Positions 1 through 64,000 of a stretch of 64,000 nucleotides of DNA are shown in pieces; positions within the stretch are counted from its first letter, which is position 1; each line of letters begins with the position of its first letter. Source of the DNA: Candidatus Latescibacterota bacterium (GTDB lineage: Bacteria > Latescibacterota > CBDEFO01); contig OZ252149.1 of assembly GCA_965248755.1 (NCBI GenBank), positions 1,888,001-1,952,000 of the forward strand. The letters run 5' to 3'. The notes beneath the pieces were generated by a model. It was not told where the DNA came from, did no database searches, and worked only from the letters and a program-made list of their open reading frames with translations. A program made the translations under genes and the position numbers.

Positions 1-384
1 CCGGAGCAGATTATGTTGTGGTGGAGAGACTATAAAGACGCACAGATCGGGATCGTGACAGGCAACATATCCAATGTCGTGGTGGTAGATCTGGACGGAT
101 CAGAAGGTATAACCTCATTCGAGAAACTGGACGACGGAGAGCCGACTGTGTACAGCAAGACCGGCTCCGGCGGCCGCCACTACTTCTACGCTATGCCGAA
201 AGACGGAGATGAAGCCAAACTGCTCCGCAATTTCGCCAGACGGAAGGGCATAGACCTGAGAGCAAACGGCGGATACGTGGTCGTGCCTCCGTCAGAGAAT
301 CAAAAAGGGCGATACGAGTGGCGCATCTCTCCCGACAACCAGATGCCCTCAGACTGTCCAAAATGGATAATAGATGCGTGCAAA

Positions 385-447
385 GTAGGTCAGACGTTCC
401 TGTCTGACGGGGAACAAAAACAGTCAAGAATGTCTGTTCTACCGTCT
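385..447. repeat. REP-like palindromic element inside the primase reading frame
   Basis: GTAGGTCAGACGTTCCTGTCTGAC...CAAGAATGTCTGTTCTAC has imperfect inverted ends. 425-447 is identical to 38107-38129, and 390-409 matches 38146-38165 at 19/20. Confidence 0.75.
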
Positions 448-627
448 TTAGAAAATGGCGTGGATGAAGGCTCCAGAAACGACTCCGCGGCAAGATTGGC
501 CGGACACTTCTTCGGGCAGGGAAAGACAAAGACAGAGGTCAGCGCAGAGTTAGTCGAATGGAACCTGAAGAACAGGCCTCCGCTTGAGCTATCGGAGCTG
601 GAGCAGGTCGTGGTCTCCATTGGCAGG

Positions 628-690
628 ACGCGTGCCTACAAGGCAGGCACGTATGCCTACGCTGTAGGCACGAACGCCTACAACGGAGAG
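628..690 (+). repeat. 3 x 21-bp imperfect in-frame tandem repeat
   Basis: ACGnnnGCCTAC units encoding TRAYKAG/TYAYAVG/TNAYNGE. Confidence 0.7.
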
Positions 691-699
691 CCAAAGAGT

Positions 700-795
700 G
701 ACACCCTTCGTGCTCTTTCAGAGGACACCCTCTGTGCTCTTTCAGGTGACACCCCCTACGCTCTTTCAGGGGACACCCTCTGTGCTCTCTCCGAC
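700..795 (+). repeat. 4 x 24-bp in-frame tandem repeat
   Basis: GACACCCTCTGTGCTCTTTCAGnn units encoding [32 protein letters not shown]. Confidence 0.9.
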
Positions 796-958
796 GGCGA
801 GCGCGGAGACGCCAAACTGTTCGTCAAGCTCTACAGAGACAGATTCTGCTACGACAGCTCCCAGGGTACATGGTACGAGTGGAAGGGGCACTTCTGGGCG
901 CCCGACAGGATCAGGGAGGCGAGGGCCTCCGTAGAGGGCGTGATCCAGATCTATAAAG

Positions 959-1312
959 GGCAGATATTCCTGAGCTATGTAGCTTTCCTCAGAATCGTGG
1001 GCGTATTTGTAGCCCTTTCCGTATCCGAGTTCTTTCATAAGTTGCGTAGGGGCGTTGCGAATGTGGAGAGGGACGGGCAAAGAGGGACTTTTTTGGACGT
1101 CTTCCTGGGCCATCTGATATGCGGAGTATACAGAATTGCTCTTAGGGGCTGTGGCAAGGTAGACTGCCGCTTGAGCGAGCGCAAGTTCACCCTCGGGGGA
1201 GCCGAGAAAGTCAAAGGCGTCCTTGGCGGCTATCGCTATGGTCAAAGAGCGCGGGTCGGCGTTTCCCACGTCCTCTGATGCGAATCGGACCATACGCCTT
1301 GCAATGTATAAA
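959..1312 (-). pseudogene. rarA: Internal/C-terminal fragment of replication-associated recombination protein A (MgsA_C)
   Basis: [70 protein letters not shown]; the AAA+ domain is absent. Confidence 0.9.
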
Positions 1313-1473
1313 CCCACATAGACCGCGTTCCCTCCGGGTTCGACTGCAACCGCTCTGACGTAATTAGTGATAATTGGGGCGGACACCTGGGCGTGTATTT
1401 GTGCAGCGATACCCAAGATAACGAAAGTTATCGTAGCCAGAACCGTGGAAGGTTTCACTGCTCGTCCTCTCAT
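1313..1473 (-). pseudogene. 5' fragment of a secreted protein gene, fused in frame to the rarA fragment
   Basis: AAGGAGGTG RBS upstream; signal peptide ending IHA-Q; then [16 protein letters not shown] (propeller-like strand). Confidence 0.6.
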
Positions 1474-1924
1474 TTTGTTTCATCACCTCCTTACAAGAAC
1501 AATGCCATCAACTGCTATACAGGAGCTCTTTTCTGATGTTTCGCTCCCTCCTTTCCTTTGCCTGAAACTATTTCCCCTTCCGGCATGAAAGTTCTTTAAG
1601 TTAATAGCAGTATCTTTTCAGCAAACAAATTAGGACTACCTATAGCTGTTACGTAGAATTCGTGAAAGACACCGCATAGAAGTCATCAAGTTCTTTGCTT
1701 AATCAGGATAATGTTAGTAACTGTTATACGTATAGTACAATTCCCAAGCTTTGTCAAGCTTTCTTTGATGACATATCTTATTTATTTTACATATATTTAG
1801 TATTTGTCAACTATTTTACAAATACTTTATGAGAAATTTATATCACTGTCGTATTATAGATACGTGAGAGAGACAAAACATCCAAAACTTTTTTGAGTTT
1901 TTATAAATTCAAGATAGAGTACAA

Positions 1925-3550
1925 CCGACATTCCCCATATCACATTCATGAGGGATTATATTTCGATACATTCTTGTTTCTGAATTAATATTACCACTTT
2001 TACATTTTTCAACAAGTACTTTTTTCAATTAAAATAGTATTTTCCTCTGAATTATCACTTTCTTTGTGTTTAAATCCTCCAATTAGAGACACCTCTCCAT
2101 CGACTCACAAAAAAATGTGGCAGTTTAAACAGAATAACATCGCAATCGTTCAATCCGGGATAATATTTCGGCAAATAACCTCTTGTCTATCCCAACCTCA
2201 GCCATTTGAAACGTAATATATCCGCTGTGTCTGACAATCTTCGCTCCGATTTTGATAAATTTCACGAGGAGGCTGCGTAGTGACCAGTGTTTGATTTTCT
2301 TCGGAAGAACAAAACGTCGCAGGAAGTTGCCCAAGTTGTAAGCCAGAACAAACAGCCAGAGCCTCACCTGATTGGAGACGAAACGCTTGCATGAGAGTCG
2401 GGTCCAGTTCAGAGCATACTTGCCCTCCTTAATCCACTGCTCAGCTCTGCCACGGCCATTGTAGAAGTGTACCACGCCTTCTGGCTTGGCGCTCATGTTG
2501 GTCACGATAAATCCCACTCTTGGGAATAACTCCCCTTGGTGCCATTCAACCTTGGCGACCACTCGCCTCGATTGATCCCAACTGGCCGCTTTATATTGAA
2601 ATTCATATAACGATACAATCGGTTTCCTCGGCGGTCGTCCAACTGGCCGAGTCAGCAGGTATCGTATCTTTTCATAGAGTATCTCATTTGCGGGAAACCG
2701 AATGGCATACAAATAGCCGTTTCCCTCCAGATAATCATAAATCTCAGGCTTTGCGAATGCAGCATCGCCTCGAAAGTATTTCCTATTCTTCTTGCTCTCG
2801 TATCTCTTGACGATCGGTTCCAGAACTTCCTTCCAACGATCAGCACTGTGAACATTACCAGAGCGAAGTAGGACTCCTTCACAATCCCCGAACTGATTGA
2901 AGCAGAACACTGGATGAAAACAGGTACATCCGAAATGACCGTTGTAAGCTGATCCTTCCTGCTGGCCATGTACCGGACTCTCCGAACTGTCCATGTCCAG
3001 AATGATTCGTTGATGCTGTGTTTTACTCATCGCTTTTTGAACCCACTTGCCATTGATATCTGACAAGTTTCTGAGATTGTCATGCTGAGTCAGTATATCA
3101 GTTTCAAAACGTCCTATCGTGTTGGAGCTGGCAGCTTGCCTGCCTTTGTCCTTCTTTCCGGTAATCGCTCGCATGACGGGATCAACGGATAATCGCTCGG
3201 CGTCATTTACATCTTCATATCCTGCAAGACGGCTGTATATCGATTGACGCAGGAGAGTAGATATATCATGTTGGATATTACGGCCTGTGCGTTTATCGGT
3301 AAAAACCGCTGATACCGAATCAAATAATCCCAGTGCGTAATCAAGGTCACGATACGCAAGAAGTCCACCGTTTGATGTCACCTTTGCACCATGAAATTCA
3401 AGCTTTATTCCTCCATCAAAACCTACTTTCATTCTTTCACCCTCTGGATGATCAATATTTATCCGCCATTTATGAGTCTTATTTATTGTAATATAACATG
3501 TTCTGGCGACTTTGACAACCATTTTTCGGGTCTAATATGGCGAATGGGGG
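1925..3550 (-). mobile_element. IS1380-family insertion sequence (1626 bp)
   Basis: Terminal inverted repeats CCGACATTCCCCATAT (1925-1940) and ATATGGCGAATGGGGG (3535-3550), 13/16 match, around a single transposase. Confidence 0.9.
2125..3522 (-). CDS. IS1380-family DDE transposase (start uncertain, possibly nearer 3432-3456)
   Basis: LEFHGAKVTSNGGLL, GYEDVNDA, LDMDSSESPVHGQQEG..YNGH, RGDAAF, FYNGRGRAEQWIKEGK, LAYNL. Confidence 0.95.
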   Translation of the reverse strand: MVVKVARTCYITINKTHKWRINIDHPEGERMKVGFDGGIKLEFHGAKVTSNGGLLAYRDLDYALGLFDSVSAVFTDKRTGRNIQHDISTLLRQSIYSRLAGYEDVNDAERLSVDPVMRAITGKKDKGRQAASSNTIGRFETDILTQHDNLRNLSDINGKWVQKAMSKTQHQRIILDMDSSESPVHGQQEGSAYNGHFGCTCFHPVFCFNQFGDCEGVLLRSGNVHSADRWKEVLEPIVKRYESKKNRKYFRGDAAFAKPEIYDYLEGNGYLYAIRFPANEILYEKIRYLLTRPVGRPPRKPIVSLYEFQYKAASWDQSRRVVAKVEWHQGELFPRVGFIVTNMSAKPEGVVHFYNGRGRAEQWIKEGKYALNWTRLSCKRFVSNQVRLWLFVLAYNLGNFLRRFVLPKKIKHWSLRSLLVKFIKIGAKIVRHSGYITFQMAEVGIDKRLFAEILSRIERLRCYSV

Positions 3551-4808
3551 TAAAGACGCTCTCTACAGACAGAGCCAGACAGCGATTGAAGCTATCGGGG
3601 AGAACGAGACGAAGACGAAGCAGCTGAGAAAGAGAATCGGACAGCTCAGCACGAGGCGGCGGGCAGACGAAGTCCTTGAACTCGCATCCAGCGGCGCAGA
3701 TTCCCTGGCGATAGAGGGCCACGAATGGGACAGAAACCCCTACCTGCTGGCATGCCCCAACGGCGTTATAGACCTCAGAACGGGAGAATTGAGAGAAGGC
3801 AGACAAGAGGAATACATAAAGACAGTCTGCCCCACGGAGTACAAGGGGACAGACATTGGCTGTCCCAAGAAGGGGACAGACGCCCCTTGTCCCGCATGGG
3901 AGGAGTTCCTCTTTCAGATCTTCGACGAGGATCAGGAGCTGATCTCCTACGTCAAGAGACTGCTGGGCTACTCTATGTTAGGGCTTTCGACACAGCACGA
4001 ATTCTACATCTTCTGGGGACAGGGAAGGAACGGCAAGGGGACCTTGTTTCAGGCGCTGTCAGATGTGCTGGGTCCCTATGTCTCGCAGGCCCCCAAGGAG
4101 ATGCTCTTATACAACCGCTTTCGGCCCGCAGCCTCTTCTCCCAGATCGGAGCTGATGGCCCTCAGAGGCAAGCGCCTCGTCTGGGCGTCGGAATCCGACG
4201 AGGGACGCCACCTGGACACCAGTCAGGTCAAGTGGCTATCAGGCGGAGACTCCCTTGTGGCAAGAGAGGTCTACGGGAAGCACCAGGTGGAGTTTCGGCC
4301 CACCTTTACTCTCTTCCTCCAGACCAACCACAAGCCGAAGGCAAACGCCTACGACTACGCCCTCTGGGAGAGAATCAGACTGATACCCTTCAATCTCTCG
4401 TTTGTGGACGACCCGCAAAGAGACCACGAAAGAAAGCGAGACCCCAACCTGGCGGAGAAACTGAAAGTAGAGGGATCGGGCATACTCTCGTGCCTCGTCC
4501 AGGGCTGCCTCGACTTCCAAGAACACGGCCTCGCGCCTCCAGATACTGTCAAGATGGCTACAGAATCCTATAGAAAAGATGAGGACGTTATCCAGCAGTC
4601 GTTTGACGAATGTTTTTACATTGACCCTGAAGCGAGCGTGAAAGCAGGAGAGGCCTACAGAACACACGTGGAATGGTGCGATCGAAATCGAATCAGGGCA
4701 AAGAGCAAAAACGTCTTTGCAGAGTGGATGGGAGAGAGATTCGTGAAAGTCAGAAAAAAGGAGGGTCTTTACTATCTGGGAGCCGGTTTAAGGGAAGAGA
4801 TGGTGTAG
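3551..4808 (+). pseudogene. 3' part of the primase-helicase (D5_N remainder + P4-family SF3 helicase)
   Basis: NGVIDLRTG, Walker A GQGRNGKGT, Walker B LVWASE, TNHKP, ALWERIRLIPF. The ATG at 3537 lies inside the IS end. Confidence 0.9.
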
Positions 4809-4930
4809 ACGGTGTAGACGGTGTAGACGGTGTAGACGGTGTAGACCTTTACTATATGTTTGCTGTACAAAACAATTATTTATACACAAAACATAGTACA
4901 CAGGTCTACATGGTCTACACCGTCTACACT
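4802..4930. repeat. Putative replication origin: inverted 9-bp iteron arrays around an AT-rich core
   Basis: 5 x GGTGTAGAC (4802-4846), AT-rich spacer, then 3 inverted copies GTCTACAYN (4904-4930), directly at the helicase stop. Confidence 0.75.
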
Positions 4931-4978
4931 CTATATGACAAAGCAGCAGGTATGTGACACTCTCAAAAGGAGGAAAAG

Positions 4979-5142
4979 ATGGATACCCAAGACATACTTA
5001 CAGTCAAGGAGGCAGCAAAGTCCTAAGGTGCTCAGAAAGACACCTGCGTCAACTAATACACTGCGGATTGCTCACAGCCTACAAGCCGGGAAAACAGTAC
5101 CTCCTGCCCAGAAGCAGTGTCCTCGACTACTTTACGAGATGA
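4979..5142 (+). pseudogene. Excisionase-like HTH (HTH_17) gene with a 1-bp frameshift
   Basis: AGGAGG RBS. MDTQDILTVKEAAK continues in another frame as VLRCSERHLRQLIHCGLLTAYKPGKQYLLPRSSV; break at GCAAAGTCC (~5015-5023). Confidence 0.8.
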
Positions 5143-5210
5143 AAACACGCCCCCTTTGAGTAGGGGGTCTACCCGCGATAGATTCTATCGGGGGCTACTT
5201 AACATTTTCA

Positions 5211-5239
5211 TTGACTTCCCTTCCGATTTCTACTAAATT
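5211..5239 (+). promoter_or_regulatory. Candidate sigma70 promoter for the paralogue cluster
   Basis: TTGACT-17 bp-TAAATT, ~120 bp upstream of ATG 5362. Confidence 0.5.
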
Positions 5240-5361
5240 GCTCTGCATGGCAACTGGATCTCCGCCCTACATTAAATGTGAAGCGCGCAACGTCCGCTGT
5301 CCCAGCGAGTTCAAGGGGACAGACGTTCGCTGTCTACTGTCTACCAAAAAAGGAGGACCTG

Positions 5362-7929
5362 ATGCACAGGCCAGGCATTCTGTCAACTGTTGCGATAACC
5401 GCAGTAATACTATCAACCTTCATCTCTGAGAGGGACGCTATGGCAGCCACGGGAGGGAAAGAAGACGTGGAAAAAAAACTGGAGGTAGTGTTAGAACGGC
5501 TCAAGCACAAGCAAGGGTTACTGGCCCGCCCGGGGCCTTCGGAGAAGGAATGGGCGGTGGGACACGTGGGGCTGACGCTGGCACGGGGGGTGGCAGCCGA
5601 GGCTCTAAAAGAGGCTGAAGAAGGGAGATTCACAGAGGCGCTGTCAGCCGTCGAGTCGTGCGAGAAGCTCCTCGAGGCCAGTACGGACGAGGCCAAACTT
5701 ACGCAAGGAGGGGGTGTGTCGGTTGGAACGGTGCTGGGACACCCGTACATGGGCAATAAGAGGGCAGCTTACGTGTGGGCAAAGCCAGAAGACGGTGCGG
5801 GTCTCATGAGCATCTTCGACAGAGAAAGGTCGCGGGAACTCCTAACTCCAGATCCTACAAGCGCGGCGCTCTGGGAGGTCATGGTCACTGAGGATCCTCA
5901 AGAACTTTGCAGAGATAACATGAAGGAGGGCGACTCTGATACCTCTTTCTGGTCGTGGGACCTGATAATGAAGAGGTTATCCACTTTTTCAAACCAGGGG
6001 AGACCCTGCACGGTGAAATTCCACGCAGACGAGGCGGGAGGCCGACTGGTCTTCCGGTGGTCAAAGGACATAACTGTAGAGGTCGAGCAGCGCCTGGTTT
6101 CTGAAGAAGCCCTTCTGCGAGGAAGGATCGAGACACGCGCTAAGCAGAAGAAAACGGGACCCATGGTGGTTAATTTCCCGGTAGTGACCGGCATCAAACC
6201 GCTCACGCCGGATTCGATCGGAGACCAGATCCTGCACACGGGCAGATTCGGAGACCTGAAGCCGTCTCCGCTTACCAGCGGTAAGACGCCCGAGCACACG
6301 TCGTGCCCCCCCGCGATGCAGTTCACTGCGCTCTTTGGAGACGGGCAGGGCCTCTACTTCGCGGATCACGACGGCCAGGGCAACCGCAAGCTGCTTACAT
6401 GGACAGCCTACTCCGAAAAAGCCGGCGCCGGGTCAGCCTACTCCGAAAAAGCCTACTACGAAAAAGTCCACGCAGACGCAGACCTGCTCATGTTCTCGAT
6501 CGAGCATCCGGTCCCGGACTGGGGCAGCGATAAGCCGCCAAATGAGTATCGTTCCCCGGGAGATCTGGTCCTGGGACCGTTCCCCGGAGATTGGTACGAC
6601 GCAGCAAGGATATATCGGAAATGGGCGCTTACGGCTCCGTGGTGTGCCAAGGGTCCGATATACGAGCGGGCGGACTACCCGAAGTGGTTCCTGGAAGCGC
6701 CTTACTGGACGTTCGGCAACCTGGGCGCAGAAGAGGGCATAGAGGCGGCGCTCGAAAAGCAGGCCTTCTACGAGGTCCCCACGATGATCTCGCACGTCTA
6801 TAACTACTACTTTCCGATGCACCAGGACGACCGGTATCCCGAATACTTCCCGCCCAGGCTCGGTTCTGTGGGATTGAAAGAAACGGTCAAGCGCCTTCAG
6901 GAAAAGGGCATCAGGATCGTCCCCTACGTGAACGGCACGCTTGTGGACATGGATACCGACAGCTTTAGAATGGAGCACGCAGAGAGAGAGGGGGCGCTCT
7001 GGCTGACCCCCGACGCGGAAGTGAACATCACCACCCGCTACGGCGGCGGCGCCTCCATGATGAGGATGTGTCCGGGAAGCCCGCACTGGAGAAAGCAGAT
7101 GCTGGACGACACCCGCGAGCTGATCGGCAGATACGGGATGGACGGGATCTACGTAGACTTCCTCACCGACCATCTGTTAGACTGCTTCAACAAGGACCAC
7201 GGACACTCAATCTCCGGAGGAAACTTCTGGACCAAGGCGGTTCACGACCTCTACGAGGAGATGCACAAGGTCGGCAAGGAACTCAACCCCGACTTCATAC
7301 TCACAAGCGAGGGAGTGGGCGAATACTGCATAGACGTTCACGAGGTATTCTTCTGCAACGGGACGACGGGAAGCTCAGCGCCGCTCTTTCACGCCGTCTA
7401 TCACGGCTATTCCAACATCTACGGCGGAGTCTATGGCAAGACCGACCCTCTCCACGTGGGCCGCTGGTGGCTCATGGGGTCTCAGAACGGGTGGCACGGC
7501 GGCCATCTGGCGGCGGGCGCATACTACAGGGATCTCCTGAAGTGTCGATGGGAGTTCGGGACTCCCTACCTCGGATACGGAGAGATGCTCAGACCCCCGA
7601 AAATAGAGGGCGAACTCCCGGAGGTCTCATCGACAAGCGGTTACGGGACGATCACAGTGCCGGCCGTCGAGGGGAGCGCATGGAAGGCCCCCGACGGCAC
7701 GGTGGGCATATTCTTCCTCAACTATGACGAGGAGAAGGCGCACGACTTCGACTGGGCGGTAGATCTGGCTGAGACGGGGATAAATAAATCTAAGAAGCTC
7801 AGGATGTCCAGATGGACTCAAGCTTCCGGGCTGTCGCCGGTCAAGGAAGTCGAGGGAGGCAAACTGGCAGAGAAGATGAGGATCGAACCGTTGGGCACAA
7901 TTGCACTCAAGTTAGAAGTAATAGAGTAA
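5362..7929 (+). CDS. Exported DUF6259-like putative glycoside-hydrolase-fold protein, copy 1
   Basis: AGGAGG RBS, signal peptide, GDWYDAARIYRKW, YPEYFP, GIRIVPYVNG, MCP, DGIYVD, SEG motifs. Confidence 0.7.
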   Translation: MHRPGILSTVAITAVILSTFISERDAMAATGGKEDVEKKLEVVLERLKHKQGLLARPGPSEKEWAVGHVGLTLARGVAAEALKEAEEGRFTEALSAVESCEKLLEASTDEAKLTQGGGVSVGTVLGHPYMGNKRAAYVWAKPEDGAGLMSIFDRERSRELLTPDPTSAALWEVMVTEDPQELCRDNMKEGDSDTSFWSWDLIMKRLSTFSNQGRPCTVKFHADEAGGRLVFRWSKDITVEVEQRLVSEEALLRGRIETRAKQKKTGPMVVNFPVVTGIKPLTPDSIGDQILHTGRFGDLKPSPLTSGKTPEHTSCPPAMQFTALFGDGQGLYFADHDGQGNRKLLTWTAYSEKAGAGSAYSEKAYYEKVHADADLLMFSIEHPVPDWGSDKPPNEYRSPGDLVLGPFPGDWYDAARIYRKWALTAPWCAKGPIYERADYPKWFLEAPYWTFGNLGAEEGIEAALEKQAFYEVPTMISHVYNYYFPMHQDDRYPEYFPPRLGSVGLKETVKRLQEKGIRIVPYVNGTLVDMDTDSFRMEHAEREGALWLTPDAEVNITTRYGGGASMMRMCPGSPHWRKQMLDDTRELIGRYGMDGIYVDFLTDHLLDCFNKDHGHSISGGNFWTKAVHDLYEEMHKVGKELNPDFILTSEGVGEYCIDVHEVFFCNGTTGSSAPLFHAVYHGYSNIYGGVYGKTDPLHVGRWWLMGSQNGWHGGHLAAGAYYRDLLKCRWEFGTPYLGYGEMLRPPKIEGELPEVSSTSGYGTITVPAVEGSAWKAPDGTVGIFFLNYDEEKAHDFDWAVDLAETGINKSKKLRMSRWTQASGLSPVKEVEGGKLAEKMRIEPLGTIALKLEVIE

Positions 7930-7962
7930 AAACGTAATCGCACTCAAGCTGGAGGTAATAGA

Positions 7963-8859
7963 GTGAAAACCAGGGCTCTCATAACGCTTCTATTTATCTT
8001 GCCGGGCATGTCGGCCCAGGCAGATTCCGAAGGAAAACAATCCATGAAAGCAGAACTGAGGACTCCCGATAGTTGCGTTGCGGCCAGCGGCGCCAAGGCA
8101 GGCGCAGACGGCTGGGCCGACCGCATAATCCACGAAAAGACCGGTATCGAGCTTGTCTTCATTCCGGCAGGCAGCTTTACGATGGGGTCGAGAGAGGCCA
8201 GACCCGTACACCCCGTAGATGTCAAAGAGCCTTTCTACATAGCTAAGACCGAGATCACAAACGCCCTTTACCGCAGCTTCCTGGATGCAACTTCTTACGA
8301 CGGAAAAGGGGATACCGACCCGGCCTACGACCTCTATCTTCGCCACTTTCGGGGAGAGAGTCTCATGTCCAAGGACGACGACTACCCGATCGTCTGGATA
8401 AGCTGGAACAACGCCGCCGCATACTGCAAATGGGCAGGACTGAAACTCCCTACTGAAGCCCAGTGGGAGTACGCCTGCCGCGCCGGTACCAGCACGGACT
8501 ACTACTTCGGCGAAGACGAGAAGGACGCCGGCGACTATGGGTGGTCCCATACCAACAGCGAAGCCCTGACCCACCCAGTAGCCCTTAAGAAGCCCAACGC
8601 CTGGGGCCTATACGACATGCACGGCAATGTCTGGGAATGGGTGGAGGACGATTTCGTGGGCGGCTACGAGGGCGCGCCTGTTGACGGCTCCGCGCGCATA
8701 GAGGGCACGATGACCAAGGCGCTGCGAGGGGGGTCGTGGAGCAACAATACCTGGTTCTATGTGTTCGGCAGCTCGGGACGCTTTAACAGCGCCCCCGGTA
8801 ACGCCTCAAACGATGTGGGATTCAGAGTTTCCCTGCCCATCAGCACGCCTGCGCATTAG
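7963..8859 (+). CDS. Exported FGE-sulfatase (SUMF1-like, CLec-fold) domain protein, copy 1
   Basis: IPAGSFTMG, LPTEAQWEYACRAG, PNAWGLYDMHGNVWEW, RGGSW, VGFR; signal peptide. Confidence 0.9.
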   Translation: MKTRALITLLFILPGMSAQADSEGKQSMKAELRTPDSCVAASGAKAGADGWADRIIHEKTGIELVFIPAGSFTMGSREARPVHPVDVKEPFYIAKTEITNALYRSFLDATSYDGKGDTDPAYDLYLRHFRGESLMSKDDDYPIVWISWNNAAAYCKWAGLKLPTEAQWEYACRAGTSTDYYFGEDEKDAGDYGWSHTNSEALTHPVALKKPNAWGLYDMHGNVWEWVEDDFVGGYEGAPVDGSARIEGTMTKALRGGSWSNNTWFYVFGSSGRFNSAPGNASNDVGFRVSLPISTPAH

Positions 8860-8901
8860 GTGCGTCCAGTTCATAATGACCCAAACTGAGTAACACCTCA
8901 A

Positions 8902-8951
8902 TGTAGGGGCGATCCCCGATTGACTCAAGCGACGTCCAGTCGCCCCAGGGC
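8902..8951. repeat. REP-like family B (TGTAGGGGCG...CGCCCC)
   Basis: Related copies at ~16121-16192, ~19918-19975, ~35622-35651, ~44696-44720, all intergenic. Confidence 0.65.
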
Positions 8952-9120
8952 AGTCCCGTGTGTCTGCTACCCCCCCTTCATTTCCCCCTTATTAAGGGGG
9001 GATACGGAGGGGTTCGCCCCTCTTCGTCATTACGAGGCTACCTACCCCCGAATTCTGACGCCTACAGAGTAGGCGCTGATTCTATCGGGGACCTACTGTC
9101 TACCAAAAAAGGAGGACCTG

Positions 9121-11625
9121 ATGCACAGGCCAGGCATTCTGTCAATTGTTGCGATAACCGCAGTAATACTATCAACCTGCATGTCTAAGAAGGACGCCAT
9201 CGTAGCCACCGGAGGCAAAGCAGACGTGGAAAACAAGCTGGAGTTGGTGTTAAAACGGCTCAAGCACAAGGAAGGGTTACTGGCCCTGCCTGCGCTTTCG
9301 GAGAAGGCATGGGCGGTGGGACACGTCGGGCTGACGCTGGCACGGGGAAAGGCCGCCGAGGCTCAAAAAGAGGTTGCAGCAGGGAGATTTAAAGAGGCCC
9401 TGTCAGCCGTCGAGTCGTGCGAGAAGCTCCTCGACGCCAGTACGGACAAGGCGAAACTTATGCGTGGAGGGGGTGTGTCGGTTGGAACGGTGCTGGGACA
9501 CCCGTACATGGGCAATAAGAGGGCGGCTTACGTCTGGGCAAAGCCCGAAAACGGCGCGGGTCTCATGAGCATCTTCGACAGAGAAAGCGCGCGGGAACTC
9601 CTGACTGCAGCGCCTGAAAGTGCAACGTTCTGGGAGGTCATCGTCAAGAACGGCGCACCCCAGATAGAGTCATTCGCCGCCAACATCTCTTTTACAAACC
9701 AGGGGAGGCCCTGCAAGGTGAAATTCCACGCAGACGAGGCGGGAGGGCGACTGACCTTCCAGTGGTCAAAGGACATTGCCGTGGACGTGGAAACCCGCCT
9801 GCTTGCTGAAGAGGCCCTTCTGCGGGGAAGGCTCGAGGCGACCCATAAGAAAGGACTCATTTCGGTTGCCTTCCCGGTGGTGAACGGCATCAAACCGCTC
9901 ACGCCGGATTCGAGTCGAGACCAGATCCTGGACGCGGGAAAATTAGGAGACCTCAAGCCGTCTCCGCTTGTCAGCGGCAAGACGCCTGACTACACGGGGT
10001 GCCCCCCCGCGATGCAGTTCACTGCGCTCTTTGGAGACGGGCAGGGCCTCTACTTCGCCGAAGAGGACGGCCAGGCCAACCGCAAGCTGCTTACATGGAC
10101 GGCCTACTCCGGGCAAGACGGCAGCGGGTCAGCCTTCTCCGAAAAAGCCTACTACGAAAAAGCCGACGCAGAGGCAGACTTACTCATGTTCTCGATTGAG
10201 CATTGGGTCCCGGGCTGGGGCAGCGAGAAGCTGTCAAAAGAGTATCGTTCCCCGGGCGATCTGGTCCTGGGTCCGTTCCGTGGAGACTGGTACGACGCTG
10301 CAAGGATATATCGTAAATGGGCGCTTACGGCGCCTTGGTGCGCCAAGGGTCCGATATACGAGCGGGCCGACTACCCGAAGTGGTTCGCCGAAGCGCCGAA
10401 CTGGACGCTCGGCGGCTTAGGCGATGAAAGGGGCGTGGAGGCGGCTCTCGAAAAGCACGACTTCTACGAGGTCCCGACGATGATCTCGCATGTCTATAAT
10501 TACTACTTCGCGATGCACCAGGACGACCGGTATCCCGATAACTTCCCGCCCAGGCTCGGTTCTGTGGGATTGAAAAAAGTGGTCAAGCGCCTTCAGGCAA
10601 AGGGCATCAGGATCGTCCCCTACGTGAACGGCACGCTTGTGGACATGGATACCGACAGCTTTAGAATGGAGCACGCACAGAGAGAGGGTGCGGCCTGGCT
10701 GACGCCGGAGGCGGAACCGAACATCACCACCCGCTACGGCGGCGGCGCCTCCATGATGAGGATGTGTCCGGGAAGCCCGTACTGGAGAAAGCAGATGCTG
10801 GACGACGTCCGCGAGCTGATCGGCAGATACGGGATGGACGGGATCTACGTAGACTTCCTCACTGACCATATGGTAGACTGCTATAACAAGGCCCACGGAC
10901 ACGCGATCAGCGGAGGAAACTTCTGGGCCAAGGCGGTTCACGACCTCTACGCCCAGATGCAAGAGGTCGCCAAGGAACTCAACCCCGACTTCATACTCAC
11001 AAGCGAGGGCGTGGGCGAATACTGCATAGACGTAAACGAGACATTCCTCAGCAGCCAGACGACGCACACCCCTGCGCCCCTCTTCCACGCTGTCTATCAC
11101 GGCTATTCTAACCTCTACGGCGGAGTCTACGGCAAGACTGACCCTCTCTACGTAGGCCGCTGGTGGCTCATGGGGTCTCAGAACGGGTGGCACGGCGGCC
11201 ATCTGGCGGCGGGCACATACTACAGGGATCTCCTGAAGTGCCGGTGGGAGTTCGGCACTCCCTACCTCGGATACGGAGAGATGCTCAGACCCCCGAAAAT
11301 AGACGGCGGACTACCGACAGTCTCAGGGAAAACCGGGTACGGGTCATTCACAGTGCAGGTCGTCGAGGGGAGCGCATGGAAGGCCCCCGACGGCACGGTG
11401 GGCATATTCTTCCTCAACTACGACGAGGAGAACGCACACGACTTCAACTGGTCTGTCGATCTGGCCGAGACGGGGATAGATAAATCTAAGAAGCTCAGGA
11501 TGTCCAGATGGACTCAAGCTTCCGGACTGTCGCCGGTCAAGGAAGTCGAGGGAGGCAAACTAACGGAGAAGATGCGGATCGAACCGTTGGGAACAATTGC
11601 ACTCAAGCTGGAGGTAATACAGTGA
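9121..11625 (+). CDS. DUF6259-like protein, copy 2
   Basis: Paralogue of 5362-7929 with the same RBS and start. Confidence 0.7.
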   Translation: MHRPGILSIVAITAVILSTCMSKKDAIVATGGKADVENKLELVLKRLKHKEGLLALPALSEKAWAVGHVGLTLARGKAAEAQKEVAAGRFKEALSAVESCEKLLDASTDKAKLMRGGGVSVGTVLGHPYMGNKRAAYVWAKPENGAGLMSIFDRESARELLTAAPESATFWEVIVKNGAPQIESFAANISFTNQGRPCKVKFHADEAGGRLTFQWSKDIAVDVETRLLAEEALLRGRLEATHKKGLISVAFPVVNGIKPLTPDSSRDQILDAGKLGDLKPSPLVSGKTPDYTGCPPAMQFTALFGDGQGLYFAEEDGQANRKLLTWTAYSGQDGSGSAFSEKAYYEKADAEADLLMFSIEHWVPGWGSEKLSKEYRSPGDLVLGPFRGDWYDAARIYRKWALTAPWCAKGPIYERADYPKWFAEAPNWTLGGLGDERGVEAALEKHDFYEVPTMISHVYNYYFAMHQDDRYPDNFPPRLGSVGLKKVVKRLQAKGIRIVPYVNGTLVDMDTDSFRMEHAQREGAAWLTPEAEPNITTRYGGGASMMRMCPGSPYWRKQMLDDVRELIGRYGMDGIYVDFLTDHMVDCYNKAHGHAISGGNFWAKAVHDLYAQMQEVAKELNPDFILTSEGVGEYCIDVNETFLSSQTTHTPAPLFHAVYHGYSNLYGGVYGKTDPLYVGRWWLMGSQNGWHGGHLAAGTYYRDLLKCRWEFGTPYLGYGEMLRPPKIDGGLPTVSGKTGYGSFTVQVVEGSAWKAPDGTVGIFFLNYDEENAHDFNWSVDLAETGIDKSKKLRMSRWTQASGLSPVKEVEGGKLTEKMRIEPLGTIALKLEVIQ

Positions 11626-12530
11626 GAACGAAGGCTCTCGTAACTCTTATGTATATCTTGACGGGCATGGCGGTGCAGGCAGATTCCGAAGGAAACAAAT
11701 CCATGAAAGTAGAACTGAAGACTCCCGATAATTGCGTTGCGGCCAGCGGCGCCGTGGCAGGCGCAGACGGTTGGGCCGACCGCATCATCCACGAGAAGAC
11801 CGGCATCCAGCTTGTCTTCATTCCGGCAGGCAGCTTTATGATGGGTTCAAGGCAGCCCAGAGGTGGAAACTTCCCCCAACATGCGGTAGATGTCAAAGAG
11901 CCGTTTTATATAGGTAAGACCCAGGTCACAAACGCCGCTTACCGCATCTTCCTGGATGCAACTTCTTACGACGGGAAAGGGGATACCGACCCAGCCTACG
12001 ACCTATATCTTCGCCACTTTCGGGGAAAGAGTCTCATGTCCAAGGACGATGACTACCCGATCGTGTGGGTAAGCTGGAACAACGCCGCCGCATTCTGCAA
12101 ATGGGCGGGACTGAAACTCCCTACTGAAGCCCAGTGGGAGTACGCCTGCCGCGCCGGTACCACCACACCCTACTACTTCGGCCAAGACGAGAAGAACGCC
12201 GGCGACTATGGGTGGTCCCATACCAACAGCGAAGCCCTGACCCACCCTGTAGCCCTGAAGAAGCCCAACGCCTGGGGCCTTTACGACATGCACGGCAATG
12301 TCTGGGAATGGGTGGAGGACGATTTCGTGGGCAGCTACGACGGCGCGCCTGTTGACGGCTCCGCGCGCATAGAGGGCATGATGACCAAGGCGCTGCGAGG
12401 GGGGTCGTGGAGCAACAATACCTGGTTCTATGTGTTCGGCAGCTCGGGACGCTTTAACAGCGCCCCCGGTAACGCCTCAAACGATGTGGGATTCAGAGTT
12501 TCCCTGCCCATCAGCACGCCTGCGCATTAG
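11622..12530 (+). CDS. FGE-sulfatase domain protein, copy 2
   Basis: GTGA start/stop overlap with upstream gene, GGAGGT RBS, same motifs as copy 1. Confidence 0.88.
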   Translation: MRTKALVTLMYILTGMAVQADSEGNKSMKVELKTPDNCVAASGAVAGADGWADRIIHEKTGIQLVFIPAGSFMMGSRQPRGGNFPQHAVDVKEPFYIGKTQVTNAAYRIFLDATSYDGKGDTDPAYDLYLRHFRGKSLMSKDDDYPIVWVSWNNAAAFCKWAGLKLPTEAQWEYACRAGTTTPYYFGQDEKNAGDYGWSHTNSEALTHPVALKKPNAWGLYDMHGNVWEWVEDDFVGSYDGAPVDGSARIEGMMTKALRGGSWSNNTWFYVFGSSGRFNSAPGNASNDVGFRVSLPISTPAH

Positions 12531-12659
12531 GTGCGTCCAGTTCATAATGACCCAAAGTAACTAACGTTATTGGGAGGCTACCTAACCCCGAATTCTGACG
12601 CCTGCAACGCAGGCGCTGACTCTATCGGGGGCCGCCGTCCACTAAAAAAGGAGGACCTG

Positions 12660-15185
12660 ATGCACAGGCCAGGAATTCTGTCAACTATTGCGATAACCGC
12701 AGTAGTACTATCAACCTTCGTCTCTGAGAAGGACGCCATGGCCGTCGCCACCGGCAAAGCAGCAGTGGAAAAGAAGCTGGAGTTGGTGTTAAAACGGCTC
12801 AAGCACAAGCAAGGGTTACTGGCCCGTCCGGGCCCATCGGAGAAGGCATGGGCGGTGGGACACGTGGGGCTGACGCTGGCACGGGGGGTGGCAAAAGAGG
12901 CTCAAAAAGAGGCTGAAGCAGGGAGATTCACAGAAGCGCTGTCATCCGTCGAGTCTTGCGAGAAGCTCCTCGACGCCAGCACGGACAAGGCAAAACTCAT
13001 GCAAGGAGGGGGTGTGTCGGTGGGAACGGTGCTGGGACACCCGTACATGGGCAATAAGATGGCAGCTTACGTCTGGGCAAAGCCCGAAGACGGCGCGGGT
13101 CTCATGAGCATCTTCGACAGAGAAAGATCGCGGGAACTCCTAACTCCAGATCCTACAAGCGCGGCGTTCTGGGAGGTCATCGTCAAGGACGGCGCGCGCC
13201 CGAATGATGATATCGGGGCCGGAACCTCTTTTTCAAACCAGGGGAGACCCTGCAAGGTGAAATTCCACGCAGACGATGCGGGAGGACGAATGATCTTCCG
13301 ATGGTCAAAGGGGATAACTGTAGAGGTCGAGCAGCGCCTGGACGCCGAAGAGGCCCTTCTGCGGGGAAGGCTCGAGGCCACCCATAAGAAAGGACTAATT
13401 TCGGTTATGTTCCCGGTGGTGAACGGCATCAAACCGCTCACGCCGGATTCGGTGGGAGACCAGATCCTGTACACGGGGAGATTCGGAGACCTGAAGCCGT
13501 CTCCGTTTACCAGCGGCGAGACGCCCCACTATACGGGGTGCCCGCCTGCGATGCAGTTCACGGCACTCACAGGTGACGGGCAGGGCCTCTACTTTGCCGA
13601 AGAGGATGGCCAGGTCAACCGCAAGCTGCTTACATGGAGAGCCTACTCCGGGCGTGCCGGCGCCGGGACAGCCTACTCCGAAAAAGCCGACAGCCCATCG
13701 CGTCGTCCGATCTCCGGGGAAACCGATCCAGACGCAGACTTACTCATGTTCTCGATCGAGCATTACGTTTTAGGCTGGGGCAGCGAGAAGCCGTCAAAAG
13801 AGTATCGTTCCCCCGGCGATCTGGTGCTGGGACCGTTTTCCGGAGACTGGTACGACGCTGCAAGGATATATCGGAAATGGGCGCTTACGGCGCCGTGGTG
13901 TGCCAAGGGTCCGATATACGAGCGGGCGGACTACCCGAAGTGGTTCCTGGAAGCGCCCTACTGGACGTTCGGCGACCTAGGCGATGAAAGGGGCATAGAG
14001 GAGGCGCTCGAAAAGCAGGCCTTCTACGAGGTCCCCACGATGATCTCGCACGTCTATAACTACTACTTTCCGATGCACCAGGACGACCGGTATCCCGAAT
14101 ACTTCCCGCCCAGGCTCGGTTCTGTGGGATTGAAAGAAACGGTGGTGCGCCTTCAAGAAAAGGGCATCAGGATCGTCCCCTACGTGAACGGCACGCTTGT
14201 GGACATGGATACCGACAGCTTCAGGATGGAAAACGCAGAGAGAGAGGGGGCGCTCTGGCTGAACCCGGAGGCGGAACCGAACACCACGATCCGCTACGGC
14301 GGCGGCGCCTCCATGATGAGGATGTGCCCGGGAAGCCCGTACTGGAGAAAGCAGATGCTGGACGACACCCGCGAGCTGATCGGCAGATACGGGATGGACG
14401 GGATCTACGTAGACTTCCTCACCGACCATATGTTAGACTGCTACAACAAGGCCCACGGACACGCAATCACCGGAGGAACTTTCTGGACCAAGGCGGTTCA
14501 CGACCTCTACGAAGAGATGCACAAGGTCGGCAAGGAACTCAACCCCGACTTCATACTCACAAGCGAGGGAGTGGGCGAATACGTCATAGACGTACACGAG
14601 ACGTTCTTCTGCAACGGGACGACGGGCAGTCAAGCCCCCCTCTTCCACGCCGTCTATCACGGCTATTCTAACATCTACGGCGGATGCTATGGCAAGACCG
14701 ATCCTCTCCACGTGGGCCGCTGGTGGCTCATGGGATCTCAGAACGGCTGGCACGGCGGCCATCTGAGGGCGGGCACATACTACAGGGATCTCCTGAAGTG
14801 CCGGTGGGAGTTCGGCACTCCCTACCTCGGATACGGAGAGATGCTCAGACCCCCGAAAATAGGGGGCGGACTCCCGACAGTCTCAAGCACAAGCGGTTAC
14901 GGGACAATCACAGTGCCAGCAGTTGAAGGGAGCGCATGGAAGGCCCCCGACGGCACGGTGGGCATATTCTTTCTCAACTATGACGAGGAGAAGCCGCACG
15001 ACTTCAACTGGGCGGTGGATCTAGCTGAGACAGGGATAGACAAATATAAGAAGCTCAGGATGTCCAGATGGACTCAAGCTTCCGGGCTGTCGCTGATCAA
15101 GGAAGTCGAGGGAGGCAAACTGGCAGAGAAGATGAGGATCGAACCGTTGGGAACAATTGCACTCAAGCTGGAGGTAATACAGTGA
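12660..15185 (+). CDS. DUF6259-like protein, copy 3
   Basis: Paralogue; AGGAGG RBS then MHRPGILS. Confidence 0.7.
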   Translation: MHRPGILSTIAITAVVLSTFVSEKDAMAVATGKAAVEKKLELVLKRLKHKQGLLARPGPSEKAWAVGHVGLTLARGVAKEAQKEAEAGRFTEALSSVESCEKLLDASTDKAKLMQGGGVSVGTVLGHPYMGNKMAAYVWAKPEDGAGLMSIFDRERSRELLTPDPTSAAFWEVIVKDGARPNDDIGAGTSFSNQGRPCKVKFHADDAGGRMIFRWSKGITVEVEQRLDAEEALLRGRLEATHKKGLISVMFPVVNGIKPLTPDSVGDQILYTGRFGDLKPSPFTSGETPHYTGCPPAMQFTALTGDGQGLYFAEEDGQVNRKLLTWRAYSGRAGAGTAYSEKADSPSRRPISGETDPDADLLMFSIEHYVLGWGSEKPSKEYRSPGDLVLGPFSGDWYDAARIYRKWALTAPWCAKGPIYERADYPKWFLEAPYWTFGDLGDERGIEEALEKQAFYEVPTMISHVYNYYFPMHQDDRYPEYFPPRLGSVGLKETVVRLQEKGIRIVPYVNGTLVDMDTDSFRMENAEREGALWLNPEAEPNTTIRYGGGASMMRMCPGSPYWRKQMLDDTRELIGRYGMDGIYVDFLTDHMLDCYNKAHGHAITGGTFWTKAVHDLYEEMHKVGKELNPDFILTSEGVGEYVIDVHETFFCNGTTGSQAPLFHAVYHGYSNIYGGCYGKTDPLHVGRWWLMGSQNGWHGGHLRAGTYYRDLLKCRWEFGTPYLGYGEMLRPPKIGGGLPTVSSTSGYGTITVPAVEGSAWKAPDGTVGIFFLNYDEEKPHDFNWAVDLAETGIDKYKKLRMSRWTQASGLSLIKEVEGGKLAEKMRIEPLGTIALKLEVIQ

Positions 15186-16081
15186 GAACGAAGGCTCTCG
15201 TAACTCTTATGTATATCTTGACGGGCATGGCGGTGCAGGCAGATTCCGAAGGAAACAAATCCATGAAAGTAGAACTGAAGACTCCCGATAATTGCGTTGC
15301 GGCCAGCGGCGCCGTGGCAGGCGCAGACGGTTGGGCCGACCGCATCATCCACGAAAAGACCGGTATCGAGCTTGTCTTCATTCCGGCAGGCAGCTTTACG
15401 ATGGGGTCGAGAGAGGCCAGACCCGTACACCCCGTAGATGTCAAAGAGCCTTTCTACATAGCTAAGACCGAGATCACAAACGCCCTTTACCGCAGCTTCC
15501 TGGATGCATCCCATTACGACGGGAAAGGGGATACCGACCCGGCCTACGACCTCTATCTTCGCCACTTTCGGGGAAAGAGTCTCATGTCCAGCGACGACGA
15601 CTACCCGGTCGTGTGGGTAAGCTGGAATAACGCCAAGGCCTTCTGCAGTTGGGCGGGACTGAAACTCCCTACTGAAGCCCAGTGGGAGTACGCCTGCCGC
15701 GCCGGCACCACCACACCCTACTACTTCGGCGAAGACGACAAGAACGCCGGCGACTATGGGTGGTCCCATACGAACAGCGAAGCCCTGACCCACCCAGTAG
15801 CCCTGAAGAAGCCCAACGCCTGGGGCCTTTATGACATGCACGGCAATGTCTGGGAATGGGTGGAGGACGATTTCGTGGGGAACTACGATGGCGCCCCTGT
15901 TGACGGCTCCGCGCGCATAGAGGGCAAGATGACGAAGGCCCTGCGGGGAGGATCGTGGAGCAACAATACCTGGGACTATGTGTTCGGCAGCTCGGGACGC
16001 TTTAACACGGCCCCCGGTAACGCCTCAAACGATGTGGGATTCAGAGTGGCTCTACCCATCAGCACGCCTCCACACAAATAG
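15182..16081 (+). CDS. FGE-sulfatase domain protein, copy 3
   Basis: GTGA overlap; same motifs. Confidence 0.88.
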   Translation: MRTKALVTLMYILTGMAVQADSEGNKSMKVELKTPDNCVAASGAVAGADGWADRIIHEKTGIELVFIPAGSFTMGSREARPVHPVDVKEPFYIAKTEITNALYRSFLDASHYDGKGDTDPAYDLYLRHFRGKSLMSSDDDYPVVWVSWNNAKAFCSWAGLKLPTEAQWEYACRAGTTTPYYFGEDDKNAGDYGWSHTNSEALTHPVALKKPNAWGLYDMHGNVWEWVEDDFVGNYDGAPVDGSARIEGKMTKALRGGSWSNNTWDYVFGSSGRFNTAPGNASNDVGFRVALPISTPPHK

Positions 16082-16369
16082 CGTCCCTCCCGAAGCAATC
16101 TTCGGATATAACTGACAGATTGTAGGGGCGATCCCCGATTGACTCAATCGACGTCCACTCGCCCCGGGGCAGACACACGGGTCTGCCCCTACAACACATG
16201 TATATAGGACGAACCTATGTGTTCGCCCAGATAGACAAATCATCGCCTCTGAACGCCTCAGCCATTGCGAGGCTACCTACCCCCGAATTCTGACGCCTAC
16301 AGAGTAGGCGCTAATTCTATCGGGGGTTACTGTTTACTGTCTTGCCGTCCACTAAAAAAGGAGGACCTG

Positions 16370-18937
16370 ATGCACAGGCCAGGCATTCTGTCAACTATTG
16401 CGATAACCGCAGTAATACTATCATCCTTCATCTCTGAGAGGGACGCTATGGCAGCCACCGGAGGGAAAGAAGACGTAAAAAACAAACTGGAGGCGGTGTT
16501 AGAACGGCTCAAACACAAGCAGGGGTTACTGGCCCGCCCGGGGCCTTCGGAGAAGGCATGGGCGGTGGGACACGTGGGGCTGACGCTGGCACGAGGGGCG
16601 GCAGCAGAGGCTCAAAAAGAGGCTCAAGCAGGGAGATTCACAGAGGCGCTGTCAGCCGTCGAGTCTTGCGAGAAGCTCCTCGACGCAAGTACGGACGAGG
16701 CCAAACTTACGCAAGGAGGGGGTGTGTCGGTTGGAACGGTGCTGGGACACCCGTACATGGGCAATAAGAGGGCAGCTTACGTGTGGGCAAAGCCAGAAGA
16801 CGGTGCGGGTCTCATGAGCATCTTCGACAGAGAAAGGTCGCGGGAACTCCTAACTCCAGATCCTACAAGCGCGGCGCTCTGGGAGGTCATGGTCACTGAG
16901 GATCCTCAAGAACTTTGCAGAGATAACATGAAGGAGGGCGACTCTGATACCTCTTTCTGGTCGTGGGACCTGATAATGAAGAGGTTATCCACTTTTTCAA
17001 ACCAGGGGAGACCCTGCACGGTGAAATTCCACGCAGACGAGGCGGGAGGCCGACTGGTCTTCCGGTGGTCAAAGGACATAACTGTAGAGGTCGAGCAGCG
17101 CCTGGTTTCTGAAGAAGCCCTTCTGCGAGGAAGGATCGAGACACGCGCTAAGCAGAAGAAAACGGGACCCATGGTGGTTAATTTCCCGGTAGTGACCGGC
17201 ATCAAACCGCTCACGCCGGATTCGATCGGAGACCAGATCCTGCACACGGGCAGATTCGGAGACCTGAAGCCGTCTCCGCTTACCAGCGGTAAGACGCCCG
17301 AGCACACGTCGTGCCCCCCCGCGATGCAGTTCACTGCGCTCTTTGGAGACGGGCAGGGCCTCTACTTCGCGGATCACGACGGCCAGGGCAACCGCAAGCT
17401 GCTTACATGGACAGCCTACTCCGAAAAAGCCGGCGCCGGGTCAGCCTACTCCGAAAAAGCCTACTACGAAAAAGTCCACGCAGACGCAGACCTGCTCATG
17501 TTCTCGATCGAGCATCCGGTCCCGGACTGGGGCAGCGATAAGCCGCCAAATGAGTATCGTTCCCCGGGAGATCTGGTCCTGGGACCGTTCCCCGGAGATT
17601 GGTACGACGCAGCAAGGATATATCGGAAATGGGCGCTTACGGCTCCGTGGTGTGCCAAGGGTCCGATATACGAGCGGGCGGACTACCCGAAGTGGTTCCT
17701 GGAAGCGCCTTACTGGACGTTCGGCAACCTGGGCGCAGAAGAGGGCATAGAGGCGGCGCTCGAAAAGCAGGCCTTCTACGAGGTCCCCACGATGATCTCG
17801 CACGTCTATAACTACTACTTTCCGATGCACCAGGACGACCGGTATCCCGAATACTTCCCGCCCAGGCTCGGTTCTGTGGGATTGAAAGAAACGGTCAAGC
17901 GCCTTCAGGAAAAGGGCATCAGGATCGTCCCCTACGTGAACGGCACGCTTGTGGACATGGATACCGACAGCTTTAGAATGGAGCACGCAGAGAGAGAGGG
18001 GGCGCTCTGGCTGACCCCCGACGCGGAAGTGAACATCACCACCCGCTACGGCGGCGGCGCCTCCATGATGAGGATGTGTCCGGGAAGCCCGCACTGGAGA
18101 AAGCAGATGCTGGACGACACCCGCGAGCTGATCGGCAGATACGGGATGGACGGGATCTACGTAGACTTCCTCACCGACCATCTGTTAGACTGCTTCAACA
18201 AGGACCACGGACACTCAATCTCCGGAGGAAACTTCTGGACCAAGGCGGTTCACGACCTCTACGAGGAGATGCACAAGGTCGGCAAGGAACTCAACCCCGA
18301 CTTCATACTCACAAGCGAGGGAGTGGGCGAATACTGCATAGACGTTCACGAGGTATTCTTCTGCAACGGGACGACGGGAAGCTCAGCGCCGCTCTTTCAC
18401 GCCGTCTATCACGGCTATTCCAACATCTACGGCGGAGTCTATGGCAAGACCGACCCTCTCCACGTGGGCCGCTGGTGGCTCATGGGGTCTCAGAACGGGT
18501 GGCACGGCGGCCATCTGGCGGCGGGCGCATACTACAGGGATCTCCTGAAGTGTCGATGGGAGTTCGGGACTCCCTACCTCGGATACGGAGAGATGCTCAG
18601 ACCCCCGAAAATAGAGGGCGAACTCCCGGAGGTCTCATCGACAAGCGGTTACGGGACGATCACAGTGCCGGCCGTCGAGGGGAGCGCATGGAAGGCCCCC
18701 GACGGCACGGTGGGCATATTCTTCCTCAACTATGACGAGGAGAAGGCGCACGACTTCGACTGGGCGGTAGATCTGGCTGAGACGGGGATAAATAAATCTA
18801 AGAAGCTCAGGATGTCCAGATGGACTCAAGCTTCCGGGCTGTCGCCGGTCAAGGAAGTCGAGGGAGGCAAACTGGCAGAGAAGATGAGGATCGAACCGTT
18901 GGGCACAATTGCACTCAAGCTGGAAGTAATAGAGTGA
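16370..18937 (+). CDS. DUF6259-like protein, copy 4
   Basis: Paralogue; protein identical to copy 1 from ASTDEAKLT to the end. Confidence 0.7.
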   Translation: MHRPGILSTIAITAVILSSFISERDAMAATGGKEDVKNKLEAVLERLKHKQGLLARPGPSEKAWAVGHVGLTLARGAAAEAQKEAQAGRFTEALSAVESCEKLLDASTDEAKLTQGGGVSVGTVLGHPYMGNKRAAYVWAKPEDGAGLMSIFDRERSRELLTPDPTSAALWEVMVTEDPQELCRDNMKEGDSDTSFWSWDLIMKRLSTFSNQGRPCTVKFHADEAGGRLVFRWSKDITVEVEQRLVSEEALLRGRIETRAKQKKTGPMVVNFPVVTGIKPLTPDSIGDQILHTGRFGDLKPSPLTSGKTPEHTSCPPAMQFTALFGDGQGLYFADHDGQGNRKLLTWTAYSEKAGAGSAYSEKAYYEKVHADADLLMFSIEHPVPDWGSDKPPNEYRSPGDLVLGPFPGDWYDAARIYRKWALTAPWCAKGPIYERADYPKWFLEAPYWTFGNLGAEEGIEAALEKQAFYEVPTMISHVYNYYFPMHQDDRYPEYFPPRLGSVGLKETVKRLQEKGIRIVPYVNGTLVDMDTDSFRMEHAEREGALWLTPDAEVNITTRYGGGASMMRMCPGSPHWRKQMLDDTRELIGRYGMDGIYVDFLTDHLLDCFNKDHGHSISGGNFWTKAVHDLYEEMHKVGKELNPDFILTSEGVGEYCIDVHEVFFCNGTTGSSAPLFHAVYHGYSNIYGGVYGKTDPLHVGRWWLMGSQNGWHGGHLAAGAYYRDLLKCRWEFGTPYLGYGEMLRPPKIEGELPEVSSTSGYGTITVPAVEGSAWKAPDGTVGIFFLNYDEEKAHDFDWAVDLAETGINKSKKLRMSRWTQASGLSPVKEVEGGKLAEKMRIEPLGTIALKLEVIE

Positions 18938-19875
18938 GAGCGAAGGCTCTCGTAACTCTTATGTATATCTTGATGGGCATGGCGGTGCAGGAAGACGTCC
19001 TGGCTCGGGCAGATGTCCCGGCGCGGGAAGATGCGGACAAAGTAGAACTGAAGACTCCCCTAAAGACTCCCAATCGCTGCGTTGCGGCCAGCGGCGCCGT
19101 AGGGGTCGCAGACGGTTGGGCCGACCGCATCGACCACACGAAAACCGGTATCCAGCTTGTCCTGATTCCGGCAGGCAGCTTCTCGATGGGCTCAAGGCAG
19201 GCCAGAGGAGGAAACTTCCCCCCACATGAGGTAGATGTCAAATATCCTTTCTATGTAGGTAAGACCGAGGTCACAAACGCCGCTTACCGCAGCTTCCTTG
19301 ATGCAACTTCTTACAACGGGAAAGGGGATACCGACCCGGCCTACGACCTCTATCTTCGCCACTTTCGGGGAAAGAGTCTCATGTCCAGCGACGACGACTA
19401 CCCGATCGTGTGGATAAGCTGGAACAACGCAGTGGCATTCTGCAAATGGGCGGGACTGAAACTCCCTACTGAAGCCCAGTGGGAGTACGCCTGCCGCGCC
19501 GGCACCACCACGCCCTACTACTTTGGCCAAGACGACAAGAACGCCGGCGACTATGGGTGGTCCCATACGAACAGCGAAGCCCTGACCCACCCTGTAGCCC
19601 TGAAGAAGCCCAACGCCTGGGGCCTTTACGACACGCACGGCAATGTCTGGGAATGGGTGGAGGACGATTTCGTGGGGAACTACGATGGCGCCCCTGTTGA
19701 CGGCTCCGCGCTCATAGCGGGCAAGCTGACGAAGGCGCTGCGAGGGGGGTCGTGGAGCAACAATACCAGGTTCTATGTGAGCGGCAGCTCCGGACGCTTT
19801 AACACCGCCCCCGGTAACGCCTCAAACGATGTGGGCTTCAGAGTTGCCCTGCCCATCAACACACCTGCACATTAG
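18934..19875 (+). CDS. FGE-sulfatase domain protein, copy 4
   Basis: GTGA overlap; same motifs (YDTHGN variant) with an N-terminal insertion. Confidence 0.88.
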   Translation: MRAKALVTLMYILMGMAVQEDVLARADVPAREDADKVELKTPLKTPNRCVAASGAVGVADGWADRIDHTKTGIQLVLIPAGSFSMGSRQARGGNFPPHEVDVKYPFYVGKTEVTNAAYRSFLDATSYNGKGDTDPAYDLYLRHFRGKSLMSSDDDYPIVWISWNNAVAFCKWAGLKLPTEAQWEYACRAGTTTPYYFGQDDKNAGDYGWSHTNSEALTHPVALKKPNAWGLYDTHGNVWEWVEDDFVGNYDGAPVDGSALIAGKLTKALRGGSWSNNTRFYVSGSSGRFNTAPGNASNDVGFRVALPINTPAH

Positions 19876-19999
19876 AAGCGTCCAGTTCATAATGACCTAA
19901 ATTGAGTAACGTCATACTGTAGGGGGGAGGTCTGCCCCCGCAAGGTTGAATCAGGGGTCGTCCACTCGCCCCTGGACAATATCGCCTCTCTACGCCTCA

Positions 20000-20033
20000 G
20001 TCATTGCGAGGAGATTCACCCCGAAGCAATCTC
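20000..20033. repeat. REP-like family A (GTCATTGCGAG...CCGAAGCAATCTC)
   Basis: Further copies at 21880-21913, 32952-32985, ~35668-35695 (inverted), ~35712-35792, ~51282-51382; partial copies at ~9026, ~16090, ~16261, ~43296. Confidence 0.75.
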
Positions 20034-20098
20034 GCTTTTACCTTCTGAACTGTCAAGTTTGTTCACTGGCTGAACCTTAAAAACTGAAAGGAAGTGAC

Positions 20099-21829
20099 AT
20101 GCAATGCAACTATCTTTGCGCCATAAGTATTCTGTTTTGCATGGGGGCCGCTATGTTTGATGCCCCCTCTGCGGCAGAGGAACAGACCGAGATTCTGAAG
20201 ATCACAGTCGGCCAGCCGACCCACCTCAGCCGTCTCGTTTACCAGAACACGGCGTCTGTGATGGTGTCGCGCACGGGCGTCGTGGCGGCGTTCTATCCAA
20301 ATCTGGTGAGCAGGGGTCCGAAGAAATACCGGGTCTCTACCGACGGCGGGCACACATGGAGCCCGGAGATGAAAGGCCCGCCGCAGTTGGGGGGAGGCCA
20401 CGACAGCGGCACACTTCGAGACGGCGGCGTCATCATGGCGACTAACGATCCGCAGCTCTCGGCCAGTGGCAAAGAAGGCTGGTACGACGTCACGTTCGTG
20501 CGCTTTGCGGACGATATGCTCAGCTGGGAGTTCGAACTCGTCCAGATTTACCTGCCCAACGCCGGGCCGACCTCTCTGGACGTTAAAAACCCCGGCCTCT
20601 CAAAGGGCAAGATGGTGCAGCTTCCAAACGGCGACATGCTGGCGCCGATGTACGGAGGCTTCAAAGGCGACAGCGAAAATATCCATCGGGCGATCCTCGT
20701 CCGGTCAACAGATCAGGGACGCACCTGGGAGTTCTACGCCTCGATTGCATATGAGCCGGTGGATCCGCACCCGGAGCTTCCCGGCCAATATTGCGGCGCC
20801 GGAGAACCCAGCATCACGCTGTTGCCCAACGGAAAGATGGTGGCAATGCTGCGTACGCAATATTCGCACTTACCCAGCGAATACAAGCCCATGGCGGTGT
20901 GCTGGTCCGACGATCTGGGAGTGACATGGACTAAACCGGTAACTACCCAGCCGCACCTGTTGAACATCTCGCCAACGCTGGCGGCGCTGGACAACGGTGT
21001 GGTGGCCATCCAGTACGGTCGGCCGGGGTTTCATGTCGCCTTCAGCACGGACGACGGACATACATGGCGCGACCGTGTCAGCTTTTCCCATCTGCCCGAG
21101 CCTTTCATCACGGGTCAGTTCGACATGATCAAAGTCGGCCCCAACGAGCTGGTCGCTATCGGAAGCGACAAGGAAGGTGTGAAGGTGTGGCCGCTATCTG
21201 TTGAAAGGATCATGGTCTCGCCTGCGCGCGTCACTCTGACCGGCCGAGTGGTGGGTGAAGGACTTGCGCCGGTGGTGGGTGCGTTGGTCGAGCGAGGCCC
21301 CAACCGATATACGGCCGACGATTGGCTGGAGCACGCCACCAAATTGGGGCCATGGAAAGCAACCCCACTTACCATCGGCTCTCCGGCACTGGGATACAGA
21401 TCTATCCGAAAGGAGAACGGCTATCCAACAGTGCAGACGGACGAAGAAGGTGAGTTCCGGTTCGAGTCCGTCAAACTCGGCGAATATGTGCTGACAGTTG
21501 AAGCCGAGGGTTACGCCCCCGAGCAACGTCACATCAAGCTGGATCCGGAAGCCAGGCCGGAACACTTCAGGCTCAAGCCAGGGCAGCTCGTGCGCGGAAA
21601 GGTCGTGGATGAGCGCGGTAAAGCGGTAGGCGGCGTCTGCGTCGTGCTGAATCTCTGGCACTGCCATACCGACCCTGACGGATTCTACCACTGGTCGGTC
21701 GAACCCCCCGCGCCGGAGCAGGTGACCATGCGAGTCTACAAGCGGTACAGCGGTCAATACGAGACAGTCAAGGCAACAGTGCCGTTCTCGCAGCTGGAGC
21801 GCCAGCCGATCATTCTGCAGACCAGATAA
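20099..21829 (+). CDS. Exported BNR/Asp-box (sialidase-fold) protein with C-terminal carboxypeptidase-regulatory-like domains, paralogue 1
   Basis: Asp boxes STDGGHTW, STDQGRTW, SDDLGVTW, STDDGHTW; LTGRVV...TDEEGEFRF...GEYVLTVEAEGYAP. Confidence 0.8.
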   Translation: MQCNYLCAISILFCMGAAMFDAPSAAEEQTEILKITVGQPTHLSRLVYQNTASVMVSRTGVVAAFYPNLVSRGPKKYRVSTDGGHTWSPEMKGPPQLGGGHDSGTLRDGGVIMATNDPQLSASGKEGWYDVTFVRFADDMLSWEFELVQIYLPNAGPTSLDVKNPGLSKGKMVQLPNGDMLAPMYGGFKGDSENIHRAILVRSTDQGRTWEFYASIAYEPVDPHPELPGQYCGAGEPSITLLPNGKMVAMLRTQYSHLPSEYKPMAVCWSDDLGVTWTKPVTTQPHLLNISPTLAALDNGVVAIQYGRPGFHVAFSTDDGHTWRDRVSFSHLPEPFITGQFDMIKVGPNELVAIGSDKEGVKVWPLSVERIMVSPARVTLTGRVVGEGLAPVVGALVERGPNRYTADDWLEHATKLGPWKATPLTIGSPALGYRSIRKENGYPTVQTDEEGEFRFESVKLGEYVLTVEAEGYAPEQRHIKLDPEARPEHFRLKPGQLVRGKVVDERGKAVGGVCVVLNLWHCHTDPDGFYHWSVEPPAPEQVTMRVYKRYSGQYETVKATVPFSQLERQPIILQTR

Positions 21830-21957
21830 CTCGACAGCCAGATTTGGCGGTCAAGAAGGCAAAACACCTCTTACCTCCAGTCATTGCGAGGGGACTCGCT
21901 CCGAAGCAATCTCGGAGGAATTGTTCCTTGATTCCTTAGCCGATAGGACCAACAGAT

Positions 21958-23310
21958 ATGAGAGCATGTTCAAAAGTTTTCGTGATTGCATTCCTATCTT
22001 TGTCATTTGCTGGAAGTGCTTTTGCTCAAGATACATCATGGGTAGAAACATTATGGAAAGAAACATTGTGGAAAACAGTAATTGAAAAGGCAATAACACT
22101 CTACCAACAAGGTCAGTATGAGGAAGCAGTTGAGTTTGCCAAAGATGCTTTGAAAATAGCTGAGGAAAGTTTCGGTCCAGACCATCCCGATGTGGCGACC
22201 TCCTTGGACAATCTGGCGGGACTTTATCAAGCTCAGGGCAAGTATGCCGAGGCTGAGCCCCTTCAGAAGCGGGCACTGGCAATATGGGAGAAAGCTCGTG
22301 GAAAAGACCATCCCAGTGTGGCGGCCACCCTGAACAATCTGGCGTTACTTTACCAAACTCAGGGTAAGTATGTCGAGGCTGAGCCGCTTTACAAGCGAGC
22401 ACTGGAAATAGTAGAAAAAGCTCTTGGCCAAGACCATCCCGATGTGGCGACCTCCCTGAACAATCTGGCGGAACTTTACAGAGCTCAGGGCAAGTATGTC
22501 GAAGCTGAGCCCCTATACAAGCGGTCACTGGCAATATGGGAAGAAACCCTTGGCCAAGACCATCCTGATGTGGCTTACTCCCTGAGCGGTCTGGCGTTAC
22601 TTTACCAAGCCCAGGGCAAGTATGCCGAAGCTGAGCCGCTGTACAAGACAGCACTGGCAATAAGGGAAGAAGTCCTTGCCAAAGATCACCCCTATGTGGC
22701 GACTTCCCTGAACAATCTGGGGGCACTTTACCAAGCTCAGGGCAAGTATGCCGAGGCTGAGCCCCTGTACAAGAGAGCACTGGCAATATTGGAAAAAGCC
22801 CTTGGAAAAGACCATCCCGATGTGGCGCAATCCTTGAACAATCTGGCGTTACTTTATAAGACTCAGGGCAACTATGTCGAGGCTGAGCCCCTTTATAAGC
22901 GGTCACTGGCAATAATAGAAAAAGGCCTTGGAAAAGACCACCCCGATGTGGCGCAATTCCTGAACAATCTGGCGACACTGTATCATTCCCAGGGCAAGTA
23001 TGTCGAGGCTGAGCCCCTTCTCAAGCAAGCCTTGACAATATACGAGAAGGTCCTTGGAAAAGACCACCCCGATGTGGCGACCTCCGTAAATAATCTGGCG
23101 GAACTTTACAGAGCTCAGGGAAAGTATGCTGAAGCTGAGCCCCTTTACAAGCGGTCACTGGCAATATGGGAAAAAGCTCTTGGAAAAGACCATCCGCACG
23201 TGGCGACTGTGCTGGAGAATATGGTGGAGCCTTACGAGAAGATTGGAAAGGAAGATGAAGCCAAAAGTTTGGAAGAGCGTGCAGAAGGAATTCGTTCAAG
23301 AAACCAGTAA
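21958..23310 (+). CDS. Secreted 42-aa TPR (kinesin-light-chain-like) protein 1; 8 internal repeats
   Basis: Signal peptide AFA-Q, N-cap, 8 x HPxVAxSLNNLAxLYxxQGKY..., 39-aa C-cap ending RSRNQ. Confidence 0.95.
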   Translation: MRACSKVFVIAFLSLSFAGSAFAQDTSWVETLWKETLWKTVIEKAITLYQQGQYEEAVEFAKDALKIAEESFGPDHPDVATSLDNLAGLYQAQGKYAEAEPLQKRALAIWEKARGKDHPSVAATLNNLALLYQTQGKYVEAEPLYKRALEIVEKALGQDHPDVATSLNNLAELYRAQGKYVEAEPLYKRSLAIWEETLGQDHPDVAYSLSGLALLYQAQGKYAEAEPLYKTALAIREEVLAKDHPYVATSLNNLGALYQAQGKYAEAEPLYKRALAILEKALGKDHPDVAQSLNNLALLYKTQGNYVEAEPLYKRSLAIIEKGLGKDHPDVAQFLNNLATLYHSQGKYVEAEPLLKQALTIYEKVLGKDHPDVATSVNNLAELYRAQGKYAEAEPLYKRSLAIWEKALGKDHPHVATVLENMVEPYEKIGKEDEAKSLEERAEGIRSRNQ

Positions 23311-23415
23311 TGGCAATGCTGCCATCTTTTTCCCGCCGTGGTGAACGTGAACAGCAACGACAGCAATCTCGCAGGAACTCTTCGTTGATTCCTTGAACCG
23401 AAGGGAACACCAGAT

Positions 23416-25242
23416 ATGAAAGTATTTTCAAAAGTTTTCGTGATTGCATCCCTATGTTTGTCGTTTGCCGCAACTGCTTTTCCCCAAGAAACATCATGGG
23501 AAACACTAAACAAAAAGGTAACAAGACTCTACCAACAAGGTCGGTATGAGGAAGGTGTTAAGTTTGCCAAAGAGGCTTTGAAAATAGCTGAGGAAGCTTT
23601 CGGTCCAGACCATCCCCGTGTGGCAACCTCTCTGAACGCTCTGGCGTTACTTTATGATTCCCAGGGCAAGTATGTCGAAGCTGAGCCCCTTAACAAGCGA
23701 GCACTGGAAATAAGGGAAGAAGCCCTTGGAAAAGACCATCCTGCAGTGGCGCAATCCCTGAACAATCTGGCAGAGGTTTATCATTCTCAGGGCAAGTATG
23801 TCGAAGCTGAGCCCCTTCATAAGCACGCACTGGAAATAAGGGAAGAAGCCCTTGGAAAAGACCATCCCAATGTGGCGACCTCCCTGAACAATCTCGCGGG
23901 ACTCTACAAAGTGCAGGGCAAGTATGTCGAAGCTGAGCATCTTTATGAGCGGGCACTGGCAATATGGGAAAGAGCCCTTGGAAAAGACCATCCCAGAGTG
24001 GCGACCTCCCTGAACAATCTGGCATTGCTTTATAATACCCAGGGAAAGTATGCCGAGGCTGAGCCGCTTTACAAGCGAGCACTGACAATAAAGGAAGAAG
24101 CTCTTGGAAAAGACCATCCCTATGTGGCGACCTCCCTGAACAATCTGGGGAAACTTTATCATTCGCAGGGCAAGTATGTCGAGGCAGAACCTCTTTATAA
24201 GCGGTCATTGGCAATAGTAGAAAAAGCTCTTGGGAAAGACCATCCCTATGTAGCGCAATCCCTGAACAATCTGGCGGCACTTTACCAAGCTAATGGCAAG
24301 TATGCCGAGGCTGAGCCCCTTAACAAGCGGGCACTGGCAATATGGGAAAAAGCTCTTGGAAAAGATCATCCCGATGTGGCGACCTCACTGAACAATCTGG
24401 CGGAACTTTACAGAACTCAGGGCAGGTATATCGAGGCTGAGCCACTTTACAAGCGGTCACTGGCAATAGATGAGAAGGCACTTGGGAAAGACCATCCCAG
24501 TGTAGCAACCTCGCTGAACAATCTGGCGGGACTTTACAGAGATCAGGGAAAGCATGCCGATGCTGAGCCACTTTACAAGCGAGCACTGGCAATAAGGGAA
24601 GAAGCTCTTGGAAAAGACCATCCCGACATGGCGCAAGCCCTGCACAATCTGGCAGATCTTTACAGGTCTCAGCGCAAGTATGTGGAGGCTGAGCGACTTT
24701 ACAAGCGAGCACTGGCAACATACGAGAAGACCCTTGGAAAAGACCATCCTGGGGTGGCGACAGCCCTGGGTAATCTGGCGAACCTTTACAAGTCTCAGGG
24801 CAAGCATGTCGCGGCTGAGCCCCTTTACAAGCGGTCAATTGCAATATACGAGAAAGTCCTTGGAAAAGACCATCCCGAAGTTGCGACATCCCTGAACGAT
24901 CTGGCGGGACTTTACGAAGCCCAGGGTAAGTATGCCGATGCTGAGCCACTTTACAAGCGAGCACTGGCAATATACGAGAAATTTCTTGGAAAAGACCATC
25001 CCTATGTGGCGACATCCCTGCACAATCTGGCTGGACTTTACACGGCTCAGGGCAAGTATGTCGAGGCTGAGTCTCTTTACAAGAGAGCGCTGGAAATAAT
25101 CGAGAAAGCCCTTGGAAAAGACCACCCCAACCTGGCGACTACCCTCGCGAACATGGCAGATCTTTACAAGAAGATTGGAAAGAATGACGAAGGGAAAAGG
25201 TTGGAAGAGCGTGCAGAAGGTATTCGTTCAAGAAACCAATGA
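23416..25242 (+). CDS. TPR protein 2; 12 internal repeats
   Basis: 65 + 12x42 + 39 = 608 aa; signal FAATAFPQ. Confidence 0.95.
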   Translation: MKVFSKVFVIASLCLSFAATAFPQETSWETLNKKVTRLYQQGRYEEGVKFAKEALKIAEEAFGPDHPRVATSLNALALLYDSQGKYVEAEPLNKRALEIREEALGKDHPAVAQSLNNLAEVYHSQGKYVEAEPLHKHALEIREEALGKDHPNVATSLNNLAGLYKVQGKYVEAEHLYERALAIWERALGKDHPRVATSLNNLALLYNTQGKYAEAEPLYKRALTIKEEALGKDHPYVATSLNNLGKLYHSQGKYVEAEPLYKRSLAIVEKALGKDHPYVAQSLNNLAALYQANGKYAEAEPLNKRALAIWEKALGKDHPDVATSLNNLAELYRTQGRYIEAEPLYKRSLAIDEKALGKDHPSVATSLNNLAGLYRDQGKHADAEPLYKRALAIREEALGKDHPDMAQALHNLADLYRSQRKYVEAERLYKRALATYEKTLGKDHPGVATALGNLANLYKSQGKHVAAEPLYKRSIAIYEKVLGKDHPEVATSLNDLAGLYEAQGKYADAEPLYKRALAIYEKFLGKDHPYVATSLHNLAGLYTAQGKYVEAESLYKRALEIIEKALGKDHPNLATTLANMADLYKKIGKNDEGKRLEERAEGIRSRNQ

Positions 25243-25346
25243 TGGCAATGCTGCCATCTGTTTCCCGCCGTGGTGAACGTTAACAGCAACGACGGCAATC
25301 TCGGAGGAATTGTTCCTTGATTCCTTAGCCGATAGGAACAACAGAT

Positions 25347-26420
25347 ATGAGAGCATTTTCAAAAGTTTTCGTGATTGCATCCCTATGTTTGACCTTTGCC
25401 GCAAACTGCTCTTCCCCAGAAAGATCTGAATGGGAAAGACTAAACGAAAAGGCAGAAAGCCTCTACGAACAAGGTAGATATGAGGAAGCAGTTAAGTTTG
25501 CCAAAGAGGCTTTGCAAATAGCTGAGGAAAGTTTCGCTCCAGACCATCCCGAGGTGGCATTCCCCCTGAACAATCTGGCGGTACTATATAAGACTCAGGG
25601 CAAGTATGTCGAGGCTGAGCCACTTTATGAGCGAGCACTGGCAATTAGGGAAGAAGCCTTTGGAAAAGACCATCCCGATGTGGCGCAATCCCTGAACAAT
25701 CTGGCGGTACTTTATGATTCGCAGGGCAAGTATGCCGAGGCTGAGCCCCTTTACAAGCGGTCACTCGCAATATGGGAAAAAGCCCTTGGCAAAGACCATC
25801 CAGGTGTGGCAACCTCCCTGAACAATCTGGCGGTACTTTATGATTCGCAGGGCAAGTATGCCGAGGCTGAACCCCTTTATAAGCGTTCACTGGCAATATT
25901 GGAAGAAGCCCTTGGAAAAGACCATCCCGATGTGGCGCAATCTCTGAATAATCTGGCGTTACTTTATAAGACTCAGGGCAACTATGTCGAGGCTGAGCCC
26001 CTTTACAAGAGGTCACTGGCAATATTGGAAAAAGCCCTTGGAAACGATCACCCGTATGTGGCGACTTCCCTGAACAATCTGGCGGAACTTTACAGAACTC
26101 AGGGCAAGTATGACGACGCTGAGCCCCTTCATAAGCGAGCACTGGCAATAGGGGGAAAAACCCTTGGGAAAGACCACCCTGATGTCGCTAACTCCCTGAA
26201 CAATCTGGCGGCACTTTATTATTCTCAGGGCAAGTATGATGAGGCTGAGCCCCTTTACAAGCGAGCACTGGCAATAATGGAAAAAGCTCTTGGTAAAGCT
26301 CATCCTGATGTGGCGGATGTGTTGGAGAATATGTCAGAGCTTTACGAGAAGATTGGAAAGGAAGATGAAGCCAAAAGGTTGGAAGGGCGTGCAAGAGGAA
26401 TTCGTTCAAGAAACCAGTGA
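25347..26420 (+). CDS. TPR protein 3; 6 internal repeats; possible lipoprotein
   Basis: 66 + 6x42 + 39 = 357 aa; signal FAANCSS. Confidence 0.95.
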   Translation: MRAFSKVFVIASLCLTFAANCSSPERSEWERLNEKAESLYEQGRYEEAVKFAKEALQIAEESFAPDHPEVAFPLNNLAVLYKTQGKYVEAEPLYERALAIREEAFGKDHPDVAQSLNNLAVLYDSQGKYAEAEPLYKRSLAIWEKALGKDHPGVATSLNNLAVLYDSQGKYAEAEPLYKRSLAILEEALGKDHPDVAQSLNNLALLYKTQGNYVEAEPLYKRSLAILEKALGNDHPYVATSLNNLAELYRTQGKYDDAEPLHKRALAIGGKTLGKDHPDVANSLNNLAALYYSQGKYDEAEPLYKRALAIMEKALGKAHPDVADVLENMSELYEKIGKEDEAKRLEGRARGIRSRNQ

Positions 26421-26526
26421 TGGCAATGCGGCCATCTGTTTCCCGCAGTTATGAACGTGAACAGCAACGACGGCAATGTGAGCAGGAATTCTTCCTTGAT
26501 TCCTTGAACCGAAGGGAACACCAGAT

Positions 26527-27978
26527 ATGAGAGTATTTTCAAAAGTTTTCGTGATTGCATCCCTATGTTTGTCGTTTGCCGCAACTGCTTTTCCCCAAGA
26601 AACATCTGAATGGGAAAGACTAAACGAAAAGGCAACAACACTCTACGAACAAGGACAGTATGAGGAAGCGGTTAAGTTTGCCAAAGAGGCTTTGAAAATA
26701 GCTGAGGAAACTTTCGGTCCAGACCATCCCGATGTGGCGACCTCCCTGAACAATCTGGCGGAGTTTTACAGAACTCAGGGCAAGTATGTCGAGGCTGAGC
26801 CTCTTCACAAGCGGTCACTGGCAATAAGGGAGAAAGCCCTTGGCAAAGACCATCCTGATGTGGCGAACTCCCTGAACAATCTGGCGGGACTTTATGATTC
26901 ACAGGGCAAGTATGCCGAGGCTGAGCCACTTTACAAGCGGTCACTGGCAATAAGGGAGAAAGCCCTTGGCAAAGACCATCCTGATGTGGCGAACTCCCTG
27001 AACAATCTGGCGGGACTTTATGATTCACAGGGCAAGTATGTCGAGGCTGAGCCTCTTCACAAGAGGTCACTGGCAATAAGGGAGAAAGCCCTTGGCAAAG
27101 ACCATCCTGATGTGGCGACCTCCCTGAACAATCTGGGGGGACTTTATAAAACTCAGGGCAAGTATGTCGAGGCTGAACCGCTTTACAAGCGAGCACTGGC
27201 AATAGTAGAAAAAGCTCTTGGCAAAGGCCACCCCTATGTGGCGACCTCCCTGAACAATCTGGCGTTACTTTATGATTCTCAGGGCAAGTATGCCGAGGCT
27301 ATTCCCCTTCACAAGCGGGCACTGGCAATAAGGGAAGAAACCCTTGGCAAAGACCATCCCGATGTGGCGAACTCCCTGAACAATCTGGCGTTACTTTATG
27401 ATTCTCAGGGCAAGTATGCCGAGGCTGAACCGCTTTACAAGCGAGCACTGGCAATAGTAGAAAAAGCTCTTGGCAAAGACCACCCCTATGTGGCATTCCC
27501 CCTGAACAATCTGGCGTTACTTTATGATTCTCAGGGCAAGTATGCCGAGGCTGAACCGCTTTACAAGCGAGCACTGGCAATAAGGGAAGAAACCCTTGGG
27601 AAAGACCATCCCGATGTGGCGCAATCCCTGAACAATCTGGCGGAACGTTTCAGAACTCAGGGCAAGTATGCCGAAGCTGAACCCCTTTACAAGCGAGCAC
27701 TGGCAATATACGAGAAAGCTCTTGGGAAAGACCATCCCGATGTGGCGACCTCCCTGAACAATCTGGGGGGACTTTATAAAACTCAGGGCAAGTATGCTGA
27801 GGCTGAGCCCCTTGTTAAGCGAGCACTGGCAATAGTAGAAAAAGCTCTTGGGAAAGACCATCCGCACGTGGCGACTGTGCTGGAGAACATGGCAGTGTTC
27901 TACATAGAGATTGGAAAGGAAGATGAAGCAAAAAGGTTGGGGGAACGTGCACAAGGAATTCGTTCAAGAAACCAGTGA
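26527..27978 (+). CDS. TPR protein 4; 9 internal repeats
   Basis: 66 + 9x42 + 39 = 483 aa; signal FAATAFPQ. Confidence 0.95.
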   Translation: MRVFSKVFVIASLCLSFAATAFPQETSEWERLNEKATTLYEQGQYEEAVKFAKEALKIAEETFGPDHPDVATSLNNLAEFYRTQGKYVEAEPLHKRSLAIREKALGKDHPDVANSLNNLAGLYDSQGKYAEAEPLYKRSLAIREKALGKDHPDVANSLNNLAGLYDSQGKYVEAEPLHKRSLAIREKALGKDHPDVATSLNNLGGLYKTQGKYVEAEPLYKRALAIVEKALGKGHPYVATSLNNLALLYDSQGKYAEAIPLHKRALAIREETLGKDHPDVANSLNNLALLYDSQGKYAEAEPLYKRALAIVEKALGKDHPYVAFPLNNLALLYDSQGKYAEAEPLYKRALAIREETLGKDHPDVAQSLNNLAERFRTQGKYAEAEPLYKRALAIYEKALGKDHPDVATSLNNLGGLYKTQGKYAEAEPLVKRALAIVEKALGKDHPHVATVLENMAVFYIEIGKEDEAKRLGERAQGIRSRNQ

Positions 27979-28082
27979 TGGCAATGCGGCCATCTGTTTC
28001 CCGCAGTGGTGAACGTGAACGGCAACGACGGCAATCTCGGAGGAATTGTTCCTTGATTCCTTAGCCGATAGGAGCACCAGAT

Positions 28083-29030
28083 ATGAGAGTATTTTCAAAA
28101 GTTTTCGTGATTCCATTCCTATGTTTGACCTTTGCCGCAAACTGCTCTTCCCCAGAAACATCTGAATGGGAAAGACTAAACGAAAAGGCAACAAGCCTCT
28201 ACCAACAAGGTCAGTATGAGGAAGCAGTTAAGTTTGCCAAAGAGGCTTTGAAAATAGCTGAGGAAAGTTTCGGTCCAGACAAGCCCAATGTGGTGCAATC
28301 CCTGAACAATCTGGCGAGACTTTATTATTCTCAGGGCAAGTATGCCGAGGCTGAACCCCTTTACGCGCGAGCGCTGGCCATAGAGGAAGAAGCCCATGGA
28401 AAAGACCATCCCCACGTGGCCGCCTCCTTGAACAATCTGGCGGCACTTTATTATTCCCAGGGCAAGTATGCCGAGGCTGAACCCCTTTACGCGCGAGCGC
28501 TGGCCATAGAGGAAGAAACCCTTGGAAAAGAACATCCCGATGTGGCGACCTCCCTGAACAATCTGGGGGCACTTTACAGAGCTCAGGGCAAGTATGTCGA
28601 GGCTGAGCCCCTTTACAAGCGTTCACTGGCAATAAGGAAAAAAGCACTTGGCAAAGACCACCCTGATGTAGCGCAATTCCTGAACAATCTGGCGGAACTT
28701 TACAAAGCTCAGGGCAAGTATGTCGAGGCTGAGCCCCTTTATCAGCAAGCACTGGCAATAGTAGAAAAAGCTCTTGGAAAAGACCATACCAATGTGGCGT
28801 TCTGCCTGCTCGGTCTGGCGGAACTTTACAAAGACCAAAACAAGTATGCTGAGGCTGAGCCCTTTTTCAAGAGAGCACTGGCAATATACGAGAAGGCCCT
28901 TGGGAAAGACCATACCGATGTGGCGACTGTGTTGGAGAATCTGGCGGAGTGTTACAGGGAAATTGGAAAGGAAGATGAAGCCAAAAGGTTGGAAGAGCGT
29001 GCAGAAGGAATTCGTTCAAGAAACCAATGA
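28083..29030 (+). CDS. TPR protein 5; 5 internal repeats; possible lipoprotein
   Basis: 66 + 5x42 + 39 = 315 aa; signal FAANCSS. Confidence 0.95.
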   Translation: MRVFSKVFVIPFLCLTFAANCSSPETSEWERLNEKATSLYQQGQYEEAVKFAKEALKIAEESFGPDKPNVVQSLNNLARLYYSQGKYAEAEPLYARALAIEEEAHGKDHPHVAASLNNLAALYYSQGKYAEAEPLYARALAIEEETLGKEHPDVATSLNNLGALYRAQGKYVEAEPLYKRSLAIRKKALGKDHPDVAQFLNNLAELYKAQGKYVEAEPLYQQALAIVEKALGKDHTNVAFCLLGLAELYKDQNKYAEAEPFFKRALAIYEKALGKDHTDVATVLENLAECYREIGKEDEAKRLEERAEGIRSRNQ

Positions 29031-29135
29031 TGGCAACAGCGCCGTTCCCGCAACTGGAGCGCCAGGCGATCATCCTACAGAACAAATAACTCGATAGCCA
29101 GATTTGGCGGTCAAGAAGTACTGAAAGGAAGTGAC

Positions 29136-30842
29136 ATGCGATGCAACTATCTTTGCGCCATAGGTATTCTGTTTTGCATCGGGGGTGCCGCTGTGTTTGA
29201 TGTCCCCAATGCGGCAGAGGATGAAACCGAAATCCTCAAGATCACCGTCGGTAAGCCGACCCAGCTCAGCGATGAGGTTAATCAGAATACCGCGAGCGTG
29301 GCGGTCTCACGTACAGGGACGATCGCTGTATTCTATCCCAAGCAGGGCGAAGGGGCTAAGTACTATCGCATTTCAAACGACGGCGGTCAGACCTGGGACA
29401 AGGAACTGGACTTCCCTCCCGCATATGCAGGCCCCATGTCTGTAGACCTCCGCGAAGGTGGGGTCCTTTTTATGCAGCGCAAATCAAGGCACGAGCTAGA
29501 AGCCCAGCGCATACTCTTCTCTGACGATTTCCTGAAGTATGAAGTTGGCACCTCAGCGGTGTCCGTGCCAAATGCGGTTCTGCAAACGAAGTGGGCAGAG
29601 TTTTGGCCTTTCTTGGCCAAGGGAAAGATAGTCCAGTTGCCTAACGGTGATTTGCTGGGCACCATGTACGGGAACCTCAAAGGCGATACCCAGTATCGCA
29701 CCATGATCGCGCTATCCACGGACTTGGGCCGCAGTTGGGAGTATCATGCCACCGTTGCCTATAGCCCAGACGACCCGGATCCGGAATTGGCTGGCGGATA
29801 TTGTGGTTATTGCGAGCCAAGCCTGGCTTTACTATCCAACGGGCAACTCTTGTGCATAATGAGGACACAGGGAACGCAGTTTCCCGGCGAATATCGGCCA
29901 CTGTACCAGTGCTGGTCAGACGATCTAGGCAAGACATGGACCGAGCCAGTACTGAGCGAGCCGCACTTGATGAATATCTCGCCGACGCTGGCGGTATTGG
30001 ATAACGGCGTGCTGGCCTGTCAGTACGGCCGGCCAGGATTTCACGTTGCGTTCAGTCTGGACAATGGCCACACGTGGCAGGACCGCGTCAGCTTCTCGCA
30101 TCTGCCATGCGGTGTCATCACTGGCCAGTTTGACATGATCAAAGTCGGTCCGAACCGATTGTTGGCTATCGGGAATGATTCCGAAGGCACGAAGGTATGG
30201 CCATTGTCCGTTGACCGCGTGAAGGTATTAACCACCCACGGACGTCTTCATGGTCGTGTATTGGATGAACAGGGTAATCCGATTGCCAGTGCAGCGATCG
30301 AGCGCAGCCCCAACCGTTACACCGCCGACGACTGGCTGGATCACGAATCCAAGTTGGACTGGTGGGGAGCCGGGACTCCCGTGACGGTCGGTTCACCCAG
30401 CTTGGGATTCAGATCTATTCGACAGGGAAACGGCCATCCGACGGTGAAGTCGGATACAGAGGGTCGATTTGATTTTCATGATGTGCCATTGAGCGAATAC
30501 GTGTTGACCGTGGAAGCCGATGGTTACGCGCCTCAACAACGACACGTCAACATTCGGCCGCAGTCTCGGTCGCAGGATTTCAAACTCAAGACGGGCCGGC
30601 TTGTGCGCAGCCAGGTTGTGGATGAAACGGGCCGGGGGATTCCAGGGATATGTGTGATACTCAACAGATGGCACGTCCACACAGATCGAGCTGGCTACTT
30701 CCACTGGTCAGTAGAGTTTCCGCTGCCGCAGCAGGTGGAAATGAAGATCTACAAGCGGTACAGCGGTCAGTACGAGACATTGGAAACTACGGTCGCCCTA
30801 GCGCAGATCGAACGTCAGCCGATCACCTTGAAGAACAGATAA
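29136..30842 (+). CDS. BNR/sialidase-fold protein, paralogue 2
   Basis: Asp boxes SNDGGQTW, STDLGRSW, SDDLGKTW, SLDNGHTW; collinear with 20099-21829 and the same ACTGAAAGGAAGTGACATG leader. Confidence 0.8.
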   Translation: MRCNYLCAIGILFCIGGAAVFDVPNAAEDETEILKITVGKPTQLSDEVNQNTASVAVSRTGTIAVFYPKQGEGAKYYRISNDGGQTWDKELDFPPAYAGPMSVDLREGGVLFMQRKSRHELEAQRILFSDDFLKYEVGTSAVSVPNAVLQTKWAEFWPFLAKGKIVQLPNGDLLGTMYGNLKGDTQYRTMIALSTDLGRSWEYHATVAYSPDDPDPELAGGYCGYCEPSLALLSNGQLLCIMRTQGTQFPGEYRPLYQCWSDDLGKTWTEPVLSEPHLMNISPTLAVLDNGVLACQYGRPGFHVAFSLDNGHTWQDRVSFSHLPCGVITGQFDMIKVGPNRLLAIGNDSEGTKVWPLSVDRVKVLTTHGRLHGRVLDEQGNPIASAAIERSPNRYTADDWLDHESKLDWWGAGTPVTVGSPSLGFRSIRQGNGHPTVKSDTEGRFDFHDVPLSEYVLTVEADGYAPQQRHVNIRPQSRSQDFKLKTGRLVRSQVVDETGRGIPGICVILNRWHVHTDRAGYFHWSVEFPLPQQVEMKIYKRYSGQYETLETTVALAQIERQPITLKNR

Positions 30843-30888
30843 CTCGATAGCCAGATTTTCCACCGAAGAAGTACTGAAAGGAGTTGAT

Positions 30889-32763
30889 ATGCAATCCAAC
30901 CACTCTGTGACAAGCCGTGCTGGGGATGTGGATCCAGGCGCTCAACTGGTTGAGGAACTCCTGGCGCACCGCAGAACCGAAAAAGCGCGCTGGCAACCTA
31001 TGAGCTTTGATCTGGAGGATATGGCGATCCTCTCGTTGAATGCCTACACCCGTGCTCTGGATGAGAATTCAGATTACCTGCTGTGGATGGCGGCTTGGTA
31101 TGACCGCAGGCCGCTGGCCCAGCGGCATACACATAGCGACGGCAATCAGATGCCTAAGTACGCAGAAGGGATCGCCCTGATGCGCCTGATGACCGGCAGC
31201 ACGATGAACCGTGAAATCGATGCTAAGATATGGAAATGGATCGACGACCGTACCGGGGAAGACGGCCTGATTTACAAGCAACCGGGCCAGGCCGACGCGT
31301 ACGGTAATGGCAGAGCACTGCTGGCCCGCATCCTTGAGTACCGCTTGAGCGGTTCAGCCGGACAGCCAGATGCCATAGAAAAAACGATCGACACGCTGTG
31401 GGACAAGGTCTATGTGCAAGGTGATCGCGATGCGCCGGACAGCTATTGCATTTTCCCACGAGTCTGGGACGGCGGCTCGCAGGTCAATGCAGATACGGCG
31501 GACTGGCCTATCTATAACGCCTCGCTCATCCCTCCCATGGTCAAGTGGTACGAGATGACCGGCAGCGCCAGGGCATTGGAGCTGGCGCGATGGATGACCA
31601 ACAGTATTCTGCGCGGTGGCGAGATTGAAGAAGATGGCTCGTGGCAGGGCTGGTTCCATCCTTTCGTACACGCCGGAATGGCGATGCTTGAGTATGCCCG
31701 GGTGACTAAAGACGAAGTCTTATGCAAAAGGATGCGGGGCTTCTATGAAAGTGGGCGTAGCCAGGGAACGAGCCATGGTGTTTTTCCCGAACAGCCCGCC
31801 GGACTATGGGTTTCGAATATCGGCAATGAGGGATGCTGTACGGTGGATATGTGCAACATGGCGGCAACGCTTTCCCGCGCGGGTCTGGGCGATTATTGGG
31901 ACGATGTGGATCGCTATCTGAGGAATCAATTGACCGAGGCTCAGATGAAGAGAACCGATTTCCTCGAGCGGATTCCGAAAAGCAATATCGTCCACATTCC
32001 AATTCGCCCCGAGCTTCAGGAGGCGGAAATAGAGGATTTCACGCGGTACATCGGATCGCTGTCAGGGTGGGCAGCGCCAAACGATTATGCCAGCGCGGCC
32101 CATTTGTGGTTGCAGCAATGCTGTACGGGAAACATCGGGCGGGCGATTTATGCGGGCTTTGAGAGCATCGTCACACGGGAGGATAATCTCCATAAGATCA
32201 ATCTCCTCATCAACCGATCAACCAAGGAATTGGATATTGACAGCTATCTGCCTTGGGAGGGAAAGGTGGTTGTCAGTGTGAAGCACCCGGTCAAATTGGC
32301 CGTCCGCATGCCGCATTACGTGGCCCTTCAGGACGTCGTCACAAAGTTAAATGGCATGGCCATCAATCGGTCACTTTCCTGGAACGGAAGATATGTCCAA
32401 TTCTCCTGTAAGGCAGGGGACACAATCGAACTGCTCTTTGAGGTGCCTGAATACACACAAACGTTTGGGTGGCCCGGCCGTCCCGAACTCGTCCTGAAAC
32501 ATTCCATTACCGACGAGAATAGCGGCGGCGGAATGGAAAATCCTCGGACAGTTCTCGAAGCGAATAAGAACCCTGAATTGGTTAAAGAATTACTGGAGCC
32601 CGTTGAGTACAAGATTACGTATCGTGGAAACACGGTAGTGGACATTGACCCAAATGGGGCGATCTATCCGATCTACGAGCGCGATCACATGCGACTCGGA
32701 AAAGCTCCGATAAGCCGGTATGAACGATTCGTACCAACAGAGGATCTGGTCAATTGGCCTTGA
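30889..32763 (+). CDS. GH127/GH146-like (alpha/alpha)6 protein
   Basis: EGCC and QQCCTGN Cys motifs, YWDDVDRYLRNQL, SYLPWEGKV..LAVRMP C-terminal sandwich. Confidence 0.55.
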   Translation: MQSNHSVTSRAGDVDPGAQLVEELLAHRRTEKARWQPMSFDLEDMAILSLNAYTRALDENSDYLLWMAAWYDRRPLAQRHTHSDGNQMPKYAEGIALMRLMTGSTMNREIDAKIWKWIDDRTGEDGLIYKQPGQADAYGNGRALLARILEYRLSGSAGQPDAIEKTIDTLWDKVYVQGDRDAPDSYCIFPRVWDGGSQVNADTADWPIYNASLIPPMVKWYEMTGSARALELARWMTNSILRGGEIEEDGSWQGWFHPFVHAGMAMLEYARVTKDEVLCKRMRGFYESGRSQGTSHGVFPEQPAGLWVSNIGNEGCCTVDMCNMAATLSRAGLGDYWDDVDRYLRNQLTEAQMKRTDFLERIPKSNIVHIPIRPELQEAEIEDFTRYIGSLSGWAAPNDYASAAHLWLQQCCTGNIGRAIYAGFESIVTREDNLHKINLLINRSTKELDIDSYLPWEGKVVVSVKHPVKLAVRMPHYVALQDVVTKLNGMAINRSLSWNGRYVQFSCKAGDTIELLFEVPEYTQTFGWPGRPELVLKHSITDENSGGGMENPRTVLEANKNPELVKELLEPVEYKITYRGNTVVDIDPNGAIYPIYERDHMRLGKAPISRYERFVPTEDLVNWP

Positions 32764-33029
32764 AGGAGCAGTGGGAGAAGATCAATAACGTTGAACAGAG
32801 TCATTCTAAAACTCTTCTTCTACGCCTGACGGCGAATGATTCTATCGGGGCTTCATCCCTCTGGTCATTCTGAGGGGCTTCTTCCCTCTTTCTCAAGAGG
32901 GGCTTCACCCCGAAGCAAGCCCGCCTCTTACCTTGGCCCAGACTGAGCAACGTCATTGCGAGGCACTTCACCCCGAAGCAATCTCGGAGGAATTGTTCCT
33001 TGATTCCTTAGCCGATAGGAACACCAGAT

Positions 33030-35489
33030 ATGAGAGTATTTTCAAAAGTTTTCGTGATTGCATCCCTATCTTTGACCTTTGCCGTAAACTGCATTTCCCC
33101 AGAAAGATCTGAATGGGAAAGACTAAACGAAAAGGCAGAAAGCCTCTACGAACAAGGTCAGTATGAGGAAGCAGTTAACTTTGCCAAAGAGGCTTTGAAA
33201 ATAGCTGAGGAAAGTTTCGGTACAGACCATCCCAATGTGGCGACCTGCCTTAACAATCTAGCATACCTTTATCATTCCCAGGGCAAGTATGCTGAGGCTG
33301 AGCCCCTTTATAAGCGGTCACTGGCAATAAGGGAAAAAGCTCTTGGCAAAGACCATCCTGATGTGGCGGCATCCCTGAACAATCTAGCGGGACTTTATGA
33401 ATCTCAGGGCAAGTATGCCGAGGCTGAGCCCCTTTACAATCGGTCACTGGCAATAGTAGAAAAAGCTCTTGGCAAAGACCACCCCGATGTGGCGTCCCCC
33501 CTGAACAATCTGGCGGAACTTTACAGAGCTCAGGGCAAGTATGCCGAGGCTGAGCCCCTTAACAAGCAGGCACTGGCAATATGGGAAAAAGCCCTTGGAA
33601 AAGACCATCCCGATGTGGCGACCTCCCTGAACAATCTGGCGGTACTTTATGATTCCCAGGGCAAGTATGCCGACGCTGAACACCTTTATATGCGGGCACT
33701 GGCAATAATGGAAAAAGCCCTTGGCAAAGACCACCCTGATGTGGCGACCTCCCTGAACAATCTGGCGGAACTTTACAGAGCTCAGGGCAAGTATGTCGAG
33801 GCTGAGCCCCTTTACAAGCAGTCACTGGCAATATGGGAGAAAGCTCTTGGGAAAGAGCATCCCAGTGTGGCGACCTCCCTGAACAATCTGGCGTTACTTT
33901 ATGATTCCCAGGGCAAGTATGCCGGGGCTGAACCACTTTACAAGCGGGCACTGGCAATAAGGGAAAAAGCCCTTGGAAAAGACCATCCCAGTGTGGCGAC
34001 CTCCCTGAACAATCTCGCGGTACTATATAAGACCCAGGGCAAGTATGTCGAAGCTGAGCCCCTTCACAAGCGGTCACTGGCAATAAGGGAAGAAGCTCTT
34101 GGAAAAGACCATCCCGATGTGGCGACCTCCCTGAACAATCTGGCGGTACTTTATAAGACCCAGGGCAAGTATGTCGAGGCTGAGCCCCTTTATGAGCGGG
34201 CACTGGGAATATGGGAAGAAGCCCTTGGCAAAGACCATCCTGATGTAGCTTACTCCCTGAACAATCTGGCGGGTCTTTATAAGACCCAGGGCAAGTATGC
34301 CGAGGCTGATCCGCTTTACAAGCAGTCACTGGCAATAGTAGAAAAAGCCCTTGGAAAAGACCACCCTGATGTAGCTTACTCCCTGGACAATCTGGCGGGA
34401 CTTTATAAGACCCAGGGCAAGTATGCCGAGGCTGATCCGCTTTACAAGCAGTCACTGGCAATAAGGGAAGAAGCTCTTGGAAAAGACCATCCCGATGTAG
34501 CGCAATCCCTGAACAATCTAGCAAACCTTTATCGTTCCCAGTGGAAGTATGTCGAAGCTGGGCCACTTTACAAGCGATCACTGGCAATAAGGGAAGAAGT
34601 CCTTGGAAAAGACCATCCCGATGTAGCGCAATCCCTGAACAATCTGGCGGCACTTTATCATTCTCAGGGCAAGTATGCCGACGCTGAGCCCCTGCACAAG
34701 CGTGCTCTGACAATAATAGAGAAAACCCTTGGCAGAGACCATCCCCATGTGGCGGCCTCTTTGAACTGTCTGGCGGAACTTTATAAGACTCAGGCCAAGT
34801 ATGTCAAAGCTGAACCCCTTGTCAAGCGGTCACTGGCAATTTTGGAAAAATCCTTTCGCAAAGATCATCCTGCTATGGCAACCTCCCTGAATAATCTGGC
34901 GCTAGTTTATGCTTCTCAGGGCAAGTACGTCGAGGCTGAGCCTCTTTATAAGCGGGCACTGGCAATGAGGGAAGAAGTCCTCGGGCCAGACCACCCCCAT
35001 GTCGCGCAATGCCTGAGCAACCTGGGGGAACTTTATGATTCCCAGGGCAAGAATGCTGAGGCTGAGCCCCTTCTGAAGCGAGCACTGGGAATAAGGGAAG
35101 AAGCTCTTGGCAAAGACCATCCCTATGTGGCGACCTCCCTGAACAATCTAGCAAACCTTTATCGTTCCCAGGGCAAGTATGCCGAGGCTGAGCCACTTTA
35201 CAAACGGGCACTGGCAATATACGAGAAAGCTCTTGGAAAAGACCATCCCAAAGTAGCTTACTCCCTTAGCGGTCTAGCGGAACTTTACAAAGATCAGGGC
35301 AAGTATGTCGATGCTGAGCCCCTTCTGAAGCGAGCACTGGGAATAAGGGAAGAAGCTCTTGGCAAAGACCATCCCTATGTGGCGACTGCGTTGGAGAATA
35401 TGGCAGTGCTCTACATAGAGATTGGAAAGGAAGATGAAGCCAAAAGGTTGGGGGAACGTGCAGAAGGAATTCGTTCAAGAAACCAATGA
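33030..35489 (+). CDS. TPR protein 6; 17 internal repeats; possible lipoprotein
   Basis: 66 + 17x42 + 39 = 819 aa; signal FAVNCIS. Confidence 0.95.
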   Translation: MRVFSKVFVIASLSLTFAVNCISPERSEWERLNEKAESLYEQGQYEEAVNFAKEALKIAEESFGTDHPNVATCLNNLAYLYHSQGKYAEAEPLYKRSLAIREKALGKDHPDVAASLNNLAGLYESQGKYAEAEPLYNRSLAIVEKALGKDHPDVASPLNNLAELYRAQGKYAEAEPLNKQALAIWEKALGKDHPDVATSLNNLAVLYDSQGKYADAEHLYMRALAIMEKALGKDHPDVATSLNNLAELYRAQGKYVEAEPLYKQSLAIWEKALGKEHPSVATSLNNLALLYDSQGKYAGAEPLYKRALAIREKALGKDHPSVATSLNNLAVLYKTQGKYVEAEPLHKRSLAIREEALGKDHPDVATSLNNLAVLYKTQGKYVEAEPLYERALGIWEEALGKDHPDVAYSLNNLAGLYKTQGKYAEADPLYKQSLAIVEKALGKDHPDVAYSLDNLAGLYKTQGKYAEADPLYKQSLAIREEALGKDHPDVAQSLNNLANLYRSQWKYVEAGPLYKRSLAIREEVLGKDHPDVAQSLNNLAALYHSQGKYADAEPLHKRALTIIEKTLGRDHPHVAASLNCLAELYKTQAKYVKAEPLVKRSLAILEKSFRKDHPAMATSLNNLALVYASQGKYVEAEPLYKRALAMREEVLGPDHPHVAQCLSNLGELYDSQGKNAEAEPLLKRALGIREEALGKDHPYVATSLNNLANLYRSQGKYAEAEPLYKRALAIYEKALGKDHPKVAYSLSGLAELYKDQGKYVDAEPLLKRALGIREEALGKDHPYVATALENMAVLYIEIGKEDEAKRLGERAEGIRSRNQ

Positions 35490-35797
35490 TGGCAACAGCG
35501 CCGTTCTCAGAGCTGGAAAGACAGCCGATCATCCTGCAGAACAGATAACTCCACAGACAGACATAGTCCGCCGCATCTCTACGGGAAGTCCCCGAGTGCT
35601 TCTATCGGGGACGTGTGCCTACCCCTGGGGCGAGTGAACCTCGCCCCTACATTCTATCTACTCAAAAGAGATTGCTTCGCTTCGCTCGCAAGGACAATTC
35701 ATTTTACCAAGGTCATTGCGAGGGGGCCTGCCCCGGAATGATTGATCCCCGAGCCCCCCGATAGATTCAATCGGGGGTTAAGTCGCAATCTCGCCGC

Positions 35798-37564
35798 TTA
35801 CTGCCGCGCGGTGACCGGCCAGATCGGATCGAGCTGCCAGGCGTCCAGCGAGACGAGCGTCGCATCGCCGCCGCGGGCGAACACGTCGATGCCCTTGCTG
35901 TCCGCTCGCGTCGGGTACACCCGCTGCGTCATGCAGAAACGCTTGTTCGGGAAGACCTCGACCATCGATCGATCGACAAACACGTGAAGCTCAAGCAGCT
36001 CATCGTCGGGCAGATCCAGGTCGCCGCTGTACACCGGCAGGTTCGGGTAACTACCGGCCTTTCTCATGACCAGCGTTTCGGGGTCGAGGCTTGCGTGGGT
36101 CTGATCGGCGATGAACTCTCTCTTCTTGCGGTCGTAGATGAATAGCGTCTGCTCCTTGCGGTCGGGCGAACAGAGAACCTTAATGCCGACGGCATCAGCG
36201 TCACCGGGGTCGATCACCGCGATGATCTCCAGCATATCTCCCTGCGGATCGGGTACGAAGTTCGATCCGGATTCGGTAATCGGCATCCGCTCGTACTGCC
36301 AGTGCTTCCGCCGCAGACTCTTGAGTTCCTCCACCGGCTCCTGGCCTAATGTGCCGTCGGGTCGCAGCGTGAGCATGCGGGGCAAAGAGTAGATGTTACT
36401 CCACCACTCGATGGGCGTTTTGTTCTCCGGATCCTCCTTGGAGAGCCACTCATTCTCCTGTCCCAGGTCTGCCGCTTCGTCTCTGGCGCGGTACCACGGG
36501 CTGTTACCCTCCCAGACCAGGCCGAAGATGATTCGCCTATTCTTGTCATCCTCGAAGCTCATAGCACAGCCGTAATAGCCGCCGGGGTCCAGAACAAACG
36601 CTTCGGATTCAGGGATGAAGCGATGATCCGAAAAACGGCCGATCCATCCCATCTCCTGCGTCATATCGAAAGCCTTTGGGTTGTCCCACTGCTCGCGGCC
36701 ATCTGCGGGCTTCTTCGGATAGGCGGTGATCAGTAGCACGTGTTTATCGCCCAACTTAAACATGTGCGACATGTCCCACTGTTCGCCGGAGACGGCGGGT
36801 GATTTGCCTTTCAGCAGAGGGTTGAGGTATCTCCAGTTCACCAGATCGTCGGATTGGAAGAGATAGGTAGTGCCGACGTTCTGCCCGGCGTCGTTCTGCG
36901 CACCGCCGGCCTTCCCACCGATCAGCGCGTACCAGGTCTGATCGTCCTCGTCCCACCAGGCGAACACATCCAGGTTAAGACGCTCTTCATCGGCGCACCT
37001 TTCCGGGATCACGGGGTTATCAGGGTGGCGCTTCCAGGTGACCATGCCGTCGTCACTTGTGGCTATGCTCTTGCAGCGGATTCTGGCCGAAGTGTATATG
37101 ATGGTGGGCACGCCGTTATTGATCACCGTCGAGCCGGTATAGATCCCGGCGTTGTCATAGCCATGAGGACCGTTCTCATCCTGCGGCGCCAGTGCTATGG
37201 GAAGGTCGTGCCAGTGAACCAGGTCCTCGCTGACGGCGTGCCCCCAGCTTTCGCTCGGACCCGAGGGCTCCTCCGAGGGCTTCGCACCGTGGGGTGCTGT
37301 CAGATAGAACAGGTGGTATCGGCCGTCGAACTGAATCGGTCCCTCCACGTCCCACCCGTAGCCGGTCGGTGGCAGGAAGTGGTACCCGGGTCTGTGCGGA
37401 TCACCCGCCAGCTTTTCCCGAACCGGGTGAATGCATTCGGGGAAGACGGACAGGAAATTCGGCCCGACGTAGTCTTGCTTATCAGCGTTGAGCCAAGCGG
37501 CCAGGTGCGGAAAGAGCTTTGAGTCCTTGGCTGTCTGTTGTGAGCGGTTACTGGGTATCTTCAT
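35798..37564 (-). CDS. Glycoside hydrolase family 32-like protein (divergent catalytic motifs)
   Basis: RPGYHF.P, YHLFY, WGHAVSEDLVHW, YTGS, SLPR, FVDRSMVEVF, TQRVYP. Confidence 0.88.
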   Translation of the reverse strand: MKIPSNRSQQTAKDSKLFPHLAAWLNADKQDYVGPNFLSVFPECIHPVREKLAGDPHRPGYHFLPPTGYGWDVEGPIQFDGRYHLFYLTAPHGAKPSEEPSGPSESWGHAVSEDLVHWHDLPIALAPQDENGPHGYDNAGIYTGSTVINNGVPTIIYTSARIRCKSIATSDDGMVTWKRHPDNPVIPERCADEERLNLDVFAWWDEDDQTWYALIGGKAGGAQNDAGQNVGTTYLFQSDDLVNWRYLNPLLKGKSPAVSGEQWDMSHMFKLGDKHVLLITAYPKKPADGREQWDNPKAFDMTQEMGWIGRFSDHRFIPESEAFVLDPGGYYGCAMSFEDDKNRRIIFGLVWEGNSPWYRARDEAADLGQENEWLSKEDPENKTPIEWWSNIYSLPRMLTLRPDGTLGQEPVEELKSLRRKHWQYERMPITESGSNFVPDPQGDMLEIIAVIDPGDADAVGIKVLCSPDRKEQTLFIYDRKKREFIADQTHASLDPETLVMRKAGSYPNLPVYSGDLDLPDDELLELHVFVDRSMVEVFPNKRFCMTQRVYPTRADSKGIDVFARGGDATLVSLDAWQLDPIWPVTARQ

Positions 37565-37605
37565 TTTGAGTCCTTTCAGAAATATGCGAGTTCCAGAGTA
37601 AGACT

Positions 37606-38088
37606 CTACCTGCTCCCGATAGATTCATCGGAGGCTGCTGCCTGTAAGACCGCCTGAGTCACCTTAGTGTAGATTCCACATCTGCACAGGTTTCCCTTCA
37701 ACGCCTCTCTTATCTCCTCCTCCCTCGGATTCGGATTCTCATCCAAAAGGACTCTGGACGACAGAATGAATCCGGGTACGCAGTAGCCGCACTGGAGGGC
37801 GCCCGATTCTATGAAGGCCTCCTGCAGAGGATCTAATCTCTCCTCAACGGCGACTCCCTCTATCGTGGTTATCTGATATCTAGAGACACAGAGGGCGTTG
37901 ATTATACAGGACTTAACTATCTTTCCATCTACGATCACAGTGCACGACCCGCACCTTCCGTCCTCACACCCGCGCTTTGTGCCCGTCAGGCTCAAGTTTT
38001 CTCTTAAGACGTCCAGAAGTGTAGTATAGGGATCTACAAGTTCCTCGTAGCTCTCACCGTTCACAGTTAATTCCAGTCTGTACTTCAT
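37606..38088 (-). CDS. (2Fe-2S) small subunit of a xanthine/CO-dehydrogenase-family molybdoenzyme (CoxS-like)
   Basis: GTKRGCEDGRCGSCTV, QCGYCVPG, GNLCRC. Confidence 0.93.
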   Translation of the reverse strand: MKYRLELTVNGESYEELVDPYTTLLDVLRENLSLTGTKRGCEDGRCGSCTVIVDGKIVKSCIINALCVSRYQITTIEGVAVEERLDPLQEAFIESGALQCGYCVPGFILSSRVLLDENPNPREEEIREALKGNLCRCGIYTKVTQAVLQAAASDESIGSR

Positions 38089-38145
38089 CTTGTCCCCCTG
38101 AACAGACAAGAATGTCTGTTCTACCGTCTGTTTGTTTAGAGTGGC

Positions 38146-39021
38146 TCAGACATTCCTGTCTGACGCCCTCTTTGCAGCTTCTTCCAGAGCGTACCTGGAG
38201 ATAACTCCTACAAGATGCCTCTTGTACTCCGCCGAAGCTATTGGGTCCCCTATGGGTTCGATCTCCTGGGATGCAGTCTCTGCGGCATCTCTTATTACGT
38301 CTTCACCCAGAACCGACCCTATAAGCTTGCCCTCCGCCTCTTTTGCCCTTACGGGAGTGAAAGCGACAGACGATATAACGAGCCTTGCATCCTGACAGAC
38401 GCCCCCTGAATCCAGAAAGACCGAAGCGGCGGCGTTTGTGATGCCGTAGTCCCCCTCCCTTATAGTGAACTTTCTATATGCGCTCCCCGAGTTAGGAGGC
38501 ATTTCGGGGACCATTATTTCTGTTAAGACTTCATCGGCAAGAAGGGCAGATTCAAAATAGCCCACAAAGAAATCGTCCAGAGAGATCGTCCTTTCACCGT
38601 TGGCGCTTGCGGCTACCACGCTGGATTTCAGGCTCAAAAGAACGGGGGCGGGATCGGAAGCCGGATCGGCGTGGCACAGACTTCCGCCTATAGTCCCTGC
38701 GTTTCTGATCTGCACATCTGAGATTACGCCCACCATTTCCGATATAACAGGACAGTGATCCTTTATTACGTCCGATCTTTCGACATCCCGGTGCGTGGCC
38801 GCCGCTCCGATAGATAGCCCCTGGCCGTCTCTGTACTCGATAATATCCAGGTCAGGGATAAGTCTCAGACTTATCAGGAACTTAGGTTTTATCGCCCTGT
38901 TCCGAATCAGGGCCATAAGCGTCTGCCCGCCGGCTATTATCCTGGCCTCACCGCCCTTTTCGGCAAGGAGTTCACACGCTTCCTGAATCGTCTTCGGCTC
39001 AAAAAACTCACGTGCGTCCAT
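38146..39021 (-). CDS. FAD-binding medium subunit (CoxM-like)
   Basis: IAGGQTL, QIRNAGTIGGSLCHADPASD; GGGAG RBS before ATG 39021. Confidence 0.92.
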   Translation of the reverse strand: MDAREFFEPKTIQEACELLAEKGGEARIIAGGQTLMALIRNRAIKPKFLISLRLIPDLDIIEYRDGQGLSIGAAATHRDVERSDVIKDHCPVISEMVGVISDVQIRNAGTIGGSLCHADPASDPAPVLLSLKSSVVAASANGERTISLDDFFVGYFESALLADEVLTEIMVPEMPPNSGSAYRKFTIREGDYGITNAAASVFLDSGGVCQDARLVISSVAFTPVRAKEAEGKLIGSVLGEDVIRDAAETASQEIEPIGDPIASAEYKRHLVGVISRYALEEAAKRASDRNV

Positions 39022-39147
39022 ATACTCCCTCGCTGTTATGTGCTTAATTTCTGCTCCATCTGTTCCAAGCGTCCTCTCAATTCTGTAATATCTTTTCGCT
39101 GCTGCTATATCAGGCCCTCCGGCCATTGCGCGGCGAATGAGTATTCG

Positions 39148-40095
39148 TCAGTTCACGATGTTTCGCTCCCTGCCTTCGCTGAAGGCCCGGATGTTCTCCG
39201 CCGTTTCATCCACCAGCTTCTGCCGCGCTTCGACTGCGGACCACGCCGTGTGTCCGGATATCATGATGTTCCTGGCGCCTAACAGCACATTCCCGTCACG
39301 CGGCGGCTCCACGCTCAGCACATCGAAGCCGGCGCCGGCAATGCGATCTGAATTGAGCGCGTCCGCGAGGGCCTGCTCGTCCACGATGCCGCCGCGCGCC
39401 GTGTTGATGAGCAGCGCCGTCGACTTCATTTTCGCGATGGCCGCAGCGTCGATCATGTCGCGGCTCAATTCGGTCAGCGGACAGTGTATCGCTACGATGT
39501 CCGACTCGCGCAGCAGCGTATCGAGATCGGTGTTGTCGTAGCCGCTGTCGCTGATGTCGCTGATGTCGTTGGCGAGCACGTTCATGAGGAAGCCCTCCGC
39601 GATCCTGGCCACGCCGCTGCCGATACAGCCGAGTCCGATGATGCCCAGGGTCTTGCCGGCGAGCTCGAACGAGCGGTAGGTCAACAGCCCGAACCCCCAA
39701 GTACGTTCCCATTCACCGTCCATGATGTCCAGATGATACCTCCACACGTTCGTAGCCAGATTCAGGATGAGTGCAAACGTGTGCTGCGGCACCGTGTTGG
39801 CAGCATAGCCCGCCACGTTCGTCACCCGGATGCCCTTCTCGGTCGCCGCCTCGAGGTCAATGTTGTTGTAACCGGTGGCAATGACAGCGATCATCTTCAA
39901 CTCGGGCAGCGCATCCATGAGCCGCCGCGTCATGGGCACTTTGCTGCAGACAATGACGTCGGCGCCTGCTGCGCGCTCGATCGCCTCCTCTTCCGTCGAG
40001 ATGCGGTACGCGACGTACTCGCCGAACTGCGCGAGGCATGAGAAATCGATGTCGTCGAGCGTCAGGGTGGATTCGTCCACGAAAACAACTTTCAT
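39148..40095 (-). CDS. D-2-hydroxyacid dehydrogenase (glycerate dehydrogenase-like)
   Basis: ATGYNNID, GIIGLGCIG, HCPLT, INTARGG, DVLSVEPP, H.AW. Confidence 0.93.
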   Translation of the reverse strand: MKVVFVDESTLTLDDIDFSCLAQFGEYVAYRISTEEEAIERAAGADVIVCSKVPMTRRLMDALPELKMIAVIATGYNNIDLEAATEKGIRVTNVAGYAANTVPQHTFALILNLATNVWRYHLDIMDGEWERTWGFGLLTYRSFELAGKTLGIIGLGCIGSGVARIAEGFLMNVLANDISDISDSGYDNTDLDTLLRESDIVAIHCPLTELSRDMIDAAAIAKMKSTALLINTARGGIVDEQALADALNSDRIAGAGFDVLSVEPPRDGNVLLGARNIMISGHTAWSAVEARQKLVDETAENIRAFSEGRERNIVN

Positions 40096-40220
40096 CGGCT
40101 TGGCCCCTTTCGTACTTCCGTTAACTCTTAACCTGAGCAGTCCGTGCGCCGCTTACTGCGAGCACGGATCTCACGGCAGCTCCCCGATCTACCGCAAGCA
40201 GCGCACCCTCGCAACGGGGT

Positions 40221-40406
40221 TCATGAATCTAATCTGGCAACGACAGGTCCCACTCTGTCTCTTACCCTGCAGCTATAGAGACCCTCCTTTCCCACCTCTA
40301 CGTCTTCACATCCGGGGATGCACCATCCCGATCTGTCTATGTCCCAGAGAAAATCCCACGCCTTGTGTATATCAGTTTCTACCGTGAAGCCTCAAGTTAT
40401 CAGCAT
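40221..40406 (-). pseudogene. coxG: CoxG (SRPBCC) 5' fragment with an early in-frame stop; not in the ORF track
   Basis: Manual translation MLIT*GFTVETDIHKAWDFLWDIDRSGWCIPGCEDVEVGKEGLYSCRVRDRVGPVVARLDS*; lies upstream of coxM/coxS-like genes. Confidence 0.75.
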
Positions 40407-40456
40407 TCAGGCTATCTGCCCATAAATGTACGTGGAGTTACTCCCCTGCGAATTCC

Positions 40457-40690
40457 CTATTCGTAGATAATCAGCGGAACGATCCGCACACCGGTGCGAT
40501 CCTGGATCTCTATCGCAATATCTTGAATCGTATCTTTTAATGCCCGCTTTGAGAGATACACTTTTGCTACCGCATCCTCGTCTTCGAAGGGATCCAGGAT
40601 CTCGATACGGACCTCATCGGTAAGCGACCTGACCCGCGACTCGAATTCTTGGATGCTGTGGACTTTTGTACCTAAAGGCGCCGTGCTCAT
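40457..40690 (-). CDS. Small hypothetical protein
   Basis: 77-aa ORF with GAGGTG RBS, co-oriented with neighbours. Confidence 0.6.
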   Translation of the reverse strand: MSTAPLGTKVHSIQEFESRVRSLTDEVRIEILDPFEDEDAVAKVYLSKRALKDTIQDIAIEIQDRTGVRIVPLIIYE

Positions 40691-40730
40691 GAAAGACACC
40701 TCTGATCTTCACGTGATCGTCCGAGGGGCC

Positions 40731-42821
40731 TCAAACGCTATCCAGAAACTCCCCGAGCTCCCGCGGGTCGTTCATGGGCTTGGAGCAGGTGAAGTTCTGG
40801 CATACGTAGACGGTGGCCTTTGAGTCGACCTGCGTCTTATCCTTCAAAAGGGGCGCTATGTCCACGATCCGTCCGTCGCCATCGGGATTCAGCAGCGCCA
40901 TGACCTTGTTCGGCAAAAAGCGGCTGTGGATGACCTCAAGCATCTCTTTGGTATCCTTCTGTTCGGGATCTCCGACTATGGCTATCTCCAAGGGACGCTG
41001 CAGGAAGAAATCCAGACCGCACAGAAGCTGACCGAATCCTGAAGGCCCTCCCTTCATAAAGTCGTGGAAGGTGGTAAGTGCCCTTTCGGCCATTTTCCAC
41101 AGATCCTCTCTGTAGGTTATGGCCGAGATCCTCAGAAGATCCAGAACACCTATAGAATTCCCCGCAGGAACTGCGTTGTCGTAGGGGTTCTTACTGCGAA
41201 CTATCAACTCTTCGTGATCATTAGGGGTGAAGAAGAACCCGCCGTCCACTTCGTCCCAGAAGTGGTCTATCATTATGTCGTTGAGCCTGATCGCCTCCGT
41301 GAGCCACGCACTATCGAACGTGGCTTCATAGAGATCCAACAGGGCACCTATGAAGAGGGCGTAGTCGTCCTGAAAGACGTTGGAACTTGTACGGTCATCC
41401 TTATACGAATGAAAGAGACGCCCGTTTCCAGTAATATTGTTCAGAATGAAAGACGCACTATTTTCGGCGGCGAGTCTGTACTCCTCTGTTCCCAGCACCT
41501 TATACGCCTCGGCGAAACTGGAGATCATCATTCCGTTCCAGTTCGTCTGAATCTTATCGTCCCTGCCGGGTTTGACCCTCTTTCCCCTTTCTGCAAAGAG
41601 CTTTGCCTTTCCCTCCTTTACAACTTGTCTCAAATGATCCTCATCCACCTTCAGAAACCTGGCCAAGTTCTCCAGCGGTGTAGAGACGTGCAGGATACTC
41701 AGACCGTTCTCGAAATTTCCGGAGGGAGTGATGTCGTAGTATCTGCAGAATAGAGCGGAGTCCTCGGCGCCCAATATCTCTTTGACCTGGTCAGGCGTCC
41801 ATACGAAGAACTTACCCTCTTCCCCCTCACTGTCGGCGTCCTGTGTTGAATAGAATCCGCCTGAGCCTCCGGCGTCGTCTCCGCCATGGAACATCTCCCT
41901 CAGAAGATAGGACGCCGTCTCTTCAACTATATTAGAGTAGAAATCGTCGCCTGTGGCCTGATAGGCCTCAAGGTATATGCTCATCAAGAGGGCGTTGTCG
42001 TAGAGCATCTTCTCAAAATGAGGCACCAGCCATTTACTGTCCACAGAATATCTGTGGAATCCACCGCCCAGTTGATCGTATATCCCGCCGTTTGCCATCT
42101 TACTGAGGCTCAAATTGACCATCTCAAGGGCGTTTTTAGCCCCTGTCCTCTTATACTCCCTCAGAAAGAGAGCAAGATTCATCGTCCCGGGGAATTTGGG
42201 CTGGCTGCCGAATCCGCCGTTGACGTTATCGAAGTTAGCCAAAGTGGCTCTAAAGGTGTTCGTCAGGAGACTCTCATCCGTGGATTCGGCGGAGGACTTC
42301 AGCCTTGCAAGCTGGTGGAGGTGGTCCTTCATCCTGCTGCCCTGCTTCAAAGCATCGTCCTTCCTGTCCCTGTAAAATTGGGCTACAGACTTGAGGAGGC
42401 GCGGGAAGCCGGGGATCCCCTGCCGGTCGTCAGGTGGAAAATACGTCCCCCCGTAAAAGGGTTCGCCGTGGGGAGTCAAGAAGACGGTCATAGGCCATCC
42501 GCCGTGGCTGGTCATAGCCTGTACAGCGTTCATGTATATCTCATCTATATCGGGCCTCTCCTCCCTGTCCACTTTGATGTTGATGAAGTTCTCGTTCATA
42601 ATGCGGGCTATTTCCTCATTCTCAAACGACTCATGCTCCATAACGTGGCACCAGTGGCAGGCGGAATACCCCACACTTAAGAGGATAGGCTTATCCTCCC
42701 TCTTTGCCCTTTCTAACGCCTCTTTATCCCAGGGATTCCAGTCCACAGGGTTGTGGGCGTGCTGAAGCAGATACGGACTTGTCTCCTCTATGAGCCTGTT
42801 AGTATATTTCTCACCGTTCAT
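40731..42821 (-). CDS. yyaL: Thioredoxin-domain protein, YyaL/SSP411 family
   Basis: [47 protein letters not shown]. Confidence 0.93.
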
Positions 42822-43008
42822 GGTCTGTCCCTTCAATATAGAATTAAGGCGTGCTCTTAAGTCAAGCTTGCAGACATCGTATTTTGCTGCGCTGTAGCTA
42901 ATGTGTATGGTGACAGGTTCTGATATACTTTCAGCAAATGATAACACAAATAGAAGAATAGCGCAAGGATTTTTCTGGGGGCTTCAAGATCCCAAATTCT
43001 TTTTGTTG

Positions 43009-43037
43009 TTGACTTCGACCATGCAATAGACTACCTT
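43009..43037 (+). promoter_or_regulatory. Candidate sigma70 promoter
   Basis: TTGACT-17 bp-TACCTT in a divergent intergenic region. Confidence 0.35.
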
Positions 43038-43368
43038 TAAGGTGAGGAAAATGACGCCTTTTTCAGCGCAGGTTAAAGTCATAAACCCTTTGTAAGAAAT
43101 ATAATAGTGGGCGTCGGGGCACAATAGCAAACAGTAGACAGCAAACAGGAAAGAGGCAGTCTAAATCAGATTGTCTCGCCCACGTCGCGGCCTGGTGGTA
43201 CCCCAGCAAAGCGGCCACGGCGCTGCGCCCCTTCGTTCTGACTACAAGACATGTCCCCGATTAAACCCCTGATTGACTCTATCGGGGGTTGGGGGCAGCG
43301 AAGCAATCTGGTGGGAGGGGAGACGCGGCCTGTCTACTGTCTACTCATTCAGTGTGGAGGCTAAATTT

Positions 43369-44670
43369 ATGGATCTGAAGGGCAAAATAGCGGACAGAAG
43401 TGCGAAGGTCTGCGTGATGGGTTTAGGATACGTCGGGCTTCCCCTGATCACGTCTTTTGCCAAAGCCGGTTTTTCGTGCGTGGGCATAGACATAGATGAA
43501 AAGAAGATTTCCAGCCTTTCTTCAGGCATAAGCCACATAAATAGCATCCCCGACGACCTCCTTTCGGAACTTACCTCGGACTGCAGGCTTAAATTCACCC
43601 GTGATACCTCCATCCTGAAAGAGTGCGAAGTCATATTCATATGCGTCCCCACCCCTTTAAACAAGACCAAAGACCCGGATATTTCCCATATACTGTCCGC
43701 CATCGGGAGCATAAAGGAGAATCTGAGGAAGGATCAGCTTATAGTCCTTGAGAGCACCACGTATCCCGGAACCACAGAGGAACTTGTGCTGACGGATCTG
43801 ACCCAGACAGATCTGGAAGTCGGCGTGGACTTTTTCCTGGCCTTCTCCCCTGAAAGGGAGGACCCCGGAAACAAGGACTACAACATATCCAACACTCCCA
43901 AACTCGTGGCTGGAGTCACCGATGCCTGCACAGAGATGGCCCGCACGGTCTATGAGCAGATCTTGGAGGAAATCGTGGTCGTCTCGTCCCCCAGGGTGGC
44001 AGAGATGGTAAAGTTACTTGAGAACACCTTCAGGAGCGTCAACATAGCCCTGGTCAACGAAGTGGCCCTGATGTGCGATACGCTCGGCATAGACGTGTGG
44101 GAGGTCATTGACGCAGCGGGAACCAAGCCCTTCGGTTTCATGAAGTTCTATCCCGGACCCGGATTGGGAGGACACTGCATCCCTGTGGATCCACATTACC
44201 TTTCGTGGAAGCTGAAGTCTATGAACTACTATGCAAGGTTCATACAGCTTGCCAGCGAGATCAACGCCGGAATGCCCACCTACGTGGTCACGAAGGTTAC
44301 AGACGCCCTCAACCAGGTGGGAAAAAGCGTAAAGGGCTCGAAGATTTTAGTGTTGGGCGTCGCCTACAAAAAGGACGTCTCGGACGTTAGAGAATCGCCC
44401 TCTCTGGATATAATAGAACTCTTGATAGCAAAGGGAGCCTGTGTATCCTACGCTGATCCCTTTGTGCCTGACGTGCAGTTGGACAGCGTCAGACTGAAAT
44501 CGGAGATCCTGCAAGACCTGATCACAAGCCGATACGACTGCGTAGTCATAGCCACCGACCATTCGACATTAGATTACAAAGCTATAGTCGAACACGCCCA
44601 ATTAGTAGTGGATACCAGAAACGTTACGAAGGGAATGGACCAATACAAAGAGAAGATCGTGAAGATATAA
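43369..44670 (+). CDS. Nucleotide-sugar dehydrogenase (UDP-GlcNAc 6-dehydrogenase-like)
   Basis: GLGYVGLP, CVPTP, ESTTYPGTT, KLLENTFR, PGPGLGGHCIPVDP; GGAGG RBS. Confidence 0.93.
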   Translation: MDLKGKIADRSAKVCVMGLGYVGLPLITSFAKAGFSCVGIDIDEKKISSLSSGISHINSIPDDLLSELTSDCRLKFTRDTSILKECEVIFICVPTPLNKTKDPDISHILSAIGSIKENLRKDQLIVLESTTYPGTTEELVLTDLTQTDLEVGVDFFLAFSPEREDPGNKDYNISNTPKLVAGVTDACTEMARTVYEQILEEIVVVSSPRVAEMVKLLENTFRSVNIALVNEVALMCDTLGIDVWEVIDAAGTKPFGFMKFYPGPGLGGHCIPVDPHYLSWKLKSMNYYARFIQLASEINAGMPTYVVTKVTDALNQVGKSVKGSKILVLGVAYKKDVSDVRESPSLDIIELLIAKGACVSYADPFVPDVQLDSVRLKSEILQDLITSRYDCVVIATDHSTLDYKAIVEHAQLVVDTRNVTKGMDQYKEKIVKI

Positions 44671-44898
44671 CTGGGGGCTTCCCTCCATGGATGAATGTAG
44701 GGGCGGGGTTGCCCTGTCCCCGCTGTCTTGGAGGACTGACTGACAAGCCAAGATTCATTTTTTGACTCTCGGCTTTTTTTATTGATTTTAATCGAAGAAT
44801 TTGCTACCCGGGATGTTGTGCGATTCTCGTACTTGATTCTCCGAGGTGGAAAAGAGAATATGGATGTCTATGTATCGTTATGAGTTCAAAAGGAAAAG

Positions 44899-45900
44899 AT
44901 GTCTAAGGATCTGACTAAACACAAGATTCAGTTGGCTGAGGAGTTGCTCGATGACGTCGAGCTTTCGCGCCTAAAGCCCGAACAGGTACTGCTCAAGGTC
45001 TCGCGGCTGGCTCGGCTGGTTGACGCTGATGAGATTAGCAAGTGGATTCGTTTCGAACTGAATGGCTTCCCTAGCGATGACTGCGTAGCCCTGAAATACA
45101 TGGACAAAACAGGCCGTTGGACTAATAAAAACAATATGCTAGGCTATTGGAAGTCCTTAGCAGAAATCAACGGTCACATCACGGCGACGGAACTACAGAT
45201 CCAGCGTTTGAGGGTCCCCGATATCAACTTTTCGCCCTCAAGTTCCAACCCGACTGAGATTGTAACTGGTGCATTCGGTAGCCACATCGATCAAGTCACG
45301 AACTCTGTATCAACCGTTCTTAACCAACTACAATCTCTTGCGAACACAATCACCAAACTAAACGGCATTCGATCTCGCGTTCTATCGGCACTCCATGATT
45401 TCGTTGCGTCGACTTACTACGAACTGGTTTTTAGCGGCCTCGCCGAATCCATCTTTGAAAAGCACAAGTCAATGATTGATGCACCCCTTCGCGACACTGC
45501 AGGTGACGCCCTTGACAAGATCCCCGCGATTTACGACAGACTGACTGCCGGGGACCGGGAGGCAGTGAGCCAAGCCCTCAATACTTGCCGCAGGTTGATC
45601 AGGTCGTTAGCGGATTCGGTGTATCCTCCGCAAGATGGTACGATCACCATCGATGGCGAAGAGTTCCAGCTCGGAGCGAATGCCTATCTGAACCGGATCA
45701 AAGCCTACCTACATGAACACTGCCCCAGTGATTCGCGACGCAAACGTCTTCACAAAACTATCCGATCTGTGAATGAACGCGCCTCCGCAGGGGTGCACGC
45801 GGATGTGACACTTGATGAGGCCAAGTCTCTATTTCTGCAAACATATCTGACGCTGGGGGAAATTCTTCTAGTAAAAACCGACACCGCGCACGACACATAA
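44899..45900 (+). CDS. AbiTii-like domain protein (putative anti-phage), cassette-like
   Basis: N-terminal ELLDD...LLKVSRLARL...WIRFELNGF pattern; C-terminal R..AGVH (HEPN-like). Confidence 0.65.
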   Translation: MSKDLTKHKIQLAEELLDDVELSRLKPEQVLLKVSRLARLVDADEISKWIRFELNGFPSDDCVALKYMDKTGRWTNKNNMLGYWKSLAEINGHITATELQIQRLRVPDINFSPSSSNPTEIVTGAFGSHIDQVTNSVSTVLNQLQSLANTITKLNGIRSRVLSALHDFVASTYYELVFSGLAESIFEKHKSMIDAPLRDTAGDALDKIPAIYDRLTAGDREAVSQALNTCRRLIRSLADSVYPPQDGTITIDGEEFQLGANAYLNRIKAYLHEHCPSDSRRKRLHKTIRSVNERASAGVHADVTLDEAKSLFLQTYLTLGEILLVKTDTAHDT

Positions 45901-45961
45901 CGGCACAAACGACTGACGCCCAAATTGCTTCGCAATTTCGTTTGTGCTGGGATCATTATTT
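45895..45961 (+). other. attC-like recombination site (degenerate R' box)
   Basis: ACATAAC over the stop codon; stem GCACAAACGA/TCGTTTGTGC; inner hairpin AAATTGC-TTC-GCAATTT; end ATTATTT; complementary GTTATGA at 44877-44883. Confidence 0.6.
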
Positions 45962-45996
45962 GAAAATAGGCAACGCAGATGCCATAAGGAGATAAT

Positions 45997-46116
45997 ATCA
46001 CGATAAGCACCTATACCGCCAAGTATACAAGAATAAGCTCTGGCTATATAGGGCAGTTAGTAGAATGACCTGAGGTGATAACGGAGGGGACCACATTAGA
46101 AGAATGCAGGGACATC
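45997..46116 (+). pseudogene. hicB: HicB-family antitoxin remnant
   Basis: AAGGAG RBS, ATC in place of ATG, YTAKYTRISSGYIGQLVE*PEVITEGTTLEECRD (internal TGA). Confidence 0.7.
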
Positions 46117-46169
46117 AGTGAGGGTGCTTTACGTGCAACGATCGGGTTCACCCACGATAGAACGACACC

Positions 46170-48599
46170 TCATTCTGTCTGCATATTTAGAATCTGAATT
46201 GCTGCCTTTACGATAGACTCAGTAGAAATACCGTAAGCATCGTAAAGCTCCTGATAGGATCCCGACTGACCGAATTCATCTACCCCTAAAGCGGCGACCC
46301 TTGTCCCCAGAGCTCCGCCTATGAAAGATAAGGTGTGCGAATGTCCGTCCATAACCGTAACCGCCGGAATGCCAGATTTCTGCTTAGCATCGGCTCCTGC
46401 GTCCGATGCCAGATGTTCCAAGTAGGAGCTCACTTTGGTCTTCGGGTTCTCGGCTCTTAGAGCGTTCGCCTCTCTGTAGCCGCGATACAGAAGATCCGGG
46501 CTCGTTACGACGATAACGTTGGCAAAGATGCCCTCCTGGCTCAAAAGGCGGCTCGCCTCGACGGCTTCGGGAACCATAACGCCTACAGCGAATATGTTTA
46601 CCGCATTCTGGCCTACTCGGTAGTCCGGCTCAAGTGAGTGGTCTATCAGCCGATATCCGCCTTTGAGGACTCTATCTTTCAAAGATCCATCGCTGTCCCC
46701 GGGGAATAGATCCTGGGGAATCGGCTTTGTGGAGAGTCTCAGATAGACGCTCTTCCCGTGTTCCCGATCCAGAAGGTTCCGCAGAGCCGTAAGAAATATC
46801 CACTGCAACTCTTTGGCAAACGCTGGCTCGTAGTAAACCACGTTGGGCATTTGAAGTCCGATTCCAGGAACGATGATAGACTGATGTGCTCCGCCCTCAG
46901 AGCCGAGAGAAACTCCCGAAGGTGTCCCGATAAAGATAAACTTAGACTTACAATAGACCGCATATACCAGGGCATCCAGCCCTCTGGAGATAAAAGTGTC
47001 GTATATAGTCCCCACAGGCAGCAGCGTCTGGCCGGTGAATTCCCCTGAGAGCCCGAGCATGGACAATAGCAGAAAGAAATTGTTCTCCGAGATCCCAAGT
47101 TCGATGTGGCGTCCCGAGGGCTTCTGCTTCCAATCCATTACGCTTGGAATCTCATACTCCTCAAAGTAACTCTTCATCTGTGTTCTGGAGTACATTCCAT
47201 GCTTGTTGATCCACCCTCCTAAATGAGTCGAGACAGCCACATCGGGAGAAGTGGTCACCATAAAGGGCGCCACCTCTTCGTCTGAGCTCAACCTCCATAG
47301 AATCCGTCCCAACGCCTCCTGCGTCGATATATTGCTCTTAAAATTAACGTCGATATCCTCGGGGATCCTTATGGAAGTTTCCCCAGAGGGCTGAGTTCTT
47401 GTCCGGGATAGAGCCTCCACCGACTCGCGAATATACTTATCTTCCCTGCTATCGGGAGGAAAAGTGGAGAACTCCTTGCCATTTTCTATACCTAATTTTT
47501 CTCTGAGATTCTCTATCTGCTCAGACGTCATCTGCTGAGAGTGATTCAAAGGGTCGCCCGCCAGCGGAAGTCCCCATCCCTTGATGGTGTAAGCCATAAT
47601 CATCACAGGCTGATCCTCAAATCTCTCCGCCTCCTGGAAGGCTTCGATGATCTTTGCAAGATCGTGTCCCCCAAGGTCCGCCAGAAGCTCCCAGATCCCT
47701 TCATCAGAATAGGGCCTTAAGAGCCGCTCCAGATCCTCGTCTTTTGTATCCCAATAAGTCAAAAGCCTTTCCCTTATCTCTCCTCCCTTCAAAAACAGGA
47801 GGCTTTGATACTGGGAATTGCCCATATCGTCTATGACTCTTCTGAGCTTTTCCCCGTTCGGCTGGCTGTAGACCCCCTCTAATTTTGAGCCGTACTTAAG
47901 GTCTATTACGTGCCATCCATTGATCTTGAAGAGTTGTCTGAACTTTTGCGCTTTTCCGTCGGGGACGACTCTGTCGAGGCTCTGTCTGTTCAGATCCACA
48001 ATCCACAGCAGTTTACCGAGCTTTTCCAGATTCTCCTCCTCCAAGGCCTCCCACACGCTCCCCTCGTCCAGTTCTGCGTCCCCCACAATAGAGATGTAGC
48101 GATTGTAGGGTCCTCCGTCAAAGTGATCTATCACGTAATCTCTGGTAAGAGCGGCAAAGTTAGGAGCCACTGCACCCATTCCCACAGAACCGGTGGAGAA
48201 ATCCACGTTGTCGGGATCCTTAGTCCTGCTGGGATAGGACTGCAACCCTTCAAACTGCCTGAACTCCTTCAGCCTTTCAAAGGGTATTACGCCCCTTAGA
48301 GCCTGAATGGCGTGAAAGACTGGCGATGCGTGAGGCTTTACGGCTACATAATCTCCAGACCTGAGAGCGTAGAAATAGAGGACAGTCATAACGCTCGCCA
48401 ACGATGTGCAACTTGCCTGATGCCCTCCGACCTTGACGCCGTCCTTGCTCTTACGGATGGAATTGGCATAGTGGATCATGTAGGTAGAAAGCCACAAGAC
48501 CCTCTTTTGTATTCGATCCAGAATCTCCAGGTGGCCGTCCAACCCTAAAGTGCTCCTCTGGCTATCCTTTTGAACGAAAGTATTAGATGCAGCGGACAT
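46170..48599 (-). CDS. AceE-like (transketolase-type) 2-oxoacid dehydrogenase E1 component
   Basis: VGGHQAS, KPHASP, QSYPSR, STGSVG, TPP motif GDAELDEG...NRQSLD, EGGAHQS. Confidence 0.88.
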   Translation of the reverse strand: MSAASNTFVQKDSQRSTLGLDGHLEILDRIQKRVLWLSTYMIHYANSIRKSKDGVKVGGHQASCTSLASVMTVLYFYALRSGDYVAVKPHASPVFHAIQALRGVIPFERLKEFRQFEGLQSYPSRTKDPDNVDFSTGSVGMGAVAPNFAALTRDYVIDHFDGGPYNRYISIVGDAELDEGSVWEALEEENLEKLGKLLWIVDLNRQSLDRVVPDGKAQKFRQLFKINGWHVIDLKYGSKLEGVYSQPNGEKLRRVIDDMGNSQYQSLLFLKGGEIRERLLTYWDTKDEDLERLLRPYSDEGIWELLADLGGHDLAKIIEAFQEAERFEDQPVMIMAYTIKGWGLPLAGDPLNHSQQMTSEQIENLREKLGIENGKEFSTFPPDSREDKYIRESVEALSRTRTQPSGETSIRIPEDIDVNFKSNISTQEALGRILWRLSSDEEVAPFMVTTSPDVAVSTHLGGWINKHGMYSRTQMKSYFEEYEIPSVMDWKQKPSGRHIELGISENNFFLLLSMLGLSGEFTGQTLLPVGTIYDTFISRGLDALVYAVYCKSKFIFIGTPSGVSLGSEGGAHQSIIVPGIGLQMPNVVYYEPAFAKELQWIFLTALRNLLDREHGKSVYLRLSTKPIPQDLFPGDSDGSLKDRVLKGGYRLIDHSLEPDYRVGQNAVNIFAVGVMVPEAVEASRLLSQEGIFANVIVVTSPDLLYRGYREANALRAENPKTKVSSYLEHLASDAGADAKQKSGIPAVTVMDGHSHTLSFIGGALGTRVAALGVDEFGQSGSYQELYDAYGISTESIVKAAIQILNMQTE

Positions 48600-49079
48600 A
48601 GTAAGATCCCCTACTTTGTTTGCCATCTGAAGGGACAGAGCGGTGTGTCTGCCCCCAATATTCGGTCGAACCGCTTCCCCGAATTGAGCCCCCGATCTAA
48701 TCGGGGGTCGGGGACGGCTTGCTGCCCACTCCTCATCTACCCTACCCACTTCCTAGCTTGTTGCCACATCCCCTCTTCCACCATACAGGGGGAAAGGCCT
48801 TACATGATACCTCTAAAAAAGAATTCAAAGAATTCAATTGCCATAATATACTAAGAATATGCTGACACTACAAGGTTTAATTTTCCATGAATGCGATTTA
48901 CGATCTTTAGTCGTATGGCGGGAAATCTTTGTCCTGCACAAGTACTTTCTCCTTGATTGTCATCCTGACATTTTGTTATATTAGTGTCCTTAAACGCAAT
49001 TCACTTCTTGACCGAAAATATACTATGAATCATATCTTTCCAAAGAGTTCCTCGATACTCCCGTCAAGGACAATGTCAA

Positions 49080-51230
49080 ATGGATGAGGCAAATACTAAG
49101 ACAAGAAATCCAGAACTTGCTGAAGACGAGTCAAGGTCTCCCTCCAGCTACACGTTGAAGGCCTTTCTTATCGGCGCGTTCTTCTCCTTTTTCCTCTCCA
49201 TCGGAGGCCCTTACGGAAACATGGCCATAAGGGGCTCTTATATGACTCTGGACTTCAGCACGCCCGGGGCACTGTTCTTGTTTTTCTTTCTGGCAGGTGT
49301 CCTCAACGTCGTATTGAAGCTTGCAGGAAGAGCGCTTCTTCCATCCCTGTTATTCTTAGCTGTTGTGGCGCTCCCCTGCGTGACCAAAGTTACCGATCCG
49401 TCTTTCCAGTTTGAGCTGGCCTCACCGGGAGTCATATTCTCAATCTTTATCCTCCTTTTAGCCTCTGTCAACGTCATCTTTGCATCTTTGGGGAAGAGCT
49501 TGAGCCTTAATCGGGGAGAGCTTTTAGTCGTCTATGTCATGATGATCGTAGCGTCCGCCATACCCACGATGGGCAACTCAGAGTACCTGCTGCCGATTAT
49601 TACGGCCGTCTTTTACTATGCCTCGCCCGAGAACGAATGGAGTTACTTCATTCACCCCCATATACCCGATTGGATAGCGCCGCGAGACCCCCACGTCATT
49701 GAATACTTCTACGAGGGTCTGCCGGAAGGAGTGGCGATCCCCTGGTCTGACTGGGCTTTGCCCCTTATGTACTGGATAGCTTTTCTTTTTGCCCTCTATA
49801 TTGTTATGATATGCACGATGGTGATTGTACGGGGGCAGTGGGTCGAAAGGGAAAGATTGATATATCCCCTGGTTCAGGTGCCTCTGGAGATGGTCAGAAA
49901 CGAGTCAGGCTCGCTCTTGAATCCGTTCTTCAAGAGTCCCGTTATGTGGGCGGGTTTTGCAATCCCGGCAATAATAAGCACTCTAAATGCTCTGCATAGA
50001 TATTACAGCTTTATCCCCAGCCTGAACCTGACAAGTTACATGTCCCTGTTTCGCAACGCTGTGGACTTCCGCTTCAGATTGAGCTTTCCGATGATCGGCT
50101 TTTCCTATCTTATCAATCTGGACATAGCCTTTTCCCTCTGGTTTTTCAATATTCTCTCAAATATTCAAAAGGGGGTATTCAGAGTCATAGGCGTTTACAG
50201 CACGGAGAATCTGGGTATATACGGCGCTGGCGGGGTGGATCCTATCCTGGCTCATCAGGGTATGGGAGCGATTATGGTCCTGGTTATATCGGGGCTCTGG
50301 ATCGGCAGGGAACACCTCAAAAATGTCTTCTCAAAGGCTTTCGGGAGAGGAAACGATGTGGACGATTCGGGGGAGATGCTCTCCTACCGAAGTGCAGTCT
50401 TCGGGACGATAGGGGGGCTGGCATTTATGACATTCTGGCTGAACGCCTCCGGTCTGCCGCTCTGGATCGCAATTCTGTTCCTGTTCGGGGCCTTTCTGAT
50501 ATTCCTCGGATTGACCCGGATCGTGGTCGAAAGCGGAGTCGCCGAAGCGGTGGCTTCTACTATATCCTCCTCATTTGTTGTGTCCGGAATAGGGTCTTCT
50601 GCACTCGGCCCTGTCGGGATGACAGCCTTAGCCTTCACTTACGTCTGGTCGGCGGACATAAGGACGTTCGTTATGGCCTCCTCTGCCAACGGTCTGAAGT
50701 TAGCTGAGGAGATAGGGAAAAATAAGAAGCCCCTCTTCTGGGCTATGATGCTGTCTATCGTCGTCAGTCTGTTAGGCTCGATCTGGATGATAATGGAACT
50801 TTCTTATAGAGAAGGAGGCATCAACCTGAACGGGTGGTTCTTCGGCCGCGGCGCCTGGGAGCCGTTCAGCTTTATTCAGAGCTATGTTAGCAGTCCTACT
50901 ACTCCCAATTGGGGAGGCTGGATCCATACAGGAGTCGGAGCCTTTATTATGGGCCTCCTTATGACCGTTCGACGCCGCTTCTTAGCGCTGCCCTTTCATC
51001 CTATCGGGTACCCCATAGGCGCGGTGTGGCTGATGGATCATGTATGGTTCAGCATCTTTTTAGCGTGGCTTCTGAAGGCTCTGATTTTGAAATACGGGGG
51101 AATTAGATGGTACAGAGGCACCCGCCCCTTCTTCTTAGGTCTGATTTTAGGGCAGTTTGTGATAGCGGGCATTTGGCTCATTATAGACTATCTTACTGGA
51201 ATGACTGGCAACGTGGTGTTCTGGATATAG
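49080..51230 (+). CDS. Polytopic membrane protein, DUF6785/DUF6784-like putative peptide transporter
   Basis: Many TM segments; QWVERERLIYPLVQVP, PFHPIGY, YGG..YR..RPFFLGLILG. Confidence 0.7.
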   Translation: MDEANTKTRNPELAEDESRSPSSYTLKAFLIGAFFSFFLSIGGPYGNMAIRGSYMTLDFSTPGALFLFFFLAGVLNVVLKLAGRALLPSLLFLAVVALPCVTKVTDPSFQFELASPGVIFSIFILLLASVNVIFASLGKSLSLNRGELLVVYVMMIVASAIPTMGNSEYLLPIITAVFYYASPENEWSYFIHPHIPDWIAPRDPHVIEYFYEGLPEGVAIPWSDWALPLMYWIAFLFALYIVMICTMVIVRGQWVERERLIYPLVQVPLEMVRNESGSLLNPFFKSPVMWAGFAIPAIISTLNALHRYYSFIPSLNLTSYMSLFRNAVDFRFRLSFPMIGFSYLINLDIAFSLWFFNILSNIQKGVFRVIGVYSTENLGIYGAGGVDPILAHQGMGAIMVLVISGLWIGREHLKNVFSKAFGRGNDVDDSGEMLSYRSAVFGTIGGLAFMTFWLNASGLPLWIAILFLFGAFLIFLGLTRIVVESGVAEAVASTISSSFVVSGIGSSALGPVGMTALAFTYVWSADIRTFVMASSANGLKLAEEIGKNKKPLFWAMMLSIVVSLLGSIWMIMELSYREGGINLNGWFFGRGAWEPFSFIQSYVSSPTTPNWGGWIHTGVGAFIMGLLMTVRRRFLALPFHPIGYPIGAVWLMDHVWFSIFLAWLLKALILKYGGIRWYRGTRPFFLGLILGQFVIAGIWLIIDYLTGMTGNVVFWI

Positions 51231-51488
51231 GAACCACAAATAAGCAGTCAGTAGACAGGGAATCGCCTTTCCTCCAAGCCCTCATTGCGCAAGCCGTCAT
51301 TGAGAGGGGCTTCATCCCTCTTGGTCATTGGAGAGGGGCTTCAGCCCGAATGATTCTATCGGGTCTTCATCCCGAAGCAATCCCCGACCCCCGATACAGT
51401 CAATCGGCGACCACTCGCCCGAGGGCATTCCTTCCCCAGTGCTGTTACTGTATGCTTTCTATCCGGTCCAACATCAGAGAGGAGATAC

Positions 51489-52955
51489 ATGAATAATAGA
51501 CGTCTGCTGTTTTACAACGATGGCCGTCACGAGTACATGTACTGCTACGACCCGCCCATGCGCATCGAAGACGCCTGGGCTCCTGTAGACGAGATAGCGG
51601 GGACGGCCGTGGATACGCTGGTGCTTGGCTTCGGTGTAGGTTCCAGTGTGTTCCACAATACCCAGGTCGGAGAGATCTGGGGAAAGCGTCTGGACGTGCT
51701 GCCGCTGGTGCATGACTGGCGTGCCTACGAAAATATTATGAGCCTGATAGACCGAGGCCTGGATCCGCTCACGCTGCTGATCGATCGGGCGCACGAAAAG
51801 GGGCTGGAGTTTTTCGGAAGCCTGCGGCTCGCCCAGGGCGGTGACCCTCGGGAGGTTGACATTCCTGATATCTCCCAGTTTGCGATCGACCACCCTGAGT
51901 TATGCCTGAAGGGAAGGGGAAAGTATAATTTTAACTTCGTATATCCGGAGGTGAGGGCCGAGCGTTTCGCCCTCATTGAGGAGACGGTCAACCGCTACGA
52001 TGTGGATGGCTTCGAGCTGGACTGGGTCTTCAACCCCATCTACATTGAAGATGAAGAAGTAGAACAGAATACGCCTATCCTGACCGAATATATGCGTGAG
52101 ATCCGGCAGACGGTTGAAAAGGCCGCCCGGAATCGTGGCCGGCCCATCGCGCTGGGTGCGAGGGTGCTGCCGGTCCTCTCTGGCAACCTGGCTGCCGGCC
52201 TGGATGTGCCGACCTGGATAAGAGAGGGACTGCTGGATTTCGTGGCGCCCAACTTCTACATAGACCATCAGATGGACTCGGATAACCCATTTGAGTGGCT
52301 CGTAGATCTGGCGCGGCCGACAGAATGTCAGGTCTATCCCCCGCTCCAGTACCGCGTCGAGAGCGCCGGGGAATGTGCGGCGAGTGTCGAACACTACCGG
52401 GCAGGGGCAGCGTCATACTGGGACAGGGGCGCCGACGGTATATACGTGCCCTGGTTCAACTGGCCTATCGGCGCCGAGCAGAGGCAGATCCTCTCCGAGA
52501 TCCACGATCCTGATCTCCTGACGGAGAAGACAAAGCATTACGTGGTAAGATGTCTTCACGAGGAAGCCGCCAGATACGGCTATACGGCCCAGTTGCCTTT
52601 GGAATTGACCGTGGGCATGGACGCCCCGGGACAGACGGTGAAGTTTTTCGTTGCGGATGATCTTGAGAGGGCGTATGCGTGCCTGAAGCTGCGGCTTATG
52701 GGTTCGACTGCGCTGGATTCTATGACTGTTAGCCTGAACGGCAAGCCGGTGCCTCCAGAGTTGTGCCGGCGGACAGAGCACCGCTACTTCTACACATGGC
52801 TGGAGTATTCGCTTCCGCGGGGGCTGCTGCACAGAGGCCACAACGAGCTGGGGGTTGCACTGCACACTCGGCCGAACAACCTGAAAGCTCATGTCAGTTT
52901 AGAGAGCGTTGAGCTGGTTGTGACGTATCCGGAAGTAAAGAGGGGCGAGCTTTAG
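51489..52955 (+). CDS. Putative glycoside-hydrolase-like TIM-barrel protein (GHL10-like)
   Basis: NFVYPEVR..R..LIEE...RYDVDGFELD, GADGIY; GAGGAG RBS. Confidence 0.6.
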   Translation: MNNRRLLFYNDGRHEYMYCYDPPMRIEDAWAPVDEIAGTAVDTLVLGFGVGSSVFHNTQVGEIWGKRLDVLPLVHDWRAYENIMSLIDRGLDPLTLLIDRAHEKGLEFFGSLRLAQGGDPREVDIPDISQFAIDHPELCLKGRGKYNFNFVYPEVRAERFALIEETVNRYDVDGFELDWVFNPIYIEDEEVEQNTPILTEYMREIRQTVEKAARNRGRPIALGARVLPVLSGNLAAGLDVPTWIREGLLDFVAPNFYIDHQMDSDNPFEWLVDLARPTECQVYPPLQYRVESAGECAASVEHYRAGAASYWDRGADGIYVPWFNWPIGAEQRQILSEIHDPDLLTEKTKHYVVRCLHEEAARYGYTAQLPLELTVGMDAPGQTVKFFVADDLERAYACLKLRLMGSTALDSMTVSLNGKPVPPELCRRTEHRYFYTWLEYSLPRGLLHRGHNELGVALHTRPNNLKAHVSLESVELVVTYPEVKRGEL

Positions 52956-53025
52956 GGGAACGGAATAAGGAAGTTATCTCCTCAAGATAAGCTTACTCAT
53001 CTGAAACGATTCATCTGCCGAAATA

Positions 53026-56000
53026 TTAGAGCCTATCCACAACAAACAGGATATCAAAAAGATTAACTATGCCATCAGCCCCATCTCCTCTTCCGTCCAC
53101 TGGATCCATAAGGAACCTTGTAACTTTATCCGATCCTGATATCACATCCGACACACCAGACTCAGAAATCCTGCTAAGAACTACATCCACCACGAAGTCC
53201 AAATCCTCTGTGCCAATCTCACCGTCAGGTGTTCCTCTGCCGGGAGGAAACTTCGACACATCCCCCATAATCCCCGTCACTGTCCGTATCATAAATCCTC
53301 CATCACCTGTTAATCCCACAAAATCAGATCCCCGCCTCCATCGTGTCACTCCTCCGATCTCATCGAAGGTCCAACTCTTGCTTGGATCAAGACCGATATT
53401 TACACCTATTGAAGGACCCGCAGCAGAAGATAACTCCATAGCCACAAACAGAGTCTGTCCTTGAGTTATTCCTACACTGACTCTGCCATCCTCAAACCTT
53501 GTGAACCCTTCTGATGCAAGCTGACTGAGACCCCCAGCAGGATCTATCACCTTGCTTGTCAACACCACGCCCGGCTCACTGCCGCTGGCATCAAAGACCT
53601 TCACCACAAAGGGATTAAGAACACCAGTGACGTTATAACTTACAGCCAAAAGACTATCCCTCAACTTCGCATCCACGCTGACCTTAACTGTATCTATCAG
53701 AATCTCAATAGCCGCCCTGTCCCCCACAGCATCAAAGGAGACAGTATCGGTTATCGCATCGATAGAAACAAAAGTAAATCCGCTAAAGAGCGTGTCTGCC
53801 TGACCATCTGGATTTGTAGGTATGACATCTACAGTACCGGCAGGATGAGCGGGAGTTGTGGCAGTAATGGTAGTCAGAGACACTACCACTACATTTGTGG
53901 CTGAGCTATCTCCGAAAGCAACAGTCGCTCCGCTTTTGAAATTGCTCCCTACTATCGTCACAGATGTACCTCCCAATTCCGTGCCAGAAGCGGGATTAAT
54001 AGATGTCACAACAGGAAGAGCAATAAAAGTGAATCCGTTCAAAAGCGTGTCTGCCTGACCATCTGGATTTGTGACTATCACATCTACTATACCAGCAGGA
54101 TGAACATGAGTTACAGCAGTAATGATGCTATCGGACAGAAAGACTACATTTGTGGCTGAGCTATCTCCGAAAGTAACAGTTGCTCCACTCTGAAAACTGC
54201 TCCCTGTTATCGTCACTGAAGAACTTCCCAATTCTGTGCCGGAAGTGGGACTAATAGATGTCACAACGGGAGGAGGTGGCACAAGGAACGGCGACCAAGA
54301 AGGATCGTTTTCATTAGCCGGGTTGTTGGTCAGATTGACCTGATTTGTCCCGTCAGCGTTCATTACGTAGATCTCGTCGTTGACATCGCGGCGTGAATAA
54401 AAGACGATCTTAGTACCGTCAGGTGACCAAGAAGGGTCAACGTCAAACGCCGGGTTGTTGGTCAGCCTTGTTGGGTTTGACCCGTCAGCGTTCATCACGT
54501 AGATCTCATTGTTGTCGTCTCGGAATGACTGAAAGGCGATCTTAGTCCCGTCAGGTGACCAAGAAGGACTCTCGTCATTCTCCGGGTTGTTGGTCAGCCT
54601 TGTTGGGTTTGACCCGTCAGCGTTCATCACGTATATCTCAAAGTTTCCATCGCGGTTTGATTGAAAGGCGATCTTAGTCCCATCATGTGACCAAGAAGGT
54701 TCAGGGTCAAACGCAGGGTTGTTGGTCAGCCTTGTTGGATTTGACCCGTCAGCGTTCATCACGTAGATCTCACCGTTGCCATCTCGGTGTGACATAAAGG
54801 CGATCTTAGTCCCGTCAGGTGACCAAGAAGGTTCACCGTCAGACGCCGGGTTGTTAGTCAGCCTTGTTAGATTTAAGCCGTCAGCGTTCATCACGTAAAT
54901 CTCATTGTTGCCATCTCGGTCTGACCGAAATGCGATCTTAGTCCCATCCGCAGACCAGGAAGGCAATTCGTCAAACGCCGGGTTGTTGGTCAGCCTTGTT
55001 AGATTTGACCCATCGGCAACCATCACGTAAATCTCATTGTTGCCATCTCGGTCTGACATAAAGGTGATCTTGGTGTTAGTAGAAAGATCACCAAAACCAA
55101 ATCCATTAAAGAGCGTGTCTACCTGACCGTCAGGATTTGTGACTATCACATCCACAGTGCCGGCAGTATGAGCGGGAGTCTTGGCGGTAATGGTACCTAA
55201 AAGCCCTACAGCTACATTTGTGGCTGAGCTATTTCCGAAAGTAACAGTCGCTCCACTCTGGAAATTGCTCCCCTTTATCGTCACAGGTGTACCGCCCGAT
55301 TCCGTGCCAGAAGTGGGATCAATAGATATTACGACAAGCACAGGGAGGAACGGCGACCAAGAAGCAGGCCCGTCGTCCGCTGTGTTGTTTGTCAAATTGA
55401 CAGGATTTGTCCCATCAGAGTTCATCACATAGATTTCACTGTTGACATCGCGATATGACCTAAAGGTGATCTTAGTTCCATCTGGCGACCAAGAAGGATT
55501 ATAGTCATTAGCACTGTTGTTGGTCAGATTAACCTGGTTTGTACCATCGGCGTTCATTACGTAGATTTCAGCGTTACCATCGCGCTCTGACCTAAAGGCG
55601 ATTTTAGTTCCATCTGGCGACCAAGAAGGATCCAAGTCATTCACCGTGTTGTTGGTCAAGTTGACAGGATTTGCTCCATCAGAGTTCATCACGAAGATTT
55701 CGTCGTCGCCATCGCGAAACGACCGAAATGCGATCTTCATGCCGTCTGGCGACCAAGAAGGATCATTTTCATTAGCCGGGTTGTTGGTCAGATTGACAGG
55801 ATTTGTCCCGTCAGCGTTCATCACGTAGATTTCATAGTCGCCATCGCGCTCTGACTCAAAGGTGATCTTAGTTCCATCTGGTGACCAAGAAGGACGGCTA
55901 TCAAACACTGTGTTGTTGGTCAGATTAACTTGGTTTGTCCCGTCTGCGTTCATCACGTAGATCTCATGGCTAACATCGCGAGTTGTCGTGAAGGCGATCA

Positions 56001-56223
56001 TAGTTCCATCTGGCGACCAAGAAGGATAATTGTCCTGCTGCGGGCTGTTTGTCAAATTGACAAGGTTTGTACCATCAGGGTTCATCACGTAGATTTCATC
56101 GCTGCTGCCATCGCGATTTGACACAAAGGCGATCTTGGTGTTGGAAAGATCTTGTGCATAGGCAGGCGCATTCAAAACGATCAGCAGTACCAAAGCGGTG
56201 TAGAAAATTGTCCATCTCATCAT
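53026..56223 (-). CDS. Secreted TolB-like PD40-repeat protein: two beta-propellers, three IPT/TIG domains, dockerin-like C-terminus
   Basis: 44-aa repeats [31 protein letters not shown]...GGT.VTI.GSNF; DG.VN..D at the C-terminus. Confidence 0.88.
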
Positions 56224-57023
56224 AGCTTTCCCTCTGCCCGCATCTTTGATCCGTACTCCTCAAGTTCGGCTTTCTCATTTGGAGTTATCGTTGTGCGTTG
56301 AGATAGGGCAGATGCTACCTCCCAGAAAAGATCTACATTTCTCAATGCCATAATCGTCATATTGACTGAATCGTTGCTTAAAACGTAGCGGTAGAAGGCT
56401 TCAGGCGCAGGATCCCCGGAATCGCTGAAGAGCTTTTCGTTGCGCGAAGCGTTCATAACGACCACGCCAGTGTTGTGTGCCACAGCGTGTGGGAAGACAC
56501 TTTCCTCAGGCTCTCTCATCGCGCAGTTATACCAGCACAAGACGGTGTCAAAGAGACCTATAGCGACTGCCTCTCCCACCTGATCCCAGTCGTGACCTGT
56601 GACACCCATGAAGCGTATAAGTCCCTCCTCCTTGGCCTTATGGAATGTCTCCATCGCGCCGTCTTTGCCTAAGGCCTGCTCGCGCTGGGATTGAATGTTG
56701 AGATTGTGCACCTGCCAGATGTCTATGTAGTCTGTCCCGAGCAGTTTCAGGGATATCTCCAGGTCTTGGCGCGCTCCTTTGGCATCGCGTCTAGACGACT
56801 TGGTAGCCAGGATGATGTCCTCCCGCCTCCCTTTGATAGCCTCCCCTATGACCTTTTCGTCTTCTCCGTCTCTGTAGAGGCGGGCGGTATCAATATAGTT
56901 GACGCCGGAGTCCAGGGCCCTTCGATAACCGTCCGCATCTTCACAGTATGCACCCCCTATGCCAAGTCGCGTAACGGTCAAACCTGTGCGGCCCAGGGTC
57001 GTTGTGGGAATATCGTAGGCCAT
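56220..57023 (-). CDS. Aldo/keto reductase
   Basis: LGRTGL.V..LG.GG, IDTARLY, LATK, LGTDYID. Confidence 0.9.
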
Positions 57024-57104
57024 CTTGATCAGAGGCTCCTTTGCGGTTTGGAGTTGGAACTAAGCAAATAGATAGCAGTCAGGGCATTTCGACCCCCATC
57101 GATG

Positions 57105-58238
57105 CTAACCACCGTCAACCGTCTCGAACCGAGCTATCCGTAGTGGCTGGATGTCGAAATGTGTCCCGCCGTCCAGAGCCATCTCCGAAAGGATCTTCCC
57201 GACTAGACTGCAGAACTTGAACCCGTGACCGGAGAATCCCGCAGCGATGATGATATCGGCACAGTCAGGATGCGTATCTATAATAAAGTCCTCATCCGGG
57301 GTCTCCGTGTAGAGACAGACCTCGCCGTGAATGGCATCGCCTGCTGCATCAGGGATGCGCTCTTTCAAAAATGCTCTAAGGTGCTCAATATATTCGGCAT
57401 CTGGCGTGCGATTGCAGGTGTCGGGCGATACCTTCTCCAGACCTATATCGTGCCGCGCTACCTTGACTCCCTCACGTCCGAAGGCAGGAAAGCCGTAGAA
57501 GAACTCGCCCCAGGTTACGTCCACAAAGATCGGGAACTGTCCTAACTGGAAGAGACTTGGATCCTTTGGGCGATAATAGACCACCTGCTGGCGCGTCACG
57601 GTCAAGGGCAGACCTAATTCACCGAGAATTTGTCCCGCCCACGGCCCTGCGGTCACAATGACTTTATCGGCTCGGAAGCGCTCCTCTTTTGTAATCACTT
57701 CGGGAGTATGCCCCTTAAAGTCGATGCCTTCAACAGATATCTCCTCTCTGACTTCCGCTCCGTGCTGTTCAGCTAATTTTAAATGAGTTAAGATGCACTC
57801 TGAGGCGTGGAGGAAGCCCGTATCCTCTTGCCAGAGGACGCTTGTTCCGTCCGGTATTTTGAATTGAGGGAACCGTTCAAAAAGTTGCTCCTTGCCCCAC
57901 CACTCTGATTCGACACCTGCCGCCTCCAAACCATCGCGCGCTGTGAGGACGTAATTGTGTCCCTCGGGAGCGATCAGCACGCTGCCGGTGGGAAAGAGCA
58001 GCTGTACTCCCGATGCTTTTTCCAGGCTGCGCCATTCTCTGTAGGCGGCCTTGGCAAGCTCAATGTAGAATTTCTTATCGTAGAACAGTCGGATGACCCG
58101 GCTGTAGCCGTGAGAACTCCCGAAGGTATGTCCCCTTTCAAATTTTTCCAGCACTAAAATTTTTGCCCCCGAACGAGCCAGATGATATGCCGCCCCACTA
58201 CCCATTCCACCTGCACCGATGACGATAGCGTCGTACAC
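57105..58238 (-). CDS. solA: N-methyl-L-tryptophan oxidase / monomeric sarcosine oxidase family
   Basis: IGAGGMGS, GSSHGYSR, CLYTETPDEDFIID, GFSGHGFKF. Confidence 0.85.
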   Translation of the reverse strand: MYDAIVIGAGGMGSGAAYHLARSGAKILVLEKFERGHTFGSSHGYSRVIRLFYDKKFYIELAKAAYREWRSLEKASGVQLLFPTGSVLIAPEGHNYVLTARDGLEAAGVESEWWGKEQLFERFPQFKIPDGTSVLWQEDTGFLHASECILTHLKLAEQHGAEVREEISVEGIDFKGHTPEVITKEERFRADKVIVTAGPWAGQILGELGLPLTVTRQQVVYYRPKDPSLFQLGQFPIFVDVTWGEFFYGFPAFGREGVKVARHDIGLEKVSPDTCNRTPDAEYIEHLRAFLKERIPDAAGDAIHGEVCLYTETPDEDFIIDTHPDCADIIIAAGFSGHGFKFCSLVGKILSEMALDGGTHFDIQPLRIARFETVDGG

Positions 58239-58754
58239 TCCTTAACCTCCTCGTAATGACTGTTATTTCTACAGAAGCCAGTAAGTTCTGTGGCATCTTC
58301 GCGACCATAAGATACCTTAAACTGGCCCGAAGATCAAGCTATTTTTGCACTGCTTCCCCAAAGATAACATCAGATTTTACTTGATTTAGAGATAAAAAGT
58401 TCGTATTGTTTATCTAAATGTACGGGCGACCGCTCCGTGGCTTGTTGCGGCCTCTGCCCTCGCCCCTAATGTGTGGCCACGGTTCTTATGCCGGAGTCAA
58501 GAAATCTAATTTCCAGTAAGGATAAGCAATCTCGTAGACAGTAGACAGGGGTTTGCTCCCCCACACGATTCTAAACTGTCCAAAAACTGTCGCAGTTAGT
58601 CCGTTATGTTACCTTGATCGCTAACGTCTTGTAGACATAAGCATTTTGTAGACATAAACATTGAGCTTCAGTCACATGTATACAGTTTGCAGGAGCAAGT
58701 CAAGAGCGAGGAGGAAGTGCCGGCACAGCTCGGAGTGCCCTCGGCGCAAAAGTC

Positions 58755-59393
58755 ATGGATAAAAATCCCGTACAGAAGGTCATTCAGTCGGTCAAGGACT
58801 TCTATGAAGAGAGTGGTATCTTCCTGCAGAAGTTCGGGTTTGGGAGGAAACCTGCGCTGGTTATTATTGACATGGCCTACGGCTGGACTGACCCGGAATA
58901 CGCCTCTGGTTCTGCACGGCTGGATGAGGCAGTGGAGGGTATCCAGCGGCTGTTGCCAGTTTGCCGGGCAAAGGATCTGCCTATCATTTACACTACTTTA
59001 CCGTTCCGCGAGGGAACAGCAGGGCCGATGCATATACAGCCTGGGGCTGACATCAGGTATCGGCCCTGGGATGCACGAGCCTGCCAGATCGACGCTCGCC
59101 TAAAGCCTAAAAACGAGGATCTCATCATCTACAAGGAATATTCCAGCGCCTTCTTTGGAACGCATCTGGCTCCATATCTGATTGAGCGCGGTGTGGACAC
59201 GCTAATTACTACCGGTTGTTCTACCAGCGCGTGTGTAAGGGCAACGGTAGTGGACGCACGCTCTTACAGATTTAGGCCCGTCGTCCCACGGCAATGCGTC
59301 CAGGACCGAGCTGCAGAGGCTCACGAGTGGAACCTCTTTGATATAGACGCCAAGTTCGGCGATGTGGTGGATAATGCTGAAGTCATAGATTAA
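58755..59393 (+). CDS. Isochorismatase-family hydrolase
   Basis: GFGRKPALVIID, K..SSAFFGT, GCSTSACVRAT, DIDAKFGDV. Confidence 0.9.
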   Translation: MDKNPVQKVIQSVKDFYEESGIFLQKFGFGRKPALVIIDMAYGWTDPEYASGSARLDEAVEGIQRLLPVCRAKDLPIIYTTLPFREGTAGPMHIQPGADIRYRPWDARACQIDARLKPKNEDLIIYKEYSSAFFGTHLAPYLIERGVDTLITTGCSTSACVRATVVDARSYRFRPVVPRQCVQDRAAEAHEWNLFDIDAKFGDVVDNAEVID

Positions 59394-59484
59394 CTTAACA
59401 GGTTGGCGGATCAATAAACTGGCCCGCATCAGAAATGTATACTGCACAAGATCTTCAAAGACGACATTCGGGAGACGTGCGCAA

Positions 59485-60504
59485 TTGAATCGAAACGCAG
59501 CGATTTTACTCCTATCTTTACTTCAGCCCTATTTTTTCAACTGTTCCAATGCCACAGGTCCGTCTGATCCTGTTAGATATAATGGCTATCAAAGGGGCGT
59601 GTCTTTCTCCTGCTGGGAGTACTACTGCCTTACGGGCGAAAGCGCAGAAGGAGTTTTAAATGAGATTGCCTCCATCGGAGCAAACTGGGTCTCTCTGACC
59701 GCCACATGGTATCAAAACACTCCGAACTCGAGTCGCATACACAGAGACAGCAGAAAGACCATCTCCGACGACTACCTGCAGGAGACAATTGACTTGGCTC
59801 ACCAGATCGGCCTAAAGGTCATGCTGAAACCCCATGTGGACGTCCTGGACGGGACGTGGAGGGGACACATTGCACTCCGGGAGTCCCAGGATATAGAAAG
59901 ATGGTTTTCCAGCTACAAGGAATTCATCTTGCACTACGCAAAGATCGCATCAGAGCATAACGTGGAACAGTTCTGTATCGGCACAGAGTTTGTGGGGATG
60001 AGCGCATTTGCCTCACACTGGAGGGGGATCGTAAGGGATGTGAGGGGACATTTCAGGGGCGATCTGACGTATGCCGCCAACTTTGACGAGTATCAAGAGA
60101 TAGGATTCTGGGACGAATTAGACTACGCGGGGATCAACGCTTACTTCCCCCTGACAGAAAGAGCAGACGCCCCTTTCGGGGAGATAATAGATGGATGGGA
60201 AAGGTGGGCAGATAGCATAGAGGTCTGGCAGGCGGAAGTCGGAAGAAAAGTTGTCGTAACGGAGATCGGTTATTCTGTCTGGGACGGAACCAGCGTTGAG
60301 CCGTGGACCGTTCCCGAAGGGGCCAGAGAAGACCTTCAGGAGCAGGCCGACTCCTACAGAGCCGCTCTATCAGTGCTTTCTGCGAGTGCCTGGCTCGAAG
60401 GCATCTTCTGGTGGAACTGGGTCGATCTTGACTACTCCCCTAAGGGCAAGCCTGCGGAGGCCGTATTAGTCGACTTCTGGAAAGACGTGATACCTATGCC
60501 TTGA
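59485..60504 (+). CDS. GH113-like glycoside hydrolase
   Basis: GLKVMLKPH, IGTE, TYAANFDE, GINAYFPL, TEIGY, GIFWW, PKGKPAE. Confidence 0.82.
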   Translation: MNRNAAILLLSLLQPYFFNCSNATGPSDPVRYNGYQRGVSFSCWEYYCLTGESAEGVLNEIASIGANWVSLTATWYQNTPNSSRIHRDSRKTISDDYLQETIDLAHQIGLKVMLKPHVDVLDGTWRGHIALRESQDIERWFSSYKEFILHYAKIASEHNVEQFCIGTEFVGMSAFASHWRGIVRDVRGHFRGDLTYAANFDEYQEIGFWDELDYAGINAYFPLTERADAPFGEIIDGWERWADSIEVWQAEVGRKVVVTEIGYSVWDGTSVEPWTVPEGAREDLQEQADSYRAALSVLSASAWLEGIFWWNWVDLDYSPKGKPAEAVLVDFWKDVIPMP

Positions 60505-60540
60505 GCGGTTATCGGCTACCTTAACCTTACGGAGTTTGCC

Positions 60541-61485
60541 GTGGAATATCGCCAGCTTGGAGATTCAGGCTTTAATGTCTCCGTGATAGGTCTGGGATGC
60601 TGGCCTATCGCGGGGATCGGTTGGAGCGGTGTGGATGATAAAGAGTCCATCGCTGCCATTAAAAAGTCCCTGGATATGGGGATAAACTTTATAGATACCG
60701 CGTATATGTACGGCAAGAACGGCGAGTCCGAAAGGCTTGTGGGAAAGGCTATCCAGGGTAGGAGAGATGAGGTGATCATAGCCACCAAAGGCGGACTCCA
60801 CTGGGAGGATGACGAACTGTGCCACGATAGCTCCAGAGGAAGAATAAAGCGACAGGTGGAGGAGAGCCTGAAGAGGTTGAATATAGATGTTATAGATCTT
60901 TATCAAGTCCATGCGTACGATGAAAATACGCCCCTCCAGGAGACAGCGCAGACGATGGATGACCTTCTGAGAGAAGGTAAGATAAGGGCGATCGGGGTGA
61001 GCAACTATAGTGTGTCCTCTATGAAGGAGTTTGCAAAATACGCACCGCTCCATTCTCTTCAACCTCCCTACAATATGATAATGCGGGCAATTGAAGATGA
61101 GATATTGCCCCACTGTATAGCGTCGGGGATAGGGGTGTGCGTGTACTGGCCCTTCTACAAGGGGCTGTTGACGGGCAAGTATCAAAAGGGACACAGCTTT
61201 CCCAAGGGGGACAGCAGAAAGAATGACCCTGAGTTTGGGGGGAAAAGGTTTGAAAGGACCTTAGATATGCTGGACAGATTGAGAGGGATAGCAGATGAGT
61301 GCGGAAGTTCTTTAGCGGAGTTAGTGACAAATTGGACTATCCATCAGCCGGGAGTGACGCTGGCTATATGCGGGGCCACGAGACCAGATCAGGTGGAGAA
61401 AAACGCCCGTGCGGGAGATTGGAAACTGGGGGAAGACCAGATGAAAAGGATCAACGAAATTATAGGCAAGGGGGATGCAGCTTAG
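60541..61485 (+). CDS. Aldo/keto reductase
   Basis: IGLGCW, IDTAYMYG, IATKGG, IDLYQVH, IGVSN. Confidence 0.93.
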   Translation: MEYRQLGDSGFNVSVIGLGCWPIAGIGWSGVDDKESIAAIKKSLDMGINFIDTAYMYGKNGESERLVGKAIQGRRDEVIIATKGGLHWEDDELCHDSSRGRIKRQVEESLKRLNIDVIDLYQVHAYDENTPLQETAQTMDDLLREGKIRAIGVSNYSVSSMKEFAKYAPLHSLQPPYNMIMRAIEDEILPHCIASGIGVCVYWPFYKGLLTGKYQKGHSFPKGDSRKNDPEFGGKRFERTLDMLDRLRGIADECGSSLAELVTNWTIHQPGVTLAICGATRPDQVEKNARAGDWKLGEDQMKRINEIIGKGDAA

Positions 61486-61688
61486 TGATGCCCCAGGCTC
61501 CCTGATAGAATTTTAGAGACTTTTGTGACAAAGTAAACTCTGATATGGAGACTTACGATTCAAAAAATTTATAAATTTACGAAGCCTCCATATTGCATTA
61601 GGCCATTGATTTTATTATATTCAAAGTAACCTTTAGCTTTCGGTATGGTTGCTGATTGCATATACTTTGGATGAAAGGATAGATTACT

Positions 61689-62300
61689 GTGGTTGTGCAA
61701 TCGCCTGTATCAAACCAGACGAGTCTGGTGGAGATCGCCCTCTACGGCAGGGGGGGTCAAGGCGTAAAGATGTCAGGGGATATTATATCTTACGCCCTGT
61801 TCGATGAGGGGAAGAAGCTCTACAGCCAGCCGAAGTACGGAAGCGATAGGATGGGAACGCCTGTGGGATATTCCATAAAATTCGACAGGGAGGGGGAAAA
61901 GCTGAACGATCGGAGCTGGATTAAAAATCCGGGCTATCTGGTCGTGATGGATACGGTGATCTTCAGCAGTCAGGGGTTGGATCTTATAAGTTCCCTCAAG
62001 GAGGGCGGAATCCTCATAATCAACAGCAAGAAAGACCCTCTAAAATTCAGCTTTTTGGGGCCGTTCAACATAGCTACGGTAGATGCAAGCGGCGTTGCCA
62101 AGGAGCTGGGTCTTATCAAGGGGAGCGTGCCTCTTCTGAGTCCCATAATGCCGGGGGCATTCTCGAAGGTAACGGGGATGGTGAGCATGGAGAGTCTGGA
62201 AAAATCTCTTGAAAAGGTCCTCACAAAAAGCGGTCTGACCCGGCGGCTGGATCAGAACATAGAGGCCCTAAGGAGAGGCTACGAAGAGGTAAACCAGTAG
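61689..62300 (+). CDS. 2-oxoacid:acceptor oxidoreductase gamma subunit
   Basis: GRGGQG, P.YGSDRMGTPV, GG.LIINS. Confidence 0.88.
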   Translation: MVVQSPVSNQTSLVEIALYGRGGQGVKMSGDIISYALFDEGKKLYSQPKYGSDRMGTPVGYSIKFDREGEKLNDRSWIKNPGYLVVMDTVIFSSQGLDLISSLKEGGILIINSKKDPLKFSFLGPFNIATVDASGVAKELGLIKGSVPLLSPIMPGAFSKVTGMVSMESLEKSLEKVLTKSGLTRRLDQNIEALRRGYEEVNQ

Positions 62301-62378
62301 ACGGCAAACGGTAGACAGCAAAGAGTGGGGAGGCAGTGCCCTGTCTACTGTCTACTGAATTAAGGGGGTATATAGATA

Positions 62379-64000
62379 GTGGCAGGAAATAGTGGTCCTA
62401 TGCGTTTTGCTTCTACACGGAGCAGCACCGAGATTTTGACGGGAAGTCAGCGGTACGAAAAGCCGATATACGATTTTTATCTTAAGGACGCTCCGTGCCG
62501 TGAGGCGTGTCCCGCGGGACACGACATCGCTTGGGCTCTCTTTATGGTGGGTAAGGAAAGGTACGATCTGGCGTTTTCAACGTTCAAGGAGGAGAGCCCG
62601 TTTCCGTCGGTGACGGGGAGGGTGTGCTATCATCCGTGTGAGAGTGAGTGTAACAGAGGAAGATACGATCAGCCTCTTGCTATAAGCGCTTTAGAGCGGG
62701 TGTTTTCGGATTTAGGGGATAACGGGGAAGTTGAAAAGCCGGACACAAAATACAGCGAAAGGGTGGCGATCATAGGGAGCGGCCCGTCGGGTCTGACCTG
62801 TGCTTATCATCTAAGAAGGCTCGGTTATCCTATTACGGTGTTCGAGGCTGATGCGGAGCCGGGCGGTGCTCTTTTAACGGGGATTCCGGATTACAGGCTC
62901 TCCAACGATATTATAAGAGGGGAGATCGACAAGCTTTCAAGGATGGGTATTCGGTTCGAAGTGAAGACAAAGGTTGGCGAGGATGTCTCTTTTGAGCAGA
63001 TTCGCAAAGGTCATAAGGCGGTGTTCTTAGGTGTTGGACTCCCGAAGGGTCGAATGCTGGATACCCCCGGAGCGGATGGTGTCGATGTGATGACAGGCGT
63101 GGACTTCCTGTTCAAGGTAAATATAGAGGGCGGCGTAAAGATGGGCAAAAGGGTGATGGTGATAGGTGCAGGTGATGTGGCGATAGATGTTTCTCGTTCC
63201 GCTATAAGGTCGGGGGCTGAGGAGGTGACGATATGTTGTGTTGAGAAGTTGGAGGATATACCCGCCCATCCTGAGGAGGTGAAAGCCGCTATTAGTGAGG
63301 GGGTAAAGATAGAATCTTCTTTGGCTTCGACGCTTATTTCGCCGAACGGAGGCGGTCTGGATGTGAACTTTGCCGGGGTAAGATCGTTCGGAAGGCAATC
63401 AGATGGGGTCGTGAAGATCGAGATAGATGAACATACAAAGAGGACTATCAGCACGGATCAGATCATCTGCGCAATCGCTCAGCAGTCGGACCTTGGATTC
63501 CTACCTGAGGGATTGAACAACAAGGCCCAGATAAAGGTTGACATCTTCGGACGGACAAACGAGGAGGGTGTATTCTCAGGTGGCGACGTGACGGGGACTT
63601 ACAACGTGGTGAACGCCATAGGTTCGGGGAAAAGAGCTGCAATAGGGATAGATTGCTACTTGAGGGGACGGGATGTGGGCGGTCTTATGGAAAAGCTGAG
63701 GATAGGGGGACAAGGGGCACTTTCGATGAAGTCGTATATGGAGATCATAAAAGGCAAAGATCCTCAAGTAAGGTCCCAAAAGATAATCCCGATCGAAGAG
63801 ATCAATCTGGACTATTTTCCTGAAGAAGAAAAGACACATCACAAAGAGCTCTCCTTAGGCGAAAGAAAACAGAGTTTCAGAGAGGTCAACTTTGCGTTTA
63901 CTCCCGAGGAAGCTTTGCGGGAAGCACTACGGTGCTTCAACTGCGGTATGTGCAATATGTGCGGGAATTGCTACACGTTCTGTCCCGATTCTGCGGTTAT
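62379..64000 (+). CDS. GltD-like FAD/4Fe-4S oxidoreductase, truncated by the window end; not in the ORF track
   Basis: Manual translation from GTG 62379: APCREACPAGHDI, TGRVCYHPCESECNR, IIGSGPSGL, IGAGDVA, RCFNCGMCNMCGNCYTFCPD. Confidence 0.9.
   Translation, partial: MAGNSGPMRFASTRSSTEILTGSQRYEKPIYDFYLKDAPCREACPAGHDIAWALFMVGKERYDLAFSTFKEESPFPSVTGRVCYHPCESECNRGRYDQPLAISALERVFSDLGDNGEVEKPDTKYSERVAIIGSGPSGLTCAYHLRRLGYPITVFEADAEPGGALLTGIPDYRLSNDIIRGEIDKLSRMGIRFEVKTKVGEDVSFEQIRKGHKAVFLGVGLPKGRMLDTPGADGVDVMTGVDFLFKVNIEGGVKMGKRVMVIGAGDVAIDVSRSAIRSGAEEVTICCVEKLEDIPAHPEEVKAAISEGVKIESSLASTLISPNGGGLDVNFAGVRSFGRQSDGVVKIEIDEHTKRTISTDQIICAIAQQSDLGFLPEGLNNKAQIKVDIFGRTNEEGVFSGGDVTGTYNVVNAIGSGKRAAIGIDCYLRGRDVGGLMEKLRIGGQGALSMKSYMEIIKGKDPQVRSQKIIPIEEINLDYFPEEEKTHHKELSLGERKQSFREVNFAFTPEEALREALRCFNCGMCNMCGNCYTFCPDSAV

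What the first reader, a model, noticed from the sequence alone, without database searches (positions are those of the whole stretch)
21958..35489. Natural 'binder library': six exported N-cap/(42-aa TPR)n/C-cap genes with 57 shuffled, position-specifically variable repeats
Seen: six intact genes share a signal peptide, N-cap and 39-aa C-cap (RSRNQ) but carry 8, 12, 6, 9, 5 and 17 exact 126-bp modules with no other domain. The framework is nearly fixed, while positions 3, 6, 13, 16, 17, 28 and 35 (counting HP as 1-2) take many residues. Rare variants recur in different genes at different ranks: KTQGNY (gene 1 r6, gene 3 r4), VAYSLSGLA (gene 1 r4, gene 6 r17), VAFPL (gene 3 r1, gene 4 r7), VAQFL (gene 1 r7, gene 5 r4). 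Adjacent duplications also occur (gene 4 r2-3, gene 5 r1-2, gene 6 r9-10). Known: TPR helix-A residues line the ligand groove, and cap/variable-module/cap is the design of lamprey VLRs and engineered DARPin/alphaRep binders. Inference: a recombination-diversified extracellular recognition repertoire. No dedicated recombinase is visible here.
Basis: partly seen in the sequence, partly recalled or inferred. Interest (0 to 1): 0.85.

Follow-up and report, generated by a model that had tools for sequence, protein, structure and literature searches.

The report
Shuffling family of exported TPR binders
An uncultured bacterium carries a row of genes for exported proteins built only of interchangeable binding repeats, and these repeats are swapped between genes and selected to differ in their binding groove; fungi and algae evolve immune-type sensors the same way, but nothing yet shows what these proteins bind or that they are reshuffled on demand.

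Summary
In detail: six intact genes with 8/12/6/9/5/17 exact 126-bp units of the kinesin-light-chain-type 42-aa TPR (Pfam TPR_10/TPR_12), and a seventh copy elsewhere in the genome. Units do not group by gene (p=0.34) and show more homoplasy than clonal simulations. At the four groove positions taken from the TPR literature, replacement diversity is 1.8 times synonymous diversity, and 2.3 times in a sister species. That species has 2 genes at this locus instead of 6, about 6 where this genome has 1, and no shared repeat order, although flanking genes are close. So recombination and groove-directed selection are supported. Against the 'library' headline: the same positions vary in 118 of 118 other proteins of this repeat type; the same architecture occurs as single genes in other lineages; neighbouring unrelated genes are amplified too; 4 of 11 sister-species copies look broken; there is no surface-export tail, no diversifying reverse transcriptase, no within-population test and no known ligand. 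Best reading: a slowly evolving, recombination-shuffled repertoire of probably periplasmic peptide binders, an effector-less bacterial variant of the fungal and brown-algal TPR sensor arrays.

The parts
21958..23310 (+). TPR gene 1, 450 aa: signal peptide, N-cap with a short internal duplication, 8 units (22183-23190), C-cap
23416..25242 (+). TPR gene 2, 608 aa, 12 units (23611-25122)
25347..26420 (+). TPR gene 3, 357 aa, 6 units (25545-26300); Cys-bearing signal variant; folded model pLDDT 95
26527..27978 (+). TPR gene 4, 483 aa, 9 units (26725-27858); units 2 and 3 differ at 4 of 126 bases
28083..29030 (+). TPR gene 5, 315 aa, 5 units (28281-28910); Cys-bearing signal variant
33030..35489 (+). 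TPR gene 6, 819 aa, 17 units (33228-35369); Cys-bearing signal variant
23311..23415 (+). Spacer between genes 1 and 2; homologous spacers at 25243-25346, 26421-26526, 27979-28082. C-cap + spacer + N-cap blocks of about 420 bp are 86-91% identical and offer homology for unequal crossing-over (inferred)
20099..21829 (+). Flanking BNR-repeat + CarboxypepD_reg gene with a hydrophobic N-terminus; same position next to the TPR genes in the sister species
29136..30842 (+). Second BNR + CarboxypepD_reg paralog, inside the array
30889..32763 (+). 624-aa gene with no Pfam, NCBIfam or PDB sequence match; ortholog in the sister species has pS 0.033
29031..29102 (+). Remnant resembling the 3' end of the BNR gene behind gene 5; another copy at 35490-35561 behind gene 6, a trace of segmental duplication

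Best explanation
A lineage-specific multigene family of Sec-exported, effector-less solenoid proteins made only of 42-aa kinesin-light-chain-type TPR units. Shown: the anatomy, mixing of units across genes, turnover of gene number and repeat order between sister species, and an excess of replacement diversity at groove positions. Inferred: ordinary homologous recombination (unequal crossing-over and short gene conversion between about 80%-identical units and between cap-spacer-cap blocks) does the mixing over evolutionary time, without a dedicated enzyme, while selection keeps the groove varied. Inferred, least certain: the proteins sit in the periplasm or envelope and bind extended peptides of changing foreign proteins (incoming toxins, phage proteins or competitors' enzymes) and act by sequestering them, since they carry no catalytic or signalling domain.
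For: Within-gene vs between-gene unit distance 24.57 vs 24.78 nt, p=0.34. Tree star-like, 7 of 54 inner branches starred, no gene one clade in any of 200 bootstrap trees. Consistency index 0.263 vs 0.339 +/- 0.013, minimum 0.310, in 60 clonal simulations. Distance-dependent incompatibility in the 68 sister-species units, p=0.0005 in 5 of 6 settings and 0.0035 in the sixth. Unit positions 6, 13, 16, 17 equal TPR 2, 9, 12, 13 (offset from the TPR_1 match), listed as concave ligand-contact positions in PMC1261162. There pN 0.551 vs overall pS 0.303 (57 units) and 0.599 vs 0.258 (68 units); eight helix-B positions that I chose as presumed exposed controls give 0.138 and 0.112. First/second-base heterozygosity 0.53 vs 0.23 at 16 fourfold sites (p=0.002) and 0.61 vs 0.19 (p=0.0003). 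Ratio above 1 in 16 of 16 genes of the two species with at least 4 scored units, 1.40-4.43. Orthologous loci: 6 vs 2 genes and 1 vs about 6; no in-register conservation; 0 shared seven-site signatures among 55 and 66; nearest cross-species unit differs by 10 nt or more while the 624-aa neighbour has pS 0.033.
Against: The groove-over-control contrast is seen in 118 of 118 other proteins with at least 6 units, 55 of them as strongly as here, so it is a family trait. Groove pN stays mostly near 0.4-0.65 whatever pS is, and the ratio is 0.87-1.33 in 9 of 13 outside genes: this fits selection against homogenisation as well as an arms race. Most groove residues are shared between the species, so the vocabulary is old and limited. 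In the window itself the distance test is not significant for framework sites (p=0.69, 0.50) and significant only with all sites (p=0.0025, 0.044); long identical tracts are mostly within genes (4 of 5 at 60 nt or more); 20 of 57 nearest neighbours are in the same gene vs about 10 expected; 3 of 15 gene pairs keep weak colinearity at p<0.05 uncorrected. Flanking ortholog pS ranges up to 0.25, which weakens the 'faster than neighbours' argument. 4 of 11 sister-species copies are broken and 6 of 10 N-caps there lack the signal peptide. No toxin gene or ligand was seen near any locus examined; expression and location are untested.
Confidence: 0.58

Rival explanations
1. Generic scaffold or chaperone: the proteins bind a fixed or broad class of envelope peptides, groove variety is kept only because a uniform groove works or folds badly, and copy number rises and falls with a duplication-prone region.
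For: Same variable positions in 118 of 118 other proteins; groove pN nearly constant across genes with very different pS; shared residue vocabulary between species; five tandem DUF6259 + FGE-sulfatase pairs at 86-94% identity and two BNR paralogs next door; in the sister species the amplified unit includes pieces of flanking genes.
Against: A fixed ligand predicts conserved repeat order between orthologs, which is absent. Solved consensus TPR proteins exist (listed; that their repeats are identical and stable is recalled), so uniform grooves can fold. All six window genes stay intact and in frame over 57 units.
Confidence: 0.27
2. Neutral amplification and decay: no selection for diversity; variable sites are merely tolerant surface positions.
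For: Broken and signal-less copies in the sister species; neighbouring genes amplified too; an earlier AI note on the sister array reached this view (e1-1438224).
Against: Tolerant sites cannot exceed the synonymous level, yet groove sites do so about twofold in both species and in 16 of 16 genes; presumed exposed helix-B sites stay far lower. Caveat: only 16 fourfold sites serve as the neutral yardstick and they range 0.04-0.63.
Confidence: 0.09
3. Programmed library (VLR- or DGR-like): a dedicated enzyme rearranges or mutates units within a lineage's lifetime.
For: Cap/module/cap design, exact 126-bp modules, mixing across genes.
Against: No silent cassette store: all strong unit matches in the complete genome lie in the seven genes. 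The two reverse transcriptases found match a type II-A retron and DRT8. Asn codons at positions 9 and 10, which adenine-directed mutagenesis would be expected to hit (recalled DGR property), are mostly conserved. Units differ by about 20% on average, which points to long evolution.
Confidence: 0.06

Closest known systems
Fungal NLRs with highly conserved TPR repeats (Dyrka et al. 2014, PMC4986451; passages read); Podospora TPR-like repeat structures 4y6w/4y6c
   Same: TPR arrays modelled on kinesin light chain, high internal conservation, repeat-number polymorphism, positively selected sites on the concave face, proposed concerted evolution within and between genes.
   Different: Those are intracellular sensors fused to a NACHT/NB-ARC switch and an effector; here there is no other domain and there is a signal peptide, in a bacterium.
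Ectocarpus NB-ARC-TPR genes (Zambounis et al. 2012, PMC3341825; abstract, passages and section 22 read)
   Same: 42-aa TPR modules, birth and death of genes, module order not conserved between paralogs, diversifying selection; that paper already draws the comparison with jawless-fish receptors.
   Different: Modules are exons shuffled among introns in a eukaryote and fused to NB-ARC; here they are contiguous coding repeats.
Helicobacter pylori slr (Sel1-like repeat) family (PMC1941758; abstract read)
   Same: Lineage-specific bacterial expansion to eight or nine secreted helical-repeat proteins with positive selection on surface residues.
   Different: Different repeat type; host-associated pathogen; the abstract does not describe unit-level shuffling between genes.
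Xanthomonas TALE families (PMC5512977; abstract read)
   Same: Bacterial multigene family with fixed ends and a variable number of repeats that vary at set positions; evolves by substitution, recombination and repeat deletion.
   Different: TALEs bind DNA by a known code and are delivered into plant cells; here the ligand is presumably peptide and unknown.
Tandem immunity-gene strings esaG and tipC (PMC9484751; abstract and outline read)
   Same: Tandem non-identical paralogs gained, lost and recombined through conserved homology blocks.
   Different: Those have known cognate toxins; none was seen here, and esaG variation is not described there as repeat-modular.
Kinesin light chain TPR domain and bacterial Bklc (PDB 7ai4, 6fv0, 5o01; PMC5372463 seen as search listing only)
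   Same: Same 42-aa repeat; E 4e-67 by sequence; 44-53% identity in the top structural matches; KLC entries bind cargo peptides.
   Different: Single conserved genes with fixed partners; no repertoire.

Membership tests
42-aa KLC-type TPR proteins (Pfam TPR_10/TPR_12) | Profile match above cut-off with 42-residue period | tested here: met
   Genes 1 and 6 scanned (2 of 6): TPR_12 608 and 1009 bits, TPR_10 468 and 900 bits; period 42 in all six
42-aa KLC-type TPR proteins (Pfam TPR_10/TPR_12) | Helix-pair solenoid fold like kinesin light chain | tested here: met
   Gene 3 model, pLDDT 95.2, 16 helices; top nine Foldseek hits are KLC TPR domains
Internally conserved, concertedly evolving TPR arrays (fungal HiC type) | High identity between repeats (85% over 100 aa in PMC4986451) | tested here: inconclusive
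   Mean identity over all unit pairs is 73.9%; close adjacent units exist but the published criterion was not computed
Internally conserved, concertedly evolving TPR arrays (fungal HiC type) | Positive selection on concave-face positions | tested here: met
   Diversity-based pN/pS 1.8 and 2.3 at TPR 2, 9, 12, 13; no likelihood codon model was run
Internally conserved, concertedly evolving TPR arrays (fungal HiC type) | Repeat-number polymorphism between individuals of one species | tested here: inconclusive
   Only short-read contigs were available; differences shown only between sister species
NLR / STAND receptors | NACHT or NB-ARC domain with an effector | tested here: not met
   Caps and units account for every residue; no such Pfam match among those listed
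VLR-like programmed repertoire | Incomplete germline gene plus silent donor cassettes | tested here: not met
   All strong unit matches lie in seven intact genes
VLR-like programmed repertoire | Cell-to-cell variation generated by a dedicated enzyme | not testable with these tools
   No raw long reads listed
Diversity-generating retroelement target | DGR reverse transcriptase and a template repeat; adenine-specific changes | tested here: not met
   Two RVT_1 matches, best PADLOC hits retron II-A and Drt8; no separate template; Asn codons conserved
Lipoproteins | Canonical lipobox with G/A/S before Cys | tested here: not met
   Genes 3, 5, 6 and the seventh copy have Asn before Cys; in a crude screen 23 of 34 candidates had G/A/S and the 4 with Asn were these genes
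Tandem orphan immunity arrays | A cognate toxin that the proteins neutralise | not testable with these tools
   No toxin gene recognised among the window genes scanned; binding untested

The most novel reading that the evidence does not exclude
These genes form a bacterial envelope-level recognition repertoire: effector-less TPR solenoids whose unit order varies among cells of a natural population through ordinary recombination, selected to neutralise changing foreign proteins; in effect a natural counterpart of engineered repeat-protein libraries that has expanded more than once in Latescibacterota (a separate cluster exists in G045).
Probability: 0.2. Interest if true: 0.8.

Novelty: new variant of a known kind. 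Interest (0 to 1): 0.46.

Why it matters
Shuffled 42-aa TPR arrays under groove selection are known as sensor domains of fungal and brown-algal NLR-type proteins. Here the same dynamics act on stand-alone exported proteins of a bacterium, with no switch or effector, so any benefit must come from binding alone. Two near-complete sister genomes with about 130 units make the open question of what such arrays recognise testable, and the fixed caps plus 126-bp module are a ready natural scaffold for binder engineering. The interest is limited by the generic nature of the variable positions and by the lack of a ligand.

Tried and rejected
Within-population variation: 4 of 10 listed runs were laid (X1, X5, X7, X9); all are short contigs that break in the arrays, and the unit-to-unit joints have sides of 21-37 bases at 90% likeness, so I drew nothing from them. 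The one long joint (32842 to 21084, 89 letters between, in X5 and X7) equals the sister-species arrangement, not a new allele. No RNA holder listed. DGR origin rejected. Assembly artefact unlikely: all 57 units differ and X1 pieces match exactly. Long inter-gene conversion tracts: longest 62 nt, reached once in 40 column-shuffled nulls, so little support for recent long tracts. N-cap vs C-cap distance correlation among the six genes rho 0.22, p=0.33: low power, not used as proof. Lipoprotein reading: not canonical. Promoter-like hits (31 vs 10.6 expected) are mostly one antisense motif copied with the unit and were not taken as evidence. The 624-aa gene gave no family or structure match by sequence. 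No complex prediction was run because no partner is proposed. Variable sites could not be mapped on model coordinates; numbering from the Pfam match and literature was used instead. Literature searches for a bacterial exported TPR repertoire returned 0 papers at 5 of 6 terms; two searches returned only general symbiont repeat-protein papers. These are narrow searches of an open-access library, and no supplements were read.
Full report
Observation. The seven most variable positions are the ones named. The shared rare variants and adjacent duplications are all present. Two unrelated genes sit between genes 5 and 6, and a seventh paralog with 8 units lies about 0.95 Mb away; no other strong unit match exists in the single-contig genome. 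The three best hits of the C-cap in the genome collection are titled Candidatus Latescibacterota, which gives the likely phylum.

What the proteins are. The unit is the kinesin-light-chain-type TPR (Pfam TPR_10/TPR_12; genes 1 and 6 scanned). Gene 3 folds as an all-helical solenoid (pLDDT 95.2) whose best sequence and structure matches are KLC TPR domains. Each gene starts with a basic-then-hydrophobic leader that reads as a Sec signal (by eye; no predictor was run). Genes 3, 5, 6 and the seventh copy have a Cys near the cleavage region that arose from a compensated one-base insertion and deletion, but Asn precedes it, unlike 23 of 34 lipoprotein-like candidates in a crude genome screen, so lipidation is doubtful. 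The chain is helical to its end, with no sorting domain, so the periplasm is the default location (inference). 'Extracellular' is not shown.

Are the variable sites the binding sites? The TPR_1 match gives an offset of four, so unit positions 6, 13, 16, 17 are TPR 2, 9, 12, 13. PMC1261162 (passages) lists 2, 5, 9, 12, 13, 33, 34 as the most variable, concave-face positions. TPR 5 (unit 9) is mostly Asn here. Positions 3, 28 and 35 are not on that list; 28 and 35 fall on helix B in the model and remain unmapped.

Selection. Using the four literature positions, pN is 0.551 against overall pS 0.303 in the 57 window units and 0.599 against 0.258 in 68 sister-species units (72 scored; 4 with stops left out, as were units with indels); eight presumed exposed helix-B positions of my choosing give 0.138 and 0.112. 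First and second codon bases are more heterozygous than 16 fourfold sites (0.53 vs 0.23, p=0.002; 0.61 vs 0.19, p=0.0003); adding TPR 5 lowers this to p=0.011 and 0.001. The ratio exceeds 1 in 16 of 16 genes of the two species with at least four scored units. These are diversity ratios, not a likelihood test, and the neutral yardstick is small and uneven. In 13 outside genes the ratio was 0.87-1.33 in 9 and 1.6-3.2 in 4, with groove pN similar nearly everywhere. So selection keeps the groove varied while the framework is homogenised; an arms race is one reading, selection against uniform grooves another.

Recombination. Units are no closer within genes than between them (24.57 vs 24.78 nt, p=0.34). 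The tree is star-like and needs 32 label changes against 34.8 shuffled. Homoplasy exceeds all 60 clonal simulations (0.263 vs 0.339 +/- 0.013). A distance-dependent incompatibility test is significant in the sister species in all six settings, but in the window only with all sites, not with framework sites. Recent events are mostly within genes: 20 of 57 nearest neighbours against about 10 expected, and 4 of 5 identical tracts of 60 nt or more. Three of 15 gene pairs keep weak colinearity before correction. No dedicated enzyme is needed: units are about 80% identical and cap-spacer-cap blocks 86-91%. The genome's two reverse transcriptases match a retron and DRT8.

Turnover between species. 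G001, the only same-genus genome among the 40 relatives searched, has two TPR genes (8 and 9 units) beside the same BNR and 624-aa genes, about six copies where this genome has its single seventh gene, and three more at two other loci. Of 11 copies, 4 are intact with a signal, 3 intact without one and 4 broken; some breaks could be sequencing errors. No repeat order is shared, none of the seven-site signatures is shared (55 and 66 distinct), yet most single residues are. Flanking orthologs have pS 0.03-0.25.

How special is it? The groove-over-control contrast holds in 118 of 118 database proteins with six or more units, 55 as strongly as here; 19 of 118 have units as alike as here (the best 120 of 1584 hits were examined). 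The signal/N-cap/units/C-cap layout occurs in other lineages: 9 of 120 short homologs had N-cap plus units only, 5 with a signal by my rough rule, some partial; single genes of 3, 5 and 9 units in three other genomes; four more of 4-9 units in other families of the phylum, and a separate four-gene cluster of related TPR genes in G045, with different caps and some C-terminal extensions. The window also holds five tandem DUF6259 + FGE-sulfatase pairs, so the region duplicates readily.

Comparison. It works like the TPR sensor arrays of fungal NLRs (PMC4986451, passages) and Ectocarpus NB-ARC-TPR genes (PMC3341825, abstract, passages, section 22), but it is not an NLR. Among bacteria the H. pylori slr family, TALEs and esaG strings (abstracts) each share part of the picture. 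Sponge-associated Latescibacterota are reported as TPR-rich (PMC12993501, two passages). VLR, DARPin and alphaRep designs are recalled, apart from the ankyrin library passage. I found no paper on an exported, effector-less 42-aa TPR repertoire in bacteria, a weak negative.

Verdict. Real, under selection and shuffled, but on an evolutionary timescale and with a family-generic pattern. Most likely a repertoire of periplasmic peptide binders (0.58); scaffold with neutral copy-number change (0.27); neutral decay (0.09); programmed library (0.06). New variant of a known kind; interest 0.46.

Noticed in passing
window 5278-19875: Five tandem pairs of a DUF6259 (glycoside-hydrolase-like) gene and an FGE-sulfatase-domain gene, about 3.6 kb per unit, 86-94% identical; the first and fourth large genes look nearly identical in protein.
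   Followed up: partly
window 13-4808: A primase-polymerase/D5-type gene appears split by a DDE_Tnp_1_4 transposase gene on the opposite strand; likely a decayed mobile element at the edge of the region.
   Followed up: no
window 25386-25442, 28122-28178, 33069-33125: A compensated +1/-1 indel rewrites the signal-peptide cleavage region and creates a Cys in genes 3, 5 and 6; the variant also exists in the seventh copy and in the sister species.
   Followed up: partly
window 22000-35400, minus strand: A sigma-70-like motif recurs antisense in many TPR units (31 hits vs 10.6 expected); probably just copied with the unit.
   Followed up: no
L020:1387-3273 (G000:C1:3730098-3733640): Type II-A retron-like pair (RT and NDT-type effector); the RT frame ends at an insertion-sequence-like element.
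   Followed up: partly
L021:775-2298: DRT8-type defence reverse transcriptase.
   Followed up: partly
window 44899-45900: AbiTii-domain gene.
   Followed up: no
window 30889-32763: 624-aa gene with no Pfam, NCBIfam or PDB sequence match, 97% identical in the sister species.
   Followed up: partly
L040:6485-15290 and L042:6735-8240 (G045): Independent cluster of four 42-aa TPR genes (about 18, 4 in a broken copy, 10 and 13 units) plus a dispersed colinear copy with 9 units; groove pN/pS near 1.
   Followed up: partly
L041:6277-11196 (G050): A 6-unit TPR gene whose leader resembles the window genes' leader, next to a TPR protein with a long C-terminal domain; groove ratios 2.8 and 3.2.
   Followed up: partly
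window 21880-21957 and 32952-33029: Copies of a dispersed genomic repeat lie just upstream of genes 1 and 6 and run into the shared leader region.
   Followed up: no

Follow-up and report, generated by a model that had tools for sequence, protein, structure and literature searches.

Can two single-base indels turn an ordinary export leader into a lipid anchor, and would such a change be fixed or switchable? The question is raised by a Candidatus Latescibacterota genome, in which an analyzed window of 64,000 nucleotides carries six paralogous TPR genes, some with a plain leader and others with a cysteine (Cys) after the hydrophobic stretch (Table 1).

The TPR family and its copies

The TPR paralogues are of the kinesin-light-chain type, with Pfam TPR_12/TPR_10 above cut-off in the four proteins scanned (genes 1, 2, 3, and 5), and are built from tandem 42-aa repeats with a DHPxVAxSLNNLA motif. 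The original prediction regarded them as one scaffold, but their bodies are different genes, with 5–17 counted repeats that differ at the variable positions. Six positions vary in the repeats, as would be expected of peptide-binding scaffolds of diversified specificity.

Table 1 Features of the TPR array, with leader 21-mers given as translations
Feature	Position	Strand	Description
REP-like dispersed repeat	21880..21912	+	Directly upstream of gene 1
TPR gene 1	21958..23310	+	450 aa; plain leader GSAFAQD (codons 19-25, 22012-22032), the canonical plain form with A-F-A↓Q SPase I site
TPR gene 2	23416..25242	+	608 aa; plain leader A-T-A-F-P-Q-E (23470-23490); out of frame, a latent TGC (23475-23477)
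TPR gene 3	25347..26420	+	357 aa; re-framed F-A-A-N-C21-S-S-P-E (A-N-C-S-S-P-E, 25401-25421); Cys codon 25407-25409
TPR gene 4	26527..27978	+	483 aa; plain leader A-T-A-F-P-Q-E (26581-26601); Glu28 codon insertion common to Cys-type genes
TPR gene 5	28083..29030	+	315 aa; Cys leader A-N-C-S-S-P-E (28137-28157); Cys codon 28143-28145; Pro11 in h-region
Remnant of 3' end of upstream BNR-repeat gene	29032..29118	+	After gene 5; blastn 90% over 87 nt
REP-like repeat, second copy	32952-32984		Upstream of gene 6
TPR gene 6	33030..35489	+	819 aa; F-A-V-N-C21-I-S-P-E (V-N-C-I-S-P-E, 33084-33104); Cys codon 33090-33092
BNR-repeat gene 3'-end remnant	35491-35561		After gene 6; blastn 86% over 71 nt
TPR gene 7 (AANC)	G000:C1:955608	-	Seventh copy of this genome, outside the window

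Two kinds of repeated element border the genes. The REP-like repeat, whose pattern has 135 matches genome-wide, was probably the recombination point behind the gene 6 duplication, and the BNR-gene remnants would mark unequal recombination at the array borders. An Rfam scan of 19500-36500 gave no match at E<=1.

This genome holds four Cys copies (genes 3, 5, 6, and 7) and three plain ones (genes 1, 2, and 4). A homologue survey for the two leader alleles found both in the sister genome, G001, which has two Cys, two plain, and six leaderless copies, with breaks in several copies; at its locus orthologous to the array, both copies have the Cys leader. The distribution is narrow: a DNA search for the leader in five related genomes found it in G001 only, and full-length N-terminal matches in a protein search over 41 genomes were confined to these two genomes. 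With residues 1-75 of gene 3 as query, a homologue search returned three repeat-only matches without this leader; a metagenome scan with the 21-nt leader pattern gave 45 loci, none encoding a TPR relative; and none of the six proteins encoded in the window had an identical entry in the sequence collection searched. Mixed leader types within a paralogue family are ordinary, and another such family occurs in the same genome.

A compensatory frameshift pair separates the two leaders

Every leader 21-mer quoted in the original prediction was found where it had been placed, and the proposed pair of indels, one A gained and one A lost about 14 nt later so that five codons (20–24) are re-framed, holds. 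Aligned without gaps, the six Cys-type segments (four here, two in G001) differ from genes 2 and 4 at 7–9 of 21 positions; adding one base behind GCA A and removing one 14 nt on leaves 1–2 mismatches. As the flanks differ at only 3–6 of 54 and 6–16 of 120 positions, the pair is no chance alignment, and assembly error is ruled out by the same register in six copies from two independently assembled genomes. The leaders thus differ by two opposite non-triplet indels (+1/−1) that together restore the frame, and the Ala codon at −1 of the SPase I site (T-GCT) comes to be read as TGC. The Cys predicted after the hydrophobic stretch is indeed present, although as residue 21 and not 20. Pairing the +A with a −T within the T5 run of the AFS form from G001 gives an alternative alignment, which was set aside because it takes one event more. 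The extra A may possibly have come from template switching at the quasi-palindrome GTTTG-CCG-CAAAC, an origin that cannot be told from slippage in AA. In a genome-wide scan of paralogous leaders for further indel pairs, the matches listed were mostly spurious gaps in 65–80% alignments.

By outgroup comparison of the sequences, the plain AxA/S-Q leader is ancestral: it is found in gene 1, in two G001 copies, and in distant relatives with the same N-cap (for example, P0106, P0178, P0198, and P0237). The Cys leader probably had a single origin and was later reshuffled by recombination onto other gene bodies. The third base of codon 16 is C in all six Cys copies and G or A in all five plain copies, and monophyly of the Cys copies is not rejected for the N-terminal segment (AU p=0.39), whereas it is rejected for the C-cap (p=0.001).

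The two forms are fixed alleles

The original prediction spoke of a switch, which could mean phase variation or ribosomal slippage toggling one gene reversibly between leaders. We give this almost no credence. The re-framed stretch does contain short runs (T4-5, C3-4, A2-3), and leader type is uncoupled from C-terminal ancestry, both of which would suit a switch. However, toggling would need two opposite indels, as a single one leads to a stop 8–25 codons downstream; both species carry the same two registers in fixed form; and among 17 N-termini there is no single-indel leader, bar a broken leaderless copy frameshifted further on. In contigs from four sequencing runs, no listed piece spanned a leader well enough for its allele to be read. 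Phase variation links two functional states by one reversible event at a repeat or invertible element, and no such event connects these leaders. Each copy is a gene in its own right with a fixed allele, and what separates the leaders is an evolutionary change that has become fixed rather than a functioning on/off switch.

Is Cys21 a lipidation site?

The plain leaders fit SPase I. In gene 1, an AxA-type site follows the h-region (A21-F-A23↓Q24); genes 2 and 4 offer A19-T-A21↓F22, and in both Pro23 spoils the second site. The Cys leaders have the layout of a Sec/SPII signal, with a basic n-region (R2/K6, Asn6 replacing Lys6 in gene 7) and an h-region (V7–A19) that ends at Cys21 and is followed by hydrophilic residues; three Cys copies have a Pro in the h-region. 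Another cysteine, Cys14 (IASLC), was rejected as the lipidation site, lying mid h-region with Leu at −1 and being common to both leader forms. The classical lipobox is [LVI][ASTVI][GAS]C. The Cys-type TPR leaders break it twice, with Ala at −3 and Asn (Lys in one G001 copy) at −1, in agreement with the earlier description of FAANC as non-canonical. Ala occupies −3 in 6 of the 79 canonical sites of this genome, and outside the TPR proteins a Cys follows 2 of 66 boundary-zone Asn residues but 40 of 279 Gly, so Asn at −1 is rare here.

The departure from the classical −1 residues is one reason to consider that the indel pair was simply tolerated in a loose c-region by neutral drift, which would leave Cys21 unlipidated, SPase I cleaving at a weaker site, and all copies soluble in the periplasm. 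The (−3,−1) rule allows fallback SPase I sites in the Cys leaders, at T16-F-A18↓A19 or A19-N-C21↓S22. No selection on Cys21 is detectable in the six copies; that all of them keep this residue is uninformative, because 14 of the 24 codons of the leader do not vary. The leaders also vary elsewhere (Pro11; A-F-P in genes 2 and 4; Lys at −1), and G001 contributes its broken and leaderless copies. A survey in animals reports that compensatory frameshift pairs gather towards the ends of genes (PMC8935012), which would likewise suit drift. We nevertheless find this account somewhat unlikely in view of the Cys context, the spread of the Cys leader, which four of the seven copies here and both of those at the orthologous G001 locus now carry, and the residues found at −1 in other lipoproteins of the genus.

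Scored without the −1 position, the C-S-S forms fall at the 49th–67th percentile of the 79 canonical lipoboxes of this genome and the other Cys forms at the 19th–20th, and the Cys context reaches the 79th–99th percentile of non-Cys boundary sites. In three unrelated lipoprotein families of the genus, whose own lipidation we infer from homology, the −1 position is taken by Asn, Gln, or Arg. The CLNC protein (C1:2917216) has Asn, whereas its 64%-identical paralogue and all 14 homologue loci examined have A/G/S. Serpins (FTQC) have Gln in all four copies of the genus; outside it, 25 of 28 loci gave 26 readable leaders, every one with G/A/S. The LFRC protein has Arg in both genomes; among its 87 matches, 68 of the 69 that could be anchored have A/G/S, the 69th being the sister orthologue. 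HFNC, one of the two Asn-before-Cys cases outside the TPR proteins, was discarded as an Asn control, as its nine homologues outside the genus lack the Cys and it scores below all 79 canonical sites. In the three control families, the −3 residue is larger (F/I, C, L); the TPR leaders, with Ala at −3 beside Asn or Lys at −1, therefore combine two weak positions.

The genome contains lgt, lspA, lnt, lolA, and bamA. Its Lgt reads R-I-G-C-F-L-N-G-C-C-F-G, which we take to fail the PS01311 signature, as does spirochaete Lgt; this is weak evidence, because the motif type is widespread. Given the lipidation genes lgt, lspA, lnt, and lolA and the three families of the genus that depart from A/G/S at −1, the Cys-type copies are likely, though by no means certain, to be lipidated at Cys21. 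The initial assignment of plain leaders to SPase I and Cys leaders probably to SPase II has thus gained some support, from these −1 residues and from a Cys context that, the −1 position aside, scores like that of the genome's own lipoproteins. Counting against the lipidation reading, one study describes myxobacterial beta-lactamases that had been predicted as lipoproteins but that E. coli treated as substrates of SPase I (PMC13616975).

A soluble/anchored split could also be real with Cys21 incidental, if loss of the AxA sites held the Cys-type proteins in the inner membrane as uncleaved signal anchors. Both A19-T-A21 and A21-F-A/S23 are destroyed, and in C21-x-S23 the directly following Pro24 blocks SPase I. 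We consider this improbable: the hydrophobic stretch of about 13 residues (V7–A19) is short for a stable anchor, the fallback SPase I sites exist, and the context of the Cys would suit Lgt.

Proposed origin of a likely lipid anchor

We propose, with moderate confidence in the explanation as a whole, that an SPase I leader became a lipid anchor through the indel pair and was then reshuffled. The sequences show that the ancestral leader was an SPase I signal ending in AxA/S↓Q and that one copy of the tandem array gained an A in codon 20 and lost an A in codon 24. TGC then arose from the last base of codon 20 (T) and the first two of the Ala21 codon (GC), and the Ala at −1 of the SPase I site gave way to Cys21 at the end of the h-region, with the strong AxA sites lost. 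This would have happened once, prior to the split of the two species, with redundant paralogues sheltering the null single-indel intermediate. The Cys leader would later have been duplicated and recombined onto different repeat bodies. If the Lgt of the genus tolerates Asn or Lys at −1, genes 3, 5, 6, and 7 would make lipid-anchored TPR binding scaffolds, and genes 1, 2, and 4 soluble periplasmic ones. The plain form had been called released, but the organism is diderm, with BamA and LolA, and an SPase I product would by default be periplasmic. A further possibility, which we regard as unlikely, is that the genus maintains, under selection, a set of hypervariable TPR bodies that recombination joins to any of three interchangeable leaders (soluble SPase I, lipid-anchored, and leaderless).

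Few mutations would be needed to pass from SPase I to SPase II processing, with xxT GCN read as TGC. A latent TGC at a c-region Ala codon is present in 127 of 448 Cys-less leaders of this genome, and in general a single indel pair would separate Ala-rich SPase I sites from a lipobox.

Relation to known systems

The kinds of change involved, compensatory frameshift pairs and a change of signal type among paralogues, are known, and we describe no new system. The TPR proteins match the KLC1 TPR domain at E 4e-67 and the bacterial BKLC (PDB 5o01) at E 4e-21, and share the repeat length and motif with KLC1, KLC2, and BKLC; unlike these, they are stand-alone and predicted to be exported, without a kinesin-binding coil or enzyme domain. 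The comparison with secreted and membrane immunoglobulin, also made in the original prediction, is loose and extends only to the idea that a variable binder may exist in soluble and anchored form: a single antibody gene yields both isoforms through regulated RNA processing, with the binding site unchanged, whereas each TPR copy is a gene of its own, with a fixed leader and a different repeat body.

The relaxed −1 position resembles that of Leptospira and other spirochaetes, where Asn, Gln, Tyr, or charged residues stand opposite canonical orthologues and Asn at −1 occurs in experimentally verified lipoproteins, according to passages of PMC4758666. Ca. Latescibacterota, to which the nearest RpsC assigns this genome, is a different phylum, and here the relaxed position is predicted from sequence. 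If lipidation is borne out, it would point to a Leptospira-like relaxed lipobox in this genus, which would affect lipoprotein prediction there.

Among bacterial orthologue groups, signal peptides are gained and lost through local mutation or deletion of the whole leader (PMC5952966); the six leaderless copies of G001 are of the latter kind. The passages of that study concern presence or absence through whole-leader indels or point changes, with no conversion of SPI to SPII, and the word "frameshift" does not occur in its main text; here, the change is a frameshift pair. Our search of mainly open-access literature turned up no account of a lipobox arising through a frameshift pair. Were lipidation confirmed, this would be an unusually clean case of such a pair creating a function, a lipid anchor, beyond mere tolerance, and it is readily testable with parent and derived alleles side by side. 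As in the survey of compensatory frameshift pairs in vertebrates and insects, two opposite indels re-frame a short stretch near a gene end and bring in new residues; unlike there, the pair is bacterial, lies among paralogues, and includes a new residue that plausibly alters the processing pathway.

The compensating frameshift in the leaders

The compensating frameshift in the TPR leaders is real and well documented. The leader codons cited in the original prediction are exact in the sequence, and so are its paired indels: the Cys-type leaders (genes 3, 5, 6, and 7 and two copies in the sister genome G001) show 7-9 mismatches over 21 bases in a gapless alignment to plain genes 2 and 4 and 1-2 when codon 20 gains one base and codon 24 loses one. 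Divergence in the flanks of the re-framed segment amounts to 3-6 of 54 and 6-16 of 120 bases. ACT GCT is thereby read one base earlier to give TGC, and Cys takes the place of the -1 Ala in the SPase I site A19-T-A21, at residue 21 and not 20 as first numbered. Because the register is identical in six copies from two assemblies, assembly error is excluded.

Either indel without its partner leads to a stop within 8-25 codons, so the pair cannot toggle, and the earlier idea of a switch fails; a programmed switch between leaders is therefore most improbable. Given that stop, a single-indel intermediate would have been a null copy sheltered by its paralogues. In the gene 3 leader (window 25396-25409), an added A would perfect the quasi-palindrome GTTTG-CCG-CAAAC of the plain allele; template switching there is a possible source of the extra A, although it looks the same as slippage.

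Features of the TPR array, its surroundings, and related loci (G000:C1, contig of the source genome; L017-L019, loci of G001)
Feature	Position	Description
TPR genes 1-5	window 21958-29030	five in tandem; 42-residue kinesin-light-chain-type TPR proteins
TPR gene 6	window 33030-35489	same TPR type, outside the tandem run
TPR gene 7	G000:C1:955608 (-)	seventh copy, outside the window
REP-like dispersed repeat	window 20000-20032, 21880-21912, 32952-32984	GTCATTGCGAG...GAAGCAATCT
BNR-repeat gene 3' end remnants	window 29032-29118; 35491-35561	after gene 5; after gene 6
DUF6259/FGE-sulfatase-like exported paralogues	window 9121, 12660, 16370 (G000:C1:1893362-1904370) and 15068-19875	alternating in tandem, upstream of the array
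624-aa ORF	window 30889-32763	no Pfam/NCBIfam matches
DLDGDGDNDL-motif repeat proteins	G000:C1:2987322 (-), 3083603 (-) vs 1880923 (-), 4284935 (-) and others	mixed leaders
High-copy element	G000:C1:862544, 891502, 2591582, 4080894 and others	87 blastn hits with a 211-nt query
Relaxed -1 residue	G000:C1:2917216 (+), 2625440 (+), 2544324 (+), 1082853 (+)	Asn, Gln, Arg; perhaps also Tyr (NHL-repeat protein)
Leaderless TPR copies, six	L017 (5865, 10097, about 14760, about 16100), L018 (5928), L019 (6955, -)	h-region deleted

Origin and distribution

AxA/S-Q leaders occur in gene 1 (AFA|QD), the two plain G001 copies (AFS|QE), and distant relatives sharing this N-cap (P0106, P0178, P0198, and P0237), so the plain leader is the ancestral form. 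Among 150 representatives, 66 have a hydrophobic N-terminus and four were flagged by a lipobox pattern, two of them convincingly, so lipoprotein versions of this TPR type occur elsewhere too. The third base of codon 16 is C in 6/6 Cys copies and G or A in 5/5 plain copies. On the N-terminal segment, the AU test does not reject one common clade of the Cys copies (p=0.39, which is no proof of a clade); on the C-terminal cap it does (p=0.001). The simplest reading is one origin of the Cys leader, followed by recombination among repeat bodies. Such recombination is expected in any tandem-repeat array, and the BNR remnants, together with the orthologous locus of G001, where two TPR genes stand and the BNR order differs, suggest that this array grows and shrinks by recombination.

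Complete N-terminal matches were confined to the source genome and G001, which belongs to the same genus, among 41 genomes searched; at the DNA level, the leader turned up in one of five related genomes. The closest RpsC relatives are labeled Ca. Latescibacterota. A metagenome scan with the leader pattern returned 45 loci and no TPR genes. Of the ten TPR N-termini of G001, two are Cys-type (AAKC-FSPE and AVNC-FSPE) and sit at the orthologous locus, flanked by the BNR gene and the 624-aa gene; two others are plain (ATAFSQE), and the remaining six lack the h-region. The latter, a third, non-Sec class, arose by at least two distinct clean deletions, with ribosome-binding site and start unchanged upstream; several are broken by frameshift.

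Around the array lie genes for exported proteins of the BNR-repeat, DUF6259, FGE-sulfatase-like, and GH32 types. In one DUF6259 copy the leader reads L-S-T-C, with Cys at a position that is Phe in the other copies, and the 624-aa ORF shares about 97% DNA identity with its G001 counterpart. Genes 1 and 6 each start directly behind a REP-like repeat, whose pattern has 135 matches genome-wide. The high-copy element, several of whose hits are 100% identical, is probably an insertion sequence.

In a set of 115 repeats drawn from 15 genes, a near-fixed scaffold carries six highly variable positions, 4, 7, 14, 17, 18, and 36 (2.3-3.2 bits), a pattern that fits peptide-binding scaffolds of diversified specificity. 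The proteins match KLC TPR domains (E 4e-67), to which they are likened in this respect, and BKLC 5o01.

Is Cys21 lipidated?

On sequence grounds, we lean toward lipidation of Cys21, and the gain of a lipid anchor through the frameshift pair seems probable. The genome encodes lgt, lspA, lnt, lolA, and bamA. Its Lgt fails the PS01311 pattern, which is weak evidence. The lipobox is non-canonical, as predicted: Ala at -3 and Asn or Lys at -1 depart from the classical form, and 81 of the 111 candidate h-region-plus-Cys leaders catalogued in the genome have G, S, or A at -1. Three of four unusual -1 cases turned out to be members of genuine lipoprotein families. For the CLNC protein, a 64%-identical paralogue reads PLSC, and 14/14 homologous loci examined have A, G, or S at -1 (37 other genomes matched). 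Serpins have Gln in 4/4 genus copies and G, A, or S in 26/26 readable leaders outside it, from 25/28 loci. LFRC has Arg in both the source genome and G001; 68 of 69 anchorable homologues (87 hits, less 18 unanchored, mostly truncated or G-C-R) have A, G, or S, the 69th being the sister orthologue. HFNC, the fourth case, failed, its homologues outside the genus having no Cys. The -1 position appears relaxed in this genus and stays canonical in the other Latescibacterota homologues examined, a Leptospira-like situation. Spirochaetes offer a precedent for Asn at -1: according to PMC4758666, verified lipoproteins carry it, and Leptospira orthologues have Gln, Tyr, or charged residues there and an Lgt without the PS01311 signature.

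Scored by a matrix built from this genome's 79 canonical sites, position -1 omitted, the C-S-S forms (genes 3, 5, and 7) fall at the 49th-67th percentile of canonical sites; the values for gene 6 and both Cys copies of G001 lie at the 19th-20th. When the reference is the set of non-Cys boundary sites, Cys-type leaders reach the 79th-99th. It is doubtful, if conceivable, that Cys and plain copies drifted neutrally within one processing class. Against lipidation, Cys21 is conserved no better than neighboring codons (14/24 invariant), and 2/66 boundary Asn residues precede a Cys, versus 40/279 for Gly (TPRs excluded). Predicted myxobacterial lipoproteins, according to PMC13616975, were cleaved by SPase I in E. 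coli. Also counting against lipidation are a Pro within the h-region of three Cys copies and larger -3 residues in the control proteins than the TPR Ala. That the Cys-type leader stays uncleaved as an anchor is quite unlikely.

Comparison with known systems

Mixed localization is ordinary: in another paralogue family of the source genome, SPase I leaders coexist with canonical lipoprotein leaders, apparently through leader replacement. In the DLDGDGDNDL repeat family, which we take to be FG-GAP-like, AxA-Q leaders stand beside LMAGC lipoprotein leaders. We found no report of an SPase I alanine turned into a lipobox cysteine by a frameshift pair in the incomplete body of main texts searched. 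The proposed analogy with antibody isoforms does not hold mechanistically, as the TPR forms are separate genes with fixed alleles and different binding surfaces. Compensatory frameshift pairs are already known and concentrate near gene ends (PMC8935012); bacterial homologues are also known to gain and lose signal peptides (PMC5952966). The TPR leaders vary these known themes, compensatory frameshift pairs and signal-type change among paralogues.
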